Part shown: one piece after another, positions 1 to 64,000 of the stretch | Layout of the letters: each line of letters begins with the position of its first letter | Position numbering within the stretch: the stretch's first letter is position 1 | Assembly: GCA_001899315.1 (NCBI GenBank) | Contig: MOYA01000004.1 | Location: 54,477 to 118,476 of the forward strand | From: Candidatus Obscuribacter phosphatis | Lineage (GTDB): Bacteria > Cyanobacteriota > Vampirovibrionia > Obscuribacterales > Obscuribacteraceae | DNA length: 64,000 nt | Direction of reading: 5' to 3' | Translations under genes and position numbers: made by a program | The notes under the pieces: generated by a model | The model's input: the letters and a program-made list of their open reading frames with translations, nothing else | Databases searched by the model: none | Told to the model about the DNA's origin: nothing

Positions 1-309
1 ACTCGCAGCTATACCGAAAGCCAGCCCTGCCATCTCGGCGATGGCGCAACATATGGCCGGGCTGAGCTATTGACTAAATCTACTTAGAGCTTGTTAAGAA
101 GGATTGCAATAGCCGTCTACTCTAGGTAGGGTCACAAATCATCATCGCTATTCAAGCTCCTCTTACTGTTTTTCAGCCTAAGACCAAAAAGAAAAAAACA
201 CCGCGGCATTGCGCTTATTTGTAGGGTTTCTGTGACCTCTCGAATGCACATGGCCGTCTTGAATAGCCAAAGAAAAACTCGTCTGAAGAATAAACTTGAA
301 GGAAACGCC

Positions 310-822
310 ATGTTTGCATCTAAGTACCTAAGCAGACTTGCAAGCCTGCTCTATTTCAATTTCGGAAGCGCCCGGCGGCAGGAAACACAAGCCGAGCCCT
401 CAGATGTCGCGAACCGCTTTGCCTCTTTGACCGGCGGTGAGCAGACAATTGTGCGCGAATATTTTGCAGCCAGTGCAGAGTTGCTCAGTCTTCTGAACAG
501 CATCAGCAAACGTCGCCGCGCCGTCGACCCTCAGCAAGTGCTTTCTCGCTATGAGATTTGCGAAAAGGCTTATATCGCCGCCGGTTTTGTCCCTTTCATG
601 CCCGGCGCAATCAATGCCGTCGGTCTCTGCTCGATGGAAGCGGACATGCTGGACAAATCCAGATTGATCCAACGGCATCAAGGGCAGAACATCGCTATCA
701 GCCACCTGGCACCGGTGCTGAAGCGTCGCGTGCTCAGACAACTGGTGGAAGAGCAGGTGCATGTGCTCGACAGCTCGCAGGGCGACAGGTTCGGCAGCTT
801 CGACAGGTTCGGCAAATACTAA
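310..822 (+). CDS. hypothetical protein
   Basis: ORF 232..822 trimmed to ATG 310, which follows a GAAGGAAA SD-like sequence. A hairpin plus T-run terminator lies just downstream. No family motif recognised. Confidence 0.5.
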   Translation: MFASKYLSRLASLLYFNFGSARRQETQAEPSDVANRFASLTGGEQTIVREYFAASAELLSLLNSISKRRRAVDPQQVLSRYEICEKAYIAAGFVPFMPGAINAVGLCSMEADMLDKSRLIQRHQGQNIAISHLAPVLKRRVLRQLVEEQVHVLDSSQGDRFGSFDRFGKY

Positions 823-852
823 CGAACTCGGCTCAATTCGTCGTCAGAACCA

Positions 853-890
853 GAACCGGCATGGAAGAAATCTCCATGCCGGTTCTTTCT
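853..890 (+). terminator. rho-independent terminator
   Basis: 13-bp stem GAACCGGCATGGA / TCCATGCCGGTTC followed by TTTCT, about 30 nt after the stop at 822. Confidence 0.7.
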
Positions 891-1025
891 CTGCTGACTG
901 ACTCTTTTGCAGCCTCGTAGCGCAGAGAGCCTGCCGGACTGCTATCGACAAGCCTTAGCCTAAAGAAACACATATCAAGAATAAAAAAATTCGCCAGTTT
1001 TACTACTTTGTATAGTGTTGCCGGC

Positions 1026-1092
1026 AAAAAAAAACAACAAAAGTAAGTGGAGAAGGGGATTGTACGCCTTGCGGTCTATACAATCCCCTCTC
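1026..1092 (-). terminator. rho-independent terminator (minus strand)
   Basis: Read on the minus strand: stem GGAGAGGGGATTGTA / TACAATCCCCTTCTCC, then a T-rich run (A-run 1026-1034 on plus). It lies directly after the stop of the thioredoxin-like gene. Confidence 0.65.
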
Positions 1093-1137
1093 CGAACAGA
1101 GACCTGTTATCAAAAGATGCCGTAGATACCGGTCGGC

Positions 1138-1701
1138 TTAGCCGAGCAGATACGGATGAGCCGAATCGACAGCGGAAGCGCCCTTGGCACTTTCGGCCGC
1201 CAGTTCCTTGAGCATCTCGCCCACCTGGTCGGCGGTCATTGCACCGACATGAACCAGCTGGGTCCCGGTGACGGGATTGATGAAAAGGGTGGTCGGGATC
1301 TTGTCGATCTTCGCCTTGCGCGGCAGCTTTTCCGACAGGTCGCAATCGACCTGGTAGAAATCTACCTGAGCGCCGAACCTGGCAGCAGCCTGCTCCATGA
1401 GCGGACCCTGGGTTTTGCAACCCGGGCACCAGGTGGTGAAGAACTTGACCACGATGGGCTTCGTGCCCTGAGAAAGCTTCACGGGATCGAAGTTTTCGTC
1501 GTCCAGGTCGGTGAGAGCAACACGGCTGGCGGTCTGGTTGGGAAACTCTTCTCCGACGGTTTCGTCGAAGTCGTCGTTATCCACCCAGGCAGCCTTTGAA
1601 CTGTCGTTCTTAGCAGCCTGGCGTTCCTTGCGCCATCCGAAGTATGCAATCACAATACCGAGGACAATCGAAACCGCGATGAGAGTTTCGAATGTAGACA
1701 T
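1138..1701 (-). CDS. membrane-anchored thioredoxin-domain protein
   Basis: ORF 1138..1749 trimmed to ATG 1701 (AAGGAG upstream). N-terminal TM helix LIAVSIVLGIVIAYFGW, then a thioredoxin fold with VVKFFTTWCPGCK (CxxC active site). Confidence 0.85.
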   Translation of the reverse strand: MSTFETLIAVSIVLGIVIAYFGWRKERQAAKNDSSKAAWVDNDDFDETVGEEFPNQTASRVALTDLDDENFDPVKLSQGTKPIVVKFFTTWCPGCKTQGPLMEQAAARFGAQVDFYQVDCDLSEKLPRKAKIDKIPTTLFINPVTGTQLVHVGAMTADQVGEMLKELAAESAKGASAVDSAHPYLLG

Positions 1702-2157
1702 AGTGTCTCCTTCTTTCAGAGGAGTTGAGAGGTTTAGGAAGCCGTGCACTGAGCTCGACGCCGGATGGCAGAGCCGTCATGTCAAACCCTTCTCGCCCCA
1801 GACATAAACCCGTATTCATAACTGAAGCTTGGCGCAACAGAAAATGAGTACGTCTGGATGAACTGTCGAGAAATTAGAGGGTCTTTGGTGCTTCCATCAA
1901 AAGAAAAGGTTATTGGGTTTACGGGCGCAGCTTAGTTACAAAGAGGGTCATAGATCAAGGCTTAGGTCATGAGCTTTATATCTATTAAGTCAATAAAAGC
2001 CATAGGTTGGCACTAACAATCCGGCCAGCTAGCACACCCTGACAACCGAAGTGTGTTAAGCCTTCTCAACGAACCAGCGGCAACAACCTTTCCCTCTTTC
2101 TCGGCCGTGCTATACTTTCAAATCCTTAGTGGAAGAGCTGAACAGCTTTTCTGTTTT

Positions 2158-2234
2158 GGGATCGTAGCTCAGTTGGTTAGAGCGCCTGCCTGTCACGTAG
2201 GAGGTCGCGGGTTCGAGTCCCGTCGGTCCCGCCA
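2158..2234 (+). tRNA. tRNA-Asp (GTC)
   Basis: 77-nt cloverleaf folded by hand. Acceptor GGGATCG/CGGTCCC, D-arm GCTC..GAGC, anticodon stem CCTGC/GTAGG with loop CTGTCAC (anticodon GTC), T-arm GCGGG TTCGAGT CCCGT. CCA is encoded. Confidence 0.95.
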
Positions 2235-2303
2235 TTTATTTAGACGAAATGATATTTTTGAGTGTTTAGCTGTTTTTGAGTAACAATAGCTAATGTAACT
2301 CTA

Positions 2304-4022
2304 TTGGTATTTCGGTCTATCGGTAATTCGGTTTTGTCCAGTTTCAGCGAACTACTAAGCCCGGTTCATTCCCCCGAGAAAAAGAAGATTCTCGAGGCCA
2401 TTGCAAAGCGCGGTCCGCGCCTAGTGCCAATTGATGTGGCCGCCGAAACCGGCTTGGCATTGCCTTTAGTAATAAGCGAATTAAACAATATCGCCGCCGA
2501 AACCAGCGCCCATCTGGAAGTCACCGAATCGGGCAATATCTCTTACATTTTCCAGAACAATCTTGACCAGGCCTACCTGGCAAACGCATCCCGTCAGGTT
2601 TTTCTACAGGCCTGGCGAGTCTTTGCCAATGCTTCCATGATTGTGCTGCGCTTTCTTTGCGCCGCTCTATTCTTTCTTATCCGCATATCTTTCGGGATCA
2701 TGCTGATAGTAGCCGCAGTGGCGGTGGTCGTCCTGATTGTTGTCGCCATCATCGGTGGTCTAAAAGCCCTTTCAGGCAATCAAGACTCAGACGGTCCAGA
2801 CTTTGACTTTGATTTCGGCAACCTTTTCGACTTCGGCTGGCACGGCGGCTATTACCACCGCCCATTTTATCTTTACTGGTTATTTGATTGGCTCTGGGAC
2901 TGGTTCTTCTTCTGGCGTTATGTCATTCCCTCACCGGCTGGCAGTTACGGCAGAAACATTCCCAACGAAGAAGAACAAAAGAAAAAGGGAAATTTCCTCA
3001 ACAATGTCTTTTCCTACTTGTTTGGAGACGGCAATCCTAATACCAATTTCGAAGAAACCAAATGGCAGACTGTAGCCCGGATCATTGAGCTCAACCATGG
3101 AGTTGTTACTGCCGATCAGCTGGCACCCTATATCGGTGAAGACCCAAAGAATGAAGACTGGATGATCCCAATCTTGCAACGCTATAACGGCTCTCCTGAG
3201 GTATCAGAGAGCGGTCATATCATCTATGTATTCAGAGCTTTTCAAAATCAGTCAGGTGGACACAGCATTCCGATGGGATCGCTCGATGCTGCTCGAAGCC
3301 AAACCAGACCGATTGACGAACTAGCTGGACTTTACCAAAGCCACATCAAGAGACAGTCTGCCACCAAGAAAAGTGAGACTCAACTCAGATTTATTGACAA
3401 AACTCTACAAGAAGAGGAGTGGCAGTTTCTCACCATCGACGGTGGCGCCCTCACTTCAATAGTTCTCTTTGCTGCTTTTGTTTCGATTGGCAGCCTGGCG
3501 CTGTTGTTCAATGCAGCAGCCATTCCGATATTAGCGACCCTTAAGCCTTTGCTGTTTTTGCTTGCCGGCTATGGCGGCATGTTCTTTTTCATACCGGCGG
3601 TGCGCTACGCCATTTATAAAGGCATAAACGAAGGCATCGAAAAGAGAAACAGCGCCAAGCAGGCCTACGCCACCGCGCTCTCGAGACCGAGCGAAGATCT
3701 GGCCAAAAAGCTAGACGAAGCAGCTTCAATTAGAATCAGCGGCATTCCTCAAAAGCCCGACCGCACAGTCTACAGCACCGAACGCAATGCCCAAGAGCAA
3801 TACATCGAAGAACAGCTAGAGCTGGGACTAGCAAGCAAAAACCCTGAAAAATCTAGCATAGACGGAAAGCCTAATGCAGCTGATGCAGCTCATGCAGCCG
3901 ATGCAGCTAAAGACGATGGGCACGATAATGCTGATGCCCAAGAGAATGATAAAGACCCAGGACAAATACTAAAGTTCGAGCGCAAACTAAAAATCGAAGA
4001 GCCCGAAGACTTCTCACCATAG
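2304..4022 (+). CDS. multi-pass membrane protein, unknown function
   Basis: 572-aa ORF; TTG start is uncertain. Contains hydrophobic/aromatic TM blocks. Two soluble modules both end in EV(T/S)ESG(N/H)I(S/I)Y(I/V)F. C-terminus is Ala/Asp-rich. No family assigned. Confidence 0.6.
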   Translation: MVFRSIGNSVLSSFSELLSPVHSPEKKKILEAIAKRGPRLVPIDVAAETGLALPLVISELNNIAAETSAHLEVTESGNISYIFQNNLDQAYLANASRQVFLQAWRVFANASMIVLRFLCAALFFLIRISFGIMLIVAAVAVVVLIVVAIIGGLKALSGNQDSDGPDFDFDFGNLFDFGWHGGYYHRPFYLYWLFDWLWDWFFFWRYVIPSPAGSYGRNIPNEEEQKKKGNFLNNVFSYLFGDGNPNTNFEETKWQTVARIIELNHGVVTADQLAPYIGEDPKNEDWMIPILQRYNGSPEVSESGHIIYVFRAFQNQSGGHSIPMGSLDAARSQTRPIDELAGLYQSHIKRQSATKKSETQLRFIDKTLQEEEWQFLTIDGGALTSIVLFAAFVSIGSLALLFNAAAIPILATLKPLLFLLAGYGGMFFFIPAVRYAIYKGINEGIEKRNSAKQAYATALSRPSEDLAKKLDEAASIRISGIPQKPDRTVYSTERNAQEQYIEEQLELGLASKNPEKSSIDGKPNAADAAHAADAAKDDGHDNADAQENDKDPGQILKFERKLKIEEPEDFSP

Positions 4023-4477
4023 CCGCCCCAAGCCCAGAACCCCTGCCTTGAAGCTCGAAGTTAGAGCCTGGTTTTAGACTCTCGCGCTAGCCTGGCCAAG
4101 GCAACTGAACTATCAGTAGCTATTTTGAGACTTTCTCGACGCCTTTATGAGTGCGATTAAACGCTGACAGAGCTTCTATTACAGGCGTTTTATTGCTTGC
4201 TTGAGGCGATTTCTCTAGGGTGAAATCTAATACTCTAACTCCTCCAACACCAAGACCAGAAAAAAAGACTCTTCCCCAAGATCTACCGACAGCTTCAGAT
4301 ATAGTCGCGCTCTAGCTCGGCCTGCTTGTCGACACGCGCTTCTGTAGCCCTGTCTGTCGCTCGGACAGTTCTCAACCTGCAATGTGACCTGGTTTTCACG
4401 CTCATCATCATTTCTGCTTCGTCTTAGAAAAGCCGAAATGTGTTGCCTATTTCGAAACTTTCCATCTGGAGACAGAT

Positions 4478-5215
4478 ATGGCTGAACAAACGACTTCCCG
4501 TCGGCAACTGACCGGTACGCTCTTTCTCATCGGCGGAAGAGCCAACATGACGCTCAAGCGCTTTGTCGAATTAGCTGGAGGCAAAGCCGCTTCCATCGTC
4601 ATCATCCCGCATGCCAGCGGAGTTGCCGAAGAGACCTGCGCCGATCTGCACAAAGCTTTCGACGAGCTTGGAGCCGGTCTGGTTACAAGCATCATGCCGC
4701 CTGCCGAAGGCGACACAATCCCTCAACGGCTCCCAGCCGGCACCAATGCGGTCTACATCACCGGCGGCGATCAGAAGCGCCTGATCGAACTGGTGTCTCC
4801 CGAACTGCTGTCAGACATAATCGCCGTTCTGGACAATGGCGGTGTCGTGGCTGGTACCAGTGCCGGTACTGCGGCCGCAGCCGAAACCATGATCGCCAGA
4901 GGCATGGATAGCGGCATCATCGATGTGGAAGCGCTGGAGCTCTCCCCCGGCTTCTCCCTGGCTCCCGGCTTCGTCTTCGATACCCATGTCGGAGAACGAG
5001 ACAGGCAGAATCGCCTGACAGTAGCCATTCACAGGCTGCCCAGCTTCTTCGGCATCGGGCTCGACGAAGACACCGCAGTCGAGCTGACGGCTTCCGGTGC
5101 TGTGGTTTCCGGCAAAGGCTTGGCGCGGTTCTATCGACTCCCCAAAGGCTCGAAGAATCTGCTCGAGAATGTCCAACTGACGGAACTCGCAGACGGTCAA
5201 ACCTGGACCATCTAA
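4478..5215 (+). CDS. peptidase S51 family (cyanophycinase / peptidase E-like)
   Basis: GGAGA before the ATG. Motifs LFLIGGR, ITGGDQKRL, AGTSAGTAA (nucleophile Ser context) and FDTHVGERDRQNRL match the S51 cyanophycinase pattern. Confidence 0.75.
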   Translation: MAEQTTSRRQLTGTLFLIGGRANMTLKRFVELAGGKAASIVIIPHASGVAEETCADLHKAFDELGAGLVTSIMPPAEGDTIPQRLPAGTNAVYITGGDQKRLIELVSPELLSDIIAVLDNGGVVAGTSAGTAAAAETMIARGMDSGIIDVEALELSPGFSLAPGFVFDTHVGERDRQNRLTVAIHRLPSFFGIGLDEDTAVELTASGAVVSGKGLARFYRLPKGSKNLLENVQLTELADGQTWTI

Positions 5216-5253
5216 ACAAGCTGGTTCTCTATCCGTTGAGCCGACAGCCCGAA

Positions 5254-5294
5254 AACCTAGGAATTCCCGAAAGGGTTTCTCCTAGGTTTTTTTT
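5254..5294 (+). terminator. rho-independent terminator
   Basis: Stem AACCTAGGA / TCCTAGGTT with inner CCC-GAAA-GGG, followed by T8. Confidence 0.75.
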
Positions 5295-5305
5295 GGGTGA
5301 GTTTA

Positions 5306-5320
5306 TTATTGCCTATAGTA
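5306..5320 (+). promoter_or_regulatory. recurrent 15-mer TTATTGCCTATAGTA (possible -10-containing promoter element)
   Basis: 14/15 identical to 10122-10136 and similar to 12447-12461. Contains TATAGT. Followed by ATACGGGAACAAAAGGGG, which is also shared with the 10.1-kb copy. Confidence 0.3.
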
Positions 5321-5473
5321 TTGCGATACGGGAACAAAAGGGGCTTGAAAGATTGACGACTCTCGAAGAGTAAGATTTTCGCGGACAAATCTTACAAGGT
5401 CCACAAACCCAATCAGAACAAGAGAACAAGAAAAATTTCCAACTTGCCAAGAGGATAAATTTAATCCAGCCTT

Positions 5474-6373
5474 TTGAACTTTTTGGCTTCAAAACACGTC
5501 TTTAACTACAGCGCCAAAAGCTGCCCAAACGCCCTTGCTAAAGGTTCCAAAGTAGGGAGAAAACTTCTCGTGGAAAATGACAGTAACAATTTTTCTCTAG
5601 AGTCGACTGCAAAAGATAAAGAGAGATTCAAAAACTCCAAACGCAGAACTTACGGTTCTCTGGATTTCGTCAAGCGATTCATATCGAACCTGAGTATGGA
5701 AACGATGTTCACAACAAGAGAGCTGCTGCCTCTGGTTCAGTATCGAAGTGTTTTAGACACATTCTTGTCTCGTGCCGTTAAGTCTGGTTACCTGGAAAGA
5801 CTAGCTCGTGGAGTTTTCAGAGTCAGCACTCGCATTACTAGATTTGTTACCGACGAGGAGATAGTGGCAGTGAAGCGCAAGTCGTTTAACAATCTCGTTC
5901 TGACGACAGAGAAGTCGCGCACAGAGCTAAAGATAGTCACTACAAGGAAACCAAAACCTGATGTGCCTTGCGTAATGCGTCAACCTGAGTTCCAAACACT
6001 AGGCACACAAACCAGTTTGCAGACAAACTTGGTCAATTTACTTGATACCGTAAACGGAGCCAAATACGTCCAGTGCTCAAGCAAGATCTTATTGCGACCA
6101 ATCGGCAACAGGAAGGCCGCGCTTGGAGAAACCAGAGTAGGACGAATTCTTAGAGAAATTTGGGACAAAGGAAAGGGCAAAACCACTAAAGAGGAGATAC
6201 AAGAAATCTGCGGTCGCTTGAGGAGAGAAGAAAGAATCGAACTAGTAAAGCTGCGAAAATTCATACCGCAATGGCTGAGTGAAATGCTTCCAAAAGCACC
6301 AGCAGCAGCTCTGTATAGAATCCTCGAAGAGACTCATAAGAAAAAGAGCAGATCACGAAGATTCAGCCTATAG
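5474..6373 (+). CDS. basic hypothetical protein with AbiEi-like winged-helix segment
   Basis: 299-aa ORF; TTG start is uncertain. FTTRELLPLV..LDTFLSRAVKSGYLERLARGVFRV resembles the L-x-R-L-x-x-x-G-x-L-x-R-(L/V)-x-R-G-V-(Y/F) motif of AbiEi-type antitoxin N-termini. Lys/Arg-rich C-terminus. Confidence 0.5.
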   Translation: MNFLASKHVFNYSAKSCPNALAKGSKVGRKLLVENDSNNFSLESTAKDKERFKNSKRRTYGSLDFVKRFISNLSMETMFTTRELLPLVQYRSVLDTFLSRAVKSGYLERLARGVFRVSTRITRFVTDEEIVAVKRKSFNNLVLTTEKSRTELKIVTTRKPKPDVPCVMRQPEFQTLGTQTSLQTNLVNLLDTVNGAKYVQCSSKILLRPIGNRKAALGETRVGRILREIWDKGKGKTTKEEIQEICGRLRREERIELVKLRKFIPQWLSEMLPKAPAAALYRILEETHKKKSRSRRFSL

Positions 6374-6693
6374 TGCACTTCTAGATTAATCACAGAAGCA
6401 AGTCGTTGAAACCCGACAAGACATCTGACCGGACAAGCCTATGTCTATAGGTCATCTGCCTTATTTGGCAGAAATGCAGACCTTCACTAAGAAGGAAAAA
6501 ATCGGTAATTGATAGGATAGCTGAAGCGTCGCAACTGCTGCAGAATGAAGGTGTTGGCGTGGTTAGCCAGGGAGAACGATGCCACGACACGATGAAAGGA
6601 CAATCAGAGTAAATTCCAGGAGGGAAAAACCTTTTGCACAGAAGGATGACTCTCAGAAAGCACAATCCTTCTAGATTAGTCCCCGCGAACCAC

Positions 6694-6724
6694 AAAAAGA
6701 GGCTGCTTTCGCAGCCTCTTTTTG
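6694..6724. terminator. bidirectional hairpin terminator
   Basis: Perfect 10-bp stem AAGAGGCTGC / GCAGCCTCTT with loop TTTC, an A-run before and a T-run after. Confidence 0.7.
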
Positions 6725-6851
6725 TTATCTAGGCAAGTGCCCAAGCTCAGAGCCGCTTAATTTTATAGACCCGATTAACGATAAATACCTATCATTTACT
6801 CGCGAAGCTAGCGCAGGTTCAAAAATTCGATTCAAGCGCTGATTACAAAAT

Positions 6852-6870
6852 GAAAATCGTTATCATTCTG
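6852..6870. promoter_or_regulatory. Fur/Zur-box-like AT-rich site
   Basis: GAAAATCGTTATCATTCTG matches 13 of 19 positions of the classical Fur box GATAATGATAATCATTATC (aligned by eye). It lies about 270 nt upstream of the ZIP/COG0523 genes. Confidence 0.3.
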
Positions 6871-7142
6871 ATTATTTCAGAACTCCGAGCCAATTCAAAC
6901 CAGCCCAATATACACCCCGTTAATAAAAGACAAGCGTCAGCTGCTGCGAACTTTAAGTCCCTTCGAGAATTGATTTTCCAGAAGGCTCTCTTCTAAGGTC
7001 AGAAAGTAACTTTCTATCCACTTTCCAAAATCTGAGAAGCATCTAAGCACCACCTAGGCATCACCAATTGATACGTCGCTATGCCGACTAAGCCGCAAAA
7101 AATAGCTGCCAAATTTGCGCCTATCTTCCGCTTGCCAGATCG

Positions 7143-8069
7143 ATGGATTACCAAAAAACAAAGGAAGCTATGATGGAAAACCTCATCTACGCTCTTTCGG
7201 CCGCCCTCATCATAAGTACTGTCTCTTTTGTCGGCTTGAGTACTCTTGCTCTGAGCCAGAGTCGTCTGACAAAGTTGTTACCCTATCTCGTAGCATTGGC
7301 CGCCGGAGCAATGCTCGGAAACGCATTGCTACATATGGTCCCACACTCTCTCGAGCGAAGCTTGAATCACTCGGTACCATCTGTGATCAGCACCCCTCAC
7401 AAACACGAGCACGACCAAGCTAACAGACACGAGCACGACCAAGCTCACAAACACGAGCACGACCAAGCTCACGAACACGAGCACGACCAAGCTCACAAAC
7501 ACGAGCATAAGCATATTCACGGCCACGCCGGTCTCAATGTGATTCTGCTGCTGATTACCGGGTTCTTGTCAATCTTCGCGATTGACCTCGGTCTCATTTC
7601 CAACAGCCAAAAGAGCAACTCAAATCGCTCCTTGGGCTACTTGGTGCTAGTCTCAGACGGACTAGAAAACTTCATGGATGGTATCGTCATTGGCACCACT
7701 TTCATGATCGATCCGGCTCTGGGAGTCGCAACCTCTATCGCTATCTTCCTTCATGAAGTTCCGATGGAACTCGGTGACTTCGCAGTATTGACCAACTCCG
7801 GCTTCACCGCCCGCAAAGCCTTGCTTCTCAACTTCGGCTCGGCTCTGCTCAATGTAGGGGGTGTGCTGCTTGCTTTTGTTGCCGCAAGCTTCACAGATTC
7901 ATTCACGGCCCTCGCCACTCCTCTAGCCGCTGGTGCCTTTCTCTATCTCGCTTCCGCAGGGCTTATCGCCAAGCTGCGCAGCGATGAATTCCAGGCCAAC
8001 AAAGCTGGGCTCTTCGCCATGGTTTTGCTGGGTCTGTTCCTAATGTACCTAATCATGTTCCTCGAATAA
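7143..8069 (+). CDS. ZIP-family divalent metal (zinc) transporter with His-rich loop
   Basis: HEVPMELGDFAVL signature and multiple TM segments. His-rich loop (HEHDQAHK)n. The start could instead be ATG 7170. Confidence 0.85.
   Translation: MDYQKTKEAMMENLIYALSAALIISTVSFVGLSTLALSQSRLTKLLPYLVALAAGAMLGNALLHMVPHSLERSLNHSVPSVISTPHKHEHDQANRHEHDQAHKHEHDQAHEHEHDQAHKHEHKHIHGHAGLNVILLLITGFLSIFAIDLGLISNSQKSNSNRSLGYLVLVSDGLENFMDGIVIGTTFMIDPALGVATSIAIFLHEVPMELGDFAVLTNSGFTARKALLLNFGSALLNVGGVLLAFVAASFTDSFTALATPLAAGAFLYLASAGLIAKLRSDEFQANKAGLFAMVLLGLFLMYLIMFLE
7404..7514 (+). repeat. 24-bp in-frame tandem repeat, about 4.5 copies
   Basis: CACGAGCACGACCAAGCT(A/C)AC(A/G)(A/G)A repeated head to tail. Encodes HEHDQA(N/H)(R/K/E) inside the ZIP loop. 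Confidence 0.9.
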
Positions 8070-8078
8070 GGAGCTACT

Positions 8079-9257
8079 ATGACCTCTGAAAAAATCCCCG
8101 TCACGCTCGTGACAGGCTTTCTCGGTTCGGGCAAGACGACCCTGCTCAACCACCTTCTCAGTCAACAGCACGGAAAGCGTCTTGCCATCATCGAAAATGA
8201 ATTCGGTGAGATTGGTATCGACGATACACTACTGATCGATGCCAACGGTTCCAGCGGCATCTTCAAGATGAACAACGGCTGCCTTTGCTGCACGGTCAAG
8301 GATGATTTGGTTACCACCCTGACCACCCTGCATGAGCGTCGTGCCGAGTTCGACCAAGTGGTCATCGAAACCACCGGTGTTGCCAATCCGGTCGGCGTGC
8401 TCAAGACCTTCCTGCTCAACGAAGACCTGCAAGAGATGTTCTCGGTGGACGCAGTCGTGACACTGGTGGACGCAGCCCACATTCTCGATCATCTCGATCG
8501 AGAGGAATGCCGAGAGCAAATCGCCTGCGCAGACCTAGTCATCGTCAACAAGATCGACCTTGTTTCCGAAGGCAAAGTTCTCGAAGTCGAAGCCGCCATC
8601 AAGAGCATGAATCCTCTGGCAGCGCTTGTAAGGCAACAGCGCAGCGCCATGCCGAGCAACCAGATCTTCGGTCTGAATGCCTTCATGAGCGCTCCAAACC
8701 TTCTCGGTCAGAGCGCGACCGAAAGCGGCGAAGGCAGCAACTGCGCCCATGAGGGCGAACAGTGCGGACACAATCACGATCACGGTCACGATCATGACTG
8801 CGGACACGGGCACGACCACGGTCACATCAATGGCCATGTGCACGAGCACACGCATGAATGCGATGACAAGGAAGGCCATTGCAGCCACGACCACGGTCAT
8901 GCGCATGCGCACGAGCATTCACATCATCACGACATCGACCTGCAATCGGTGAGCCTCCAAGTCGAGCAGCCAATCGACAAGGTCAAGTTCAATACTTGGT
9001 TTGCCGCACTTCTCTTCAACCAGGGCGACCGGCTCTATCGCGTCAAGGGCATCCTGCACTTCCATGGCGAAGAGCCTCTGGTGGTGCAGGCAGTACACCG
9101 GGTGGTGGAGACCGCTGGCAGAACTGGCTCCAGCCAAGCGACGGCCGCAAACGAGCAGAAAAACAAGACCAGCAGTCGCATCGTCTTCATCGGCAAGATC
9201 GGACAAGCGGAGAAAGTCGAAATCGAAACCGGCTTCAAGGCTTGCCTTCAGGTCTAA
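8079..9257 (+). CDS. COG0523 (CobW/ZigA/YeiR-like) metallochaperone GTPase
   Basis: AAGGAG SD. P-loop GFLGSGKTT, metal-binding GCLCCTV, and a long His-rich insert (HNHDHGHDHDCGHGHDHGH...). Starts 9 nt after the ZIP stop. Confidence 0.9.
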   Translation: MTSEKIPVTLVTGFLGSGKTTLLNHLLSQQHGKRLAIIENEFGEIGIDDTLLIDANGSSGIFKMNNGCLCCTVKDDLVTTLTTLHERRAEFDQVVIETTGVANPVGVLKTFLLNEDLQEMFSVDAVVTLVDAAHILDHLDREECREQIACADLVIVNKIDLVSEGKVLEVEAAIKSMNPLAALVRQQRSAMPSNQIFGLNAFMSAPNLLGQSATESGEGSNCAHEGEQCGHNHDHGHDHDCGHGHDHGHINGHVHEHTHECDDKEGHCSHDHGHAHAHEHSHHHDIDLQSVSLQVEQPIDKVKFNTWFAALLFNQGDRLYRVKGILHFHGEEPLVVQAVHRVVETAGRTGSSQATAANEQKNKTSSRIVFIGKIGQAEKVEIETGFKACLQV

Positions 9258-9290
9258 AATTCTCAATCGGCTTAGAGGAGTATCAATTCT

Positions 9291-9917
9291 ATGGATAACT
9301 TCATCCCCAAAGCTTTCACGCAAGAAAAGGACGAGTGTCCGGTCTGCCTAGCCCGACTCGATCTAGAAGCAACCATGCCTCAAGTCGCCGCCAGCCTCGA
9401 TAAGTTGCTTGTCACGGCAATGCAAGACGGTGTGGGCAGCGCTGTTTGTCGCGCCCTTCTCGACCTGCACAGCAGTTTCGGCAAAAGCCACGCCGACTAT
9501 CGGGTCGCCTTCTCGCTCAATCTCTCCATCTGGTTCTCAGCTGAGCGGTTCGGAAGGGTAAAGAAGGTGCCCGATCTAATCCTCGCCTATGAAGAGTATC
9601 GCGGCGAAGCAAGCAAATCTCTCTCTGCTCTCAAGGCAGCGGTGCAAAATCTGCAGCAAGTTTGCCTGACAGACGCAGAAGGAGAGGTATCGAGCCATGA
9701 CAGCTCTAGCAAAGACGGCTCTAGCAAAGACAGCTCCAGCAAAGACAGTTCCGGCAACGGCGATCTATCCAACAAGGGCAAGAACAGCTCGCTTGTTATC
9801 GAGCTGTCCGAGTTTCTCACCGCCTTCAACGACTTCCAAACCAAGGCTGAACGCTTCTGGCTGGAAGTTGATAAGTGGACTGACAAGCGCCGAGAGGACG
9901 CCTTCAAGGTCGTCTAA
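9291..9917 (+). CDS. hypothetical protein (third gene of putative zinc cluster)
   Basis: GAGGAG SD, 33 nt after the COG0523 stop. Contains CPVC and an SSKD(G/S)SSKDSSSKDSS low-complexity tract. No family recognised. Confidence 0.6.
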   Translation: MDNFIPKAFTQEKDECPVCLARLDLEATMPQVAASLDKLLVTAMQDGVGSAVCRALLDLHSSFGKSHADYRVAFSLNLSIWFSAERFGRVKKVPDLILAYEEYRGEASKSLSALKAAVQNLQQVCLTDAEGEVSSHDSSSKDGSSKDSSSKDSSGNGDLSNKGKNSSLVIELSEFLTAFNDFQTKAERFWLEVDKWTDKRREDAFKVV

Positions 9918-9971
9918 TCAGGGCGCCTACACGTACCAGATCGGCGCTCGGTCAGCCTCAACAGCATAAGC

Positions 9972-10005
9972 AAGGAGAGCAGTGGACTTGTCCATTGCTC
10001 TCCTT
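9972..10005 (+). terminator. hairpin, possible terminator
   Basis: 10-bp stem AAGGAGAGCA / TGCTCTCCTT; no clear T-run. Confidence 0.35.
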
Positions 10006-10121
10006 CGCTTGCCCAAATCGCAAATGGTAGACATCTGCCTGACCTGCCATTCTATGTACCGCCCGCACCCCTTATTTGTTGCTTCATTTATTCTTTGCAC
10101 CTCTTGTTTTCACTTTTACTC

Positions 10122-10136
10122 TTATTGCTTATAGTA
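10122..10136 (+). promoter_or_regulatory. recurrent 15-mer TTATTGCTTATAGTA
   Basis: See 5306-5320. Followed by ATACCCGGACAAAGGGG. Lies about 150 nt upstream of the 10285 gene. Confidence 0.3.
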
Positions 10137-10284
10137 ATACCCGGACAAAGGGGAGCGAGGATAGAGCGATGGGAAGAGGCTCTCGCTCTACTCGATAGTT
10201 CAAAAATCAAATACAAAGCGCACCTCTGGAAACCATATCTCAAGAGCCGAACCCTTAAGTGATTGCTCTATAATTGACTGCCAT

Positions 10285-11079
10285 ATGCTCAATTACATGC
10301 AAATTCTCAAAGCCCTGTTTTGCTCCCTGGCAAGCATTCTTCTCTTGGCACCGTCGCCGGCCAAAGCACAAACAGAAACCCTCTTCCTTCGCCAGAAAGG
10401 CAACATAGTAGGCACTATTAATGTCTACATGAACAAAACCGCTCTGAGAGTAGAGTTCGGGAAGCCATCCTGTTATCTCATCGCCACTGCACCGAAATGG
10501 GATATCACACTCTACAATGAGCTCAACAAAAACGGCATGTGCATGTCTCTAGACGAATGGCTAAAGCACACACCTCACTGGCTCTTTAGCCTAGAAGACG
10601 AAGAATGGCTGCGAAAAATGCCGGTTCTGCCGAGCAAAACAGAACGGCTCTTGGGCGAAAACTGTCTGGTATACAGACTTGCGCACAAAGAAAAAGACGG
10701 CAAGATCAAAGCCAAGTTAGGCGGAATACATGGACGTATTTTTATGGCTGAAAACAACTTGGCGCCGGAAGAGGCGTGCAGCATTCTCAGGCGTATACAT
10801 TCAATACCTGAGGCAATTGGCAAGGGCATACCCTTGCAAATCTTGCACGAAGCGGAAAGTCAGCCCGACGGCAAAAAGCTGGAAGCAATGACCTTCAAAT
10901 ACCCAAGAACAGCCACCAGCCAAGCGCTTCTCACTGAAAAGCGCAGCTTACTGAAAGTAGCGCCGAATAAGTTGTTTCAGGTCCCCAGCCAATTTAACAA
11001 GGTAAAGCAGGAAGATCAGGTACTCAGAGACCAAACCCATCAAGACCGGTCGCAACTCTTGCTGGAGCTGATGAACTAA
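10285..11079 (+). CDS. secreted hypothetical protein
   Basis: Signal-peptide-like N-terminus LFCSLASILLLAPSPAKAQ. No family recognised. Confidence 0.6.
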   Translation: MLNYMQILKALFCSLASILLLAPSPAKAQTETLFLRQKGNIVGTINVYMNKTALRVEFGKPSCYLIATAPKWDITLYNELNKNGMCMSLDEWLKHTPHWLFSLEDEEWLRKMPVLPSKTERLLGENCLVYRLAHKEKDGKIKAKLGGIHGRIFMAENNLAPEEACSILRRIHSIPEAIGKGIPLQILHEAESQPDGKKLEAMTFKYPRTATSQALLTEKRSLLKVAPNKLFQVPSQFNKVKQEDQVLRDQTHQDRSQLLLELMN

Positions 11080-11153
11080 GGCAAAAGAATGCAGTAAGAA
11101 AAAACGAGTGAAATCTAGAGAAAGCGAGTGAGATCTAGAGCCAGCGTGAGAGC

Positions 11154-12335
11154 GTGAGACAAACTTTCGAAAATACAAAAGCACAAGAACAAAAAGGTCA
11201 AGCGCCAGTGAACACGCCAGAAGACATAATCAATTTGTTCGAACTAGAGCAAGCAGCTCGAACAAAAATGGGCAACCAGACAGCCTGGGACTATTATGCA
11301 AGCGGCGCCATGGACGAGATCACTTTGCGCGAAAACAGGCAGAGTTATGAGCGAATTTTCTTAAGGCCGCGCATGCTTGTCGATGTCAGCCAAAGAGACT
11401 TGAGCACAAAAGTCTTGGGGCAAAAAGTCGACATGCCCATACTCATTGCCCCCACAGCTTTTCAAAAACTAGCTCATGCAGATGGAGAACTAGGAACCAT
11501 CAAGGCAGCCAATCGCTGCGGCACGATCATGTGCTTGAGCACCTTAGCCACTAGCTCTATCGAAGAAGTCGGAGCCCAAGCCGACAACAATCTCTGGTTC
11601 CAGCTATATGTTTATAAAGACCGCGAAATTACCAAAGACCTGGTGGCACGGGCGAAAGCCGCCGGCGCCAAAGCGCTGGTTGTCACAGTCGATTCGCCTT
11701 TACTTGGAAGACGAGAACGCGATATTCGCAATCGCTTTACACTACCCAAAGGGCTGACTGTAGCCAATTTGAGCAAAGCCGGTCTGGAAAATTTGCCTGA
11801 CGACGGGTCTGGTAATATGCCAGGCAATACGAAAGAATCCGGACTGGCGGCTTACATAGCTTCGCTTTACGACGAATCTCTTACATGGAAAGATCTGAAT
11901 TGGATCGCCCAGTTGAGCGATTTACCCTTGCTTGTCAAAGGCATACTGCGCGCCGACGACGCCAAGCGTGCCATTAAATGCGGTGCAGAAGGCATTATTG
12001 TCTCAAATCACGGCGGTCGACAATTAGACACGGCAATACCAACAATAAGCGCTCTGGCAATGATAAAAGATGCCGTGCCGAAAGACTTTGAACTATTTGT
12101 AGACGGCGGCATCAGAAGGGGTAGCGATATCTTGAAGGCTCTAGCCTTGGGTGCCCGAGCCGTCTTGATCGGACGCCCGGTACTCTGGGGCTTAGCCGTA
12201 GCAGGAAGCGAAGGCGTTGATCTAGCTCTCAATCTATTGCGCAAAGAACTAGATCTAAGCATGGCTTTGAGTGGTGTCAGTTCGCTCAAGGAGATCAAGC
12301 GAGACCTGCTGGTTGATAGAAAAGACCTGATTTAG
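11154..12335 (+). CDS. FMN-dependent alpha-hydroxy-acid oxidase/dehydrogenase (L-lactate or glycolate oxidase-like)
   Basis: WDYYASGA, ILIAPTAFQKLAH, VVTVDSPLLGRRERD, IVSNHGGRQLD, VDGGIRRGSD. Start is uncertain (GTG 11154, or a later GTG). Confidence 0.85.
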   Translation: MRQTFENTKAQEQKGQAPVNTPEDIINLFELEQAARTKMGNQTAWDYYASGAMDEITLRENRQSYERIFLRPRMLVDVSQRDLSTKVLGQKVDMPILIAPTAFQKLAHADGELGTIKAANRCGTIMCLSTLATSSIEEVGAQADNNLWFQLYVYKDREITKDLVARAKAAGAKALVVTVDSPLLGRRERDIRNRFTLPKGLTVANLSKAGLENLPDDGSGNMPGNTKESGLAAYIASLYDESLTWKDLNWIAQLSDLPLLVKGILRADDAKRAIKCGAEGIIVSNHGGRQLDTAIPTISALAMIKDAVPKDFELFVDGGIRRGSDILKALALGARAVLIGRPVLWGLAVAGSEGVDLALNLLRKELDLSMALSGVSSLKEIKRDLLVDRKDLI

Positions 12336-12446
12336 AGCTGATTTAGAGCTGAAGAACCCTATCTCAATTGACCACAACACCTCAAGACAAGCAAAGATAA
12401 CACAAGCAAACTAGCGCCAAAATCGAGCCTCTTTCTTTGTATTCTC

Positions 12447-12461
12447 TTATTTCTTATAGTA
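12447..12461 (+). promoter_or_regulatory. recurrent 15-mer TTATTTCTTATAGTA
   Basis: 14/15 identical to the 10122 copy. Sits between convergent genes, immediately before the 12473-12509 hairpin. Confidence 0.25.
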
Positions 12462-12472
12462 AATAAATTCAA

Positions 12473-12509
12473 AGAATAAAGTCGACAGACTGGCTGTCGA
12501 CTTTATTCT
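12473..12509. terminator. bidirectional terminator
   Basis: Perfect 16-bp stem AGAATAAAGTCGACAG / CTGTCGACTTTATTCT with loop ACTGG, between convergent genes. Confidence 0.7.
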
Positions 12510-12619
12510 AGAAACAGCACTGTGCTATCGACGCGCCTCAAGCTCAAAGCAAGAAACGCGCCGATAAACACAGTTGCAGGTAAACAGTTAAGCTGGCGAT
12601 CAGGCAGTCAGGAAAAGAC

Positions 12620-13714
12620 TCAGATGGGCTGACCGGGATTGATTAGCTCGTTGAGCACTTGCCGTTCACAGTCGCTGAGAAAGACCAGCATGTTGAGCAA
12701 GACCGGAGCGGTCTTGGCGCACGTTATCCAACCCATGGACAGCTCGCGGCTGTTGCTGGCTGCAGCATCGACGTGAATGGCGATGGCGGCACCGACGAAG
12801 TCTCGACCCTTGACCGAAACGCCAAAGGGAGGATACTCACCGCCGGTGATACCAGAGAATGCTCGCAAAGTGACAGGCGGCACGCCGAGGCTTGCTGCCA
12901 GATCCTCTGACCTGGTCTCTCCAGTCACTGCAGTCACTGTGGTCACAGCCTCGACGGGTGCCACGAAAGCGCTGAGGCGACCATAGGCATTCAGCCAAAC
13001 CACCAAAACCGGGTCTCCAGTCTTGGGCGGCTCGCTCACTTTCGCCATAGCCAAAGCCGCTTTCATCGAAGCCTCAGGCTCGAAATAGGCTTTCAAACCC
13101 TCCTTGCCTGAACTCCTCTCTGCGCCTTGCCCATAACTACCAGTCTCATCCAAGGCAACATAAGCACTGCTGGTAAAGACCGGTGTGTTGAAGTCACCAG
13201 CCATCTGCACCTGTGGCTTGACCTTGGCTTCTTTGGATTCTTTTCGGTTGCGCCAGGCGTTCTTCCAGGCTTCACCGTGGATGAACTGTTTGTAGGCAAG
13301 AATCTTTCTGGACTTATTTGCCGCCCGAGCTTTGTCGAAAGCCCCGGCAAAGTAAATCCCCATGCCGATGCGCACCATCAGAGCCGCCAGGCTGACGAGC
13401 AAAAGCTCGACCAACCAATGCCCTGACAGTTCGGCAAACAAGGTGAAGGTCCAGATAAAGACACTCAAGCCGACAAAGACTGCCAAGCGAGAACCAGCTG
13501 CTTCACGCCGCATCCTCAGGACTGAGTCCTTCCGGAGAAATGCGACGAACTCGTCATGGTTGCCCAGGCGAGGCACAACTGACGACTGAAACGCCAGTTC
13601 TTTCTTGAAACAGTCGTACATCAGATAAACACTGACAAGAGCCATGAGCGTCGAAACGCCCATGGCTAAGTCGAAGGCGAATTCATACAAGACGTTCAGT
13701 AACACGTTCAGCAC
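12620..13714 (-). CDS. membrane protein with possible YbaK/aminoacyl-tRNA-editing-like C-terminal domain
   Basis: GTG start with GGAG upstream. About 4 N-terminal TM helices. The C-terminal DLAASLGVPPVTLRAFSGITGGEYPPFGV..AIHVD weakly resembles YbaK-type domains. Confidence 0.5.
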   Translation of the reverse strand: MLNVLLNVLYEFAFDLAMGVSTLMALVSVYLMYDCFKKELAFQSSVVPRLGNHDEFVAFLRKDSVLRMRREAAGSRLAVFVGLSVFIWTFTLFAELSGHWLVELLLVSLAALMVRIGMGIYFAGAFDKARAANKSRKILAYKQFIHGEAWKNAWRNRKESKEAKVKPQVQMAGDFNTPVFTSSAYVALDETGSYGQGAERSSGKEGLKAYFEPEASMKAALAMAKVSEPPKTGDPVLVVWLNAYGRLSAFVAPVEAVTTVTAVTGETRSEDLAASLGVPPVTLRAFSGITGGEYPPFGVSVKGRDFVGAAIAIHVDAAASNSRELSMGWITCAKTAPVLLNMLVFLSDCERQVLNELINPGQPI

Positions 13715-13829
13715 GTTCTATACTCCGCTGGTTTTCTTGGTTGGAATACTCGAATACTGGCATTCTGATTTAAGCAGCGACACCACCGTGGTGCCGCTGC
13801 TGGCTGTCATCGCTGTAGTAGCTGACTAG

Positions 13830-15914
13830 CTACTTAATCGCCTCGATCTTGATCAGCTTGGGACCGAAACGATCCGAACTTTCCGGGTCGTCCTGCGGCA
13901 CTTGGCCCAAGACCGGATTGCGCTTGCCGTTCGAACCATCCGGGTAGGGATGCAGTTCGTCCATGCGCTTCTCCACCATGGGTGCAGTTACCACCGAGAG
14001 ATGCGCCCGGGTCAGTTCCCAGGGAGTGCGCACACCGGCTGTCTTGAGGAACATGAGCAGGGACCGCTGCAGGACCATGTTGTAGTTGGCCACTTTCACA
14101 TACTTGTCCTGCGGATCAAGACCACGACGCAGACGGGGGTCTTGAGTCGTAATGCCGGTCGGGCACTGATTGGTGTGGCAGCGCAGAGCCATGATGCAGC
14201 CTTCGGCAATGAGGTTGCCACGGCCGATGTTGACCATGTCGGCGCCCATGGCGATAGCAATAGCCACATCATCGCCGCGAGCAATTTGACCAGAGGCGAT
14301 GAGCACGGTTTCGTCGCGCACACCATGCTTACGCAGGATGTTGTCGACGATGGGAATGGCATGCAAAATAGGCAGACCAGCGCGATCGGCTAGGTCGACC
14401 GGTGCTGCACCAGTGCCGCCCTCGCCACCATCGATGGTGATCCAGTCCGGAGCCTCGCCGCTCTCCTTCATGTAGCGGGCGATCTCTTCGATGGCTTCTT
14501 CTCGACCGACGACAATCTTGATGCCGACCGGCTTGCCGGTGGTTTCTTGCATCAGTTTGACGAAGCGGAAGAGCGAAGGCACATCGTTGAATTCGTCCCA
14601 GGCATTGGGAGAATAGCAGTCTTCGTTCTGGGGAATACCGCGCCAGAGAGCCAGCTCGGGAGTGATCTTTTCTTTCGGCAACTTACCGCCCTGACCGGGT
14701 TTTGCACCCTGAGCCAGTTTCAGCTCGAAGCCGACGATCTGATCGTTCTCCGCCACCTGCCGCACCTTTTCCAGGTCAAGCATGGTGAAGGGCTGTTCCA
14801 TTGCCTGTCCGGCAAAGCGATAGATGCCGCGCAGGGTCTGCTCGGCAATGGCACGGGTGACCGACTTGCGGAAGCCAAACTTGGCCGGGCCAAGCTGGAC
14901 GATGATGCGACCACCGCCCACCACTTCGCCGGTCGGTTCGGTCGGAACCGAAACCAGACCAAAGGTCAGCGACGAGAGCAGCTTACGCACTTGCCAGCGC
15001 GTTTTCTTGTCGGCCTCCACCCGTTTGACCACGCCATCCAGGTGATAGGGGGTGAGCCCGCCTTCACCGGTGAGCATGTGGATATTGGCCAGCTTGGCAC
15101 CACTCGACAGAGCCTGAACAGCTTCAGCCGAGAGAGCACCCCAGCTCATGCCCGAGATATTGATCGGCCACGGACAATGGTAAGGCTTGCGGCGCTTGGC
15201 ACCGATGACCAGGGGCGGCAGACGGTTGCCCATGCGCTCGGTATCAGGAATCGGGAAGAGCCCCGGCAAGATATGGATCTCGCCTTCCTGATTGTATTTG
15301 CGCTGGGTGCCGAAGCCCAAGTTGTTGTTGATGCCCTTGGCGGAGCGATAAATATAGCGCCGAGTCACCCGATTATAGGGCGCCTCCTCGGTATCGCTCA
15401 TAAACCAATACTGCCGCAATTCGTCGCCGATGAGCTCGAAGCCATAACGGCACCAGCCAATGAGCGGGAAGTTGCGACGGATGGTGTGCTTGCGCTGCAG
15501 AAAATAGTCGTGCACGGCCACCTGGGTGAGGAAGGTCATGAGGGCAAAGATGAGCCCCGCCATTTCACTGAGGAAATGCCAGCCCAGCCACCAGGCCAGG
15601 AAGGTAAGACCGAGCGAAACAGGCAAGGCCACACTTTGCCTTTGCACGAACTCGTTGATGGAAACCTGGATGGCCACGGCCAGAACGCCGAGCACCAAGC
15701 CGTATTCCAGACCGGCGAAGCGCCAGCCCAGGGTTGTGGCAATGATGGTGATGGCAACAATGGCGTGGTGATGACGCTTGAGGTCGCGCACGCTCAAGGC
15801 GAGAGCGCCGCCTACGATTGTGAATGCCAGAGCCGAGGCGCCACCGTCGCCGATTGTCCAACCGGCTAGACCGCCAAGTAGCGCCAATGCTGTTGCAAAG
15901 ATGATCCAGAACAT
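13830..15914 (-). CDS. FMN-binding glutamate synthase family protein (GltS FMN domain) with N-terminal TM region
   Basis: ORF 13830..16079 trimmed to ATG 15914 (MFWIIFATAL...). PWPINISGMSWGALS, LTGEGG, KLAQGAKPGQGG, TIDGGEGGTGAAP and CHTNQCPTGITTQ are typical of the family. Confidence 0.85.
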   Translation of the reverse strand: MFWIIFATALALLGGLAGWTIGDGGASALAFTIVGGALALSVRDLKRHHHAIVAITIIATTLGWRFAGLEYGLVLGVLAVAIQVSINEFVQRQSVALPVSLGLTFLAWWLGWHFLSEMAGLIFALMTFLTQVAVHDYFLQRKHTIRRNFPLIGWCRYGFELIGDELRQYWFMSDTEEAPYNRVTRRYIYRSAKGINNNLGFGTQRKYNQEGEIHILPGLFPIPDTERMGNRLPPLVIGAKRRKPYHCPWPINISGMSWGALSAEAVQALSSGAKLANIHMLTGEGGLTPYHLDGVVKRVEADKKTRWQVRKLLSSLTFGLVSVPTEPTGEVVGGGRIIVQLGPAKFGFRKSVTRAIAEQTLRGIYRFAGQAMEQPFTMLDLEKVRQVAENDQIVGFELKLAQGAKPGQGGKLPKEKITPELALWRGIPQNEDCYSPNAWDEFNDVPSLFRFVKLMQETTGKPVGIKIVVGREEAIEEIARYMKESGEAPDWITIDGGEGGTGAAPVDLADRAGLPILHAIPIVDNILRKHGVRDETVLIASGQIARGDDVAIAIAMGADMVNIGRGNLIAEGCIMALRCHTNQCPTGITTQDPRLRRGLDPQDKYVKVANYNMVLQRSLLMFLKTAGVRTPWELTRAHLSVVTAPMVEKRMDELHPYPDGSNGKRNPVLGQVPQDDPESSDRFGPKLIKIEAIK

Positions 15915-15963
15915 TGTTTTGTCCTCTCTAGAGAAAGTACCGGGTTGAAAACAGGGGCGAGGC

Positions 15964-15983
15964 AATAACCGATATCGGTTATT
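15964..15983. promoter_or_regulatory. perfect 20-bp palindrome AATAACCGATATCGGTTATT (copy 1)
   Basis: Self-complementary. Lies 50 nt upstream of the gltS-like start (15914) and downstream of the pepN-1 stop (16117). Identical core at 30583-30602. Confidence 0.7.
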
Positions 15984-16116
15984 CAAAAAACTGACTGAGC
16001 AGTTTTCTTTCGCCGATAGGTCATGCCGGCCCCTGTTTTCGGTTACGTCAATTGCTTGGCTTGAGCCGATAAGCTTCAACGCTTAGGCACTTCCTCTTGG
16101 AAAAACCTATTCGTCT

Positions 16117-19017
16117 TTAGCCCACCGGCTTTTCGCCGCCGTTAGAACTGGGGACGGTCACAGAAGTCTGGTCCGCTGCCGGACCCTTCTGAGCTTCCCC
16201 GGAATTGTTGTCGGTTTCAGACTGGCCATTTGCGGTCTGCCCTTCCACCGCAGTCTTGGAAAGAGCGCCGGAAGCACCCTCCTTCACTTCGGGAGGGATG
16301 CAACCGTGCGCATCGGCCGGAAGCAGGTAGTTGACCAACGCCTCTTTCTCAGCATCGACGGCCTGCCGCAGCAGAACATTGATGCGCAGCTGTTCCAGAC
16401 CCTGGGCCAGCTGCATGCGAGTGGTCTCCACCGGATGCGCTTCGAAGAAAGCCTTGATGTCGGCTTCCTGCTCGGCGGTATCGAGAGCGCTGAGGCTGCC
16501 GAAGAGGCGGCCGATCATGCTCTCGGGCCACATGCTCTTGAGCTTGGCCCAGTTCTCCTTGATCACCTCCCAGGTACGAGCGCTCGAGGCCTCGCGAGCC
16601 AAAAGCGACCGCAGGAAGAAAGCAGCGTCCTGGACGCGGATACCGCCACCGATGACCAGGTTGAGCGAACGCTCCACCAGAGCCTTGTCGCCGAAGCGAG
16701 TGAGCAAGAACATGAAGCGCTCCTGCTCCTGCGGAGAAGCAGCGGTCTGACGCAGCTGGTCGAACTCGTCGTAGAGAGCAGCATCGCCGTTGCGCGCCAG
16801 CACGCCGAGGAAGGCGTCGAACATGTCGCTATCCACCGAAGCCGGATCTTTCTTCCAGGCTTCGTAGGCTTCGCGAGCCTTGACCTTGATCGGCTCATAG
16901 TTGCCGACGATGCCGAGGGTGCGCACCACCTGCGTGCGCAGTTCCATGCGCTTGGTGTCGCCCTTGTCTGCCGCGGCGTCGAAGCCGAGCTTCTTGATGA
17001 GCGGCTTGAAGAGCGAGCGCACCTTGCCCGCCACCGCCTCACGCGCCGGACCGGTGAAGAGCCCGTGCAGGTGAGTGAGAGCATCGGCGATGCAAGCCCA
17101 GACATTGGGATCTTCGCTGCCGCCCATGTAGTCAACCAGCTTGAGGAACTCGCTCACCTTGACCTGGCCGGCGCGAGTGGCGCTCCAGGTGTCGTTGAGC
17201 AGGTTGAACTGTTCCACCGGACCCATGGCCTTCTTGAGCACGGGCAGCAGCTTGCCGAGCAGTTCGGACGAGTAGTTGACACGGAAGAAGCCATCGCCGA
17301 AAGCGTTGACCACGACCCATTCCATGTTCTCGCCCACATAGACGACTTCCTCCGCCTTGTTGAGGACGAAGGACTGTTCCACCAGCGCGCCTTTGCACAT
17401 GGCGCGGATCTTGACCGGGATGGGCCAGATGGGCGACTTGCCGTCCCGCGCCAGAACCTTGAATTCCTTCTGGCTCAGACGCACAAAGCCCGGCATCTCG
17501 GCAGCTTCCACCTTGAGGATGGGATGACCCGAGGTGAAGACCCACTTGTTCATGATCTCCATCACCGAGATATTGACGCCGACCTTGCGGCAGCCCTCGT
17601 CGAGAGCGCCCCAGAAGTCGTCGCCGACCGTGTTGCCGAGATGGTGACGCTTCAGATAGATGCGCACACCTTCGCGGAAGGCATCGGCACCGATGAACTG
17701 CTCGATCATGCGCAGAACGCTGCAACCCTTCTCGTAAGAGATCAAGTCGAAGATCTCGTCGATCTGGAAGGGGTTGTCCACCGCCACCTGGATGGGATGG
17801 GTGGAATGAAGCTGGTCGAGGTCGAAGGCGCTGGCCCGGGAGGCAGCGAAGGTCTCCCAGGTCTTCCACTCGGGGAACATGGCGTCGACACCCATGTTTT
17901 CGAGCAGGGTGGCGAAGCTCTCGTTCAGCCAGAGGTTGTCCCACCAGTCCATGGTGGCGTCGTCGCCGAAGCGCATGTGCACCAGTTCGTGCACGACCAC
18001 GTGGGCAACCCGCTCACGCTCCTGCTGGGTGGCAGTGGCCTCGTCCAGCAAAAGATCGGTCATGCGATAGATGATGCAGCCCAGGTTCTCCATGGCGCCG
18101 GCCGCGAAGTCGGGCACAGCGATGAAGTCGATCTTGTCGTCACCGATGTACTTGGTCTGGCAGTAGTCTTCCAGCCAGCCATAGGCGAAGGCACCGACCC
18201 GCTGAGCGAACTGCAGCTGATGCTCGCTGCCCGGGATGGTCCAGAAGCTCAGCTCCACGTCGCGCACCTTGACCGTGCCGCCCAGCGCCAACTCACCAGC
18301 CATGAAAGCCAGGTAGTAGGTGGACATCTTGGGCGTGGTGGCGAACTCGACCCGCTTGAGCAGGCGCGGCTCGGCGTGACCGTGGAAGTGACCGCGCTCG
18401 ACCAGCTCATGCGGCGTCTCCACCGACATGGTCGACTCGCTCACCGGCCGCATGCAGGACAGCGCCTGGTAGCCGTGGGGCACATTCAGGGTCACCTTGA
18501 AGGTGGCCTTCATGTTGGGCTCGTCGAAGCAGGGGAAGGCGCGGCGCGCATCGGTGGCTTCGAACTGGGTGGTGGCGATGACGTGCTCCTTGCCGCTCTC
18601 GTCCTTCCAGACGCTGCGGTAGAAGCCCTTGAGCTCGTCATTGAGCGTGCCGGCGAAGTTGAGCTTGAGGCGCCAGGCACCCTTGCCCACCCGTCCGTTG
18701 AACTTGAGGGTGGAACGCTGCAGAGCTTCGTCGGAAGTGACCTCGGCAGCGAACTCGGTGCCATCGGCGTTCTCCACCGTCACCTTGCCGAGCTTGAGGT
18801 CCTTGGTATTGATGAGAATTTCCGCGGTCGGCGAGAGCACATCGATGTCGATGGCCACCGAGCCGAAGAAGGTCAGGTGTTCAAAGTCGGGCGTGAGCTC
18901 AAGGTCGTAGTGACGAGGCAGAACGTGACGGGGCAGACGATACTTGTCCCCCGTAGCCACCGCCAATGCAAGACCATTGAAGCTACCCTTGTGTTTGCAG
19001 TTTCGCAACATGCACAT
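16117..19017 (-). CDS. pepN: M1 family aminopeptidase N (GC-rich copy)
   Basis: AAGGAG SD. GAMENLGCIIYR, HELVHMRFGD-x-WLNESFA (HExxH-x18-E), an ERAP1-like C-terminal region, and a low-complexity tail. Confidence 0.9.
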   Translation of the reverse strand: MCMLRNCKHKGSFNGLALAVATGDKYRLPRHVLPRHYDLELTPDFEHLTFFGSVAIDIDVLSPTAEILINTKDLKLGKVTVENADGTEFAAEVTSDEALQRSTLKFNGRVGKGAWRLKLNFAGTLNDELKGFYRSVWKDESGKEHVIATTQFEATDARRAFPCFDEPNMKATFKVTLNVPHGYQALSCMRPVSESTMSVETPHELVERGHFHGHAEPRLLKRVEFATTPKMSTYYLAFMAGELALGGTVKVRDVELSFWTIPGSEHQLQFAQRVGAFAYGWLEDYCQTKYIGDDKIDFIAVPDFAAGAMENLGCIIYRMTDLLLDEATATQQERERVAHVVVHELVHMRFGDDATMDWWDNLWLNESFATLLENMGVDAMFPEWKTWETFAASRASAFDLDQLHSTHPIQVAVDNPFQIDEIFDLISYEKGCSVLRMIEQFIGADAFREGVRIYLKRHHLGNTVGDDFWGALDEGCRKVGVNISVMEIMNKWVFTSGHPILKVEAAEMPGFVRLSQKEFKVLARDGKSPIWPIPVKIRAMCKGALVEQSFVLNKAEEVVYVGENMEWVVVNAFGDGFFRVNYSSELLGKLLPVLKKAMGPVEQFNLLNDTWSATRAGQVKVSEFLKLVDYMGGSEDPNVWACIADALTHLHGLFTGPAREAVAGKVRSLFKPLIKKLGFDAAADKGDTKRMELRTQVVRTLGIVGNYEPIKVKAREAYEAWKKDPASVDSDMFDAFLGVLARNGDAALYDEFDQLRQTAASPQEQERFMFLLTRFGDKALVERSLNLVIGGGIRVQDAAFFLRSLLAREASSARTWEVIKENWAKLKSMWPESMIGRLFGSLSALDTAEQEADIKAFFEAHPVETTRMQLAQGLEQLRINVLLRQAVDAEKEALVNYLLPADAHGCIPPEVKEGASGALSKTAVEGQTANGQSETDNNSGEAQKGPAADQTSVTVPSSNGGEKPVG

Positions 19018-19049
19018 AAGACTTCTCCTTAGAGTGATATTCGGTTGGT

Positions 19050-19086
19050 TGTTTCAAAACAGAAAGCCCGCTTGCGGCGGGCTTTC
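19050..19086 (-). terminator. rho-independent terminator (minus strand)
   Basis: Stem GAAAGCCCGC / GCGGGCTTTC followed on the minus strand by TGTTTTG. Lies between the two pepN copies. Confidence 0.7.
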
Positions 19087-19144
19087 AGGTGGACGGCGAT
19101 GTTGGCTTTAACTACTCTTGAAGAGAAGCTCCTAAGCTTTCAGC

Positions 19145-21841
19145 TTAGCTTCGCGCTCCGACCAATCCGGTCAGAACACTCTCACTGAGATTCTTCTCTT
19201 CACGCTCACGCAGTTTGACATTGATGTCGAGCTGCTCGAGCGCTTGAGCCACAGCCATTTCGCCTGATTTGACAGGGTGCGCGGCAAAGAAAGATCTGAC
19301 ATCTTTGGCTAGTTCCGGCTTGTCGAGTGACGACACAGCCGAAACCATTCTGACCACTCCGTTTTCGGGATAGCGGTCCACCATGGTCTGCCAATTTTCT
19401 TTCAAAAACCGCCAGGCGTCGCTGCCTGCCTCTTCGTTGCTCATGAGGGCAGCGAAGAGGTAGGGAGCGTCTTGGGTGCGCACATCGTCGCTCAAACAAG
19501 CATCGATGGTGCGCTTCAACAGGGCTTTGTCACGGAAGCGCGCCAAAGCGAACAAGAAGCGCTGCACTTCTTGCGGCGAAGTAGCAGCTTTTGAGAGGGC
19601 GAGGAAATTATCGTAAGCCTTGCCTTCACCATGATAGGCAGTGATGGAAACCACTGCCGGCACTAGGTCGGCATCTAACGTGGCTCTGTCTTTGCACCAG
19701 CTCTCGAATAGTTGCATACCTTTCTGGGACAGATCTTTGTCTTCGCCGATGGTGCCCAAGGTAGAGAGCAAGGTGCTTCTCAGCTGCTTGGTCTGCACAG
19801 TCTCAGCCGAGCCCTGGGCAGCATGCAGACCGAGCTTATCAAAAGCCGGTCTAGCTAGTTTTCTGATTAGCCTGGCCATACTAGCCCGCGCTTCAGAGCC
19901 CACCGCAGTGAGACTATTGAGGTGTCCCAGGGAAGCAAGAACGATAGCCCAGACGTTGGGGTCGTTTTCGCTTTCGAAGACCTGGATGAGATTGAGGTAG
20001 TCGGAGGCAGGCAATATACCGGCTCTTACACAAGCCCAGGCATCGTTGACCAGGTTGAATCTCTCAATGCTGGAGAGTTTATCGCCGGGTCCGCCGTTCT
20101 TTGTAAGCAGCGAGGTCAGCTGTCTGTCATAGGTGACCCGGTAAAATCCGGAGCCGCCTGCATTAAGCACTACCCAAACCGCTTCGCCGCCAAGTTCCAC
20201 ATCCTTTGATTTCTCTTCCATGAGAATGCGTTTCTCGATCAGCTTGCCGTCTTTGAGCAAAGCCCGCAGACTAAGCGGAATCGGCCAGGTTGTCTCTTCT
20301 TTATTTGCTGAACCAGCTTGAGCAGTCTGGCTTTGCTTAAGGAACTTGAAGGGCGACTGCTTGAGAGCGAGCTTGCTGACGGTCTCACCGGTGCCCGCGG
20401 CAGATGCTTCCACCACTGGATGTCCAGGAGTGAAGACCCATCTATCCATGATTAAGCGCACCGGTTCGGCTTCTTTCAGACCTTCATGGCGGGCTTTGTT
20501 CTGACAGGCTTCTTCGAGAGCATCCCACAAATCGTGGGTCTCGGTGTTGCCATAACTGTGTTTCTTCAGATAGGCAGCAATGCCCTTTCTGAAGGTTTCA
20601 GCACCGATGAACTCGTGAATCTGGTAGAGAACCGAGCAGCCCTTCTCATAAGAAATGACATCGAACATTTCAGCTGCTTCATCGGGATGATTGACCGGAC
20701 ATTCGATCGGGTGGGTGCTGTTGAGAGCATCCACTCTGGAGGCAGCGGCACGGGAGAGACCGAAATCATTCCAAATCTCCCACTCGGGCTTCCATTTTGA
20801 TAGACAGAGATTTTCCATAAAGGTGGCGAAACTCTCGTTCAACCAGAGTCCATTCCACCAACCCATGGTGACAAGGTCGCCGAACCACATGTGGGCCAGT
20901 TCGTGCATGACCACTTCAGCAACGCGCTTGCGTTCAGCGTGGGTAGCATGAGCTTCGTCCAATAGAAGCGCGGTTTCACGATAGGTGATTAGACCGAGGT
21001 TCTCCATTGCTCCCGAGGCGAAGTCGGGTATGGCGATATGGTCAATTTTCTTGCCGCCCGGATAGGGAATCTCGAAATATTTCTCGTAATAGTCGATGGC
21101 AAAAGCCGAGACATCGAGCGCAAAGGAAGTCAGCTTTTCTTTGCCGGGCACCGACCAGATGCGCACTTCGATGCCGTTTACATCGATGGGCTTGCTTGAG
21201 ACGAAGTTGCCGACGCAGAAGCACACCAAATAAGTGGACATCTTCATGGTGCGCTCATAGGTGATGGTCTTCTTGCCACCGGGCGCAGGCTCGGTCTTCA
21301 CGACGGCTCCGTTAGACAAAGCCGTCAACTTTTCATCGACCGTGAGGCGCACATCGAAAGTGGCTTTGAAAGCCGGTTCGTCAAAGCAAGGAAAGGCGCG
21401 CCTAGCATCGGTAGACTCAAACTGAGTAGTGGCGATTGGCTGCTTTTCGCCTTTCTCGTCAACCCAGAAGGAGCGGTAGAAGCCCTTGAGCTTGTCGTTG
21501 AGTGTGCCTTTGAAGCTGGACTTGAGGGTCCATTTACCGGCTGCCAGTGTTTCTGCAAACTGCAGGGTGGCTATCTCGGTTTCTTCGCAGACAGTGACTT
21601 TTGCTTTGTGCTCTTGGCCGCCTGCTTGAATGGCAACAAAACTTTCTATCTCAAGCTCTTTGGCGTTGATGGCGATGCGATTTGTGGCTTGTTCGAGTTC
21701 AATCTCGATTGCTACTTCGCCATCAAAAACAAACTTTGCCAAGTCGGGGGTCAAGTGAATGTCGTAGTGACTTGGTTTGACGAAACCATCCAGTCTGAAG
21801 CCGGTTTCTTTGCCGACTGAGCCGTTGCCTGTGTGCATCAT
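19145..21841 (-). CDS. pepN: M1 family aminopeptidase N (moderate-GC copy)
   Basis: GAGGTAA SD. GAMENLGLITYR, HELAHMWFGD-x-WLNESFA. Collinear with the neighbouring copy (KGFYRS.W.DE.G, IATTQFE.TDARRAFPCFDEP). Confidence 0.9.
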   Translation of the reverse strand: MMHTGNGSVGKETGFRLDGFVKPSHYDIHLTPDLAKFVFDGEVAIEIELEQATNRIAINAKELEIESFVAIQAGGQEHKAKVTVCEETEIATLQFAETLAAGKWTLKSSFKGTLNDKLKGFYRSFWVDEKGEKQPIATTQFESTDARRAFPCFDEPAFKATFDVRLTVDEKLTALSNGAVVKTEPAPGGKKTITYERTMKMSTYLVCFCVGNFVSSKPIDVNGIEVRIWSVPGKEKLTSFALDVSAFAIDYYEKYFEIPYPGGKKIDHIAIPDFASGAMENLGLITYRETALLLDEAHATHAERKRVAEVVMHELAHMWFGDLVTMGWWNGLWLNESFATFMENLCLSKWKPEWEIWNDFGLSRAAASRVDALNSTHPIECPVNHPDEAAEMFDVISYEKGCSVLYQIHEFIGAETFRKGIAAYLKKHSYGNTETHDLWDALEEACQNKARHEGLKEAEPVRLIMDRWVFTPGHPVVEASAAGTGETVSKLALKQSPFKFLKQSQTAQAGSANKEETTWPIPLSLRALLKDGKLIEKRILMEEKSKDVELGGEAVWVVLNAGGSGFYRVTYDRQLTSLLTKNGGPGDKLSSIERFNLVNDAWACVRAGILPASDYLNLIQVFESENDPNVWAIVLASLGHLNSLTAVGSEARASMARLIRKLARPAFDKLGLHAAQGSAETVQTKQLRSTLLSTLGTIGEDKDLSQKGMQLFESWCKDRATLDADLVPAVVSITAYHGEGKAYDNFLALSKAATSPQEVQRFLFALARFRDKALLKRTIDACLSDDVRTQDAPYLFAALMSNEEAGSDAWRFLKENWQTMVDRYPENGVVRMVSAVSSLDKPELAKDVRSFFAAHPVKSGEMAVAQALEQLDINVKLREREEKNLSESVLTGLVGARS

Positions 21842-22573
21842 CGCTTACCTCAATTTCTTCCGAAAGCCGAAAGAGATTTTGGCAGAAAATGAGCTTTGAA
21901 TAATGAGATGGTTTAGGATTCGACAACCTAATGTCACAACAATTTATAGCCAAGCGGCGCGCCTGTTTGTCTCTATCTAGATGAAGCGGCTTACCTATAG
22001 AGAATAAACGAAAATTCCGAAGATTTTTCGCGCAAAGAACATGAGTACCTGATCTCTAGCCCATTTCTTCTATTTGAGGCAAGAATGTCAAGATATGAAT
22101 ATACTCACAAAAGTGAGCTCTTATATTTTGAGACACTTTCATTCAGTTTTCGGCGACCTGATTTTTCAGCCGGCAAAGCAAACAGCGCAGGCAGGCCAAG
22201 TTGCGCTAACCACGTAATTTGTGCCTCTTGGCATCTAGATCTTGAATATATTTCAGTTATCTATCTGCATCTTGAATTCCTATCTGGTTATTTCTTAGTC
22301 TCACGGCGCGTTTAGTCTTCTTTTCTTCGGATACCAATACAAGCTTTTTCTCATAAGCTCTGTCACCACTTCGAACCATAGCCACCACCTGCAGTGCGGG
22401 TCGTGGTGAGCACCTGCTTGCCAGGGGTGTGTTCGCAGCGGACCGAAGACTGAACTGAACGTTTTTCTGCTTCATCAACCAACCGTCGAAAGACTGCCGC
22501 CGGTACCAAAGCAATTCCGCTTGGACTTGAGGCCGCAGTTAACTTCGCCGGAATAAACAAAAAGGAAAGTACC

Positions 22574-23593
22574 ATGACCAAGCGTACCCTGGACGGCTTC
22601 ATCCCGTCCGACCTGCTGCACGACATCGCGCGGCTCAACCCGAACGCCTCGCTGTCCTTCATCGCCACCATCCTCGAAACCCAGAAGATCGCTCAGGCTG
22701 CTGCCTCCGGCCGCATCCCCTACCGCTTCGCCGCCGGCAAGGCCGAGCGCCAGATCTACGACGCCAAGAACACGACGCGCCTGCCCGGCACCCGTGCTCG
22801 CTTCGAAGGCGACAAGGCCACCGGCGACAAGACCACCGACAATGCCTACGACTACCACGGCGGCATGCGCGACTTCCTCAAGCAGGAATTCGGCTGGAAC
22901 TCCATCGACGGCAACGGCATGAACCTGGTGGGCACCGTCCACTACGGTCGCAACTACAACAACGCCTTCTGGAACGGCTCCAGCATGACCTACGGCGACG
23001 GCGACGGTGTCATCTTCGTCACCTTCGTCACCGCCAACGTGGTCGGCCACGAGCTGGCGCACGGCGTCACCGAGCACACCTCGGGTCTGGACTACTACGG
23101 CGAGTCCGGCGCGCTGAACGAGAGCTTCTCCGACGTCATGGGCGCCTGCTACGAGCAGTGGCTCAACAAGGAGACGGTCGACAAGGCGCACTGGCTGATC
23201 GGCAAGGGCATCTTCGGCCCGACCATCAAGGGCGTCGCCCTGCGTTCGATGATCGCCCCGGGCACCGCCTACAACGATCCGAAGCTGGGCAAGGACCCGC
23301 AGCCCGACCACTACAGCAAGCTCTACCGCGGCTCGGGCGACAACGGCGGCGTGCACATCAACAGCGGCATCCCGAACAAGGCCTTCGCCCTGTTCGCCAA
23401 CGCCGTGGGTGGCCACTCCTGGAAGGAGCCGGCGCACATCTGGTGGGAGTCGAACTGCGGCACCAACCGCGTCACCGGCCGCGCCAGCATCGCCGACTTC
23501 GCCCGCAAGACGGTCGAGAACTGCAACACCATGGCGCCCGCTCTCGTGGCCAAGCTGAAGAAGGCCTGGGACGACGTGGGCATCAAGGTCTAA
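22574..23593 (+). CDS. M4 (thermolysin-family) metalloprotease, protealysin-like short form
   Basis: VVGHELAHGVTEHTSGL (HExxH) and GALNESFSDVMG (third zinc ligand). No signal peptide. Short N-terminal segment GFIPSDLLHDIARLN. Confidence 0.85.
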   Translation: MTKRTLDGFIPSDLLHDIARLNPNASLSFIATILETQKIAQAAASGRIPYRFAAGKAERQIYDAKNTTRLPGTRARFEGDKATGDKTTDNAYDYHGGMRDFLKQEFGWNSIDGNGMNLVGTVHYGRNYNNAFWNGSSMTYGDGDGVIFVTFVTANVVGHELAHGVTEHTSGLDYYGESGALNESFSDVMGACYEQWLNKETVDKAHWLIGKGIFGPTIKGVALRSMIAPGTAYNDPKLGKDPQPDHYSKLYRGSGDNGGVHINSGIPNKAFALFANAVGGHSWKEPAHIWWESNCGTNRVTGRASIADFARKTVENCNTMAPALVAKLKKAWDDVGIKV

Positions 23594-23848
23594 GCCGTCT
23601 CTTCGGACCGCAAGACCGGAAGTTCGGAGCCTAAAACCGCACTTCAAACAGCATCTCTTTAGATGCACTCGCTGGGCGGGACGGTCAGAACTAATGATGT
23701 GACAGCACATCGGTTCGGCCGCTTCCGCCCGGCGATTTTTGTATGGACCCGACAACCGCCGTGGCGCTGAATCTACCGCGGCGGTTGGCGGCCCCTCAAC
23801 TTATCGATCACCCATCGGTATCGGTATAACGAACCAAGGGAACAAACA

Positions 23849-26065
23849 ATGTCTCCATCCAAAATGGCCATGAAGCTGATGCGTTCATGGAAACTTCTAC
23901 CGGAGATCTCCGCCACCGAGCGCCAGGCGCTGGAGGCCGGTGATGTCTGGATCGACGGCGATATCTTCGCCGGTAAGCTGCGCTTCAAGCAGGTGCTCGC
24001 CAACCCCTATGGCGGGCTGACCAAGGAAGAGCAGGAATTCATCGATGGTCCCTGTCAGGAACTCTGTGCCATGGTCGACCCGTGGCAGGCCTACCTGACC
24101 CGTCGCATCCCCGACGACGCCATGGCCTACCTCAAGGCACAGGGCTTCATGGGTCTGATGATTCCCAAGGAGTGGGGCGGCAAGGGCTTCTCGCGCCTGG
24201 CCATCTCCACCATCATGGGCAAGCTCATGCCCCACTGCAGCCAGGTGGCCACCGTGGTCATCATCGCCAACAGCCTGAGCGCCGCCGAACTGCTCATCCA
24301 CTACGGCACCCCCGAGCAGAAGAAGCACTACCTGCCCCGTCTGGCCGACGGCACCTATGTGCCCTGCTTCGGTCTGACCGAGCTCACCGCCGGCAGCGAC
24401 GCCGAGAGCATCAAGGCCACCGCCCATGCCTTCCGCGACAGCGACGGCAGCATCAAGCTGCGCTGCAACTTCGAGAAGCGCTACATGACGCTCGGCTCGA
24501 TCGCCAACATCGCCACGGTGGCCTGCAAGGTGATCGACCCCGACAATCTGCTCGGCAAGGGCGAGAACGTCGGCATCACCACCATCCTGGTGCACAAGGG
24601 CACGCCGGGCTTCTACAACGGTGACCACCACATGCCCATCGGCGGCGGCTTCGAAAACGGCCCCCTGATCGGCAAAGACGTGGTCGTCGGTCTCGACAAC
24701 ATCATCGGCGGCGCCGAATGCGCTGGTCGCGGCTGGCGCATGCTCATGGAGCAGCTGGCAGGCGGCCGCGGCATCTCGCTGCCGGCTGGTGCCATCGGCG
24801 GCATGAAGATGGCCACCACGGCCACCGGTGCCTATTCCATGGTGCGCAGCCAGTTCGGCCTGGCCATCGGCAAGATGCAGGGCGTGGAAGAGCGTGTCGG
24901 TCGCATGGCGGCCCTCACCTATCTCTTCGAAGCCTCGCGCGTCTTCCTTTGCACCGCCATCGACAACAACATCAACCCGCCGGTGACGTCGGGCATGCTC
25001 AAGGCCTACAGCACCGACTGGTCGGCGCGCGTGGTCGGCGACGGCATGGATGTCTTCAGCGGCGCCGGCGTCATGCAGGGTCCGAACAACATCCTCGGCC
25101 TGCTCTACCAGTCCATCCCGGTGGGCATCACGGTGGAAGGCGCCAACATCATGACCCGCACCTTCCTGGTGAACGGTCAGGGTGCGGTGCGCTGCCACCC
25201 CTACTCCCAGCGCATGGTCGAAGCCGTCGAGAAGGACGACCCCCGTCTCTTCCGCAACACCCTCTTCGGCTGGGTCGGTCACGTGGTCCTGGGCGCGCTG
25301 CGCACTGGTGTGCACAGCGTCACCCGCGGCCATCTGATCAGCGTGCCCAAGGTGGCACCGCAGACCAAGACCTACTACCGCCGTCTGGGCTGGGCTGCCG
25401 CTCGTTTCGGTCTGCTCACCGACCTGGGGCTTCTGCTGGTCGGCGGCAACCTCAAGAAGGAAGGTCGCCTGAACGGTCGCTATGCCGACGCCTTCGCCTG
25501 GATCACTCTGGGCGTGGCTGCTCTGCGTCGCTTCGAAGCAGAAGGCCGGCGTCCCGAAGACCTGCCCTTGGTGCAGGCCAGCGTGGAATTCGCCCTGAAC
25601 GAGGTGCAGAAGGCCTTCGAAGGCATCTACGCCAATTCCCGCATGCCGGTGGTGGGCTTCTTCATGCGCACCCTCGGTCTCTTCGGCCTGCGCATCAACC
25701 CGCTTTCGCTGGGCACCAGCGACAAGCATTCGCACGGTGCGGCGCGTGCCATCCAGAACTTCGACGAGCAGTTCCTGCGTCTCAGCGAGGGTGTCTACAT
25801 CCCCGCCGAAGACAAGCCGGCGCTCGGTCGTCTGGTCAAGGCTTTCCGCCTCAAGAGCGAAGCCGCCAGCCTCTTCGACAAGATTTCCGCCGCCCAGAAG
25901 CGCAAGCAGCTGCCCCGCGGCGGCGCCGACTTCGCGCTGGTGAGCGAGGCCCAGGCAAGCGGTGTTCTCACCGCCGCCGAAGCCCAGCAGGTCAAGGAAG
26001 CGCTCGCCGCTTGCCTGACTGCCTGCGAAGTGGACGTCTTCAAGGACGAGCACTACTACCGCTGA
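23849..26065 (+). CDS. fadE: large acyl-CoA dehydrogenase, FadE type
   Basis: Collinear by eye with E. coli FadE after its TM region: EAGDVWIDGDIF, LTKEEQEFIDGP, IPKEWGGKGFS, HYGTPEQKKHYLPRLADG, CFGLTELTAGSDA. Confidence 0.85.
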   Translation: MSPSKMAMKLMRSWKLLPEISATERQALEAGDVWIDGDIFAGKLRFKQVLANPYGGLTKEEQEFIDGPCQELCAMVDPWQAYLTRRIPDDAMAYLKAQGFMGLMIPKEWGGKGFSRLAISTIMGKLMPHCSQVATVVIIANSLSAAELLIHYGTPEQKKHYLPRLADGTYVPCFGLTELTAGSDAESIKATAHAFRDSDGSIKLRCNFEKRYMTLGSIANIATVACKVIDPDNLLGKGENVGITTILVHKGTPGFYNGDHHMPIGGGFENGPLIGKDVVVGLDNIIGGAECAGRGWRMLMEQLAGGRGISLPAGAIGGMKMATTATGAYSMVRSQFGLAIGKMQGVEERVGRMAALTYLFEASRVFLCTAIDNNINPPVTSGMLKAYSTDWSARVVGDGMDVFSGAGVMQGPNNILGLLYQSIPVGITVEGANIMTRTFLVNGQGAVRCHPYSQRMVEAVEKDDPRLFRNTLFGWVGHVVLGALRTGVHSVTRGHLISVPKVAPQTKTYYRRLGWAAARFGLLTDLGLLLVGGNLKKEGRLNGRYADAFAWITLGVAALRRFEAEGRRPEDLPLVQASVEFALNEVQKAFEGIYANSRMPVVGFFMRTLGLFGLRINPLSLGTSDKHSHGAARAIQNFDEQFLRLSEGVYIPAEDKPALGRLVKAFRLKSEAASLFDKISAAQKRKQLPRGGADFALVSEAQASGVLTAAEAQQVKEALAACLTACEVDVFKDEHYYR

Positions 26066-26134
26066 CGCGGGTTTTGTGAACCTGAACAACCGCTGACGCG
26101 GGTTTCTGAACAACCGCTAGGCGGGTTTCTGAAA
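26058..26134 (+). repeat. three direct repeats of about 24 bp, ACCGCT(G/-)A(C/G)GCGGGTTT(C/T)TGAA
   Basis: Copy 1 overlaps the fadE stop codon. Copies at about 26058, 26088 and 26112. Confidence 0.7.
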
Positions 26135-26138
26135 GAGC

Positions 26139-26171
26139 GCGGCCGAGAGCAATCTCGGTCGCGTTTTCTTT
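26139..26171 (+). terminator. rho-independent terminator
   Basis: Stem GCGGCCGAGA / TCTCGGTCGC (one mismatch), loop GCAA, then GTTTTCTTT. Confidence 0.65.
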
Positions 26172-26210
26172 CGCCTCCATTGAGTCAAACAACTAGAAAA
26201 GGAGCCTTTT

Positions 26211-28445
26211 ATGGCAAAATCCAATGCCTCTACTCCTGTGATCGTTCTCAACCTCGGTGAAACCGGCGACAAGGGCGACGACCGTCGTCCCCATGGTCAC
26301 AAGGGCGGCTGCCGTCCCCATGTGGTCATCTGCCCCGGCTATGGCGCCGAGAATTTCCCCTTCCCCAACGAGGAGACCCTCGTGGTGCGTGCCTTGGCCC
26401 GCATCAAGAAGAAGCAGGCTGCGGCTCGCGCCGCTCGCGCTTCTCGCACGGAAGATGTCGGCACCGGTATCGACAACGGTATCGACAACGAGGACCTCAA
26501 CCACCCTTTCGGCGAAGGAGGTGACCACGGCAGCGACCATGATGACCACGGTTGCGCCACCTCCCCCCACTGCCAGGGCCGGCATCCCGAGATGGAGTTG
26601 ACCGACGACGAAGTCGGCGATTCCGGGCTGCTGCGCACCTATGTTCCGGGCAGCCCCACCCTGGGCCGCATCCCCGCCAAGCGCCCGGCCGGCATCATCC
26701 CGCAGCTCGAGAAGGCTCGTGAAGCCGCTGTCGACGCCACTCTTCTGGTGGCCGCCGGTGGTCTGCGCGAACTGCTCGAAGACGGCAAGTATGACGCCAT
26801 CGTGGCCGAGCGCTTCGATGAGCAGGCCGACAAGGTGAGCTGGGCCCGTGAGAACATGGACCCCAAGTACCTGCCGGCCATCGACAGCCTGGAAGGGCAG
26901 CTGAACAAGCTGCGCCGGGTCTATCTGGCTGCGCTGCCTCGCACCCTCGACGGTCTGCGCGCCCAGAACCCCGGCACGCCCGAGTACCGGCTGCTCGATG
27001 CCGCCATCGAAGTGCTGGACGAAGAGCTGACGCCTATCATCAACGTCCTGCGTATCTGGACGGACGCTTTCGGCCAGCAGCGCAGCGGCAAGTACAAGGA
27101 GCTGGACGCCGTCGTCTTCTCGGTCGAGCAGGCGCACCACCTCTTCGAAGGCAATGTGGACGCCAGCTCCATGAGCGCCGAGACCAAGAACCGCCTCAAG
27201 ACCCGCGTCTACGGCGTGGGCAATGTCTATGTGGCGCGTTTCTCGGGCGAAGGTCCGGCCACGCTGCCCGGCACTCGCGGTCCCATCGGTGCTCATGCCA
27301 TCGAAGTGCCGCACGACGAGCGCAACATCATCACGCTCATGCTCATCCTCTACATGCACGAGTTCCGTCACGACATCTTCCACGACGTGGAAGGTCTCGG
27401 CGACGAGCTCAGCGCCGTGGTGGCCAAGGCGGTGCTCGATGCCCACGAAAAGGGCGAGCTGAAGCTGAGCAAGAACGCAGTCAAGATCGGAAAGCAGCAG
27501 GTGCCTCTGGCCAACCTCCTGGTCAAGCTCTTCGTCGACACCATCGGCGAAGTGGACGCGGACATTTCGGGCGGCGTGCTGCTCGGCGGTCCGGCCTACC
27601 TGTACAACATGCTCTCCACGTTCTCGGCCTTCAACTCGAAGCGCAAGAACATCTTCAACACGCCCAAGCTGCTGCGCACCGAGTCGTTCTACGAACTGAG
27701 CCAGGTGGGCAACGGTCAGGTCTCCCTCACCTTCCTGCCGCATCCGCCGGACTACATCCGCGCCTACATCGTTGCCGCCGCTCTCGACGAGATCGGCTTC
27801 AGCAAGGAAGCGCGTCAGTGCCGTGCACTCGCCGATCAGGGCGTCGGTTTCGACAACATTCCGGAGTACATCTCCTGGAAGTCGACCGAAGGCAAGAAGG
27901 AGCACCCCGAGATTCAGATCCCGGTGGCCGACATCAAGGCAGTCGCACCCATCGTGGCGCGCGCCCTGATTCGCACGCCGCTCAAGAGCCTCGGTGGTGC
28001 CAGCACCATCGACATCATCAACTGGACTCCCGAGCGCGAAGCCAAGGCACAGCTCCTGGCTCAGATGCTCATGGAAGGCAAGTCGGAGCTGCCCACCGAC
28101 AAGGGTGACATGCACGTCACCTACGTCATCTCGGCAGCGACGCTGGCTTACTGGGGTCTCTGCAAGTCGGGCTATCAGCCTCGCAAGGCAGCCGCCATTG
28201 TCGAGGACAACGCCCTGAAGATGATCGACCAGGTGCGCGACCGCTTCGACAAGGAGATGGCGCGCCTCAAGGCGGAAGCGGCGGAGCAGGCCGAACTGGC
28301 TGCCGATGCCGCTGCCTCCGGCGAAGCCAATCCCAATGGCGAAGCCAATCCCGCCGAAGGTGCAGCCGCCTCGGTCGAGAGCGGTGAAACCGTCGACGAG
28401 GACGCTGGCCCTGAATCCGGGGGCGGTGAAGGCACCGGCAGCTGA
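26211..28445 (+). CDS. orphan 744-aa protein with HExxH zincin motif
   Basis: AAGGAG SD. LILYMHEFRHDIFHD (H383-E-x-x-H387) and GEVDADISGG with E447 60 residues later. His/Asp-rich N-terminal patch; Ala/Glu-rich C-terminus. No signal peptide. Confidence 0.7.
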   Translation: MAKSNASTPVIVLNLGETGDKGDDRRPHGHKGGCRPHVVICPGYGAENFPFPNEETLVVRALARIKKKQAAARAARASRTEDVGTGIDNGIDNEDLNHPFGEGGDHGSDHDDHGCATSPHCQGRHPEMELTDDEVGDSGLLRTYVPGSPTLGRIPAKRPAGIIPQLEKAREAAVDATLLVAAGGLRELLEDGKYDAIVAERFDEQADKVSWARENMDPKYLPAIDSLEGQLNKLRRVYLAALPRTLDGLRAQNPGTPEYRLLDAAIEVLDEELTPIINVLRIWTDAFGQQRSGKYKELDAVVFSVEQAHHLFEGNVDASSMSAETKNRLKTRVYGVGNVYVARFSGEGPATLPGTRGPIGAHAIEVPHDERNIITLMLILYMHEFRHDIFHDVEGLGDELSAVVAKAVLDAHEKGELKLSKNAVKIGKQQVPLANLLVKLFVDTIGEVDADISGGVLLGGPAYLYNMLSTFSAFNSKRKNIFNTPKLLRTESFYELSQVGNGQVSLTFLPHPPDYIRAYIVAAALDEIGFSKEARQCRALADQGVGFDNIPEYISWKSTEGKKEHPEIQIPVADIKAVAPIVARALIRTPLKSLGGASTIDIINWTPEREAKAQLLAQMLMEGKSELPTDKGDMHVTYVISAATLAYWGLCKSGYQPRKAAAIVEDNALKMIDQVRDRFDKEMARLKAEAAEQAELAADAAASGEANPNGEANPAEGAAASVESGETVDEDAGPESGGGEGTGS

Positions 28446-28570
28446 ATCGCCGACCTTAACCGAAGCCACCGGAAGAGCAGCTGCAGCTAAAGGTCGCAAC
28501 CTGAGACGCCCTGCTCACTGACAGACAAACACGCTGGGTGGAAGACTTCTTCCGCCCGGCAGTAGCCACC

Positions 28571-28608
28571 GCGAGTGGTGCAGCGAAATTAATTGCTGCA
28601 CCACTCGC
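28571..28608. repeat. perfect 14-bp inverted repeat
   Basis: GCGAGTGGTGCAGC - 10 nt - GCTGCACCACTCGC, located where GC content drops. Confidence 0.8.
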
Positions 28609-28634
28609 CATTTCCACATAAGGACAGGTGTTCC

Positions 28635-30032
28635 ATGAAAGAGAATAAGTGGAAGAACTTCAAACCCAGATACGTTTGGGGCGGATTGATCGTCCTTCTC
28701 GGTCTGGGCATACTTGTCTCGAACCTGCTCGGCTTCGTCGCCGGCGGCGGTTCCAGCAAGCTTCCCGACCAGACTTTTTCATCCAAACCAGGTACAACGG
28801 TATATCTGAAGGCACCGAAATCCGGCGAAACAGTGCGTATCGTGCGCACCGACTCATCGGGTTCGACGCGCACCTACATGCGCATCGAATACAAAGACGG
28901 TCGCTCCGCAGTGGTTTCCTTCTCGAACAACAAGGTCTCCACTTACCGAGAGTACTATGCTCCCACGAAGGAGGAGCTGCTCAAAATCCAAGAGCAAGCC
29001 AAGAATGCCACCCCCGGTGTCAACTCGGCAGCTCAGTCGAATCCCACAGCTGAAGCCACTGACGCCGATCTGCCCCTTCGCAGACTGGCTCGCATCGTCG
29101 AACTGGCCAAGGACGGCAAAACCGTCAACGCTGAATACACCTATTTCGCCAACGGACGACTGAAAGAAGTCACCGTTCTCTCCGCCCTGGGCGACCTGGT
29201 GAGCACTACCTATTTCGAAAACGGAACTGGTATCGAGCGCATCGGCGTCTATGCCAAGGACCAGAACGGCGCTCTCGTATCAGAACAGGTCTTTGCCATC
29301 GGAGGTCGTCTGGTCGAGAGAGTCAGTGTCTCTGGCTATAACGGACTTCAGCGCGATTTCTTCGACGCCAACGGCATTCGTTACCGTTCGATCACCTACG
29401 GCTCCTGGACGTCGGAAATCACCGACTACACAGCCGATGGCAAGTCGAAAAAGATGGTCACGGCCTACGGCTATTCCGACGTCTCGGTCACCACCTATGA
29501 CGAAAAAACCGGTAAAGCACTAATGGAGAAAAGCTATCCAAATCAGAGCGATGCCGTCATCGTCCGCTACTTCGACCAGAGCAACAGCCCGAACAACTAC
29601 GGCGCCAGAGCCTTGGTGCAGCAGCGTTGGGTCAAGCTCGACAAAGCGATTCCCCAAGACCAGGTTGGTGTTGTCTCCGACGGCTACGTGCTGGATTCCA
29701 TCACCGAGTTCTATGAAGGCACTTACAACACCAAGCGTGAGCTGACCTTCTACCCCGGCGGCAAAGTGGTCAAATCGGCCGAAATCCGCAAACCGGCTTC
29801 CAGCTGGGGCACCTTTACTCGGCGCTCCTATCGTCTAGACGGTACGCTGGAAAAGGTGGAGGAAGTCGAATATAACCGCGTCAAGAGCCAGCAGCTTGTA
29901 ACCGGCGACAAGACTACCAGCGAAAGTCTGGACGGCCTGATCAAAGCTGTTTCCATTCTGCCGATTCTGACCAAGAACGGACCCGATAGTCCGGTTCGAA
30001 GCTCTAAAGCCCTCGAACTGAAGTTGGACTAA
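28635..30032 (+). CDS. membrane-anchored repeat protein (MORN-variant/YwqK-like beta-hairpin repeats?)
   Basis: ORF 28593..30032 trimmed to ATG 28635. TM helix YVWGGLIVLLGLGILVSNLLGFV. Recurrent Y(F)xNG..-type repeats (YFANGRLKEVTV, YFENGTGIERIGVY, FFDANGIRYRSITY). Confidence 0.55.
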   Translation: MKENKWKNFKPRYVWGGLIVLLGLGILVSNLLGFVAGGGSSKLPDQTFSSKPGTTVYLKAPKSGETVRIVRTDSSGSTRTYMRIEYKDGRSAVVSFSNNKVSTYREYYAPTKEELLKIQEQAKNATPGVNSAAQSNPTAEATDADLPLRRLARIVELAKDGKTVNAEYTYFANGRLKEVTVLSALGDLVSTTYFENGTGIERIGVYAKDQNGALVSEQVFAIGGRLVERVSVSGYNGLQRDFFDANGIRYRSITYGSWTSEITDYTADGKSKKMVTAYGYSDVSVTTYDEKTGKALMEKSYPNQSDAVIVRYFDQSNSPNNYGARALVQQRWVKLDKAIPQDQVGVVSDGYVLDSITEFYEGTYNTKRELTFYPGGKVVKSAEIRKPASSWGTFTRRSYRLDGTLEKVEEVEYNRVKSQQLVTGDKTTSESLDGLIKAVSILPILTKNGPDSPVRSSKALELKLD

Positions 30033-30109
30033 GTTGAAATTCCCAGAGGGGATCATCTCAAGTTTAAAACTTGCAGGTGATCCCCTCTGCACAATAGCAA
30101 GAGGAATAC

Positions 30110-30469
30110 ATGACCAGCGATCAAGAACTGAAAAACCGCATCGCAAGTGCACTCTACAATGCCGACCCTGAAGGTCTGGCCGTAACTGCTGCACCCAGCG
30201 ACGAATACTCATCCGAAGCCGAAATCATCATGGATCGCCTTGCTGAGATCAACTCAGCCAGCGACATGGCGGTGCTGATTGCCAACGTCTTCCGTCGGCA
30301 ATTCGGATGGGGCACAGTAGCAAATGCTTCTCAGTCAGAGCCTTCAGATCACGAATGGGCGGAAGCTCAGCCGCTGTATTCCGAGGCCGAGCTAGACCAA
30401 ATCTACAATCCTGAATCAGAGGTATACAAAATCCTCGGTCAGGAAATATGGAACCTGGTCAACGATTGA
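30110..30469 (+). CDS. small acidic hypothetical protein
   Basis: AGAGGA SD, 119 aa, followed by a strong terminator. Confidence 0.6.
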   Translation: MTSDQELKNRIASALYNADPEGLAVTAAPSDEYSSEAEIIMDRLAEINSASDMAVLIANVFRRQFGWGTVANASQSEPSDHEWAEAQPLYSEAELDQIYNPESEVYKILGQEIWNLVND

Positions 30470-30540
30470 CTGAGCAGCTAAGCAACTAAGAGTAAGTTCA
30501 ACGGTAACTTGTCTGAAACATGGGTTTTAGGCAGAGACTG

Positions 30541-30581
30541 GCAGAGCCTGATAGCGCAATCAATCAGGCTCTGCTTTTTTT
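30541..30581 (+). terminator. rho-independent terminator
   Basis: 12-bp stem GCAGAGCCTGAT / ATCAGGCTCTGC followed by T7. Confidence 0.85.
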
Positions 30582-30603
30582 GAATAACCGATATCGGTTA
30601 TTC
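30582..30603. repeat. perfect 22-bp palindrome GAATAACCGATATCGGTTATTC (copy 2)
   Basis: Self-complementary over all 22 nt. Directly abuts the terminator T-run, in a convergent intergenic region. Confidence 0.85.
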
Positions 30604-30806
30604 AGTTACGAGCAAATACCGCAACCAAATAAAAGACTATTTTTTTTAGCCAATTCTGCTACTGCATTACGTAGTAACAAACGCTAGGAAGCCAGCTCAT
30701 GCTGTTTAGAAGCCAAAGCCATTTACCTACGAAAGGTCCTCCCGCATACGGGCCGTCTTACATTTGCTCAACATACATTTCACAAAAATAAATCAGTCAG
30801 TCATTC

Positions 30807-32132
30807 TCAGCGTTTCATGCATATAGAAAGCACTGTTCCCGTCCTCAGCTTACGCATTCTGTCAGAACCCACATAACCTCGAGCCAGACAACTCGCAAAA
30901 ACATAACCCCTAACCTCGGACCTCTCAGATGGACCTTGAAGTTTAGAAGAGAATTGCGGGCAAGAAGAGAAGAAATTGCTGCCAATAATCGGACGAGGCA
31001 AAACAAACTGCGTTGAATTAGCAATGATGTGCATCAAGCCGCTGTATACGTAGAGATACTTTCTACTAATACGTCGACAATAATCTACGAGCAGCTCCAT
31101 AAACTCAAAGCAAGCCTTCTCAAGATTCTCTCGACTTTCACTTTGTACTCTTCCTGAACAAAGAGAACTTTGACACTTTGGCTTGCCGATAGCTATAGAG
31201 CAATCTGCTAAGCCTGATGAGTCAGAATTTCCGCCGTCTGGCTCCGCAACCCTGATCTTGAGTTTGCATCCCGGAAGAGACTCTATCAATCCATAAATTT
31301 GAAGCATGGCTATAGTTGAGTTAACTTCTGCAGTTGAGACATCCAGTTTGGCGCAAATCGAATCAATTTCATCACATCCGTTAGCAATAACAGCTAGCAC
31401 TTTAGATTCGAGTTCCGAAAGGTTTTCGCCAGAAGATGACTGATGAGGTTCAATCTGACTTGGGTGTCCAGTAATATTGGAAACACTAACGGCCGAGCTA
31501 GAAGCAGGCGCCTCACTAAAGTCGTGAACTTCAAATTCAACATCGACAGACTCTTCTTGACTCTCACAATTGGAGCGCTGCTCGTATAAGCGTTCGGCAT
31601 TTTCTTCATAGCAAGGATGCAGCCACATTGGTGAAGCAAGGCTTCTTTTGGCAAAAACAAAACTGAAGTGCGATGAGCTAAACTCCTTACATTCGCTGCA
31701 CTTAGCTGCCGCAGCTGCGTCAAGAATTGAGCGAGTTAAATTCAGGGCGGAAGAGTACGCAAGGCCAGTCAAAGCGCACAAGAAACTAGAATTGACTATA
31801 ACTCCATGTTCGTACAACCAAATGGCTGAAAACCAGGCTCTTATATTCCTTACGCGCTCGAAAAATGTACCAGCAGTCAGGCTCATGCGTCTTTTACAAA
31901 TCAAGCATTTGAACTCTCTAGAACCTTCTTGAATCTCAATTTGGTCCGAAAGACAAAGACGACAATATAAAAAACCACCACTAGTCAAGCTATCAATCAA
32001 GTCTCTCCAGCAAGTCTCAGGGTCTGGATAGACTTCATAGAAGGAACGCCACACACTACCTACATATTCTATTTTGTCTCTAGAATCGCATCGTTTGGCT
32101 ATCTCAACTAAGCCTTCTTCTAGTGGTCTCAC
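30807..32132 (-). CDS. IS1595-transposase-derived protein lacking DDE core; Zn ribbon plus DprA-like winged helix (paralogue A)
   Basis: ORF 30807..32270 trimmed to GTG 32132 (AAGGAGG 7 nt upstream). CRLC...CLIC..SLTAGTFFERVRNIRAWFSAIW..LTGLAYSSALNLTRSIL; central acidic linker plus LSELESKVLAVIANGCDEIDSICAKLDVSTAEVNSTIAMLQIYGLIESLPG; C-terminal RRISRKYLYVYSG. Confidence 0.7.
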   Translation of the reverse strand: MRPLEEGLVEIAKRCDSRDKIEYVGSVWRSFYEVYPDPETCWRDLIDSLTSGGFLYCRLCLSDQIEIQEGSREFKCLICKRRMSLTAGTFFERVRNIRAWFSAIWLYEHGVIVNSSFLCALTGLAYSSALNLTRSILDAAAAAKCSECKEFSSSHFSFVFAKRSLASPMWLHPCYEENAERLYEQRSNCESQEESVDVEFEVHDFSEAPASSSAVSVSNITGHPSQIEPHQSSSGENLSELESKVLAVIANGCDEIDSICAKLDVSTAEVNSTIAMLQIYGLIESLPGCKLKIRVAEPDGGNSDSSGLADCSIAIGKPKCQSSLCSGRVQSESRENLEKACFEFMELLVDYCRRISRKYLYVYSGLMHIIANSTQFVLPRPIIGSNFFSSCPQFSSKLQGPSERSEVRGYVFASCLARGYVGSDRMRKLRTGTVLSICMKR

Positions 32133-32208
32133 TTGATCGTCCTCCTTACTCCTATAAGTAAGAACGTAATTTCGAGAGAAAAAGTTCAAAAGATTGAGAT
32201 AAATTCTG

Positions 32209-32228
32209 AAAAACCGATATCGGTTATT
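32209..32228. promoter_or_regulatory. 20-bp palindrome copy 3 (AAAAACCGATATCGGTTATT, one mismatch)
   Basis: 77 nt upstream of the paralogue A start. It lies inside the spurious N-terminal extension of the raw ORF. Confidence 0.7.
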
Positions 32229-32640
32229 CCGAAAATCAAGAAACCAAAAAACAAAATTCTTTTGGTCCAAGGCAAACCAGATTTCATTAAATCTGCTTGA
32301 CAGCGTGCCAGCTATTCAGTAGTCTTGCCTTGAGACATTTGTCTCGTTTTGCAGGAATCACTTACCAAACCTACCAATCCAATCATCTTCATGCTTAAGT
32401 GCTTGATGGTGTGTTCCCTCGGCTGATAATGATAAGGCTCCTAGCTTTTGCTGGATCTATCAAATAGGCAGGCAACACCCCTTTCAACTCATTCAGCATA
32501 GTACCCAGCCTCTCAAAAACTTGAGGCATTGACGATAGCACTTGCACAGTTGTCAATTGCTTCTACCGGAAAAATATTGGGTATGAACTGACTTAGTTGA
32601 AAACAGGCATCTTAAGGTGCAGAATTGCCAGGAGAATGTC

Positions 32641-33849
32641 ATGAACTTAGTCAAGAAACAGCGCGAGAACCGCTATCGACTGGGAGAGCTTTTTCTAGAA
32701 ACTGGTCTAGTGGACGGTTCAGCAATTTCTGAAGGACTTTCGATTTCTAAGAGAACATCCTTTCCCATAGGACGCGTTCTCGTAATGACAGGATGGCTGG
32801 ATGATCATGATGTGAATTGCGCCTTGGAACTGCAAAATCTTCTCAGAGAAGGCACCATAGACAATCGTCTCGCCGCTGACCTGCTCAGATTCTGCCACCT
32901 CAACAAAGTAGACATAAATGAATCCTTCAGACTTAACGGCATTACAAGCTCCGGAGAATCTCCTCAAAGTAGACTAGGCAGGCTTTTCTTTGCTGCCGGA
33001 ATCGTTGATGAGAACCAACTAGCACAAGCTGGTCGAGAAGCTCAGCGGCACGACATGACGCTAGGAAGCGCGCTTCTCATGCTCCGCTTCGTATCTCAAA
33101 AGACACTCGAAGGTGCACTCAATTTACAGGTGATGCTCAGAGATGGCAAAGTCACCTTCCCCGAAGCTCTTGCATTTTGCAAAGAAATGCACGAGCGTCA
33201 AGTTAGCCTCAGAGAGGTACTAGGTGATAACGGCAAACTCGTTCGTTCTAACAGTGCCGCTCCAAGAATCGGAGAGTTCCTAGTTGCTGCGCAGTTAGTT
33301 AAGAATACTGAAGTTCTTACTGCTTGCGAAATCGGCACAGAGGAAGATAACAACATTGGCAGAGTCCTACTAAGCAGAGGACAACTTTCAGAATTGGTTT
33401 TGGAAGCTGCTCTCAAGCTCCAGAATATGATGCAGTCGAGAGTCTTTACATACAGAAGGGCGGTTAAGCTTCTCAGACTCGTCTATAAGCTAGGTGCACC
33501 GCTAGAACAAATAATTGAAGAATCGCAAGCCCTTGATGATGTTTTCAAACTACTAAGAAGAGCCGCAATAGTCCCTGAGAAGATTGTGCGAGATGTTGCC
33601 TGCGAAATTGTTGACTTTGAAGACACCGTCGCCGAAGCCCTCCTCTCAAGGGGATATATCAATCCTATTCATGCTCGCATAGGTCTAGCCTGCTTAGAGC
33701 GCATCAGAAATGGAGAAATATGTGAAGACAAGGCAGCATTTCTCATCTACCACTGCTGCAACAAACCCGGACAAGAAATGGAAATGTTTAGCCGCATTAA
33801 TTGGTCAGAACTTCGCCGCCTGCAGCTCAGACAGGACTTACTAGTATAG
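32641..33849 (+). CDS. protein of three tandem T2SSE_N/MshEN-like modules
   Basis: ORF 32617..33849 trimmed to ATG 32641 (AGGAG SD). Three modules of about 90 aa, each built as 24-aa motif, 5-aa spacer, 24-aa motif (details in findings). Confidence 0.7.
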   Translation: MNLVKKQRENRYRLGELFLETGLVDGSAISEGLSISKRTSFPIGRVLVMTGWLDDHDVNCALELQNLLREGTIDNRLAADLLRFCHLNKVDINESFRLNGITSSGESPQSRLGRLFFAAGIVDENQLAQAGREAQRHDMTLGSALLMLRFVSQKTLEGALNLQVMLRDGKVTFPEALAFCKEMHERQVSLREVLGDNGKLVRSNSAAPRIGEFLVAAQLVKNTEVLTACEIGTEEDNNIGRVLLSRGQLSELVLEAALKLQNMMQSRVFTYRRAVKLLRLVYKLGAPLEQIIEESQALDDVFKLLRRAAIVPEKIVRDVACEIVDFEDTVAEALLSRGYINPIHARIGLACLERIRNGEICEDKAAFLIYHCCNKPGQEMEMFSRINWSELRRLQLRQDLLV

Positions 33850-33877
33850 CTCTCAAAGTTTAGCTCTTCAGTGTTAG

Positions 33878-33923
33878 AACTTATGAGGGGGTGCCACCTA
33901 AAAACGGCACCCCCTCATAAGTT
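33878..33923. terminator. bidirectional terminator
   Basis: Perfect 18-bp stem AACTTATGAGGGGGTGCC / GGCACCCCCTCATAAGTT between convergent genes. Confidence 0.8.
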
Positions 33924-33954
33924 AGAGATAGAAGCAGCTTGCGAAAAGACACAA

Positions 33955-35262
33955 CTATTGTGCAATCTTTTCCAAACCCAAATAGGGTTGCAACTTTGCT
34001 GGCACTCGTATAACGCCGTTTCTTTCTTGGTGGTTCTCCAGGAAAGCCACAAGTAGGCGAGGCGTAGCCACTGCTGTGTTATTCAAGGTAAAGACAAACT
34101 CTTTTTTTGCTTTGGCGCGCTCTTCGCCTCCTCCCTCGGCATCAAGCCGATAGCGAATATTCAGACGTCTGGCCTGAAAATCGCCCAATAGCGAGCACGA
34201 ATGAGTCTCGAAGTATCCACCCCTAACTGGCATATGGGTTTCGATATCATACTTGAGCATCTGCCCTTGACCAAGGTCTCCAGCACACACCGCGACCACT
34301 CTGTACGGCAACTCCAAAGCTTCCAAAATACGTGTGGCATTCTCAAGTAACTCTTTATGCATCGCCAAAGCTTTCTCCAGATCCGCTTCCACAATTGCAA
34401 CCTGCTCTACCTTCTGAAACTGGTGAACCCTGAACAAGCCTCGCGTATCACGACCAGCCGCGCCAGCTTCACGCCTAAAGCAAGTGGTCTTACCAACCAA
34501 TCGCAGAGGCAGCTCCGCTCTGGCGAATGTTCTATCAGCCTGAAGAGCCACCAGACCGACCTCAGCTGTGCCTGCAAGAAATAGCTCGTCCTTAGCTAAT
34601 TCATAGGCATTCTCAGCTCCATAAGGGAAATAGCCGGCTCCCTCCATCGCCTGCCTTCGCACCATAAGTGGTGGCGCTATTGGTTTATAGCCCTGTTTTA
34701 CAAGCATATCGAAAGCCAGACGATGGATAGCTTCTTCCAATAAGGCGCCATTGCCGGTGAGGGCATAGGCACGCGCACCGCCGACCTTGCGACCGCCTTC
34801 GAAATCAGCCAAGCCAAGTTTCTCTGCGAGGGTCAGATGATCTAATGCATCAAAATCAAATTGTTTTGGTTCACCCCATCGCCAGAGTTCAACATTGTCA
34901 TTGTCATCTAAGCCGTCAGGAACCGCCGGTAGCATCACATTGGGAAGGCGCAGCATCAAATTCAGAAAACGTAAGCGGGCATCACAGGCTTCTTTCTCCA
35001 TCTCTTGGAGGCGCCTTCCCAACTCCCGCCCGTAGTCCCTTAGTTTGTCATCCACTACCACGCCTTGGAAGGCCAATTCTTTCATAGCGATGTTGTGTCG
35101 ATTTCTCTCAATCTGCAGTGGTGCGATTAACTTATTTAGTTGCTCAAGACGGGCATGCTCTCTGAGAAGCTCGTCAAGATCAAAAAACTCTGCAAAACCC
35201 TTCTTCTCTATTGCAGCGCGAAATAGTTCAACATTCTCAAGTACAAATTTAATATCCAGCAT
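33955..35262 (-). CDS. serS: seryl-tRNA synthetase
   Basis: ORF trimmed to ATG 35262 (GGAGG SD; MLDIKFVLENVE...). Coiled-coil N-terminus. Class II motifs FRREAGAAGRDTRGLFRVHQF and TLNNTAVATPR. Confidence 0.9.
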   Translation of the reverse strand: MLDIKFVLENVELFRAAIEKKGFAEFFDLDELLREHARLEQLNKLIAPLQIERNRHNIAMKELAFQGVVVDDKLRDYGRELGRRLQEMEKEACDARLRFLNLMLRLPNVMLPAVPDGLDDNDNVELWRWGEPKQFDFDALDHLTLAEKLGLADFEGGRKVGGARAYALTGNGALLEEAIHRLAFDMLVKQGYKPIAPPLMVRRQAMEGAGYFPYGAENAYELAKDELFLAGTAEVGLVALQADRTFARAELPLRLVGKTTCFRREAGAAGRDTRGLFRVHQFQKVEQVAIVEADLEKALAMHKELLENATRILEALELPYRVVAVCAGDLGQGQMLKYDIETHMPVRGGYFETHSCSLLGDFQARRLNIRYRLDAEGGGEERAKAKKEFVFTLNNTAVATPRLLVAFLENHQERNGVIRVPAKLQPYLGLEKIAQ

Positions 35263-35322
35263 AAAGCCTCCAAGTTCAAACAAGAAGAGAAAAAAGAAAG
35301 AGAAAGCAAACGCAAAGCAAAA

Positions 35323-35424
35323 TTCAGCCAAGCAGCCAACTTTGAACTATGGCGCAGTCGAACAAATGCAAAGCCAAGTTCAGCCAAGCAGCCAACTTTG
35401 AACTATGACGCAGCCAAACAAATG
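35323..35424. repeat. 46-bp direct repeat, two copies (period 56)
   Basis: TTCAGCCAAGCAGCCAACTTTGAACTATG.CGCAG.C.AACAAATG at 35323-35368 and 35379-35424, with 3 mismatches. Upstream of serS. Confidence 0.8.
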
Positions 35425-35497
35425 TCCAAACTAATTGGCGCACACTAAGTAGCGTAAAGCGCAAAGCTCAAAGCTCAAAGCCAACCAATCAGTCAAG

Positions 35498-35557
35498 AAC
35501 CTGATTTCAAAATGCCTGATTTCCAAGTGCCTAATGTCCAAATGCCCTGTTTGAGCC
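35498..35557. repeat. degenerate 15-bp tandem repeat, about 4 copies
   Basis: AACCTGATTTCAAA / ATGCCTGATTTCCAA / GTGCCTAATGTCCAA / ATGCCCTGTTTGAGCC. Confidence 0.6.
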
Positions 35558-35916
35558 AAGCTATGGTCATCACTTAGACACAGCTGGCAATGGTTCTAGG
35601 CAGATCCATCTTGATTGATCGCGTCTGCAAACTAGTGAATAGATACTCGTGAAGAAGTCAGTCCGCCGCAACGTCTGCTGTTCGGCACAAGGCGCTGTGT
35701 GACCATGTTGCCGAAAAGCTGAGGCAAAGCCCCATCAGCCATTTGCCTCAGCAAGTGGGTGGTTTCGCCTAGATCAATTAGTTTGAGATTGTGCATAATC
35801 GGTTACTTCCTGTACAACCATAATGGTTGAGAAAGCCAACTTGGTCAAGTAAAAGTATGCAAAGTTTTCGAGATTGGTTGCGGTCCAATCTGCAGTTGCA
35901 TGTCTCGAACCAAAAT

Positions 35917-36900
35917 TTAAAGAGCCAAACTGGTGAGCCCGGCATAGCGTGCCAACATCGCTTGCACCGTTGCGTAATGAGCTTCCCAGACATCTGGACC
36001 ATAACCACCAGCAAAGACCAAAGAGACCGGCAAACTATGTCTAAAGAAAAGATCGCTCAAAAAACGACTGCGCTCCTGCATCACTGGCAGTGGCAACTTG
36101 ATAAATTTAGTACCGGGGAGAACATCTTTTTCATAAGCATCCGAACCATCGACAAGCAAAATACAATCAGGGGCAAAGTCGGAAATGGACTGAGGAAGAG
36201 TGGCAGCCAACATTTCTAGGTAATGTCCTTGCTCGGCTTCCTTTATCGCTACATCCAAGCTGCTATGCACCTTCTCATCCGGCCAACCTTCATGCGAATG
36301 TATAGAATAAGTGTAGACCCGACCGGCTTTCATCTCTTCCTGCAGGCAGAGCACGGTACCATCACCTTGATGAAAGTCAACGTCGACGATCATCAACTTT
36401 CTCACCTTGCACTTATCGTCACGCAAAAGAGAACGGGCAGCAAGAGCGACATCATTGATTGCACAAAAACCCTGCCCCCGGTCAGGCTTGGCATGATGAT
36501 AGCCAGCCCCCAAATTGGCGCAAAAGCCGCTTTCCAGGCAAGCAAACGCTGCTTCGACAGTGCCGCCTGCCTTCAGCAAAAAATCGCTGATTATGTGATG
36601 AAGTGGAAACCTAGCGCCTGGAAGATGGCCATTCTCATCGAGAGTTTCATCCAGTTCGAAAATCTCGGTCCAGGTGAGAGAAGAAGAGAGTGAGCGAATA
36701 TAAGCTTCGCTGTGCACCAGCTGCAAAGTTTGCCTATCGATTGGAACAGGCAGACGAAACTGCACAGGCTCGCCCAAATGCTCTTCCAGCCGCGCCAATA
36801 CCAACTTTCCACGGTCGAGGGCAAAAGGCCGATTCATGCCGTATCCGACCAAATCGGTCTGATAGGCTGGGTCAAAGATCAGAAAAGCACTAAGGTCCAT
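35917..36900 (-). CDS. histone deacetylase-family (arginase-fold) deacetylase
   Basis: GAGYHHAKPDRGQGFCAINDVALAA, IVDVDFHQGDGT, GSDAYEKD. Start is uncertain (ATG 36900 or TTG 36936). Confidence 0.85.
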   Translation of the reverse strand: MDLSAFLIFDPAYQTDLVGYGMNRPFALDRGKLVLARLEEHLGEPVQFRLPVPIDRQTLQLVHSEAYIRSLSSSLTWTEIFELDETLDENGHLPGARFPLHHIISDFLLKAGGTVEAAFACLESGFCANLGAGYHHAKPDRGQGFCAINDVALAARSLLRDDKCKVRKLMIVDVDFHQGDGTVLCLQEEMKAGRVYTYSIHSHEGWPDEKVHSSLDVAIKEAEQGHYLEMLAATLPQSISDFAPDCILLVDGSDAYEKDVLPGTKFIKLPLPVMQERSRFLSDLFFRHSLPVSLVFAGGYGPDVWEAHYATVQAMLARYAGLTSLAL

Positions 36901-37022
36901 TGCATCAAATGCACTCAATTCTAGACCATCAACCAAAGCACAAACAGGCTTGATGCTTAAGCTGTAAACAGAGATGAGAAACAGGCGGCGAGAGACAAAT
37001 AGCAGAATGCAAAGAAAATAAA

Positions 37023-37122
37023 GCCTGAGTGCGAAAACCTACAGCCTGAGTGCTAAGGCCTGAGACCTAAGATCTGAGCCCTGAGCCCCGAGACCTGAGA
37101 CTTAAGACTTAAGACTCAGGAC
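37023..37122. repeat. low-complexity 7-mer repeats (CTGAGMC / TTAAGAC)
   Basis: GCCTGAGTGC twice, then CTGAGAC, CTGAGCC, CTGAGCC, CCGAGAC, CTGAGAC, TTAAGAC, TTAAGAC, TCAGGAC. Confidence 0.7.
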
Positions 37123-37526
37123 GTAAACCTAAAGGACAATTCAAAGAGTCCTCAGACCACGGGGATGTCAAGTTAAACAAGCTAGCGCGAATCTTTACTT
37201 GCATAACCGCCTGGCTATCCGAGTGTGGCAGCTGTCTGGCGATGTTGGAAAACTAACAACCTGCTTCGCCCGCTAGTTCTTGAGAACATAAACTATATTT
37301 CTTGCTTATCTGTTGCTATGGGCAGCAGTTACTTACTAGGTTCGAGGCCTGATTTACTTATCTTTCAACTGGACCTTTGAGTTCTAAATAGTGCTGACAG
37401 CCCATTAACCGCTTCACCTGGCAAGCAATAACGCTTGTCCGTGGGAGGCTGTCTTTACTCAAGAGCGTCCAACACCACTTTCGACGGCATGGACTGCGGT
37501 AGTCCTATCCGTTCAGGAGCAAATGA

Positions 37527-39005
37527 ATGTCTACTGCCTCAACCTGGCTGTGGCTGGGTCTTCTCATGGTGTTTGTGCTCGTCAATGGTCTCTTCGTAGC
37601 GATTGAGTTTGCCCTCATTCGCCTGCGCAAGACTCGCATTGAGGAGATGGTCAAACAAGGGGTGCGCGGCGCCAAGACCGTGCAAAACCTTTCGGATAAA
37701 CTGGACGATTCGGTAGCCGGCGCACAGCTGGGCATCACGATCATGGGTCTTGCTTCCGGTGCCGTCGGCGTCGAGCCGATCAAGGCAGTTCTGGAAGCCG
37801 GCATCAACGCTGCCGCCCATGTTCTGCCCCAATTGAGCGCCTGGCAGGTGCCGAACTTCGTGGCTATGGCCCTTTCGTTTATCATTCTCACCTTCTTGCA
37901 CGTCATCATCGGCGAGCAGGTGCCCAAACTGGTAGGCTTGCGCAGTCCCGAAAAGATTGCTCTGGCGCTGTCGGTTCCCTTTGTTTTCTTCTGTCGTCTG
38001 ACCTCGCCCTTCCTCTGGCTCATCGCCAAGACCACGGCATTGTTCATGCGCCTGCCCGGCATGCCCCGCGGCAGCAAGACAGAAGAGGCTCCTCCCTCAG
38101 TGGAAGAGCTGATGATTCTGGTGCAGACTTCGACCCGGGCAGGCACTCTGGGCAAAGCTGAATCAAACCTGGTACAGCGCGCCCTGGAATACCGCGGTCT
38201 TACGGTGAAAGATGTGATGGTGCCAGCCAGCCACATGGACTGCCTGCCGGAAGATATGACTCTCATGGACGCCCTTGATGTGGCGGTCAAGACCAAACAT
38301 AGCCGCTTGCCGCTCTACCGGCAGGATAGGCGTGCCGTGGTGGGAGTGCTGCGCACCCGCGAACTCTTGGACGTCTTGCGTAAGAAGTTGCGCTCTGAAG
38401 CAAAGCCGCCACGTCTGCCGCTGCCTCCGCAGCTGGTGATCAGCGGCAATGAGCCCATCGGCAAGCTCACTTCCTACATCCGCAAGCCTTTCTTCGTCAA
38501 GGCGGATACACCGGCCAGCAGCCTTCTGGAAGAGCTGAAGACTCGCCACTTGCAGCTGGCTATCGTCGTAAACGATGTCGGTGAAGCTCTCGGTCTGGTC
38601 ACCCAGGAAGACCTGGTGGAACAGCTGGTGGGCGAAATCCACGACGAAGACGACGGTCCGGTGGAAGGTGTCTTCCAGCTCAATGAAAACCAGTACCGAG
38701 TGGAGGGCGCGCTCACCCTCTACGAATTCCGTCGCGTCTTCGATGCTCGACTGGTTTCGAGCGCCGCCACCACCATCGCCGAAGTCTTTCTCGAAAACTA
38801 TCGAGGAGAAGTGGTGGAAGGAGCACGACTTGAGTTGAACGGTTTCGCCCTCAAGGTGCTTGCTTGCAAGCATGCTTCGGCAGCAAGCCAGAAAGACTCA
38901 AGCAAAGAATCTGGAGATGTGCACATCGACTGGCTCGAAGTCACCATCCTACCGGAAGGTGAGAGCCGTGAAGCCGGTGCGGGAGAGAAGCTCAGCCTGC
39001 ACTGA
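37527..39005 (+). CDS. CNNM/HlyC/CorC-family transporter (DUF21 + CBS pair + CorC_HlyC)
   Basis: AGGAG SD. LFVAIEFALIRLRKTRIEEM (DUF21 TM region), a CBS-like region (VKDVMVP...), and the C-terminal CorC-type YRVEGALTLYEFRRVF. Confidence 0.85.
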   Translation: MSTASTWLWLGLLMVFVLVNGLFVAIEFALIRLRKTRIEEMVKQGVRGAKTVQNLSDKLDDSVAGAQLGITIMGLASGAVGVEPIKAVLEAGINAAAHVLPQLSAWQVPNFVAMALSFIILTFLHVIIGEQVPKLVGLRSPEKIALALSVPFVFFCRLTSPFLWLIAKTTALFMRLPGMPRGSKTEEAPPSVEELMILVQTSTRAGTLGKAESNLVQRALEYRGLTVKDVMVPASHMDCLPEDMTLMDALDVAVKTKHSRLPLYRQDRRAVVGVLRTRELLDVLRKKLRSEAKPPRLPLPPQLVISGNEPIGKLTSYIRKPFFVKADTPASSLLEELKTRHLQLAIVVNDVGEALGLVTQEDLVEQLVGEIHDEDDGPVEGVFQLNENQYRVEGALTLYEFRRVFDARLVSSAATTIAEVFLENYRGEVVEGARLELNGFALKVLACKHASAASQKDSSKESGDVHIDWLEVTILPEGESREAGAGEKLSLH

Positions 39006-39059
39006 CTTTCTTCGTGCACTGAATTTCTTCGACAAAAACAACAACAACCGGAGGCCACT

Positions 39060-40643
39060 ATGCCCTGGATAACACTAATTGTGATATGCCTGTTTCTCGT
39101 GCTTTGTCTGGGCTTGGTAGCCTTCCGATGGAGCAAAGCGACCGACCCTGAGCCGGTTTCGCACACCGTCAACTCAGGCAAGTACAACTGGGAATCTCCG
39201 ACCTTCGAAGCGTCGGGACCTTTCTTTATCAAACCCTGGCTGCAGCCGGGTGCGAGCGCCGATTACGACTCAGCCGGAGAAGCTCTGGAACTGGTCTTCC
39301 ACACCAGCCAGCGGCCAACCAGCTGTCGGGTCGAGCTCTACAAGTTGCAGGACCCTCTGACAGCAGTGGCCGTCCTCAGACCGGATGGTCAAGCTCTCAA
39401 TCTGCCCTCGGTCGCCAACCAGGTGCAGTTCAGAGTCAAGCTGAGCGGGCTCAACCCCGACACGGTCTATGCCTACCGCATCTTCTTTGGCGTGGACGAG
39501 GTCTTTGCCTCGACTTTCTCGACCAGGAAGGAAAAGGGCGCTCCCTTTCGTGCCATCGTATTCGGTGACATGGGTTCGGGCTCGCCCTGGCAGAAGCAAA
39601 TCGCTCAGCAAATGGCTGTGCCTGATCAGGCTGCAACCGGGCACATTAAGCCGCGTGGTGCCGATCTGATTGTCTCCACCGGAGACGTCGTTTATCACCA
39701 CGGCCGCTTCAACGAGTATCTCAGCCGTTTCTTCCCGGTCTACCAAGACCTGCTCTCACGCTCCATGCTGCTCACTTGCGTGGGCAACCACGATATGGCC
39801 AAATACGATCCAGAGACGCTGATGTCCTTCAGCGACTACCCAGATTTGATGGCTTATTTCGTCCTCTTCAGTCAGCCCCTGAACGGACCGCCGGCTGTTA
39901 CACACAACCTGGGAGAGAACGAGTTGAGCGCCGCCGGCGGTCAGCAAGTAGGGGCCAATCTGCCTCCTATGACCGGCGACATCGATGCACGCAAAGCCCT
40001 GGTGACAGCAGCCGGCGATCGCTACCCGCGCATGGCCAACTTCTCCTACGACTACGGCAGCGCCCACTTCCTCTTCCTCGACGCCAATACCTACATGGAC
40101 TGGAGCGAAGAGAAGTGGCGGGCTTATGTCAGAGAGGATCTGAGAAAGGTGCCGCAAGGTATCTGGAAGGTGGTGATTCTGCATCAGCCGCCTTTCACCT
40201 CAAACGTCAAGCACCAGCGCGAGCAAGGGATGCGATTCCTGGCCGACATCTTCGAAGAAGAAGGCGTCAATCTGGTCTTCTGCGGTCATGCTCACTGCTA
40301 TGAGCGCAGCCGCCCGATCAAGTTCAAGGTGCAAGGAGGAATCAATGCTCAGGCACGCCGTGTGGAAGGCTATGTGCCGGGCAGCGTCACTATGGACTAC
40401 GACTACGACGGCGTAACGGTGAAGAAGCCGAACGGCGTCATCTATATCGTCACCGGTGGTGGTGGCGCCAAGCTGGATAGCATCAACCTGCACAACCAGC
40501 CTGGACAGTGGCAACCATGGACGGCGAAACTGGTTGGAGACCGGCACAGCTTCAGCTTGGTCGACTTCGGTAAGGACGAGATAACAGTCCGTCAGATCGA
40601 CATCAATGGTCTGGAGGTTGATCGCTTCCAGATCTGCCGCTGA
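39060..40643 (+). CDS. calcineurin-like metallophosphoesterase (purple acid phosphatase-like)
   Basis: N-terminal TM/signal anchor. FGDMGSG, TGDVVYHHG, VGNHD, LHQPPF, CGHAHCYERS. Confidence 0.85.
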   Translation: MPWITLIVICLFLVLCLGLVAFRWSKATDPEPVSHTVNSGKYNWESPTFEASGPFFIKPWLQPGASADYDSAGEALELVFHTSQRPTSCRVELYKLQDPLTAVAVLRPDGQALNLPSVANQVQFRVKLSGLNPDTVYAYRIFFGVDEVFASTFSTRKEKGAPFRAIVFGDMGSGSPWQKQIAQQMAVPDQAATGHIKPRGADLIVSTGDVVYHHGRFNEYLSRFFPVYQDLLSRSMLLTCVGNHDMAKYDPETLMSFSDYPDLMAYFVLFSQPLNGPPAVTHNLGENELSAAGGQQVGANLPPMTGDIDARKALVTAAGDRYPRMANFSYDYGSAHFLFLDANTYMDWSEEKWRAYVREDLRKVPQGIWKVVILHQPPFTSNVKHQREQGMRFLADIFEEEGVNLVFCGHAHCYERSRPIKFKVQGGINAQARRVEGYVPGSVTMDYDYDGVTVKKPNGVIYIVTGGGGAKLDSINLHNQPGQWQPWTAKLVGDRHSFSLVDFGKDEITVRQIDINGLEVDRFQICR

Positions 40644-40707
40644 ATCTGTCCGACAAGACAAGATAAGTTAGCGGCTCTAAAGCTCCACAGCTCTACAGCT
40701 CAATAAA

Positions 40708-40775
40708 GACCGGCGGTCTGGTTCTGAATTTGCAGTTAAGCACTGCCAGTTCAGCCAGCCGCCGGTCCCTTTTTT
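40708..40775 (+). terminator. long-stem rho-independent terminator
   Basis: GACCGGCGGTCTGGTTCTGAA ... TTCAGCCAGCCGCCGGTC followed by CCTTTTTT. Confidence 0.65.
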
Positions 40776-40923
40776 GCTTTCAGCTAAATTTTTTGACCTT
40801 ATTTCTACTATAGAGCTTAACAGATAGAGATATCGGGTACTTATTCGTCAGGAGTCATATTTCTCTTCTAATAACTGGTTTAATATAAATAGAGAGATCA
40901 AAGGCTCTCTTTCAAAGGATAAA

Positions 40924-42927
40924 ATGCCCCTCCAAGACTCCTTTAGTAAAAAGTCTGATAAACCGGACCAGGCGCAAGTGAAATCGCCGCGCCCGGCTAA
41001 GTGGCCGCGCGTGCCCACACTTGAAGACTTGGAGTTCAGTTTTCAAAGAGCGAAAGACAGCCCTGGTATTCCGGCAGCCATGTCTTGGAAAAGGACAGAG
41101 TCTTCCAGTTTTGTCCTTTCGGTGACTTGGGAGACCGGAGGAAAAGGCGGCGAAGCTACCTGGCTTTTGACAGCGGAAGAAATGGGCGACAACGTGGTGC
41201 TGTGGAGCTTCCGCAGCCGCGATGCAGCGGTTATTCATAAGCTGATGGAAGAAGCCATTCAGGCTCTTGACCCTTCCAATCAGCCGGAAGAAGACGAGAA
41301 CCAGATGTACGGACAGGTTACCGTCAAGCCCGGCACCAAGATAGACCATTACGAGATCGTCGAAGAGATAGGTAGCGGCGGCATGGGGGTCGTTTATCGC
41401 GGCCGCGACGATATGTTCGACCGACCAGTAGCCATCAAAGTTCTGCATTCCAAGCTGCTCAGTGACCCACTCTCCAAGAAACGCTTTGAACAAGAGGGAA
41501 GAGCCACTATCGCCCTCGCTCATCCTAACCTAATTTCGGTCTATCACTATGGTTTCTCGTCGGGCGGCTTGCCCTTTATCGTCATGGAATATGTTGACGG
41601 CAAAGGTCTGGACAAAATGTTAGAGCAGGTAGGCCACTTGGAATTCGCCGAATTTGTCGAGATTTTCTTGCAAGCTTGCGACGCCCTCGGTCATGCGCAC
41701 GAAAGGGGCATCATTCACCGCGACCTCAAGCCCAGTAACCTGATGCTTGTCAATGTCGGCAAGAAAGAAAAACTGGTCAAAATCGTAGACTTCGGCATCT
41801 CAAAAATATTGCCCCATGGGCGCTTTCCTGGACAGGACCTGACCAATGCCGGGGATGTGGTGGGCAGCCCTCTCTACATGAGCCCAGAGCAGTGCAAAGG
41901 ACTTTCTTTAGATGGTCGGTCCGACATTTATTCTCTGGGTTGCCTGATGTACCAGGCTGCTACCGGCTCGCTGCCCTTTCTCGGCGAAAACGCACTACAG
42001 ACTTTGAGTAAGCATATTTGCGATCCGCCACCCAAATTCAAAGATATTGCCCCAGATCTCAAAATTCCGCCAGACCTTGAACGCATAATCTTCAAGACCA
42101 TGGAAAAAGAGCCGGAGAAGCGCTATGAAAGCGTAGCCGAGCTGCACGCCGATCTGGAAGCGATTTTGCCCAAGGGCAAGGGTCTCAGCCTGACCACCAC
42201 TACCCTCTCCAAGGTAGCTTCGACAGCCACAGCCGGTTCTGTGCATATTCTTGTTGAAACGGAAGAATTGCCCAGAGCCACTCTAGAGGCTGCTGTGCAA
42301 ATTCAAAAAATGCTCCGGGAAGGCACGATGACCCTGGCGGAAGCAGCCAGCGCCTTGAATCGCGCCCACGTCAACGGCGGACAAATCGACATCGATACAC
42401 TCGGCAAAACCAGAGAACATGCTTCATCCCTGGTGGTAGACACACCTCTTGAAGCGGTACTGGTAGAAGCAGGTCTAATTTCCAACGCCGTCTGGCGCAC
42501 CCTTTTGCAATTGCAGGCAGCCATGCGCAGCGGTGAGATGAGCAAAGAAGAAGCTGTACAGGAATTCAGAAAAAGACATGCCAAGGTACAGCCGAAAATA
42601 ACCAAACTTGCCGAAGCGGCTAAAGAGAAACCGCAGATGAGCATTCCCACAAGCCCGGTGGAAATGCTGAAACAAGCAGGCATGATTAGCGAAGAAGACC
42701 TGGAAAAAGCTAAAAAAGAGGCTGCCGATAAAGGCACCAAACTGGAGAAAGTATTGGTAGCCATGGGTAAAATCGACACCAAAACAGTGCTGGCCAGCTA
42801 TCAATGCATGACCCTGCTATCAAATAAAAAACTGAAATTAGAACAAGCGATAATAGCGCTCAACTACTGCGCCCGCATGCGTGTTGATTTTTCAGAAGCC
42901 GTACAAGAGTTAGGCTGGGATATTTAA
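40924..42927 (+). CDS. Ser/Thr protein kinase with C-terminal MshEN/T2SSE_N-like modules
   Basis: GSGGMGVVYRG, VAIKVL, HRDLKPSNLM, DFGISK, SPEQ. About 130-aa N-terminal extension; the C-terminal 230 aa are related to the 32641 protein. Confidence 0.9.
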   Translation: MPLQDSFSKKSDKPDQAQVKSPRPAKWPRVPTLEDLEFSFQRAKDSPGIPAAMSWKRTESSSFVLSVTWETGGKGGEATWLLTAEEMGDNVVLWSFRSRDAAVIHKLMEEAIQALDPSNQPEEDENQMYGQVTVKPGTKIDHYEIVEEIGSGGMGVVYRGRDDMFDRPVAIKVLHSKLLSDPLSKKRFEQEGRATIALAHPNLISVYHYGFSSGGLPFIVMEYVDGKGLDKMLEQVGHLEFAEFVEIFLQACDALGHAHERGIIHRDLKPSNLMLVNVGKKEKLVKIVDFGISKILPHGRFPGQDLTNAGDVVGSPLYMSPEQCKGLSLDGRSDIYSLGCLMYQAATGSLPFLGENALQTLSKHICDPPPKFKDIAPDLKIPPDLERIIFKTMEKEPEKRYESVAELHADLEAILPKGKGLSLTTTTLSKVASTATAGSVHILVETEELPRATLEAAVQIQKMLREGTMTLAEAASALNRAHVNGGQIDIDTLGKTREHASSLVVDTPLEAVLVEAGLISNAVWRTLLQLQAAMRSGEMSKEEAVQEFRKRHAKVQPKITKLAEAAKEKPQMSIPTSPVEMLKQAGMISEEDLEKAKKEAADKGTKLEKVLVAMGKIDTKTVLASYQCMTLLSNKKLKLEQAIIALNYCARMRVDFSEAVQELGWDI

Positions 42928-42930
42928 AGT

Positions 42931-44076
42931 TTGACCATTGAGAAGCCCGGGCTTGACACTATATGCGGTGCATTTTTCCACAAGCCCGACTTAAATCAAT
43001 TAGCAATCAAAACTGTCAAAGAAGGCGAACGCTATCTTGTCCAAGATTTAGCTGAAAACACGTTCTTTATGCTCGGTTGCGAAGAAACAAGCCGCAGTAA
43101 AACGGCTCTAGAACAAGAGCGGCAACTTTTGCTCATTATCAATAAAATAAGTTGTGAAAGACAAGAAGAACTAGCCTTGCCTCTTTTGCAGCTAAGCAAA
43201 GATCAAAAGCCCTGGTTTCAAGGCAAAGACAGACTATGGACTCTGCGCCGCTATGTTCCAGGAATTTCTTTTGATTGGCGCGGCCTATCTGCAAATCTGC
43301 CTGAAACAGAGTCTGAAGAAAAGCAAAATCGGCTCAGCTGTCTGCAATATCAGAGCTTCTGTCAAAGAGCCGGAGAAGAGCTGGCCCGGCTGCATAACCT
43401 CTCATTCATTGGTGAAAGCCAGGCTCTAGATCAAAGACTAGATCTCAGCCTAACGGTCGACTATCGCCAGGCTTGCCTGACTAGGCTAAGGGCGCAGGCA
43501 GAAAAGACTTCTATCAGCCTGGGAGAACTTGAGGCTATCCTTGAGCCTCTCATAGATGCAGCAGTGGCAAAGCAAGAGAGACTGAGTAGAGAAAAGAAAC
43601 TACCGGCGGTATTGATTCATGGAGATTTTCACCCGGGCAATTTCAGACTGACAGAACAAGGTGCCGCTGGAATCATCGATTGGGACTTTAGTCGCTTCGA
43701 TAGCCCGCTCTTTGATTTGCTCTATTCACTCTTTATGTTTGGCGGTTCTTTCCGTCAAGGAAAGACAACTGCTAGCTTGTTGGACCAAACCAAGAGTGAA
43801 GCTTTTCTCGCCGGCTATTTTGCAGCTATCAATGCCGACCTGAAGCAAACTTACCAGCAAAGCCAAATTGATGATGAAAGAGCCTTAGCAGTTTTAGCAC
43901 TGACATTGATTTTGATTTTTGAATTGGACTTTGAAAGCAAGTTCAATGGCAGCGCCAAAAAATCTCAGTTAGAGCAAGTTAAAAGCAATCAGGAAGGTCT
44001 AATAAAAAACTTGCAAATGCTGGCTCTAGAGCAGGAAGCAGGCAAGAGCCTTATCCACGTTTGCGGTTTTTCTTAG
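42931..44076 (+). CDS. APH/choline-kinase-family phosphotransferase
   Basis: VLIHGDFHPGNF and GIIDWDFSRFDSP (Brenner and DxD motifs). TTG start 3 nt after the kinase stop. Confidence 0.75.
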   Translation: MTIEKPGLDTICGAFFHKPDLNQLAIKTVKEGERYLVQDLAENTFFMLGCEETSRSKTALEQERQLLLIINKISCERQEELALPLLQLSKDQKPWFQGKDRLWTLRRYVPGISFDWRGLSANLPETESEEKQNRLSCLQYQSFCQRAGEELARLHNLSFIGESQALDQRLDLSLTVDYRQACLTRLRAQAEKTSISLGELEAILEPLIDAAVAKQERLSREKKLPAVLIHGDFHPGNFRLTEQGAAGIIDWDFSRFDSPLFDLLYSLFMFGGSFRQGKTTASLLDQTKSEAFLAGYFAAINADLKQTYQQSQIDDERALAVLALTLILIFELDFESKFNGSAKKSQLEQVKSNQEGLIKNLQMLALEQEAGKSLIHVCGFS

Positions 44077-44626
44077 AGCGACCGGATGCTTCCACCGGCA
44101 TAGACATTTTACGACTGGCAGGAAAGCCTTTTAGATCTACGAGCTGGGTATAGCCTTCTGCTTCAGGCGAGATACGACACGTCATGGTCATCGAGAACGG
44201 CTGGGTGCCGACCACTTTGCCTTGTTCTTTAATTACTTCTTTGCCGGTGACAAGCACCTGCACATCGTTCTTCTCGAGCGAGCCAAGCGGCTTTACTGAT
44301 GTCACTTCTACAACATTAACCTGTTTAGAAACTTCAGAGTCTGATATCAGCTTGAGCACATCGATAGCAGTATCAGGTATTACTTTCTGAGCTTGCAGTG
44401 AAATTCGAGCCTGTTCTGTGAGTTCACTATGAATCATTTCATTGACCGAAACTTTGATTGTGGAAGGGTCACGGTCAAGAATATGCTTACTCAATTGGGT
44501 GCAAAATTTGCGAAGCTGCTCTTCTTTCTTTGCCTTGATTTGCTCAGGACTTTGACTGCAAGCCAAAAGACTGAGGCTGGCAGCTGCTGCAACCAAAATT
44601 GAAAGTAGAGTTTTCGGTTTCGACAT
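44051..44626 (-). CDS. lipoprotein, unknown function
   Basis: Signal peptide with lipobox LSLLAC. Convergent 26-nt overlap with the preceding gene. Confidence 0.6.
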   Translation of the reverse strand: MSKPKTLLSILVAAAASLSLLACSQSPEQIKAKKEEQLRKFCTQLSKHILDRDPSTIKVSVNEMIHSELTEQARISLQAQKVIPDTAIDVLKLISDSEVSKQVNVVEVTSVKPLGSLEKNDVQVLVTGKEVIKEQGKVVGTQPFSMTMTCRISPEAEGYTQLVDLKGFPASRKMSMPVEASGRSKKNRKRG

Positions 44627-44809
44627 TTTTCAAGTTACCCAATAAACAAGTGCCGCCCGGAAAGAGACAGCCAAATAATGTTAACTCCTAATTCTTTCCT
44701 GAGACTGCAAATTAAACACTTTACTTCCCAAGTATTTACAAGAGAGATGCTCAAAACAGGCAAGGCACCATGACAAGCGGTTGTAGTTGACCGGTCTATT
44801 TTTCACCGG

Positions 44810-44853
44810 CAAAAAGAGAACGACCGGGAGAGTTTTACTTCCTCCGGTCGTTC
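44810..44853 (-). terminator. rho-independent terminator (minus strand)
   Basis: Stem GAACGACCGG / CCGGTCGTTC followed on the minus strand by TCTTTTT. Confidence 0.7.
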
Positions 44854-44867
44854 AAACTAGCTTGGTA

Positions 44868-45449
44868 CTAGCGCTTCAGTATGCCGAGACGAACACCGAG
44901 GGTGCGCGCCAAAAGCAGACAGAGCGGAACCAAGATAGAAATAGGCACCACTGCAATGAGCATGGTGGCCATCAGGGATATCGCCAGGTCGGGACTCTCA
45001 CCGGCGCCAAGAGAGAGAAAAGGCAGGCTGGCAGCCAACTTTTCACCCAGTGGAAAGAGAAACCAGTAGAGCGTGGCGGTGATAAGCATGGTCAGCGAAG
45101 TCACCACTGCCACGTACCAGTCGGCGGCGTTCATGCCTTGCACCACTTTGATGGAATGGGCAAGCCAGATTCTGGCTTCTTTCAAGCCATTCTTAGCCGA
45201 AGTCAGAACTCCCGACTCATAGAAGTCATAGAAGAGCCTGATGTAGAGGGCCAGGACCAAATAGAAGATGGCCGCCAAGACAAGCAGACAAAAGCCTACT
45301 GCCAAGCCGGCAAAAAAGTGAGGCAGCGTGTCGATGACGGCTGCTAAGGCAAGAAGTACCGCTCCCAGGCTGTACCACTTGGTGAAAGTGGGGCCCGGGA
45401 AGCGGAACTGCCTCTTCAAGACTGCAGAGAGTTTGGAGGCGAACTTCAT
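44868..45449 (-). CDS. membrane protein, unknown function
   Basis: ORF trimmed to ATG 45449, 13 nt after the MFS stop. About 4 predicted TM helices. Confidence 0.55.
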   Translation of the reverse strand: MKFASKLSAVLKRQFRFPGPTFTKWYSLGAVLLALAAVIDTLPHFFAGLAVGFCLLVLAAIFYLVLALYIRLFYDFYESGVLTSAKNGLKEARIWLAHSIKVVQGMNAADWYVAVVTSLTMLITATLYWFLFPLGEKLAASLPFLSLGAGESPDLAISLMATMLIAVVPISILVPLCLLLARTLGVRLGILKR

Positions 45450-45462
45450 TCTCTTAGAACCC

Positions 45463-46728
45463 TTAGTTTTCCGAATCTGGGCCTGACTTTCCTTCACCGT
45501 CGGCCTTCACCCCCCGCAGAAGCGGCATGAGCAAGAAGCAAGCCAAGGTGAAGAGCCCGCTCACGATGATGAGCGGCGACAGGCTGCGGTCGAACCAGTG
45601 CACGAACATCCAGCTGCCGACAATGGCAGAGAGCTGGGCAAAGCCGTTGTAGACCGACATCAAGGCGGCGAAGGTAAAGCCTTCTGCCTTGGGAGGACAA
45701 GCCTTACCGGCCAGGCTGAGCACTGTCAGAGTGGCAATGGCGCCGGCAGCACCGAAGACCAGGCTGAGCCCGATCATGATTGCCCCGACTGCTTCGGAAT
45801 AGTTCACCACCGAGAGGTAGGAGAAGGTACCGATGGCGCCGGCCAAGATGGCGAAGGTGAGCTGGAAGCGCAGAGACTTCTTGGTGAAGTACCAACCGTA
45901 GAGGAAAGTACCGATAACCGAACCAGCCGAGCCAATGGCGCCAAGTGTGCCGATGAACTCTTGCGAGAACTTGAGCTTGTCGACCATGTGGTAGTACATG
46001 GGCGTACCGAAGCTCGGCGAGAAGTTGTAGAAAGCCAGGAAGGCAATCACACCCCAGAGCGTGGGCGATTTGAAGGCATGACCGAGCGAAAACGCGGTCT
46101 TCTTCATTTCACCGACATTCATCTGGGCCTTCTCTTCACGCAAGGCGAACCAAGAAAGCAGTGCCACCGCTGCCGGTGCGCACATGGTGATCAGGGCAGC
46201 CATGTGCAAAGCACTGGTCGGGTCAGTCGAGCCGGCAATCCAGCCGCCAGCCACCGAAGTAGCAATCTGGGCCGTGTAGAACCAGAACCACTGCACGCTC
46301 TGGAACTTGCCCACCATGTTGTACTTCTGACCGTTCTCGACCATGACCGCATCGACGATTACGTCGGAAGCAGCGGTGCCCACGGCAGTGAGCAGCAATG
46401 CCGAGACGATGAGCGAAGCATCGCTCAAGCCGGAGAGCCAGAGAAAGGCGCCGGCCGACATGGTGTTCAAGGCCAGGAGCCAAGTCTTGCGACGATAGCC
46501 GAATAGGGGGATGAAGTCGCTCACCAATCCGTAAAGCGGCTTGATCAGCCAGGGAATGGTGAGAACAGCCAGGTAAGCCGTCGACTGCGCTTCATCGAAA
46601 TGCATCACCTCTTTGAGGTAGAAGCTGAGGGGTTGATTGATCAGGCCGCTAGCCTGTGCCAGACCTTGTGCAAAGTAGACAAAGCCGAACAGATAGATCA
46701 GCCTTTTGACGTATGAATCGTCGTTCAT
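45463..46728 (-). CDS. MFS transporter, folate-biopterin (BT1) family-like
   Basis: YLFGFVYFAQGL, LTIPWLIKPLYGLVSDFIPLFGYRRKTWL. 12-TM-like layout. Confidence 0.7.
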   Translation of the reverse strand: MNDDSYVKRLIYLFGFVYFAQGLAQASGLINQPLSFYLKEVMHFDEAQSTAYLAVLTIPWLIKPLYGLVSDFIPLFGYRRKTWLLALNTMSAGAFLWLSGLSDASLIVSALLLTAVGTAASDVIVDAVMVENGQKYNMVGKFQSVQWFWFYTAQIATSVAGGWIAGSTDPTSALHMAALITMCAPAAVALLSWFALREEKAQMNVGEMKKTAFSLGHAFKSPTLWGVIAFLAFYNFSPSFGTPMYYHMVDKLKFSQEFIGTLGAIGSAGSVIGTFLYGWYFTKKSLRFQLTFAILAGAIGTFSYLSVVNYSEAVGAIMIGLSLVFGAAGAIATLTVLSLAGKACPPKAEGFTFAALMSVYNGFAQLSAIVGSWMFVHWFDRSLSPLIIVSGLFTLACFLLMPLLRGVKADGEGKSGPDSEN

Positions 46729-46873
46729 ATGCGAACTTTCCGGTCGGTCCAGCCCGGGGGTACCGGGCTTTCCGACTCTCTTTCAATAGTTTCAGATAAG
46801 TGCTCCGAATGAAGGGTTAGGAACGTACGGCTCTTTAGCCGTATGGAAAGTGAGAATTAGCCCGAGCCAAAGC

Positions 46874-47290
46874 TCAGACTTTCACAGCCTTTTTGTTCAC
46901 CAGCTTCGGTCCCTCCACGAGCTTCAAAACCGGGCAGCGACCGGCGGTGCGCTCCATGGCGGTGAGGTCGGCGGCGCTGAGATTACCGCTGGCCTCGATG
47001 AGCTCTTCGATGAGAGGGATCTTCTTGGTGGCGTCATTGGGATCGGCCACCTCGCTGTAGGTGACCTTGACGCTCAGAGTCTGGATGTCCCAGTTACGGC
47101 TCTTTGCCACCATCATCAGTGTCTGCACGGTGCAGCTACCGATTGCGGCGAGCAAAAGCTCTTTGGGAGTCGGACCCAGGGATGTGCCGCCCACCGACTT
47201 ATCCTGGTCGGCAATGACAGTGAAGGCGCCGGCGCTGATGTCCACCTTGTAGGTGTGCCCGGCTGCCAGAGTGCATGTGGCTTGCGTCAT
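46874..47290 (-). CDS. OsmC/Ohr-family peroxiredoxin-like protein
   Basis: GGTSLGPTPKELLLAAIGSCT ... TAGRCPV (two conserved Cys contexts). The start abuts the PPK2 stop. Confidence 0.8.
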   Translation of the reverse strand: MTQATCTLAAGHTYKVDISAGAFTVIADQDKSVGGTSLGPTPKELLLAAIGSCTVQTLMMVAKSRNWDIQTLSVKVTYSEVADPNDATKKIPLIEELIEASGNLSAADLTAMERTAGRCPVLKLVEGPKLVNKKAVKV

Positions 47291-47291
47291 A

Positions 47292-48200
47292 TCAACCCTG
47301 CTCCTTCTTTTCCTTGTTTTTCTTTTCGTCCTTGCCCTTGTCGTCGGACTCAGGACCGAGAGCTTCTTCGAGCTGCTGATTGATGATGCGCAGCACGTTC
47401 ACCCGGCTGTAGCGCTTGTCTTCGCTGGAAACGATGAACCAAGGCGCATAGTCGGTGCCGGTGCGGAAGAACATCTCGTTGGCCGCCCGGGTGTACTTCT
47501 TCCACTTCTTACGCGCTTCGGCGTCGGAAGGAGAGAGCTTCCAGGGCTTGTCGCGAGCGCGGTCTTCGAAACGCTTCTTCTGCTCACCCTTGGTGATGTC
47601 GAGCCAGAGCTTGACCACGACGCCGCCCTGCTGCTCCAGGCTCCAGTCCATGGCGCGCAGACCGGCATAGGTGTGCTGCCACACCGCCGGCGGTTGCAGT
47701 TCATTGACCCGAACCACCAGCACTTCTTCGAACCAGGAGCGGTCGAAGACCCGCACCTGACCATAGGCCGGCATGCGGTCGTCCTTGAAGAAGCGCCAGA
47801 GAGGCGGATGGGCGCGCTCGTCTTCGGTGGGAGCACCGATGGGCACGCTGAGAAAGAGCTTGGCATCGAAGTCGAGGGCGCCGGCAACACGCTGCGTGGC
47901 ACCGCTCTTGCCGGCACCATCACGGCCCTGCAGCACAACCACGAGAAACTTGCGCTTGGCGGCCATACGACGCACGAGCTTGTTGAAACGCTCTTCTTCG
48001 GCGTTCATCTGGCGCTCGTAGTCTTTCTTCTTATCGATCTTGACGGTGTGATCCACCGCCGCCAGATAGTCGGGAATCTCACCCTTGCCCACTTGCTCGT
48101 AGGGAGCAAGTGGGTTTTCGAAAGTGCGGGCGATCTTGATCACCCCGTTCTCGAGCAGCCGGAAAGGCTTGCCGAGAGCTTTGCTGTCTTTGTCGGACAT
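47292..48200 (-). CDS. ppk2: polyphosphate kinase 2 (PPK2)
   Basis: GGGAGG SD. VVVLQGRDGAGKSG (Walker A), FDRSWFEEVLVVRV, KLWLDITKGEQKKRFEDR, PWKLSPSD, APWFIVSSEDKRYSR. Confidence 0.9.
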   Translation of the reverse strand: MSDKDSKALGKPFRLLENGVIKIARTFENPLAPYEQVGKGEIPDYLAAVDHTVKIDKKKDYERQMNAEEERFNKLVRRMAAKRKFLVVVLQGRDGAGKSGATQRVAGALDFDAKLFLSVPIGAPTEDERAHPPLWRFFKDDRMPAYGQVRVFDRSWFEEVLVVRVNELQPPAVWQHTYAGLRAMDWSLEQQGGVVVKLWLDITKGEQKKRFEDRARDKPWKLSPSDAEARKKWKKYTRAANEMFFRTGTDYAPWFIVSSEDKRYSRVNVLRIINQQLEEALGPESDDKGKDEKKNKEKKEQG

Positions 48201-48229
48201 AGGCTTGCCTCCCGGAGGAAGCTACCGCG

Positions 48230-50056
48230 TTAGCGGTAGCTCCGCCCCGTGTAGATGTTGTTGGAATCGAAACTGTCCACCTGGACACGACCGTCATCCA
48301 GGTACTTGAAGGTCTGCTGACCGCTGAAGGCCATATAGGTCCTGTAGTACTGACGCACCATCAGGCGACCTTCCTTGTCGCGCCCTTCCACCACCACGCC
48401 GTTGCAGTCGCGCAGCACGGTCCAGACGGAGACCGCCCAGCGCACTTCGTTGTGGATGTAGTTGAGAGCGAAAGCGGGCGGCTCGGCAATGCGATCGGCA
48501 GGACCACCACACTTGCTGGTCTCCACCGGCTGAGGAGCGACGATCACGGGCTCAGCCGGCTTCTCGACCGGCTTGACCGGCTTCACTGGAACTACCGCCA
48601 CAGGGGCCTTGACCACCGGGCTGGCGCAGCCGCGGCAGCCATCGATGAAGTTGACACCGACCTCGACTTGCGGGTTGACCGTGATGTTCGGCGCCTGCAC
48701 CGTCACCGCGGGCGGATTGACCGTGATATTCGGTGCCTGCACCGTCACCGCCGGCGGATTGACCGTGATGTTCGGCGCCTCGGGCTTGTCACGATTGACG
48801 AGGAAAGCCAGGAAGGCCAGGAAGGCGAGCAGGGCGAAGAAGCCCAGACCCAGTACCGCCATCAGGCCAGACCGATACCAGGGCTGGTGCCGACCGGCAC
48901 TGTTACCCGCCGAATTGCCAGACGAATTGCCGGACGAATTGCCCGGGGGATTGCTGGGAGGCGCCGGAGGAGCCGGGGGAGCCGACGGCGCTGGGGCCTG
49001 AGGCTCCACCTGACCGGGCTTGTTGCGCACCACCATACGGACGTCCACCCGAACTTCCCGCTCCTGTTCGGTGCCCTGAACGGTGGCATCATCGGCACCG
49101 AGACCACGCTGCTTCACCACCATGCTGACCGAGGAGGCGGCCTCCTTGCCGGCGGTGGTGGCAACACCGGTCATCTTCTCGAGGGCGTCTCCGGCGGCCA
49201 TCTGGCTGAAGTCGCGCAGCATGTCGCGATAGCGAGCTTCGGCACGGGCGACGGCCTCGGGGTCGAGGGCAGCGGGCGTCGCAGCCTGGCCCGAACCGGA
49301 CTGAGTGGTGGGCTGCGCATCGCCGGGCCCTGAGGCAGAAGCAGAGGCAGAAGCAGAGCCCCCACCGGAAGCATTGGCTGCGTTGGCAGCCTTGTCACCA
49401 CCTTCCTTGAGCCCAGCCTTGAAGGCAGCACGCTCCTTGGTGGAAGCGAGAGCCGTCTCGACCTGCTTGCGGGTCTCTTCCAGTTCGCCCGAATTGTCGA
49501 TGACGACAAGCGAAAGGGCCGCCTTCTTCTCTTGCGGGAACTGGGCACGGATACGCTTGAGCAGCTCTTCGTCGGAGCGCTTGTCGCGTTCACGCAGACG
49601 GGTCATCTGCACCGCTTCGTTGGCCACGACGGTCCAGACTTCGTCATACTGCGCCTGCGAATTGGTCTCGAAGAGAAGGGGCACGAGCACCGCCACTACG
49701 CCGCTGCCGGAAGCAGCCGCCAGGGAGATGCGCCGGCTCTTCAGTTCGGCAATGGCAGGGTGAAGAATGTCCTCCAGGTCTTTGCGAGCCTGAGGATCGT
49801 TGAATACAACTTGGCCGAGCTTTTCGCGGCTGACCTTGCCGTCGACGATGATGTCGGCGCCGAAGCGTTCGACGATCATGTCGCGCACAGGGCCTTCCCC
49901 GTCACGCAGCTCTGCAGCCAGATGGTCGGTATCGATGACGGCCACGCCCATCGACTCCAGAAGCTTGCCGACGGCAGACTTGCCGGTGCCGATACTGCCG
50001 GTCACACCGATTACATAGGCGGTCTTAGACTCGTTTTCAGTCATTTTGTCAGACAT
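48230..50056 (-). CDS. coaE: dephospho-CoA kinase (CoaE) fused to low-complexity linker, TM helix, repeats and C-terminal domain
   Basis: ORF trimmed to ATG 50056 (AGGAG SD). N-terminus YVIGVTGSIGTGKSAV...IDTD...PLLFE. Then Ala/Ser/Pro-rich tracts, TM helix LMAVLGLGFFALLAFLAFLAFLV, (NITVNPPAVTVQAP)x3, and a C-terminal domain of about 110 aa. Confidence 0.8.
   Translation of the reverse strand: MSDKMTENESKTAYVIGVTGSIGTGKSAVGKLLESMGVAVIDTDHLAAELRDGEGPVRDMIVERFGADIIVDGKVSREKLGQVVFNDPQARKDLEDILHPAIAELKSRRISLAAASGSGVVAVLVPLLFETNSQAQYDEVWTVVANEAVQMTRLRERDKRSDEELLKRIRAQFPQEKKAALSLVVIDNSGELEETRKQVETALASTKERAAFKAGLKEGGDKAANAANASGGGSASASASASGPGDAQPTTQSGSGQAATPAALDPEAVARAEARYRDMLRDFSQMAAGDALEKMTGVATTAGKEAASSVSMVVKQRGLGADDATVQGTEQEREVRVDVRMVVRNKPGQVEPQAPAPSAPPAPPAPPSNPPGNSSGNSSGNSAGNSAGRHQPWYRSGLMAVLGLGFFALLAFLAFLAFLVNRDKPEAPNITVNPPAVTVQAPNITVNPPAVTVQAPNITVNPQVEVGVNFIDGCRGCASPVVKAPVAVVPVKPVKPVEKPAEPVIVAPQPVETSKCGGPADRIAEPPAFALNYIHNEVRWAVSVWTVLRDCNGVVVEGRDKEGRLMVRQYYRTYMAFSGQQTFKYLDDGRVQVDSFDSNNIYTGRSYR
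48675..48779. repeat. 42-bp in-frame tandem repeat, 2.5 copies
   Basis: TTGACCGTGAT(G/A)TTCGG(C/T)GCCTGCACCGTCACCGC(G/C)GGCGGA. Encodes NITVNPPAVTVQAP on the minus strand. Confidence 0.9.
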
Positions 50057-50552
50057 GGTTACTCCTACTTGTTTGAGCATTGAGAGTTGAGAGACAGTTG
50101 ACCCAAGCACAGCCACCCTTCCGAGTTTCGGACAGTTAAGACCCACCTTGACGCTCAGACATGCCAAAGCCACCGACCCACAAGTGAGTCGGCGTCAGCG
50201 GCAGAAAGAGACGGTAGGTCTTAAGAGAAGGTGTGTGAGACTTGGATCACCAGGAAAATATGTAAGAAAGAACTTCTGGACACTACGTATTAAGCGCCCT
50301 TATATACAAGTCATGAGATCAGGTATTAGTAAGCGTTTAGATCTTGTCTGACCAAAAACTGGCAAAAGAAGACAGAAAGACTCATTAGAGCCAAGAAATG
50401 TTTATGACAGGGTGTTAGCGCGGCTGGGCCAGTCTAGCCAAGTACTGGCAAAAAACCGAGCGGACCTACCTCGGTATTGATGTCGATACAGCGACAAAGA
50501 AAAAAGATGGCCAGGACTAGAGCAAAGCAAATCCAGAACCACTGGGCGAAAG

Positions 50553-53228
50553 TTAGTTTCTCTGGGTCAAGCATTTCACGTCCGGATAGTAGTGCTTAAG
50601 TTGAGCTTGAATCACCTTGACATCTTCCAATTTACCACTCTGTCTGGCTCTTTCCAGCTTGGTCGATAGAGCCAGCCAGTTGGACGGATCGATCATGATG
50701 GCCTGGTCGACTATTTGGTCCACCAGCCAACGGCCTAGATCTTCAAGGTTTCTAATCACTGTTACTTTCTGACCTTTGTCGCCTGGCTGCTTACTGTCTT
50801 TGGCATGCTTGCTTTCTTTGGCATCTTTTGTCTGCACCTTCATGGGTTTGCGGCTGCTTTCCAGCCGGGCTAAAAAGTAGCCGGAATAAGCGAGAACTTC
50901 TGGGTCGGTAGGCGCCATTAAGACCGCCTTACTGATTTTTTGCTTGGCAGAATTGAGATAGTCTATGCTCGGATTCTGGCTGGCATACAAAAATCCCCAA
51001 ACGGCAAGCACTCTTGCTTGTATAGACTTGTCGCGTGAACTTTCAGCTAAGTTATAGGCTTTGAGAAGCTGCGCCTCAGCCTCTTCTAAAACCTTTTCAC
51101 GTTCACGCCCTTCGCCATGCCCATCCAGAGGTTTATCAACTAAGCCGATTTTTTCTTTCGCCTTGGGACTGCTTTTTAGATCGCCCTGCTCTGCATTACC
51201 GGCATGATCACCTGAAATATTACTCGCAGCGCCGCTGAGCAGTTGACTGGTGAGAGGTCTAAACAAAAACTCAGGACTAAAGTCACCACCAGCTTTCTGA
51301 CAAAGGGCTTGCGCCAACTCAATACGCACCAGAGCCTCTGCGCCGAAGAGTTCTTTGTGATGCGCAGTATCGGCTAGCTTCTCCAACTCTCTAATTGTAG
51401 GACCGAGATTGCGACTTTTGAGCAATTCCAAACGAAGCGGAGCGAGCTTGTGCTGGTACTCCCAAAACGATTTCTGTGACTTACTTTGGCTTAGAATAAG
51501 CCTTTGATTTCTATAGTCGAAAGTTACTTTGTATCGACTCAAAAGCGGATTGCCGATGATCGCTAAATCTGAAGAAGTAATAATGCCGGTCTGCTGGCTG
51601 CCTTCCTTACCAGGAGCAACACTAAACACCGGTCCATCGATACGCAGATTATCCAATTCCAGATAGTTGAACTTGACTGAACCAGTTTCAACCAACTTGC
51701 CGTCCAAGCCCTTCAGCTGTCCTGTGCGATAGAGCGGATTAGGAATAAGCGACTTGACTCGACTTTCAGAAACATTGTTAAAGGCAGCACCGGTATCAAG
51801 CAAGAAAGAAACCTTTTGCTTACCGTCAAAACTACCTTCCACAGCTAGTCCAGACATGCCCAGACTGGGTTTGGTATTAACTATGATGGCACCATCAGCC
51901 ACCTTGCTTTTGCGAGGATCATCAAAAGTAACCTTGCCGTTCTCATAATCAACTGTGACCAAGAAACGCTTCAAGACATTGGCGCCGATTAAACCAGCCG
52001 GTTTTTCTTTTTGTATTGTTTCAAACCCAGATAGGTCAGCCACAGCGCAAGTAACGTCTTTTAGTTCCATGTCACCCAGGGTGAATGTATTGAACTTGAC
52101 TCCGTCAGCCTTGATAGAACCGGCTCCGGTGGTCATGGCAATACTTTCTTCCGGCTTGGTTGCCGCTTGTGCCAGCCCGGAGAGTTCCTTCATAAAGCGC
52201 TTGTCTAAAATAGACTGGGTAGCACCGGTGTCGAGGATGAACTTAAGTTCGTTTGTGCCGTTAATTTTAGCCCTGACCAAGATTTCATTGCCGACATAAT
52301 CAAATGGAATGGTGACCGGTCCAGCTTGCAGGCGCAAGGGTAGCTTCTCTTCCGGCATGGCAAAATCGGCATCGGTGATTGTCTCGTCGATCTTTAAAGA
52401 GTCGATGCGGGTTTCAGATACCAACTCTTTGCCGCTGAACTCTTTGACGACGAAAGGCTGCATTGTCCCTTCTACTTCGCGATAATCTTCGTAATGGTAG
52501 AGCTTGTCTATCTTTATGCCGCGCTCTAGATCAACACCAGGATAACTGCTGGCTAAGACCAGATAATTCTCCTTGTCTATGTAAAAGCTGGTTGGCACGC
52601 CGTCATTGGCGTAAATCAACAAAGTTTCACAAGGGCGACCGGCGATGACCACCGGCTTACCAAGCTCTAGTGAAGCCTCAGGAATAGATTCGAGCAATAA
52701 GAGTCCATGGTTGATGTCTTCTTCGATGCGCTTGGCGGTGATCGCATCAGCAGGCATAACAGTATCGCCCTGCTTGGTCCAACAAATTTTGCCGTCATAG
52801 ACAGTTGTATGAGGCTGACCAAGCAAATTAATGGTGATCATCTCTTTCTCGCGCTTAACCAAAAGGTCGCAACCGAAAGAGTTAGTCGACTTGGACAAAG
52901 CCGAAGTCTGGACAATTTTGCCGCTGGCTCGACAGGGTTTATCGTTGAATTTCTTATATGCTTCAAAACCGCCCAATTTAGCCAAGACTTTCTCAGCCAG
53001 CTTGACCGCCTCGCTATCACGCCTGGCTTTCAGCTTGACAGCTTCATGCCCTTTGCTGCGACTCTCAGATAGAGCATAGGCAGAAGGCGTATTTGCTAGA
53101 GAAAGAAAGGCAGAAAGGCTAGATATTGGCAAAATCGGCAGAGACAGTGCCAGCGCTGCTAGCGGCGCAACTACCAGAGTTGCTCGTTGTTTACTGACAC
53201 GATGTCTCTTTTGAAAGAAGCTAGGCAC
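50553..53228 (-). CDS. secreted protein with two retropepsin-like aspartic protease domains
   Basis: GTG start with AGGAA upstream; signal peptide. Two D-T-G-A motifs (KFILDTGATQSILD and SFLLDTGAAFNNVS), each followed about 90 aa later by an (I/L)IG(A/N) flap/dimer-type motif. Helical C-terminus. Confidence 0.7.
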   Translation of the reverse strand: MPSFFQKRHRVSKQRATLVVAPLAALALSLPILPISSLSAFLSLANTPSAYALSESRSKGHEAVKLKARRDSEAVKLAEKVLAKLGGFEAYKKFNDKPCRASGKIVQTSALSKSTNSFGCDLLVKREKEMITINLLGQPHTTVYDGKICWTKQGDTVMPADAITAKRIEEDINHGLLLLESIPEASLELGKPVVIAGRPCETLLIYANDGVPTSFYIDKENYLVLASSYPGVDLERGIKIDKLYHYEDYREVEGTMQPFVVKEFSGKELVSETRIDSLKIDETITDADFAMPEEKLPLRLQAGPVTIPFDYVGNEILVRAKINGTNELKFILDTGATQSILDKRFMKELSGLAQAATKPEESIAMTTGAGSIKADGVKFNTFTLGDMELKDVTCAVADLSGFETIQKEKPAGLIGANVLKRFLVTVDYENGKVTFDDPRKSKVADGAIIVNTKPSLGMSGLAVEGSFDGKQKVSFLLDTGAAFNNVSESRVKSLIPNPLYRTGQLKGLDGKLVETGSVKFNYLELDNLRIDGPVFSVAPGKEGSQQTGIITSSDLAIIGNPLLSRYKVTFDYRNQRLILSQSKSQKSFWEYQHKLAPLRLELLKSRNLGPTIRELEKLADTAHHKELFGAEALVRIELAQALCQKAGGDFSPEFLFRPLTSQLLSGAASNISGDHAGNAEQGDLKSSPKAKEKIGLVDKPLDGHGEGREREKVLEEAEAQLLKAYNLAESSRDKSIQARVLAVWGFLYASQNPSIDYLNSAKQKISKAVLMAPTDPEVLAYSGYFLARLESSRKPMKVQTKDAKESKHAKDSKQPGDKGQKVTVIRNLEDLGRWLVDQIVDQAIMIDPSNWLALSTKLERARQSGKLEDVKVIQAQLKHYYPDVKCLTQRN

Positions 53229-53386
53229 GATAAATTCCTGATTAGATGAAAATAGTTATTATGACAAAAGCAGCCAAAAGCTGCATCAGACGCCTGTAAA
53301 ATAACTGCAGTCGTTTTCTCGCTTGACGACCGCCAATCTTGCTCTCACTATCTTGCCCTAATTTTGATCAGAAACAGGACTTGCAG

Positions 53387-54331
53387 ATGACTGAAACACC
53401 CGCCAATTACACAACTGCCGTTTCTATTGCCGAAAAGAAAGTTGTCGTTTTGAGAGACCTCGACAGTCTGTATAACTACAGACTCTCTCAGGCGGCGGCT
53501 TGGGCCCCCATCCAGAATCTGCGCCAAGACCAAATCAGGCTTGGTTTTGTGCCCACCATGGGCGCTCTGCACGAAGGCCATCTGGAACTTGTCAGAAGAG
53601 CCCGCGAAAAATGCCAAAAAGTTATCGTTTCTATTTTTGTCAATCCGTATCAGTTTGCTCCCCACGAAGACTTCAGCAAATATCCACGTACTTTTGAAAG
53701 AGACCTGGAATTACTGCAATCGGTGGGTGCCGACGCGGTTTTCTATCCAGACGAGAAGCTCATCTATCCAAACGGCAAAGAGAAAATCACGGCGGTTATT
53801 CCACCTTCACCTCTCAATGACACCCTGGAAGGAGAGTTTCGCCCGACCTTCTTTAGAGGTGTAGCCACAGTCGTCCTCAAACTTTTCAACCTGGTTCAAC
53901 CTCATATCGCTTTTTTTGGTCAGAAAGACTACCAGCAATGGAAAGTGATCGAAACCATGGTCAAAGATCTCAATTTGCCGGTCGATATAGTGGGAGTGCC
54001 CACCGTGAGAGAGAGCGACGGTCTGGCCATGAGTTCGAGAAATGCCTATCTAGACGAAAAAGCGCGAAAAGAAGCGACAAATCTCTATAAAGCTCTCTGT
54101 ACCACTAGAGAATTGATGGAAGGCGGTAAGAACCCGTCACAAGCAGCTGCGGAGGCAGCCAAACTGCTGCAAGAAAGCCAGGGCTGGCAATTGCAATATC
54201 TAAAGGTCTGCCGTTCAGAAAGCTTAGAAGCCATGCCGGATAAGTACAGCAAACCCTGCGTCATATTGGCTGCAGCAAAGCTGGGCGAAGTTAGGCTAAT
54301 CGATAACTTGCCGATTGCCGATTTTGATTAG
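53387..54331 (+). CDS. panC: pantoate--beta-alanine ligase
   Basis: ORF trimmed to ATG 53387. GFVPTMGALHEGHLELV, SIFVNPYQF, FFGQKDYQQ, MSSRN. Confidence 0.9.
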   Translation: MTETPANYTTAVSIAEKKVVVLRDLDSLYNYRLSQAAAWAPIQNLRQDQIRLGFVPTMGALHEGHLELVRRAREKCQKVIVSIFVNPYQFAPHEDFSKYPRTFERDLELLQSVGADAVFYPDEKLIYPNGKEKITAVIPPSPLNDTLEGEFRPTFFRGVATVVLKLFNLVQPHIAFFGQKDYQQWKVIETMVKDLNLPVDIVGVPTVRESDGLAMSSRNAYLDEKARKEATNLYKALCTTRELMEGGKNPSQAAAEAAKLLQESQGWQLQYLKVCRSESLEAMPDKYSKPCVILAAAKLGEVRLIDNLPIADFD

Positions 54332-54657
54332 TGAGTCCAATCACTCACTAGGCCCATCGAAATAGGCTTTTCCTGATTAGCGGCAACAAAGCTGGTCGGT
54401 CCGTTCTGGACCGGGGTTTTAGCCTGGCTATTGAGGTTGCGATTGCGATAGTTGAGGGCTAAAACTACGTTTGGCAACATAGAAGGAAAGCTTGATGTTT
54501 CGTCGGTACTGAGCGTCAGATCGACCAATATGGCACTGACCGAATCATTGCTGCGTCCAAGCTCTATGGTTTCCTGCCATTCGGCTTGCAAGGCGTTCTT
54601 GCGCTTCATAGAGGAATTCTTGAGCTGTTGTATGTCAAATGCTGCTTCGATACTCAT
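54328..54657 (-). CDS. small hypothetical protein
   Basis: 109-aa ORF with a 4-nt convergent overlap with the panC stop. GGAGGA lies about 15 nt upstream. No family recognised. Confidence 0.45.
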   Translation of the reverse strand: MSIEAAFDIQQLKNSSMKRKNALQAEWQETIELGRSNDSVSAILVDLTLSTDETSSFPSMLPNVVLALNYRNRNLNSQAKTPVQNGPTSFVAANQEKPISMGLVSDWTH

Positions 54658-54722
54658 AATCTTTGCTCATCCTCCTCTGTGAGGGTATCTACACTGATGG
54701 GCAAATTTCTGGACAAAATTAT

Positions 54723-54797
54723 TGAATCGAGAAGATGAATTCGAAAAATGACCTCGAGAGTATGACTTCGAAAAGATGATCTCGAAAAGATGACAAC
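54723..54797. repeat. 14-15-bp tandem repeat, about 5 copies (TGAnnTCGAAAAGA)
   Basis: TTGAATCGAGAAGA / TGAATTCGAAAAA / TGACCTCGAGAGTA / TGACTTCGAAAAGA / TGATCTCGAAAAGA / TGAC. Confidence 0.75.
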
Positions 54798-54855
54798 ATA
54801 TAGTAAAACAATCGACAGCGAAAAGAAGCGGGCTTCTTTTCGACTGTTCCCTTAC

Positions 54856-55629
54856 TTATTCAGGACAAGATGCAAGCAACTGCGGAATAATCGAAAGCTT
54901 TACCTCAAGAACATTCAACAGTGCCAGATAGAGATTCCAGCTGATTGCCTCCTTTCCCGACCAAAAGGCTTCGAGCTTTGTCTGCAAAGCAGTCAAGCTT
55001 TGCGAAGCCGATAGCTGTGCCGGATTTGCGTCATTCAAAAAACTTGCCGGATAAACCAAGTCATATTCAAATGAGGCGAACCGGCCTGAAGCACGAGCAA
55101 TCAGCCAAGCCAAAGAGCTAAACGCCGGACTTTCACCAAAATAATGAACAGCAATCTGGCGCAGAGCAGGCAGCATTTCGTCAGCCGAGACGACCAAACT
55201 GCGCTTATCATCTCCTCCTTCAAAACAGGGACCAGGCCGCGAAGCAACTAGGTGCAACTCAAAACCGCTTTCGCAGAACATACGAGCAAGTAAAAAGGGA
55301 CAAGGAAAAAGCACCTTCTCAACCAATAAATCAAATAGATGTCTATTCCTATCACTTCTTTCGCTGAGCCAAGCAGTAAGTGCTTCATTCTTTAAGCCTG
55401 TCTGAAATTGCAAACGCAACAAAAACAAATCGGCAAGCCTAAAAAGATCCGGTTCGAAATCATTCCAGAACTGAAACTTCGCTCGGTCAAATCCCATGCC
55501 AATAGGCAATTTTTGTGGAATATTTTGAGGATTTCTTTGAGGTAGTTTTTGAGAAATTTTTCGAGGAATGTCTTGAGGAATTTCTCGAGCCATACTCTGG
55601 TCAATTTTTTGGTCCATATTTTGGTTCAT
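54856..55629 (-). CDS. hypothetical protein with N-terminal Q/P/I repeat
   Basis: ORF trimmed to ATG 55629 (GGAGGG SD). N-terminus has (IPQD/IPRK/ISQK/LPQR/NPQN/IPQK) 4-aa periodicity. No family recognised. Confidence 0.55.
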   Translation of the reverse strand: MNQNMDQKIDQSMAREIPQDIPRKISQKLPQRNPQNIPQKLPIGMGFDRAKFQFWNDFEPDLFRLADLFLLRLQFQTGLKNEALTAWLSERSDRNRHLFDLLVEKVLFPCPFLLARMFCESGFELHLVASRPGPCFEGGDDKRSLVVSADEMLPALRQIAVHYFGESPAFSSLAWLIARASGRFASFEYDLVYPASFLNDANPAQLSASQSLTALQTKLEAFWSGKEAISWNLYLALLNVLEVKLSIIPQLLASCPE

Positions 55630-55688
55630 ACACCCTCCATTTTTACAAGAACAAAAGCTCGGCCCCACTCTTTCTGCCTGCGAGCCAG

Positions 55689-56492
55689 TCAGGGTCTCGA
55701 AAGGCGCAAACGCATAGTCAAACCGAAGGCTGCCAGTAACTTCTGGTAGGTGAGCAAACTGGCATTTTGTCCCCGCTTAATACGAGTTAGGCTCTGACAG
55801 GAGATTCCGCATGCGTCCCGCAAGAATGTCGGCGAATAGGCAGCAGTAAGCCTAGAAATTAATGCTGAGATGCAACGCACCACCTGGTTGGGGGCACAAA
55901 CCGTCTCGCCGCAGAAAGCAGCAGGTGACACGCTATCTCTAGAAATAGAGGCAAGACTGGTGCTTGACTCTAGACCCCTATCTTGTTCAAGCTTGTCGAC
56001 AGGTGACTGCCTGTAGTTTGGATTTAGTGCTTTCACCGGTTTGACCGATCTGGCAGAACCTAGAGGACTTAGAGGATTGAGAGGACTGACACAAACCACC
56101 AATTTCAAATTACTGGCTTCAGCGATGTCCACAAGCGTAGAGAGCCTAGGCACGCGCCAACCTTTCAGACAACGCCGCAAAGTTGCCTCTGAAACGCCGG
56201 TCCAATAGCTGACCAGCTTGCCCAACAAGTTGAGATCCTCGCATTGAAAATGAAGGCACAAATCGTAGACCAAAGGTCTGGTCATTAAGACTGTGTTTCT
56301 ATGCGCCAACTCGCAAAGCAAACCGAATTCAGAAATATTAGAGGCATAGCGCAGCTTCCTCTCTTGCATAACAGAATCAAAACTAGCCTCGTCTCTATTG
56401 CGTCTTTTGGCGACTTTTCGGCGAGCGAGTTTGCTTGTCCTAGCTGTTTTTGAAGAGTTAGACTGCTCTGAAGATTCTCTGTAGTTATTCAT
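55689..56492 (-). CDS. DNA-binding protein with two XRE-like HTH segments
   Basis: ORF trimmed to ATG 56492 (GAGGTG SD). Basic N-terminus (KLARRKVAKRRNR). GVSEATLRRCLKGWRVPRLSTLVDIA and GISCQSLTRIKRGQNASLLTYQKLLAAFG look like HTH_XRE cores. Confidence 0.55.
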   Translation of the reverse strand: MNNYRESSEQSNSSKTARTSKLARRKVAKRRNRDEASFDSVMQERKLRYASNISEFGLLCELAHRNTVLMTRPLVYDLCLHFQCEDLNLLGKLVSYWTGVSEATLRRCLKGWRVPRLSTLVDIAEASNLKLVVCVSPLNPLSPLGSARSVKPVKALNPNYRQSPVDKLEQDRGLESSTSLASISRDSVSPAAFCGETVCAPNQVVRCISALISRLTAAYSPTFLRDACGISCQSLTRIKRGQNASLLTYQKLLAAFGLTMRLRLSRP

Positions 56493-56527
56493 TAAAACGC
56501 ACCTCAATGTGTAAACTAGCTAATTTG

Positions 56528-56540
56528 GAAAACCGATATA
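56528..56540. promoter_or_regulatory. half-site GAAAACCGATAT of the palindrome family
   Basis: Identical to the left arm of the 32209 copy; the right arm is not conserved. 36 nt upstream of ATG 56492. Confidence 0.35.
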
Positions 56541-56933
56541 GACGCGAGGCAAGGCGCGATGAGGCTTTGCCACACCGAGAGAAAAGCTGTATCTATAGAC
56601 AAACTGGCTTGCACCAATCTAGGGCATCCTAAGGGTCTTGCTCGTCTTTAGTTAGGTTGATCAGAACCTAGACTTAGACAGAGCTTGATGCCGCTCGCAT
56701 CTCAAAACCACTAATATAGGAACGCTTGTGTCGGTGTTTCTCTTGTCTTGCCCGCGCAAAAAATCTGAATCGGTTCACCAGAATCTAGCCAAAGCCAATA
56801 AGGCGAGTAAACCGAAAAGACAAAGAAAAGCGCGTAATTCTCCCAGAATTCTGATTATGAGATGGTTTTGGCAACTAGATTAGCCATCTTAGGATCGTTG
56901 CTACAGAGAACCAATCGCGTTAATATAGGGGCG

Positions 56934-57494
56934 ATGAAGAAGAACAGAGTTATCTTTGACGGCGGCGATTTCTTGATTAGAGATTTCATTAGGGATGATG
57001 CCGAAAGCCTTGCCTTGAGCGGAAACGATCGCGAAGTTTGGCTATGCCTTAGAGATCGCTTTCCAAGCCCCTATACCAGAAGGGACGCTCTAGACTGGAT
57101 AGACTTAGTCAATAATTCCAACCCGAAAATCAACTTTGCCATTGATGTAGAAGGCAGAGTAGCAGGCGGAATCGGTCTGATGCTACAAACAGATGTCGCT
57201 CGTGTAAGTGCCGAAATCGGATATTGGCTCGGCAAAGAATACTGGGGCAAAGGCATCATGACCAAAGCCGTATCAGGCATGTCGGAATGGGCCTTCTGCA
57301 ATTTACCAATCACCAGATTGTACGCACTTGTTTTCGACTTCAACAAAAGTTCTGCTCGAGTTTTAGAAAAATGCGGCTATCAGCTGGAAGGACGTCTGCG
57401 CAAAGCTGCCATCAAAGATGGAAAAGTTGTAGACGAACTTCTATACGCAAAAATTAGAGATGAACTGAGCACTGAAGCAAAACTTCAAAGCTAG
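56934..57494 (+). CDS. GNAT N-acetyltransferase (RimJ/RimL-like)
   Basis: ORF trimmed to ATG 56934. IGYWLGKEYWGKGIMTKAV and NKSSARVLEKCGYQLEG are typical GNAT motif A/B contexts. Confidence 0.8.
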   Translation: MKKNRVIFDGGDFLIRDFIRDDAESLALSGNDREVWLCLRDRFPSPYTRRDALDWIDLVNNSNPKINFAIDVEGRVAGGIGLMLQTDVARVSAEIGYWLGKEYWGKGIMTKAVSGMSEWAFCNLPITRLYALVFDFNKSSARVLEKCGYQLEGRLRKAAIKDGKVVDELLYAKIRDELSTEAKLQS

Positions 57495-58936
57495 AAACTG
57501 AGAGAAATCTCGACTGTCATCGGTGTGGTAAAGGCCCTCAACTTCCTAGAACCAATATAACCAGTCCTAAGACAGTTATCCAGAAGCTGCAGTTTAAGCC
57601 GGTTTCTGGACTCATCTCTGAGAAAATGTAAGACCGCCTCAGAACCATCGCTCTCATCTAAAATACCTGGTATAAAGCGAAGTGCAGAACCATATATTTG
57701 CAAATACTTTCTTGATATTCCACCAAAAATAAAGTTTATGCCAGCTTTGAATGCTTCCAAAGATAGCCGCAGAGCCGCTTCCCCATCAAATCTCTGACAA
57801 AACAAACATCTATCTGCTAAGCATTTCCGAATTGCTCTCTTTGTTAAGGAAAGCTTGTCTCTGCGCTCATATCTAAGATCTGCAGAGCGCCAACTAGCAT
57901 GCACGTCGCCATTCTCCAATCCATCAAAATACACATGCCTTTCGTAATCAGGACCTTTGAACTCCTGGTCCTCTCCCTCCCAGAATGAACCTGTATCTTC
58001 AGATTCGGCACTATCATTATCAAATGAACTAGCATTCGAAACTCTGTTTTTCACAACTGAAAATTTCAAACCAGCTAGTTCCTCAATTAGACCTTCTATT
58101 TGAAGCTCGGTCATTACTGCTGAGATATCAGAAATGGAGCGACCCAACACCTCACAAAGATCATCAAAACCCAGTGGTCTATCGCCCAGTACTGCCAATA
58201 AAGAAAAGGCTAGTTCTCTCTGCTTATCATCTGAAAAACAACTTTCTACTATATCCGAAGGCTTTGAGCATTCCGGATCATCTGCTGAGTCATTATCAAA
58301 ATCACGCTCTTTGTAGTAGGCATTCTCACTACTTTTCTCTGCAGATTCACCATGATCATTAGATTGGGAGCTAATTCTAGAATGGAGACGGCCCTCGTAA
58401 ACTTCTTCTTCAAACGGCCTAAGCCATCTAGGAGTTGCTAGACTACGCCTAGAAAACAAATCTAAAAAGTGTACGCTACTAATACAAACTCTCTCTTCCT
58501 TGTCCTTTTCTGATAGATCTACCGCAGCAAGAAGACTCTTTAATATGTGCTGTGCCGAAGAAATGCGAAGCCCAGACAAATCTGCAAGCATCAGTGAATT
58601 AACAAGTGCACCTCGCTCAAGCAGCCACATAGCCCCAAGCCAAGCACGCAGTTTTCTGACACCGGCAAAAAATGTTCCAGCAGATAAGGAAGAAGTTGAG
58701 TGACATTTAGAGCATCTAAATTTTCGGTGCCCATCTTTGAACTTAAGAGACTTGCTGAAACATTTGTGACAGAACAAAGCATCCTTCTCTCTGAGCTTGC
58801 CGTTCAGCCAAGACCAACAAAAATCTTCAGTCGGATAGGCAAGCTCAAACTCATGCCAAATACTCTTTACGAACTGATCTCTTCTGTCGCGTATCGCTGG
58901 ATCTTCGTGGAAAGAACGAAAAAATGGCTGTGACAT
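57491..58936 (-). CDS. IS1595-transposase-derived protein lacking DDE core (paralogue B)
   Basis: ORF trimmed to ATG 58936. CHKC...CSKC..SLSAGTFFAGVRKLRAWLGAMW..LSGLRISSAQHILKSLL; acidic linker; LLAVLGDRPLGFDDLCEVLGRSISDISAVMTELQIEGLIEELAG; GGISRKYLQIYGS. Confidence 0.7.
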   Translation of the reverse strand: MSQPFFRSFHEDPAIRDRRDQFVKSIWHEFELAYPTEDFCWSWLNGKLREKDALFCHKCFSKSLKFKDGHRKFRCSKCHSTSSLSAGTFFAGVRKLRAWLGAMWLLERGALVNSLMLADLSGLRISSAQHILKSLLAAVDLSEKDKEERVCISSVHFLDLFSRRSLATPRWLRPFEEEVYEGRLHSRISSQSNDHGESAEKSSENAYYKERDFDNDSADDPECSKPSDIVESCFSDDKQRELAFSLLAVLGDRPLGFDDLCEVLGRSISDISAVMTELQIEGLIEELAGLKFSVVKNRVSNASSFDNDSAESEDTGSFWEGEDQEFKGPDYERHVYFDGLENGDVHASWRSADLRYERRDKLSLTKRAIRKCLADRCLFCQRFDGEAALRLSLEAFKAGINFIFGGISRKYLQIYGSALRFIPGILDESDGSEAVLHFLRDESRNRLKLQLLDNCLRTGYIGSRKLRAFTTPMTVEISLSF

Positions 58937-59019
58937 TTTCAACACCTTGAGAGGTCCTGTTACTAATAACGATGTCAATAGGAAAAAAGTTCAATTTTTC
59001 CTTCGATTTTTATCTTTGA

Positions 59020-59055
59020 ATTTGATCCGGAGCCGATACCGGTTCCGGATCAAAT
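59020..59055. promoter_or_regulatory. 36-bp near-palindrome with CCGATACCGG core
   Basis: ATTTGATCCGGA GCCGATACCGGT TCCGGATCAAAT: perfect 12-bp arms, 32/36 positions symmetric. Lies between divergent genes (58936 minus, 59207 plus). Confidence 0.7.
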
Positions 59056-59206
59056 CTAAACATCTCGATTGAATTTGAACCTCGTCTGACCTCTTGCACG
59101 CGCAGACTTCGAGGCTAATTAGAGGGCTAAGGTGATTTAGTTTCAAACGTCCCATTTAGGGGAATACAACAGATAACCTTTATTCGGAGACATATAGGAG
59201 CTCGTC

Positions 59207-59743
59207 ATGCTAGACAAAGGGAAGCACGATAATTTTGACGCACCGAACCAGCTGACACATGCGAAAGCTCCTGAAGATCAGGGAGCCCTGGCAAAAATGC
59301 AGCTTGCAGCAGGACCTGAGCTATCGAAAGGCGACAAACTGCAGGCACCCACAGGAAAGTGTCCAGAAGGATTCGTCTCTTTCAACGATCTCAAGGCTCA
59401 TTACAAGACTCCAGAAGGTTTTCTGAGAAAGTCACCAATCGAAATGAGAGCTAACTACGGGCTGGCAAGCGGAGCTACCTCTGACGAGCTATTTGCAGCC
59501 ATGGGTAAGGAAGCCGCCCAAGTCTTCAAGGACGGGAATGCAGAAGTCAAAGCGTTGATGAGAACTAACTACGGTCTTAAAGACAAAGAATTCACACCAA
59601 GCAAGGTAACTGAAACTATCATCGCAAATGAAAGAAAACGCCTTAACTTGCCAAACGCAACTTTATCACAGCTTGAAGACGCCATTACAAATGACTCTCT
59701 CAACAAGCTTTTGCAATGCAAAATGCCCATAGACACCAATTAA
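59207..59743 (+). CDS. hypothetical protein with internal duplication
   Basis: AGGAG SD. MRANYGL... and MRTNYGLKDKEF mark a duplicated segment. No family recognised. Confidence 0.55.
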   Translation: MLDKGKHDNFDAPNQLTHAKAPEDQGALAKMQLAAGPELSKGDKLQAPTGKCPEGFVSFNDLKAHYKTPEGFLRKSPIEMRANYGLASGATSDELFAAMGKEAAQVFKDGNAEVKALMRTNYGLKDKEFTPSKVTETIIANERKRLNLPNATLSQLEDAITNDSLNKLLQCKMPIDTN

Positions 59744-59770
59744 TAAGAGTCTTTGGATACAAACCGATCA

Positions 59771-61396
59771 ATGAATGAAGATAGAGGCGCCATTTTATTG
59801 GCGTCTTCATTTTTCATCGTGTCAGCAATTGTTCTTCTTCGAACGCCAAGTTCATGGGCTCAAAATTCGGATCCTTCGCAAGTGGTAATGCCACCCAAAG
59901 CGTCGAAAGCTGAGCAAGATCACTCAACCTTTTATTCTGGTTATGCCCTATACACAAGAGGCAAGCTAGACGAAGCAATCAAAACTTTTACCCGTGGACT
60001 TGAAACTAATCCAGAAAGTGCCGACTGTCACTATGGACTGGGATTCACATTACAGAAACAAAGAAAACTTGAGCAAGCGCTTCAACACTACAATCTTGCA
60101 ATTAAGTTCAATCCCAGACTTGCCGATGCCTATAATGACAGAGGCAATCTCTTTGTCTGCCTAGGCAGACTAGATGAAGCAATCAGGGACTATAGCGTGG
60201 CTATTCTAATTAGTCCTTGGAATGCAGCCAACTATGAAGATAGGGCGCAAGCATATCTTGAAAAAAAAGAATATTCAAAGGTAATCGCGGATGCTACCAA
60301 AGCCATAGAGTTAGATAAATCAATAGTTAGAGCCTACAAGCATAGGGCTGCAGCCTGGCAAGCGATAAATAAGCCTATTCAGGCTCTGCAAGATCTAAAT
60401 CAAGCCTGCAAAAATGACAAGGAGACCATTTACTCTCTTTACGAAAGAGCCCGTCTCAAGATAGTCTTAAGTGACTTTGCGGGCGCATTAAGTGACTATT
60501 CGCAGGCTTTAGAGAGAAAACCTAATGACCCCATAATTCTTAGAGAAAGAGCGAGCCTCTATGAGCAAATGGAAGATTTTGAGAAGGCCAAGCTCGATGT
60601 AAGTAAGTTGAAGGAATGCTATAAAAATTCAAAAGAACTACTCGCTCTTGCAGACGACTGGCTCAGAGTGCTCGATGACTATCAAGAAGACAGAACCATA
60701 TCAGATCTAAGCGATACCGAAAGATATCCGCTCCTTTTGACGCTACTTTATTGGCAGCAATACCGCATGGGTACACATTCTCTTTATGGTGGCGAAAATT
60801 GCCAAGCAAATCGAAACAAAGCCAGAAAAATACTTGATGATAGTTTCGGTGTGAAAAATCGAGAAGAGCTTATCGAGCGGCTTGAAGAACTTATGCTTAG
60901 CGGCGACAACAGAACCTGGCTGTGCATGGGTGAAGCTATAAACAGCGGAGCGTCACCAATGCAGATAGACTTTGCCGTGTTTTTGTGCGGCCGCAATAGT
61001 AATGATAAAGAGGCGCTCCTCGATCAACTTAGAAAGCAATTCGTCAACTCGAGAGAATCAGGGCTTCTCGGCTGGGATCTGGCGAGGTACATTGTCGCCA
61101 CACGAGAGGGCTTCATTGCCGGCTATCTCAGTCGAGCCGAAGCAAAGTCGCGCATGCTAGCTGCCTCACTTCTGCTCCAGACGCATTTCAAGTCTTACAC
61201 TGATTGCAACCAGAACATCCTAATTGGCAAAGCAGCCTTCCAGCCTGACACATATCGCCAAACTTCCGAGTCATTGCATTCCATTACCAATTGGATAAAA
61301 ACAAGCCGCCTGAGCCCCTGGAAGCAAATCCCTTTCAATATTTCTCTGATGCAAGCGAGCAGCACGGATGCAGAAAACAAGCACAGAAGCGATTAG
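59771..61396 (+). CDS. TPR-repeat protein with DUF1266-like C-terminal domain
   Basis: Start is uncertain (TTG 59753 or ATG 59771). Signal/anchor LLASSFFIVSAIVLL. Several 34-aa TPR units (A..Y..AL...P....A...RG). The C-terminal LLGWDLARYIVATREGFIAGYLSRAEA resembles DUF1266. Confidence 0.65.
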   Translation: MNEDRGAILLASSFFIVSAIVLLRTPSSWAQNSDPSQVVMPPKASKAEQDHSTFYSGYALYTRGKLDEAIKTFTRGLETNPESADCHYGLGFTLQKQRKLEQALQHYNLAIKFNPRLADAYNDRGNLFVCLGRLDEAIRDYSVAILISPWNAANYEDRAQAYLEKKEYSKVIADATKAIELDKSIVRAYKHRAAAWQAINKPIQALQDLNQACKNDKETIYSLYERARLKIVLSDFAGALSDYSQALERKPNDPIILRERASLYEQMEDFEKAKLDVSKLKECYKNSKELLALADDWLRVLDDYQEDRTISDLSDTERYPLLLTLLYWQQYRMGTHSLYGGENCQANRNKARKILDDSFGVKNREELIERLEELMLSGDNRTWLCMGEAINSGASPMQIDFAVFLCGRNSNDKEALLDQLRKQFVNSRESGLLGWDLARYIVATREGFIAGYLSRAEAKSRMLAASLLLQTHFKSYTDCNQNILIGKAAFQPDTYRQTSESLHSITNWIKTSRLSPWKQIPFNISLMQASSTDAENKHRSD

Positions 61397-61540
61397 CAAG
61401 CAATGAAAAAAGTAAACGAGCAAGTGATACAACAATAACTAACCCTGACAATATCTACAAGGACACTGTCTACCCTGACCAATAATTAGTAGCGCTGAGA
61501 AGTCATCCTAAACAGCATTCCAGTCGGCAACAATATATGC

Positions 61541-61921
61541 TCAATTTGGCTGATTAATCATAAAGGTGGCGAAATGCTCGAAGAAGGCGTCGAGTTCGGC
61601 TCTAAAGGGCTTAAACTCTTCGGTCTGGTCTAGAGCTGAATTCATTGCCAAAAGCCAGGCATCCCGCTCCTTCATTCCTATCTTAAAGGGCATATGTCGA
61701 GCGCGCATACGGGGATGTCCCCTCTCTTGAACATATGCTTGGCTGCCTCCCATGCGGTAAATCAAATACTTTGCCAGTTTTGATTTTGCTTCGCTCAAAT
61801 CTTTTGGATAAAGCGGTCTAAGTACGCTGGAAGCCTCGACCCCCTGATAGAAATGTTCTACCAGTCTATAAAATGGCTCTTCAGAGCCAACTTGTTCGTA
61901 AATTACAGACAATGCATCCAT
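61541..61921 (-). CDS. group II truncated haemoglobin (trHbO-like)
   Basis: FYRLVEHFY, LRPLYP, GGSQAY..RGHPRMRARHMPFKIG. Confidence 0.85.
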   Translation of the reverse strand: MDALSVIYEQVGSEEPFYRLVEHFYQGVEASSVLRPLYPKDLSEAKSKLAKYLIYRMGGSQAYVQERGHPRMRARHMPFKIGMKERDAWLLAMNSALDQTEEFKPFRAELDAFFEHFATFMINQPN

Positions 61922-62054
61922 GCAAAAATTCTACCTTGCAGAAAGATCCTGGGGAAAACTCTATAGCGCCCCACGGGACCGACAAATATACTGGTCACTA
62001 TACCAAAATACTTTATACAATCTTCTACTTCACATTACGGGGGTGTCCTGAGAC

Positions 62055-62933
62055 ATGTCCGAAACCAAGATTGCCTGGAAAATCTTAGCTTCGCCTGATT
62101 CAGACGAGAAAGAATGGTTGCAAGCCTGCCAGATCGTGGGAGACAAGCCCGCACCACCAGCGGTATTAGAAAGCAATTTTTTCATTGGTCCTGAGTACAA
62201 AGCGAAGAAATCGATAAAGACCTTTCTAGATGGAGCTTTTCTGGCAGCTAGAGGTGGTGCATTCTTTCTTGATGCCTTTATTCTAGCCTGTAGTTTTTTT
62301 CTGCTCGGCTGTTTGAGTAATTTCTATTTGGGCGCTCATTATTTTAATGGCGAGCTGTTTATGCAGGGCTTAATTGAGCAGTTTAGCCTGCTCTACACAC
62401 TGCAACCACTCTGGCTGCCTGGCGTCTATACAGGTCCTATGTATGCAGAACTACCAGTAAGTCTCTTAGAGTTGTTACGGTTGCCGCCGGCGCTCTCCGA
62501 ACTCGTCGGCTCTCTAATGCCCTTTACCAAGCAAATAGAGATCCCCTTTCAATATATCTACACCGATAGATATGATAGACACTTCGTCATCAATACTCCC
62601 GACTATATCTTTCTCTGCCTCTGGAGCTGGTTTTATCACGCCGTTTTTCAGTCTTCCGCCCTTATGGCCACACCCGGAGAATTTCTCATGGGACTAAAAA
62701 CCACGACCAAAGCCGGAGCAAGATTATCGCTTGAACGGGCTACTTATAGGCATTTTGCTCGTCTTATTTGCCCGTTGACTCTCTGGATAGCTTACGCTTT
62801 GCCGCTAGTAAATAGAAAGCAGGAATCTATCGAAGACATCATATGCAATACCAAGGTCAGCCTCAGACAAGAGCCCAATGCCGAAGAACTGCTGGAAGAA
62901 GCAATAAAGAAAAAAGCGCTGACAGACTGGTAA
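62055..62933 (+). CDS. membrane protein, possibly RDD family
   Basis: Several TM segments. GEFLMGLKTTTKAGARLSLERATYRHFARLI resembles the RDD-domain core. Weak call. Confidence 0.5.
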   Translation: MSETKIAWKILASPDSDEKEWLQACQIVGDKPAPPAVLESNFFIGPEYKAKKSIKTFLDGAFLAARGGAFFLDAFILACSFFLLGCLSNFYLGAHYFNGELFMQGLIEQFSLLYTLQPLWLPGVYTGPMYAELPVSLLELLRLPPALSELVGSLMPFTKQIEIPFQYIYTDRYDRHFVINTPDYIFLCLWSWFYHAVFQSSALMATPGEFLMGLKTTTKAGARLSLERATYRHFARLICPLTLWIAYALPLVNRKQESIEDIICNTKVSLRQEPNAEELLEEAIKKKALTDW

Positions 62934-62957
62934 AATTACTCTAGTGAACATATTGTC

Positions 62958-64000
62958 ATGAGAGTAAAGATGTCGGAAGAGCAAAAGCACGACCTACCAG
63001 AAAATAAAGAGAGCGATCAGGCGCCGTCTTCTGCCCAGGAAAGCAGCCCGGCTGGCAATGGCTCGTCACTGGTTCTGCACATACCGGAAGGTGTGCGCTA
63101 CAACTGTCAAGGTTGCGGTCGCTGTTGTTCGGGCTGGTCGGTGGGCATGTCCCAAGAAGACTATGACCGCATCAAGCATGTAGACTGGCAATCGCTACAT
63201 CCGGCGCTCCAGGGCAGAGAGCTTTTCATGCACCGAGAAGCTGAATACAAAGCCGGCCTAGCCGGGCATCCCCACTATACAAAGCCGCGCGAAGACGGCT
63301 CCTGCCCCTTTCTTATAGACAAACTCTGTTTCATCCACGGCTATCTTGGCGAAGATCAAAAGCCGGTCACTTGCAGGCTCTTTCCCTACTCCTTTGTAGA
63401 AACACCTTCCGGAGTCTACACCGGCGTTGTCTATAACAGCATGGCAGCGGCTAAGAACCAGGGCAACTTGTTGACAGATCAAGTGCAGGCCCTGGAAGAA
63501 GCTCTGGAACTGACCAAGAAGTATGCTCGCGCCCTCAATAAGACCGAAGCCGCCATGGAGGTCAAGGACGCCCCTAAAGAACTGGACGGTGCCAAAGTAG
63601 CCCAACAGGACCAAACTCCTTTCCAAACAGTCGACCTGACCTTGGGCTTGACCGTTCCATGGGCCGAATTTCTAGAAGTGGATAAGAAACTGATGGATCT
63701 TGTACTCAACCGCACCGACCTCAGTATCTTCCAGATCTTGCCGGCTGGCTCAGAGATTCTTCAGAAAGCAATCAAGCTCAAGAGAGCCGGACAGCCCTTA
63801 TCTGAATTGCAGAACTTCGACCCTATAGTGCCTCCAGATTCAGACATGACACCAGGCTCCACCGAAGAGATGACACTTCGGTCTATGTTCTATAGATTCT
63901 TCCTCTATCCCCTAATTAGGGTGGACGAGAAAGGTCTCTGGCAGATGCAAAGACGCAACATTCTCAATCCAGCCAATCTATTCACCGTTGTGCGTTCCTT
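62958..64000 (+). CDS. YkgJ-family Cys-cluster protein (CxxCxxCC), 3' end outside window
   Basis: Hand translation shows an open frame from ATG 62958 (or 62970) to the window edge; it is absent from the ORF track because no stop is reached. NCQGCGRCCSG, SCPFL..KLCFIH...KPVTCRLFP. Confidence 0.75.
   Translation, partial: MRVKMSEEQKHDLPENKESDQAPSSAQESSPAGNGSSLVLHIPEGVRYNCQGCGRCCSGWSVGMSQEDYDRIKHVDWQSLHPALQGRELFMHREAEYKAGLAGHPHYTKPREDGSCPFLIDKLCFIHGYLGEDQKPVTCRLFPYSFVETPSGVYTGVVYNSMAAAKNQGNLLTDQVQALEEALELTKKYARALNKTEAAMEVKDAPKELDGAKVAQQDQTPFQTVDLTLGLTVPWAEFLEVDKKLMDLVLNRTDLSIFQILPAGSEILQKAIKLKRAGQPLSELQNFDPIVPPDSDMTPGSTEEMTLRSMFYRFFLYPLIRVDEKGLWQMQRRNILNPANLFTVVRS

Follow-up and report, generated by a model that had tools for sequence, protein, structure and literature searches.

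The window (the whole 64,000-nucleotide stretch of Candidatus Obscuribacter phosphatis DNA analyzed here) contains, on its minus strand, a gene for an 891-residue exported protein in which two diverged retropepsin-like domains are fused in tandem; judged from its sequence and those of its relatives, this protein is probably a real, active single-chain aspartic protease. Retroviral-type proteases assemble a two-aspartate active site from two identical chains, and in the textbook account pepsin arose by duplication and fusion of a retropepsin-like half. Bacteria hold thousands of proteins in which a fusion of retropepsin halves is still visible in the sequence, and the gene described here is a well-conserved example. 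For the Obscuribacteraceae, an uncultured non-photosynthetic sister group of the cyanobacteria, it marks a lineage-specific, nearly universal putative envelope protease. Established views are unchanged; the architecture is already catalogued and a solved representative exists.

Table 1. Positions in the window of the tandem protease gene, its encoded features and its divergent neighbor.
Feature	Residues	Positions	Strand	Basis
Whole gene, 891-aa exported tandem retropepsin-like protein		50553-53228	minus	ORF list and translation
Predicted Sec signal peptide	1-52	53073-53228	minus	Sequence reading
LolA-like beta-barrel domain	about 66-300	52329-53033	minus	Foldseek matches of the model
Lobe 1, Asp_protease_2 domain	303-440	51909-52322	minus	PF13650 60.0 bits, PF13975 53.3 bits
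Lobe 1 catalytic motif D-T-G-A	333-336	52221-52232	minus	Conservation
Lobe 1 predicted flap-tip hairpin, M-T-T-G-A-G	365-370	52119-52136	minus	Conservation and model
Lobe 2, Asp_protease_2 domain	446-582	51483-51893	minus	PF13650 42.4 bits
Lobe 2 catalytic motif D-T-G-A	478-481	51786-51797	minus	Conservation
Lobe 2 predicted flap-tip hairpin, K-G-L-D-G-K-L	506-512	51693-51713	minus	Conservation and model
C-terminal TPR-like helical repeat	583-891	50556-51482	minus	Model and family profile
Divergent intergenic region to panC, 110 bp		53229-53338		Sequence reading
panC		53339-54331	plus	Divergent neighbor

Two aspartic protease lobes in one chain

The open reading frame begins with a GTG codon and ends with a stop codon at 50553-50555. 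From the N-terminus, the encoded protein consists of a signal peptide, a LolA-like barrel, lobe 1, lobe 2 and a TPR-like helical repeat. It has 86 full-length homologues, the closest with 98% and 92% identity; the latter carries the name 'aspartyl protease family protein [Candidatus Obscuribacterales bacterium]'.

When each lobe is scanned separately, both exceed the gathering score of PF13650 (60.0 and 42.4 bits vs a cut-off of 24.3 bits), and the whole protein scores 94.6 bits over two stretches; the proposal in the initial annotation of two retropepsin-type domains in one chain is thus borne out. The four motifs that it quoted are all present, ELKFILDTGATQSILD (residues 327-342) and GLIGANVLKRF (residues 412-422) in lobe 1 and VSFLLDTGAAFNNVS (residues 473-487) and AIIGNPLLSRY (residues 556-566) in lobe 2. 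The lobes can be aligned with each other by BLASTP (E=5e-7, 24% identity across 134 aa) and by profile-profile comparison (hhalign probability 98.9%, E=1e-17); from these sequence comparisons, they are homologous to each other via an internal duplication, and the two DTG triplets are no coincidence.

The initial annotation had also named loss of DTG in orthologues as an observation that would speak against its proposal, and no such loss is seen. In 50 homologues with 33-94% identity, the Asp, Gly and Ala of both motifs are invariant (D333, G335 and A336; D478, G480 and A481); T334 is conserved in at least 90% of the sequences, and residue 479 is either T or S. The lobes have their own conserved signatures, DTGATQS and GLIGAN in lobe 1 and DTGAAFNN and I(I/L)GNP in lobe 2. 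Each also has a hydrophobic-hydrophobic-Gly psi-loop motif that leads into a short predicted helix; in lobe 1 the motif is G-L-I-G-A-N (412-417) and the helix spans 416-419, and in lobe 2 they are I-I-G-N-P (557-561) and 560-563. G412, G415, A416, G559, N560 and P561 are invariant in the same 50 sequences. The Thr/Ser of the fireman's grip is retained in both lobes at identities down to 33%.

Both lobes have a conserved hairpin in the position where retropepsin topology would place a flap, and we infer that role for both. In lobe 1, T366 and G368 are invariant in the 50 homologues, and predicted strands 363-366 and 371-384 flank the turn; in lobe 2, G507 and D509 do not vary, at least 90% of the sequences keep L508 and G510, and the flanking predicted strands are 501-506 and 512-519. 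No conserved Tyr was seen at either hairpin tip among these homologues.

Predicted structure of the two-lobed core

The alignment-based AlphaFold2 model of the 891 residues has a pLDDT of 83.2 and a pTM of 0.80, with pLDDT above 90 near both DTG loops; a single-sequence model reached a pLDDT of 35. All structural comparisons use the alignment-based model only, which was predicted as a monomer. In this model lobe 1 and lobe 2 are predicted to pack into a single-chain, bilobal, pepsin-shaped fold. The initial annotation had proposed an intramolecular, two-lobed, pepsin-like arrangement and had named domains lying far apart as the observation that would speak against it; in the model the lobes are packed together and superpose on bilobal pepsins and on PDB entry 9iy9, as that proposal predicts.

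The best Foldseek match is 9iy9 (E=3.1e-9, 305 columns over both lobes, 17% identity, rmsd 4.4 Å, TM by target 0.51). Full-length plasmepsins, chymosin and cathepsin D are matched over 340-370 columns (TM by target 0.53-0.56, E about 1e-8), and the pepsin-like domain of Rv0977 (4ehc) is matched with a TM of 0.63; the two-lobed packing rests on Foldseek superpositions of moderate rmsd (4.4-7 Å). A sequence search with the family profile also reaches 9iy9 (E=1.3e-6) and places FIFDTGAGTS on the lobe 1 DTGA. A profile search is needed for this match; phmmer with the 891-residue protein retrieves just marginal ASPRV1 matches (E about 0.4) from the PDB sequences; when a short paralogue is the query, the PDB output is dominated by TPR matches.

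Export signal and flanking domains

The protein was described in the initial annotation as secreted, and the N-terminal sequence agrees. The predicted signal peptide has a basic n-region (KRHRVSKQR), a hydrophobic core and an A-Y-A cleavage motif at residues 50-52; nearly all of the 50 homologues share similar hydrophobic N-termini that resemble signal peptides, and in 47 of them the rest of the chain lacks any hydrophobic or transmembrane segment. Residues 1-65 have an AlphaFold pLDDT below 50.

Of the flanking regions that had been proposed, the long helical C-terminus holds, as a TPR-like region broken by two disordered loops; the N-terminal region of about 230 residues before lobe 1 does not, because about 300 residues precede this lobe, made up of the 52-residue signal peptide, a short linker and a domain of roughly 235 residues. 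This domain is modeled confidently (pLDDT 90-97) and is matched by Foldseek to 3bk5 ('outer membrane lipoprotein-sorting protein domain'), 3buu ('LolA superfamily protein'), LolA3 (9tp6), a DUF1329 protein (4z48) and RseB (TM by target 0.52-0.64, E=1e-8 to 1e-7). Pfam and NCBIfam searches with the domain gave no match even at E<=10. Its profile also matches 33 further tandem proteases that have other C-terminal modules in place of the TPR-like one.

The C-terminal region is modeled as helical hairpins only, with disordered, poorly conserved loops at about residues 646-714 and 792-827. The family profile matches consensus TPR proteins (7obi, E=3e-4), LapB (E=0.011) and also YrrB. The repeat of the 891-residue protein itself has no Pfam match; some homologues have Pfam TPR_2/TPR_19 (PF07719 or PF14559), and some bear the JGI name 'aspartyl protease/TPR repeat protein'.

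Relation to known aspartic proteases

Among bacterial proteases of the retropepsin type, APRc/RC1339 of Rickettsia (MEROPS clan AA; PDB 5c9b) and, in Pseudomonas, RimB and the Rlo proteases are single-domain proteins (PMC4140852, PMC11957791, PMC12239564), and the single-domain relatives that have been characterized are all homodimers (PMC4140852; PMC12239564). They share with the tandem protein the Asp_protease_2 domain, a DTGA-type motif, the psi-loop motif of two hydrophobic residues and Gly and, as predicted for the tandem protein, a place in the bacterial envelope or outside the cell. They demonstrate that this fold can be catalytic in bacteria. They differ in having one domain per chain and being active as homodimers, whereas the 891-residue protein has two diverged copies (24% identical) fused, so its dyad would be intramolecular and asymmetric. 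The NCBIfam model for the clan_AA_DTGA subfamily (TIGR02281) reaches 40.6 bits, in lobe 1 only and below its cut-off of 57.95.

The enzymes of pepsin family A1 (pepsin, chymosin, plasmepsins, cathepsin D and the shewasins, which are its bacterial members; PMC4814920) are also single chains with two homologous lobes that provide one Asp each. However, their motifs are DTGS/DTGT instead of DTGA twice, their lobes are about 165 instead of about 140 residues long, and they have one flap with Tyr75, whereas two conserved Gly-rich flap-like hairpins are predicted in the tandem protein. The pepsin A1 model (PF00026) gives 19.2 bits for the whole protein, below the cut-off of 19.9; the separate lobes give 16.0 and 13.7 bits, both on model positions about 183-314 of 315, that is, the C-terminal half. 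Both lobes score far better with Asp_protease_2 than with PF00026 and both fall on the same half of the latter, which fits a duplication in the tandem protein separate from that in pepsin.

The best structural match, 9iy9, is an entry for a 'putative endopeptidase'/'Exported protein' of Bacteroides fragilis (420 aa, released 2025-08-06). This protein, too, is exported by a bacterium and carries a two-lobed clan AA core in one chain, but at half the size; its N-terminal region is helical in place of the LolA-like barrel, and it has no C-terminal TPR-like repeat. Our literature search found no paper on 9iy9. Amuc_1434 of Akkermansia muciniphila, a protein of ~50 kDa and so close in size to 9iy9, has DTG and hydrophobic-hydrophobic-Gly motifs; haemoglobin and Muc2 are reported as proteins that it degrades, with inhibition by pepstatin A and an optimal pH of about 8 (PMC6982040). 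The likeness, by description, makes it a lead.

Three proteins of other bacteria (P0085-P0087, 585-625 aa) are retrieved by the full-length query (E 3e-18 to 2e-10). Their core is likewise a LolA-like barrel followed by a first lobe with DTGG and a second with DTGN/DTGS, and in a domain tree their lobes cluster with the corresponding lobes of the family described here; they differ in having a PDZ domain at the C-terminus in place of the TPR-like repeat, and the identity is about 25%. The literature search found no description of a tandem, fused or pseudo-dimeric bacterial retropepsin architecture and no study of any tandem member; a survey of clan AA mentions just single-domain prokaryotic forms (PMC2642776).

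Proposed mechanism and alternatives

We consider it fairly likely that the gene product is an exported (periplasmic or cell-envelope) clan AA endopeptidase whose two-aspartate site is formed within one chain. The lobes would pair as a pseudo-dimer with the shape of pepsin, with Asp333 from lobe 1 and Asp478 from lobe 2 as the catalytic pair, and both lobes would contribute a glycine-rich flap hairpin, as the two subunits of a retropepsin do, whereas pepsin has a single flap. From the enzymology of HIV protease and pepsin, the retropepsin form of the motif, DTG followed by Ala, goes with a higher, near-neutral pH optimum; with DTG-Ala in both motifs, the tandem protein may have such an optimum, which would suit a periplasmic enzyme. 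The LolA-like barrel and the TPR-like repeat would most likely be substrate- or partner-binding or regulatory modules. A further proposal makes the core of LolA-like domain and two lobes an envelope protease guided by lipid: acyl chains of a lipoprotein, or some other hydrophobic component of the envelope, would bind in the LolA-like cavity and so be offered to the dyad. If true, this would be a new mode of substrate choice among proteases and give the LolA fold a new use; we judge it quite improbable.

The domains around the lobes could instead mark the protein as a zymogen or polyprotein: the LolA-like domain (or the TPR-like tail) would occlude the cleft, and self-cutting would free a two-lobed core of ~280 residues, as in pepsinogen, Gag-Pro and APRc. 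The LolA-like domain is immediately N-terminal to lobe 1, the place of the prosegment in pepsinogen; the disordered C-terminal loops, together with the short linkers, would be accessible cut sites; separate two-lobe proteins of 270-340 residues occur among the relatives; and autoprocessing of APRc is documented (PMC4140852). However, LolA-like domain, lobe 1 and lobe 2 are kept as a unit in the 33 proteins with other C-terminal modules, and the entire chain is modeled as one compact object. Both observations suggest that the domains cooperate and are not shed, and we regard processing of this kind as unlikely.

The fold might also have no catalytic function, given that some proteins with the pepsin fold are inactive, among them the plant xylanase inhibitor TAXI-I; the two lobes would then form a binding scaffold, for which LolA-like and TPR modules, as binding domains, would be suitable accessories. 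Degenerate versions do evolve, in that 20 of the 229 superfamily proteins that we fetched have no D[TS]G in the second lobe (16 of them without another AP domain). Nevertheless, the invariance of both Asp, Gly and following Ala residues and the retained fireman's-grip Thr/Ser in 50 sequences, down to 33% identity, are hard to explain without catalysis, and this makes a scaffold very improbable. Pairing between chains, that is, of each lobe with its counterpart in a second molecule (1 with 1', 2 with 2') or by domain swap, to give two active sites per dimer, would follow the homodimeric single-domain relatives (PMC4140852; PMC12239564), and a dimer could not appear in a prediction made on the monomer only, but we think it hardly probable because the monomer model confidently packs lobe 1 on lobe 2 and superposes on single-chain pepsins and 9iy9, the linker of roughly 10 residues would be long enough for intramolecular pairing (by comparison with tethered HIV protease dimers), and the signatures of the two lobes are distinct across subfamilies, as expected for a fixed heterologous interface.

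Distribution, evolution and genome neighborhood

The initial annotation implied that the architecture is rare, and this did not hold: the tandem module matches 6813 representative clusters (689 at E<=1e-10), it is present in seven ORFs of the source genome, the databases name such proteins 'aspartyl protease family protein', and a representative is in the PDB. The single-chain two-lobed layout is common in bacteria, has already been catalogued and is represented by one solved structure. The relatives include stand-alone two-lobe proteins.

The subfamily of the 891-residue protein was found in 75 of the 77 sampled genomes of the Obscuribacteraceae, and it was not found in the 203 other sampled genomes of the phylum. 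Each genome of the family has two long and five or six short paralogues.

For the remote tandem proteins, assignment of lobes by the higher lobe HMM score was uninformative and was rejected, since the HMM of lobe 1 scored higher on either lobe; a domain tree was used instead. The tree suggests, from the domain sequences, that most tandem proteins share an old duplication and that the short paralogues of the source genome arose by a separate one, that is, that fusion of lobes occurred at least twice, even within the source genome. Repeated fusion bears on how easily a homodimeric enzyme can be converted into a single-chain asymmetric one. In the same tree, the lobe-specific signatures DTGATQS and DTGAAFNN persist across subfamilies, as expected if pairing is obligately heterologous, each lobe 1 with a lobe 2. 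On a more speculative reading, the pepsin family would descend from old bacterial tandem proteins of this kind, which would then not be a parallel invention.

The neighbors of the gene are housekeeping genes (panC, a CoaE fusion and PPK2), so no functional partner can be inferred from the genome neighborhood. The synteny is conserved; this conservation and the retention in 75 of 77 genomes point to purifying selection on a working gene. In relatives, a DUF6941 gene lies downstream; no remnant of it was seen in the 380-bp gap here. A consensus promoter scan called no promoter in the intergenic region between the tandem protease gene and panC; by eye, this region contains an extended -10-like element, TGTCATAAT, and AGGA about 8 nt upstream of the GTG. 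The divergent adjacency to panC is kept in relatives.

Domain organization and predicted fold

The protease gene is a single long ORF (50553–53228) that encodes 891 residues from a GTG start (ORF list and translation); its position agrees with the initial annotation, and the strand, which that annotation left unstated, is minus. The four motifs quoted there are all found (residues 327–342, 412–422, 473–487, and 556–566). In the whole protein, Pfam identifies two stretches of Asp_protease_2 (PF13650; 94.6 bits). We cut the protein into four pieces and scanned each alone: the pieces containing the first retropepsin-type domain (lobe 1; residues 303–443) and the second (lobe 2; residues 444–587) score 60.0 and 42.4 bits, that is, each separately exceeds the PF13650 gathering score of 24.3; the N-terminal 302 and C-terminal 304 residues have no Pfam match even at E ≤ 10. 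The lobes are similar to each other by BLASTP (E = 5e−7; 24% identity over 134 residues) and by family-wide profile–profile comparison (98.9% probability; E = 1e−17); this homology shows that a retropepsin-type domain was duplicated within the protein and rules out a chance pair of DTG triplets.

Features of the protease, neighboring genes in the window, and other Asp_protease_2 ORFs in the genome
Feature	Position	Strand	Remark
Signal peptide	residues 1–52		predicted; basic n-region, long hydrophobic core, A-Y-A
LolA-like barrel	residues about 66–300
Lobe 1	residues 303–440
Short inter-lobe link	residues 441–445		~10 unstructured residues from last strand of lobe 1 to first strand of lobe 2
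Lobe 2	residues 446–582
TPR-like repeat	residues 583–891
panC	53339–54331	+	adjoins protease gene
CoaE fusion gene	48230–50173	−
PPK2 gene	47292–48200	−
Other Asp_protease_2 ORFs (own genome, G000; loci L001–L010)	C2:428706–431465		two adjacent genes
	C3:60178–60891
	C1:1246482–1247153
	C3:587444–588064
	C1:3077412–3078050

A single-sequence AlphaFold2 model was uninformative (pLDDT 35). With an alignment of 50 sequences, the mean pLDDT is 83.2 and the pTM is 0.80; pLDDT exceeds 90 through residues 70–340 and around both DTG loops, and the only low values are those of the signal peptide and of two C-terminal loops. The best Foldseek match in the PDB is 9iy9 (‘Crystal structure of a putative endopeptidase from Bacteroides fragilis’; 420 aa, released 2025-08-06), with 305 columns, E = 3.1e−9, and an rmsd of 4.4 Å; the family profile also matches the 9iy9 sequence, in lobe 1 (E = 1.3e−6). 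The next matches are whole pepsin-family chains (plasmepsins, chymosin, tick cathepsin D, cardosin B, and BACE), with 340–370 aligned columns on targets of ~325 residues and TM ~0.55 by target length; the pepsin-like C-terminal domain of M. tuberculosis Rv0977 (4ehc) gives TM 0.63. When a bilobal target is covered in both lobes, a TM of 0.55 is impossible from the superposition of one lobe alone, so the model has the two lobes packed on each other as in pepsin. The two-lobed architecture that had been proposed thus gains support at the level of the predicted fold from alignment-based AlphaFold2 and Foldseek, and we regard this fold, with its pairing of the lobes, as highly probable. In Foldseek, the N-terminal domain matches LolA-superfamily proteins (3bk5, 3buu, LolA3 9tp6, DUF1329 4z48, and RseB); the C-terminal region is modeled as helical hairpins throughout, and this part of the family profile matches consensus TPR proteins, LapB, and YrrB.

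Conservation of the predicted catalytic residues

A search of a large protein collection identified 86 homologs. The first 83 (E from 0 to about 1e−117) are all 647–1072 aa and contain the same two Pfam families; where a member is named, its source is an assembly of Candidatus Obscuribacterales, Melainabacteria, or ‘Cyanobacteria bacterium’, and its name is ‘aspartyl protease family protein’. We aligned 50 homologs (33–94% identity with the query). D333, G335, A336, D478, G480, and A481 are among the invariant columns, as are the second psi-loop residues G412, G415, A416, G559, N560, and P561; at least 90% of the sequences have T at position 334, and all have either T or S at position 479. Throughout the family, lobe 1 keeps the signature DTGATQS...GLIGAN and lobe 2 keeps DTGAAFNN...I(I/L)GNP, so the loss of DTG in orthologs that would have counted against the initial proposal is not observed. 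The Gly-rich turns T366/G368 (MTTGAG) and G507/D509 (KGLDG) are also invariant; they are predicted β-hairpin tips ~30–35 residues past each catalytic Asp, as are retropepsin flaps, from which we infer that both lobes keep a flap. Pepsin has one flap only. Nearly all of the 50 homologs have signal-peptide-like N-termini, which makes predicted export a property of the whole family; 47 have no later hydrophobic segment.

Proposed mechanism

Asp333 of lobe 1 and Asp478 of lobe 2 would form one intramolecular dyad, and the protein is probably catalytic. The complete explanation, in which one exported chain acts as an aspartic endopeptidase through an Asp333/Asp478 dyad, seems to us reasonably probable. 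Ala after each DTG is the retropepsin form; this residue goes with the higher pH optimum of HIV protease relative to pepsin. The higher optimum expected with DTGA would suit the periplasm.

Joint conservation of the LolA-like domain and the lobes extends far outside the family of the window's protein, and the C-terminal slot is occupied by the TPR-like repeat in this family and by PDZ elsewhere. By analogy with PDZ- and TPR-assisted envelope proteases, these accessory domains may be substrate- or partner-recognition modules. A zymogen that sheds an accessory domain would be compatible with the single-chain endopeptidase. Pairing of like lobes from two molecules is disfavored, both by the predicted model and by the lobe-specific signatures. 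A non-catalytic two-lobed scaffold is unlikely given the invariant dyads.

Relation to known proteases

The protein would work in the manner of pepsin but is outside pepsin family A1, because it falls below the PF00026 threshold, has DTGA in both motifs, and has two predicted flap-like hairpins where pepsin has one flap. Each lobe is a member of Asp_protease_2; the cut-off of the TIGR02281 subfamily is missed (40.6 vs 57.95). The nearest solved relative is 9iy9, an exported two-lobed protein for which our literature search found no publication. The characterized bacterial relatives APRc, RimB, and the Rlo proteases are single-domain homodimers (PMC4140852, PMC11957791, PMC12239564). Amuc_1434 of Akkermansia, a pepstatin-sensitive protease of ~50 kDa that is active near pH 8 (PMC6982040), may be of the tandem type.

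The tandem architecture is real and not rare. Using the tandem module (both lobes; residues 300–590) as query against 1.84 billion representative proteins, we obtained 6813 clusters at E ≤ 1e−3, 689 at E ≤ 1e−10, and 36 at E ≤ 1e−30; most of the best 150 matches (proteins of 270–1200 aa) span both lobes in a single stretch. With seven tandem ORFs in its own genome as well, the rarity implied by the initial annotation is not borne out, and the protein is a lineage-specific member of an already catalogued class. When all 229 fetched proteins were classified with lobe-specific HMMs, 115 had the full architecture and 33 more had the LolA-like domain and protease lobes without the C-terminal module of this family. 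Three distant matches (P0085–P0087) combine a LolA-like domain, a DTGG lobe, a DTGN/DTGS lobe, and PDZ. Both lobes retain D[TS]G in most two-lobe proteins; in 20 the second lobe alone has lost it, so half-dead pseudo-dimers exist. Five proteins (e.g., P0143 and P0228 among the module matches) have four retropepsin-like domains, as two tandem pairs per chain.

Paralogs and history of the duplication

PF13650 matches 15 times in the genome (5.49 Mb, 8 contigs); the matches fall in eight ORFs, seven of which have a pair. The six tandem-pair ORFs besides the protease gene encode one long paralog (844 aa) with the same layout and five short ones (419–455 aa). The four short paralogs that we inspected combine a signal peptide and an N-terminal TPR with the two lobes. 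In the eighth ORF (333 aa), a single domain was detected.

We placed 112 lobes, taken from 56 tandem proteins, on a maximum-likelihood tree. The label of first or second lobe changes only 7 times along this tree, whereas 1000 shuffles of the labels average 37.7 changes and never fall below 28. One clade of 33 tips consists of second lobes only (support 0.93), and another of 29 tips consists of first lobes only (support 0.82). The lobes of the window's family, the 844-aa paralog family, and the PDZ-type proteins each group with their positional counterparts, which suggests one old duplication common to all three. Three short TPR-containing paralogs of this genome differ in that their first lobes are sister to their second lobes, a pattern suggestive of another duplication or of homogenization. 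Both histories are suggestive only, because the deepest split has a support of 0.23 and the domains are short. Both lobes score far higher against single-domain Asp_protease_2 than against PF00026, and both align to the same half of PF00026; this fits, and is not proof of, the proposal that the duplication was independent of pepsin's.

Distribution and genome neighborhood

At E ≤ 1e−20, the protein is present in 75 of 77 sampled genomes of the Obscuribacteraceae, usually as two long paralogs per genome, and in 27 of 28 genera of the sampled order; neither the three sister-family genomes searched nor 200 genomes sampled elsewhere in the phylum gave a match. The gene occupies the same place in three relatives (proteases 31–53% identical): it is divergent from panC and followed by DUF6941, the CoaE fusion, and PPK2, with an MFS transporter in the CoaE fusion position in the 31%-identity relative. 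This distribution and conserved place identify an old, vertically inherited gene that is nearly universal in the family. In the three relatives, the small DUF6941 gene is convergent to the protease gene and lies between it and the next gene; the 380-bp gap in the window (50174–50552) contains no ORF and no tblastn match to DUF6941, so this gene was lost or moved. The order panC / tandem protease / (DUF6941) / CoaE fusion / PPK2 / (OsmC) / BT1-type MFS transporter is kept in relatives (window 45463–54331; L011, L012), and the panC-to-BT1 region is a stable housekeeping neighborhood of the family. The protease gene has its own intergenic region and, in the window, no informative operon partner.

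The G+C content steps sharply between 63% where the CoaE fusion gene encodes its C-terminal extension (48001–50000) and 47% at the protease gene (50001–54000), in a window that ranges from 43% to 65%. One ortholog (G216:C1:2940377–2941970) is broken into adjoining frames of 268 and 570 aa, owing either to a frameshift or to faulty assembly. Three genomes that belong to one genus (G242, G268, and G209) have a frame of only 582–599 aa that stops just after lobe 2, without the TPR-like tail.

Follow-up and report, generated by a model that had tools for sequence, protein, structure and literature searches.

The stretch of DNA analyzed here (64,000 nucleotides; hereafter the 64-kb window) carries two members of a family of unnamed proteins, paralogs A and B. 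The coding sequence of B occupies positions 57491..58936 on the minus strand and encodes 481 aa, with its stop codon at 57491-57493. The mechanical ORF is longer (57491..58978, minus strand) and opens at a TTG codon, but the ATG at 58936 is likely to be the start, since AAGGTG precedes it and the TTG lies upstream of the -10 element of the predicted promoter. This Shine-Dalgarno-like AAGGTG (58943..58948, minus strand) is located 6 nt before the ATG and is conserved in loci L001 and L002, and B orthologs of 481 aa (98% and 77% identity) begin at the same ATG.

Residues 27-142 of B (58511..58858, minus strand) form an IS1595-type N-terminal DNA-binding module, as supported by hhalign, by PF12760 matches in relatives, and by the AF2 model. 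In order, this module comprises a W..F..YP.E..C helix, a Cys4 zinc ribbon, the segment SAGTFF..LRAWLGAMWL, and a helix-turn-helix (HTH) with the variant recognition helix GLRISSAQHILKSL. The zinc ribbon cysteines, C56, C59, C75, and C78 (nt 58703-58771), are invariant across 130 family members. An acidic low-complexity linker then precedes a DprA-type winged-helix domain (residues ~226-295; 58052..58261, minus strand), which matches PF17782 (DprA_WH; E = 1.1e-8; 35.4 bits, cut-off 22.9). The C-terminal module (residues 385-481; 57494..57784, minus strand) contains GGISRKYLQIYG and CLRTGYIGSRKLR and, according to hhalign, shares ancestry with the final helix of the IS1595 DDE domain. The pLDDT of the AF2 model is 70 overall, exceeding 85 at residues 10-150 and 90 in the winged helix. 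A Foldseek search with the winged helix returned only ArsR/HlyU/IclR/Zalpha-like wHTH folds, and comparison of the AF2 model with the PDB gave generic wHTH matches only (E >= 0.07). A PDB sequence search and PADLOC found nothing specific for B, and the sole Rfam match in the 64-kb window was a tRNA.

Paralog A, also on the minus strand (30807..32132), encodes 441 aa from a GTG start with an AAGGAGG Shine-Dalgarno sequence. BLASTP aligns the two proteins over their full length at 28% identity (E = 1e-42), and A and B form sister clades (bootstrap 50/50). DprA_WH scores above the Pfam gathering threshold in both, and the recognition helix reads RISSAQH in B vs AYSSALN in A. Orthologs of A have 441 aa (92% and 75% identity). 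Syntenic orthologs at 75-77% identity are found in other genomes for A and B alike, and gene order is kept in the genomes whose orthologs are 75-98% identical. The low identity, the sister clades, and the syntenic orthologs support an old A/B duplication of immobile genes. A sequence-only reading had proposed that B is a second IS1595-derived wHTH paralog, that it aligns module for module with A, and that the low identity reflects an old duplication rather than a recent transposition. All three claims held: every listed module is present in a full-length BLASTP alignment, the alignment and phylogeny agree with an old duplication, the winged helix is recognized by DprA_WH, and the IS1595 derivation is supported by the family profile-profile comparison described below.

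Ancestry and domain loss of the family

Pfam/NCBIfam scans of A and B singly returned DprA_WH only, without any IS1595 match, and B had no PF12760 match at E<=1. Family-level and profile-profile tests were therefore needed to address ancestry, with the family alignment as hhalign query and eight annotated IS1595 transposases as target. The N-terminal 115 columns of the family matched the transposases with a Prob of 99.1% (E = 9.6e-19), and a local hhalign run matched the C-module, containing the GISRKYLQxYL helix, to transposase columns 241-311 (Prob 90%, E = 1.6e-6). For the DDE core, hhalign found no family counterpart, the middle module reaching a Prob of 0.1%. PF12760 matched 17 of 130 members (best E value, 8.9e-7), and PF12762 gave marginal C-terminal matches only (111-146/153; P0010 residues 296-331). 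The PF17782 winged helix cleared the Pfam gathering threshold in 129 of the 130 members.

This profile comparison shows that B is a derivative of an IS1595 transposase in which an acidic linker and a DprA-type winged helix have taken the place of the DDE core; both the homology and the domain loss are thus shown. IS1595-family (ISXO2-like) transposases have the homologous N-terminal helix, Cys4 ribbon, TAGT(I/F)F..W(L/F).A(I)..L segment, and HTH, and the B family also keeps their final ‘G.yh.iS.K(H/Y)Lq.Yl.EF’ helix, in collinear position. Unlike these transposases, the B family lacks transposase columns ~137-240, including the VEVDE aspartate, and has an RRS..TPA..HP..E motif, the acidic linker, and the winged helix in place of the DDE core. 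B derives from the IS1595 family but is not a member of it: the features of membership, i.e., a DDE catalytic domain, terminal inverted repeats (TIRs), and near-identical copies, are absent. Around B, no credible flanking inverted repeats were found, and, unlike IS1595 elements, B has neither TIRs nor identical copies and its chromosomal position is fixed across genomes. The two dyad copies that bracket A are palindromic, operator-like, and conserved at their positions.

Palindromes and promoter-like elements of the two paralogs

A 36-bp palindrome at 59020..59055 (ATTTGATCCGGAGCCGATACCGGTTCCGGATCAAAT on the plus strand; core CCGATACCGG at 59033-59042) is the candidate operator of B, for which there are no binding data. 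It spans -119 to -84 from the ATG, with its center 44 bp before the TGAAC of the -35 element. The 12-bp outer arms are perfect, the CCG/CGG pairs around the 4-nt center match too, and a repeat search lengthens the arms to 24 nt at 83% complementarity. The palindrome occurs once in the 64-kb window, with 0 matches expected in shuffles, and as single-stranded DNA it folds with -15.6 kcal/mol (z = -5.8). It is identical at L001. At L002, which carries the 77% ortholog, the core AACCGATACCGGTT and the outer TTTGATC are retained, the remaining spacer has diverged, and two arm pairs of the stem are broken without compensation. No sigma-70 promoter or terminator was found in a scan of the B intergenic region (58850-59300), which has no T-tract terminator.

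B is also preceded by a predicted ECF-sigma-type promoter-like element, TGAAC-N17-CGT (TTGAACTTTTTT...CGTTAT; 58969..58993, minus strand), with TGAAC at -57 and CGT at -35 relative to the start codon. A pattern match places the same element before A (32164..32188, minus strand). The exact TGAAC-N17-CGT pattern occurs in the window only at A, at B, and at 5475; the ORF behind this third site (5474..6373) was considered as a family member and rejected.

The dyad of A (32208..32229) reads GAAAAACCGATATCGGTTATTC, or GAATAACCGATATCGGTTTTTC on the gene strand, and is centered 86 nt before the GTG and 30 bp upstream of TGAAC. A second A-type dyad, GAATAACCGATATCGGTTATTC (30582..30603; 20-mer at 30583-30602), is located 204 nt past the stop codon of A in a convergent intergenic region. 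The first is identical, and the second kept, in three other loci (L050, L051, and L010). Gene A is thus bracketed by two 26-30-nt dyad copies, 1.6 kb apart, whose 30-nt arms are 90% complementary. A third A-type dyad (15964..15983) precedes a Glu_synthase-domain ORF (13830..15914, minus strand), ~50 nt before its ATG, and has an orthologous copy in JAIETF010000053.1 with the same 14.6-kb spacing. This related JAIETF genome has just three copies of the A-type 18-mer, all on the A-bearing contig. The motif CCGATAYCGG is found at 4 sites in the window vs 0.04 expected. The core is CCGATACCGG in B and CCGATATCGG in A, and flank types (A-type vs B-type) are private to the paralogs inside one genome.

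Conservation of the cis architecture across the family

A profile search of a 1.84-billion-protein set placed at least 669 clusters at 50% identity in the B family (representatives at E<=1e-30). The best 150 rows for the full-length profile were all full-length family members, and remote relatives could therefore not show. All members are unnamed, and the named sources are Melainabacteria/Obscuribacterales; a taxonomic look-up of the clusters returned hardly any names. The family is multicopy, with 2 members in the 64-kb window and 3 on one 212-kb contig, and paralog identity is 25-45%. Our literature search found no paper on the motif in this sense or on a domesticated IS1595 regulator, and we consider the B family previously undescribed.

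A TTGAACTTTT-N13-CGTT motif was present 30-60 nt before the start codon in 62/66 (94%) independent metagenomic family loci. Away from family genes it occurred at chance level (18 found vs 17 expected), and a consensus, TTGAACTTTT-N13-CGTt, was built from 65 distinct sites. AAC at -35 and CGT at -10, with 16-17 nt spacing, are the hallmark of ECF sigma factors (PMC8103513). The family motif resembles ECF-sigma-dependent promoters (RpoE GGAACTT, SigW TGAAACCTTT) in its AAC and CGT and in the 17-nt gap from TGAAC to CGT; unlike such promoters generally, it is almost private to one gene family in the loci examined. That the shared promoter is of the ECF-sigma type is inferred from sequence, as are the transcription start and the dependence on such a sigma factor. 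The predicted promoter would leave a 5′ untranslated region (UTR) of ~25 nt. One further copy of the motif precedes an OsmC-like stress gene, and no sigma or anti-sigma gene was found adjacent to family genes in the annotated loci.

Dyads precede family genes in seven independent lineages. Further upstream of the promoter, CCGATATCGG was found exactly in 55% and with <=1 mismatch in 67% of 66 metagenomic loci. Most of the remaining loci had long palindromes at the same place with subfamily-specific variant cores, e.g., CCGTTAACGG, TCGATATCGA, and TTGATATCAA. In 559 kb, CCGATATCGG occurred 75 times vs 8 for the next commonest 10-bp palindrome; 44 of these 75 copies fell within the 4.6% of sequence just upstream of family genes, where dyads were 29-fold enriched. 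An unbiased best-palindrome search recovered a GATATC or GTTAAC center in 36 of 51 non-redundant loci, and arm complementarity was >= 0.64 up to 15 bp and ~0.45 up to 21 bp. The conserved cis architecture thus shown consists, in order, of one to six GATATC/GTTAAC dyads (usually within a 30-45-bp palindrome), a spacer of 30-150 bp, the promoter, and the 5′ UTR. The dyads stand clear of the -35/-10 elements, at distances from the promoter that range from 30 to 153 bp and show no helical phasing.

The form of the palindromes differs among loci. Perfect palindromes of 40-68 bp with AT-rich centers are present in four (L085, P0026, L141, and L142), and hairpins predicted for family palindromes have z scores of -5.8 to -11.8. 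Orthologs at L128, L130, and L142 show symmetric double substitutions, and their arms are palindromic for >= 20 bp. In the tandem arrays of L097 and L076, palindromy is confined to the 10-bp core and the flanks are non-palindromic. Many 11-kb loci have a single family-associated dyad, and a few have 4-6 copies; a downstream dyad is not general. Some dyads precede unrelated genes (the Glu_synthase-domain ORF and an aminotransferase), and others lie outside promoters, i.e., in convergent intergenic regions (window position 30583; L054 position 13002), at a gene 3′ end (L047), and in an ogt-like ORF (L043). For sorting dyads into coding and non-coding DNA, a six-frame open-frame mask was dropped, as it covered 92% of the sequence, and a greedy ORF model, still crude, was used instead.

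Two other origins of the palindromes were considered and found no support. An intrinsic terminator or REP-like high-copy palindrome is not indicated, given the lack of a terminator at B, the 3 A-type 18-mers in the JAIETF genome, and the many 11-kb loci with a single copy. A transposon-end origin of the core was not borne out by the TIRs of eight real IS1595 elements, which have no convincing similarity to it; a weak TIR resemblance (L059 ...GATCTAACCGGATA vs L002 TTTGATCTAGAACCGATA) was treated as chance.

The sequence-only reading had placed a 36-bp palindrome 84 nt upstream of the ATG of B and had given each paralog its own related but distinct dyad. The first claim held, the palindrome being unique in the window, and the second held and extends to a family-wide rule. 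Dyads that were generic repeats, equally common in coding and non-promoter DNA, would have refuted this reading, a point touched only marginally by the few convergent-intergenic copies and the one inside an ORF.

The core type is correlated with the protein’s predicted recognition helix. The exact core accompanies 23/27 recognition helices starting with [AS]Y and 15/41 of the others (Fisher p = 1.3e-4). Among AQ helices the tendency is toward CCGTTA(A/T)CGG, among H/P/N-Y helices toward TTGATATCAA, and in B both helix and core are variants. This protein-core co-variation is seen as a correlation, with neither the test nor these tendencies corrected for phylogeny. It supports self-recognition with diverged specificity, in which binding itself is inferred. 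Since A and B differ in helix and core, we also infer that cross-talk between them is probably absent. The proposal that the paralogs are autoregulating dimeric DNA-binding proteins with diverged specificity is thereby supported, with binding, dimerization, and the sign of regulation only inferred.

Discussion

Our preferred explanation, held with moderate confidence in the absence of binding data, is that B is a domesticated IS1595 regulator that binds its own palindrome. The gene would be transcribed by an alternative, ECF-type and probably stress-responsive, sigma factor, whose identity is inferred. The protein would then sit as a symmetric dimer on its own upstream palindrome, with the IS1595-type HTH reading the 10-bp core and the winged helix or a second contact reading the lineage-specific outer arms. 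Such a reading of core and arms would cover ~20 bp per monomer. Binding would finally tune the promoter of the gene itself, together with a few further sites of the same flank type. Binding, dimerization, the assignment of domains to parts of the site, and the sign of regulation all remain inferences.

The tandem arrays in which only the core is palindromic favor sequence recognition over hairpin formation. Several observations speak against the preferred explanation. Dyads that lie off the -35/-10 elements, at variable distance and without helical phasing, are not what is usually seen with simple repressors or class I/II activators, some dyads are outside promoters, and the symmetric arm changes are as expected of a hairpin or cruciform. 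The L002 ortholog of B also breaks two arm pairs without compensation. A structural DNA role for the palindromes is possible and cannot be excluded, because the dyads lie upstream of -35, some are outside promoters, and the arms reach ~20 bp.

Three rival explanations were weighed. In the first, which appears unlikely, the dyads are operators of another shared regulator (e.g., a global or stress regulator acting with the ECF sigma factor); the family genes would merely be conserved regulon members, and the IS1595-derived proteins would have other binding targets. In its favor, the same 10-bp core precedes most paralogs despite 25-45% protein identity, dyads also occur before the Glu_synthase-domain ORF and the aminotransferase, and one promoter type is common to all paralogs. 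However, the subfamily-specific variant cores track the family protein’s own recognition helix, flank types are private to paralogs within one genome, and the 29-fold enrichment lies just upstream of family genes.

In the second, also improbable, the palindromes are structural elements, DNA cruciforms or RNA hairpins, serving as insulators, terminators, or supercoiling-sensitive elements without being read by the family protein. The 40-68-bp perfect palindromes with AT-rich centers, the symmetric (compensatory) arm changes among orthologs, the strong predicted hairpins (z scores given above), and the copies between convergent genes are consistent with this view. However, the apical 10-bp sequence is conserved rather than pairing alone, the L097 and L076 arrays keep only the core, and B has no T-tract terminator. 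In addition, the predicted transcription start is downstream of the dyads, which places them outside the family mRNA, and the B stem is broken in L002 without compensation.

The third, that the dyads are fossil ends of an ancestral element without regulatory role, in formerly or occasionally mobile cassettes (dyad-promoter-gene, sometimes with a second dyad) that left solo dyads as MITE-like remnants, would fit the bracketing of A by two copies of its own dyad, the existence of solo copies, the high copy number of the family, and the end-binding ancestry of the IS1595 transposase head, but is very unlikely given that there is no catalytic domain, that the paralogs, at 25-45% identity, are old and keep their synteny between genomes, that B lacks flanking repeats, that the downstream dyad is not general, and that real IS1595 TIRs have no clear similarity to the core.

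The domesticated-regulator reading can be compared with known systems. With DprA, the B family has in common a central wHTH (PF17782), with a weak sequence match to residues 328-377 of DprA 3maj. Unlike DprA, it lacks the Rossmann-like DNA_processg_A (PF02481) and SAM domains, so that the small wHTH alone is shared; in Pfam scans of 22 and of 130 members, PF02481 was absent and DprA_WH was the sole DprA domain. TldR proteins are TnpB-like nuclease-dead repressors (bioRxiv 10.1101/2023.11.30.569447). In both TldR and, if the inferred binding is correct, the B family, a mobile-element protein has lost catalysis and been co-opted to bind DNA at fixed positions in the chromosome. TldR is RNA-guided and derives from IS200/IS605 TnpB, whereas the B family derives from a DDE transposase, and its specificity is inferred to be protein-encoded (zinc ribbon/HTH and wHTH). 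Unlike TldR, the B family has radiated into many paralogs, each with a private palindrome.

NrdR-type zinc-ribbon repressors have tandem palindromic boxes upstream of promoters, and ArsR/HlyU and MarR are classical autoregulated wHTH dimers. By analogy, the B family resembles them in its zinc ribbon and/or wHTH, its palindromic and sometimes tandem sites ~30-40 bp apart, and a likely dimeric state. It differs in having no sequence homology to them beyond the generic wHTH and in its much longer palindromes (30-45 bp, up to 68), which lie upstream of the promoter and not over it.

A bolder reading, which we regard as no better supported than its negation, sees in Melainabacteria a radiation of DDE-less IS1595 derivatives as regulators, with hundreds of subfamilies and several paralogs per genome, whose private, co-evolving, and unusually long palindromes (30-68 bp), possibly cruciform-forming, lie upstream of a shared ECF-type stress promoter.

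Domesticated DDE transposases are well known as transcription factors in eukaryotes and barely documented in bacteria. If this bolder reading is true, the B family would be a bacterial counterpart of the eukaryotic transposase-derived transcription-factor families, in which the transposon-end recognition of the ancestor has been repurposed as operator recognition. The domestication would be a clean one: the protein retains the DNA-binding head and the tail, and a winged helix stands where the catalytic core was. A shared promoter combined with private palindromes that use few discrete core variants would amount to a readable cis code and a natural experiment in how duplicated DNA-binding proteins acquire new specificities and avoid cross-talk. 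For annotation, at least 669 protein clusters now called ‘hypothetical’ could receive a name. For the non-photosynthetic Melainabacteria/Obscuribacterales, relatives of cyanobacteria, the family would provide a first handle on regulation and a candidate ECF-type promoter consensus.

Domain origin of paralogue B

The sequence-only reading had proposed that paralogue B (57491-58936, minus strand) derives from IS1595 transposases. The DprA winged helix is the sole Pfam domain above the gathering threshold in both B and its paralogue A. The IS1595 zinc ribbon (PF12760) matches 8/22 and 17/130 members of their unnamed family (best E value, 8.9e-7), and PF12762 gives marginal matches restricted to the C-terminal end of that domain. 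The derivation held in a profile-profile comparison of the family with eight annotated transposases from plasmid records, IS1595 itself and ISBbi1 included. Residues 27-142 of B align with transposase residues 14-136 (probability 99.1%, E = 9.6e-19), and the C-terminal module (F..FHGISRKYLQxYL) aligns with the last transposase helix (columns 241-311; probability 90%, E = 1.6e-6), whereas the middle module has no transposase counterpart (probability 0.1%). Since both outer modules match and the middle does not, B is an IS1595 transposase whose DDE core has been replaced by an RRS..TPA..HP..E motif, an acidic linker, and a DprA-type winged helix-turn-helix (wHTH). In an AF2 model of B (mean pLDDT of 70), the N-terminal module and the wHTH are predicted with confidence; disorder is predicted for the linker and for inserts specific to B. 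The model matched only generic wHTH regulators in the PDB, and PADLOC and NCBIfam scans returned nothing specific. A Rhodococcus IS1595 element has a terminal inverted repeat (locus L059, 1144-1165; reverse complement ...TGATCTAACCGGATAAGCA) with a loose likeness to half of the B-type palindrome (TTTGATCTAGAACCGATA) of L002, a locus carrying a B orthologue; the similarity is probably due to chance.

Paralogy and extent of the family

Paralogue A is a 441-aa protein (30807-32132, minus strand) with a GTG start after AAGGAGG. The alignment and phylogeny that the sequence-only reading had called for were run: A and B are homologous from end to end (28% identity, E = 1e-42), form one clade with their orthologues in 50/50 bootstraps of a neighbour-joining tree of 30 sequences, and remain sisters in a tree of 130. 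Positional orthologues of both occur with conserved gene order in other metagenome-assembled genomes, indicating that the duplication is old and the genes immobile; no inverted repeats were found flanking B. The claim of an old duplication rather than a recent transposition thus held on identity, sister clades, and synteny.

Word-indexed searches recovered just 21 and 15 relatives, all hypothetical proteins, with the named ones from Obscuribacterales/Melainabacteria. An exhaustive profile search yielded 669 family representatives at E<=1e-30, the best 150 of which are all full-length (about 330-450 aa). Paralogues are frequent: the 64-kb window has two, and a single 212-kb contig has three. 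No account of the family or motif was found in the literature searched.

Gene B, its palindrome, and its surroundings

The mechanical open reading frame (ORF) of B spans 495 codons (57491-58978, minus strand). Its biological start is likely the ATG at 58936, giving a 481-aa product, because AAGGTG precedes this ATG, because the orthologues in loci L001 and L002 (98% and 77% identity) are also 481 aa and use the same ATG, and because a start at the upstream TTG would precede the -10 box of the predicted promoter. The claimed 36-bp upstream palindrome held: ATTTGATCCGGAGCCGATACCGGTTCCGGATCAAAT lies at 59020-59055, -119 to -84 relative to the ATG, as a single copy in the window (0 expected in shuffles), with a predicted single-stranded fold of -15.6 kcal/mol (z = -5.8). 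Two of its arm pairs are broken without compensation in L002, where its core and outer TTTGATC are nevertheless retained. The one-base core difference held as well, B carrying the variant and A the consensus. CCGATAYCGG occurs at 4 sites in the window versus 0.04 expected.

In the promoter-like element of B, the -35 TTGAAC is flanked by an 8-bp inverted repeat (AGGAAAAA/TTTTTCCT; 58980-59002), which is identical in L001 and partly retained in L002. The panC-to-B interval holds two adjoining hypothetical ORFs on the minus strand (55689-56507, ending in an XRE-type HTH [HTH_3, E = 7e-5], and 54856-55668), with similar-sized positional counterparts in L001 and L002. These orthologous contigs also carry dnaN, encoding the DNA polymerase III beta subunit, about 10 kb past B (L001, 1-1145; L002, 1-1191), which may place the window's right end near the replication origin. 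The two strands carry overlapping, very long ORFs at 16117-19032, 23849-26113 (738 aa per strand), and 26193-28499, possibly a sign of locally biased composition.

A is enclosed by two 26-30-nt dyad copies (30576-30605 and 32206-32235) lying 1.6 kb apart, 90% complementary and 92% identical as direct repeats, resembling an IS-like envelope and retained at the same positions in three further genomes (L050, L051, and L010). Another A-type dyad, the third, occupies 15964-15983. It sits inside a 9-nt inverted repeat (AACAGGGGC/GCCCCTGTT; 16029-16037 and 15950-15958) and precedes the ATG of a Glu_synthase-domain ORF by about 50 nt, an arrangement shared by JAIETF010000053.1 (L022), a related contig carrying the A orthologue.

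A promoter-like element accompanies the dyads

Seven independent lineages, fetched by exact protein look-up, have the exact core CCGATATCGG at 76-140 nt ahead of the start codon, only B having a one-base variant, and TGAAC-N17-CGT follows downstream of each dyad. Of 80 metagenomic loci encoding family members, we then counted the 66 whose upstream sequence spans at least 200 nt. TGAAC-N17-CGT was present at -30 to -60 in 62/66 (94%), the exact core in 36/66 (55%), and the core with no more than one mismatch in 44/66 (67%); elsewhere in these loci the promoter-like motif occurred at chance frequency (18 versus 17 expected). The consensus of 65 distinct sites, TTGAACTTTT-N13-CGTt, contains additional conserved T's that the search had not imposed. 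The motif shares the hallmark of ECF sigma promoters, AAC at -35 and CGT at -10 (PMC8103513). In the 559 kb examined, CCGATATCGG is the commonest 10-bp palindrome (75 copies versus 8 for the runner-up), and 44/75 copies fall within the 4.6% of sequence immediately upstream of family genes.

One of the few promoter-like motifs outside family genes (TGAACTTTTT...CGT; locus L069, about 3720-3744, minus strand) lies directly upstream of an OsmC/Ohr-like stress ORF (3220..3627, minus strand), a hint that the motif might be part of a stress sigma regulon. A third exact site in the window (TTGAACTTTTT-N-CGT; 5475-5499, plus strand) precedes ORF 5474..6373, which was rejected as a family member and instead encodes an AbiEi_4-type wHTH.

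Variant cores and a possible link to the predicted recognition helix

Loci without the canonical core have long palindromes at the same position with other cores, namely, CCGTTAACGG, TCGATATCGA, TTGATATCAA, ACGATATCGT, GAGATATCTC, and asymmetric hybrids such as CCGTTATCGG, the core of B (CCGATACCGG) being one further hybrid. An unbiased search of 51 non-redundant loci gave best upstream palindromes with a median position of -122, centred on GATATC in 32/51 and GTTAAC in 4/51, with arm complementarity of at least 0.64 to 15 bp and about 0.45 to 21 bp (background, about 0.25); the 36-bp element of B is therefore typical of the family.

After alignment to the family HMM, the predicted recognition helix of the IS1595-type HTH was tabulated. 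The exact core accompanies 23/27 members whose helix starts with [AS]Y versus 15/41 others (Fisher p = 1.3e-4, uncorrected for phylogeny). AQ helices tend to occur with CCGTTA(A/T)CGG and H/P/N-Y helices with TTGATATCAA. A combines the consensus helix AYSSALN with the consensus core, while B and its orthologue combine R(I/N)SSAQH with a variant core. The claim that each paralogue has a related but distinct dyad thus held, with variant cores found across the family.

Dyad placement

Dyad centres are 30 bp from TGAAC in A and 44 bp in B, and the family range is 39-153 bp. There is no helical phasing and no overlap with the promoter-like elements, which complicates a simple operator model. Non-promoter dyads also exist: where A and its neighbour converge at their 3' ends (window 30583), in a convergent intergenic region (L054, 13002), at the 3' end of a gene (L047), and, as a perfect 22-bp ACATAACCGATATCGGTTATGT, inside an ogt/MGMT-like ORF (L043, 1609-1622 in 1152..1733, minus strand). 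This last ORF reads as full length, the dyad translating as NRYRL, and is the clearest coding-region copy; a second L043 dyad with 1 mismatch precedes an aminotransferase ORF by 105 nt.

Generic genome repeats would have refuted the sequence-only reading. The A-type 18-mer has 47 matches in 185,579 species genomes, 5 of them in Obscuribacterales; 3/5 lie on the one contig carrying the A orthologue, two with the 14.6-kb spacing seen in the window. Many 11-kb loci hold the family-associated dyad as sole copy, and a few hold 4-6. The refuting case was not borne out, and the distribution does not fit REP-like repeats.

Explanations for the dyads

The initial observation is confirmed, and comparative genomics, as far as it reaches, supports its interpretation as autoregulating dimers of diverged specificity. 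We modestly favour self-recognition as the likeliest explanation, although DNA binding, whether it activates or represses, and which sigma factor acts are all inferred: a transposase-derived, catalytically dead protein would recognise its own palindrome as a dimer, upstream of a putative ECF-type promoter.

Three rivals rank lower and are not excluded. The dyads may be bound by a different regulator. Alternatively, the palindromes may be structural DNA elements: many of the single dyads form perfect palindromes of 40-68 bp, with symmetric double substitutions in the arms between orthologues, which favours either selection for pairing, as in a cruciform or hairpin, or template switching that homogenised the arms. 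Against this, tandem arrays of 2-6 dyads (26-40-bp spacing) are palindromic in the core only, which favours sequence recognition. Upstream of some family genes, 3-6 dyads form iteron-like arrays with a unit of about 30-40 bp (L097, 3-348, as 5 x 38 bp; L076, 4613-4958; L118, 1-223). Lastly, the dyads could be fossil transposon ends.

The distribution of the dyads fits small regulons, each with its own flank type; under self-recognition, the sister paralogues A and B would differ in DNA specificity.
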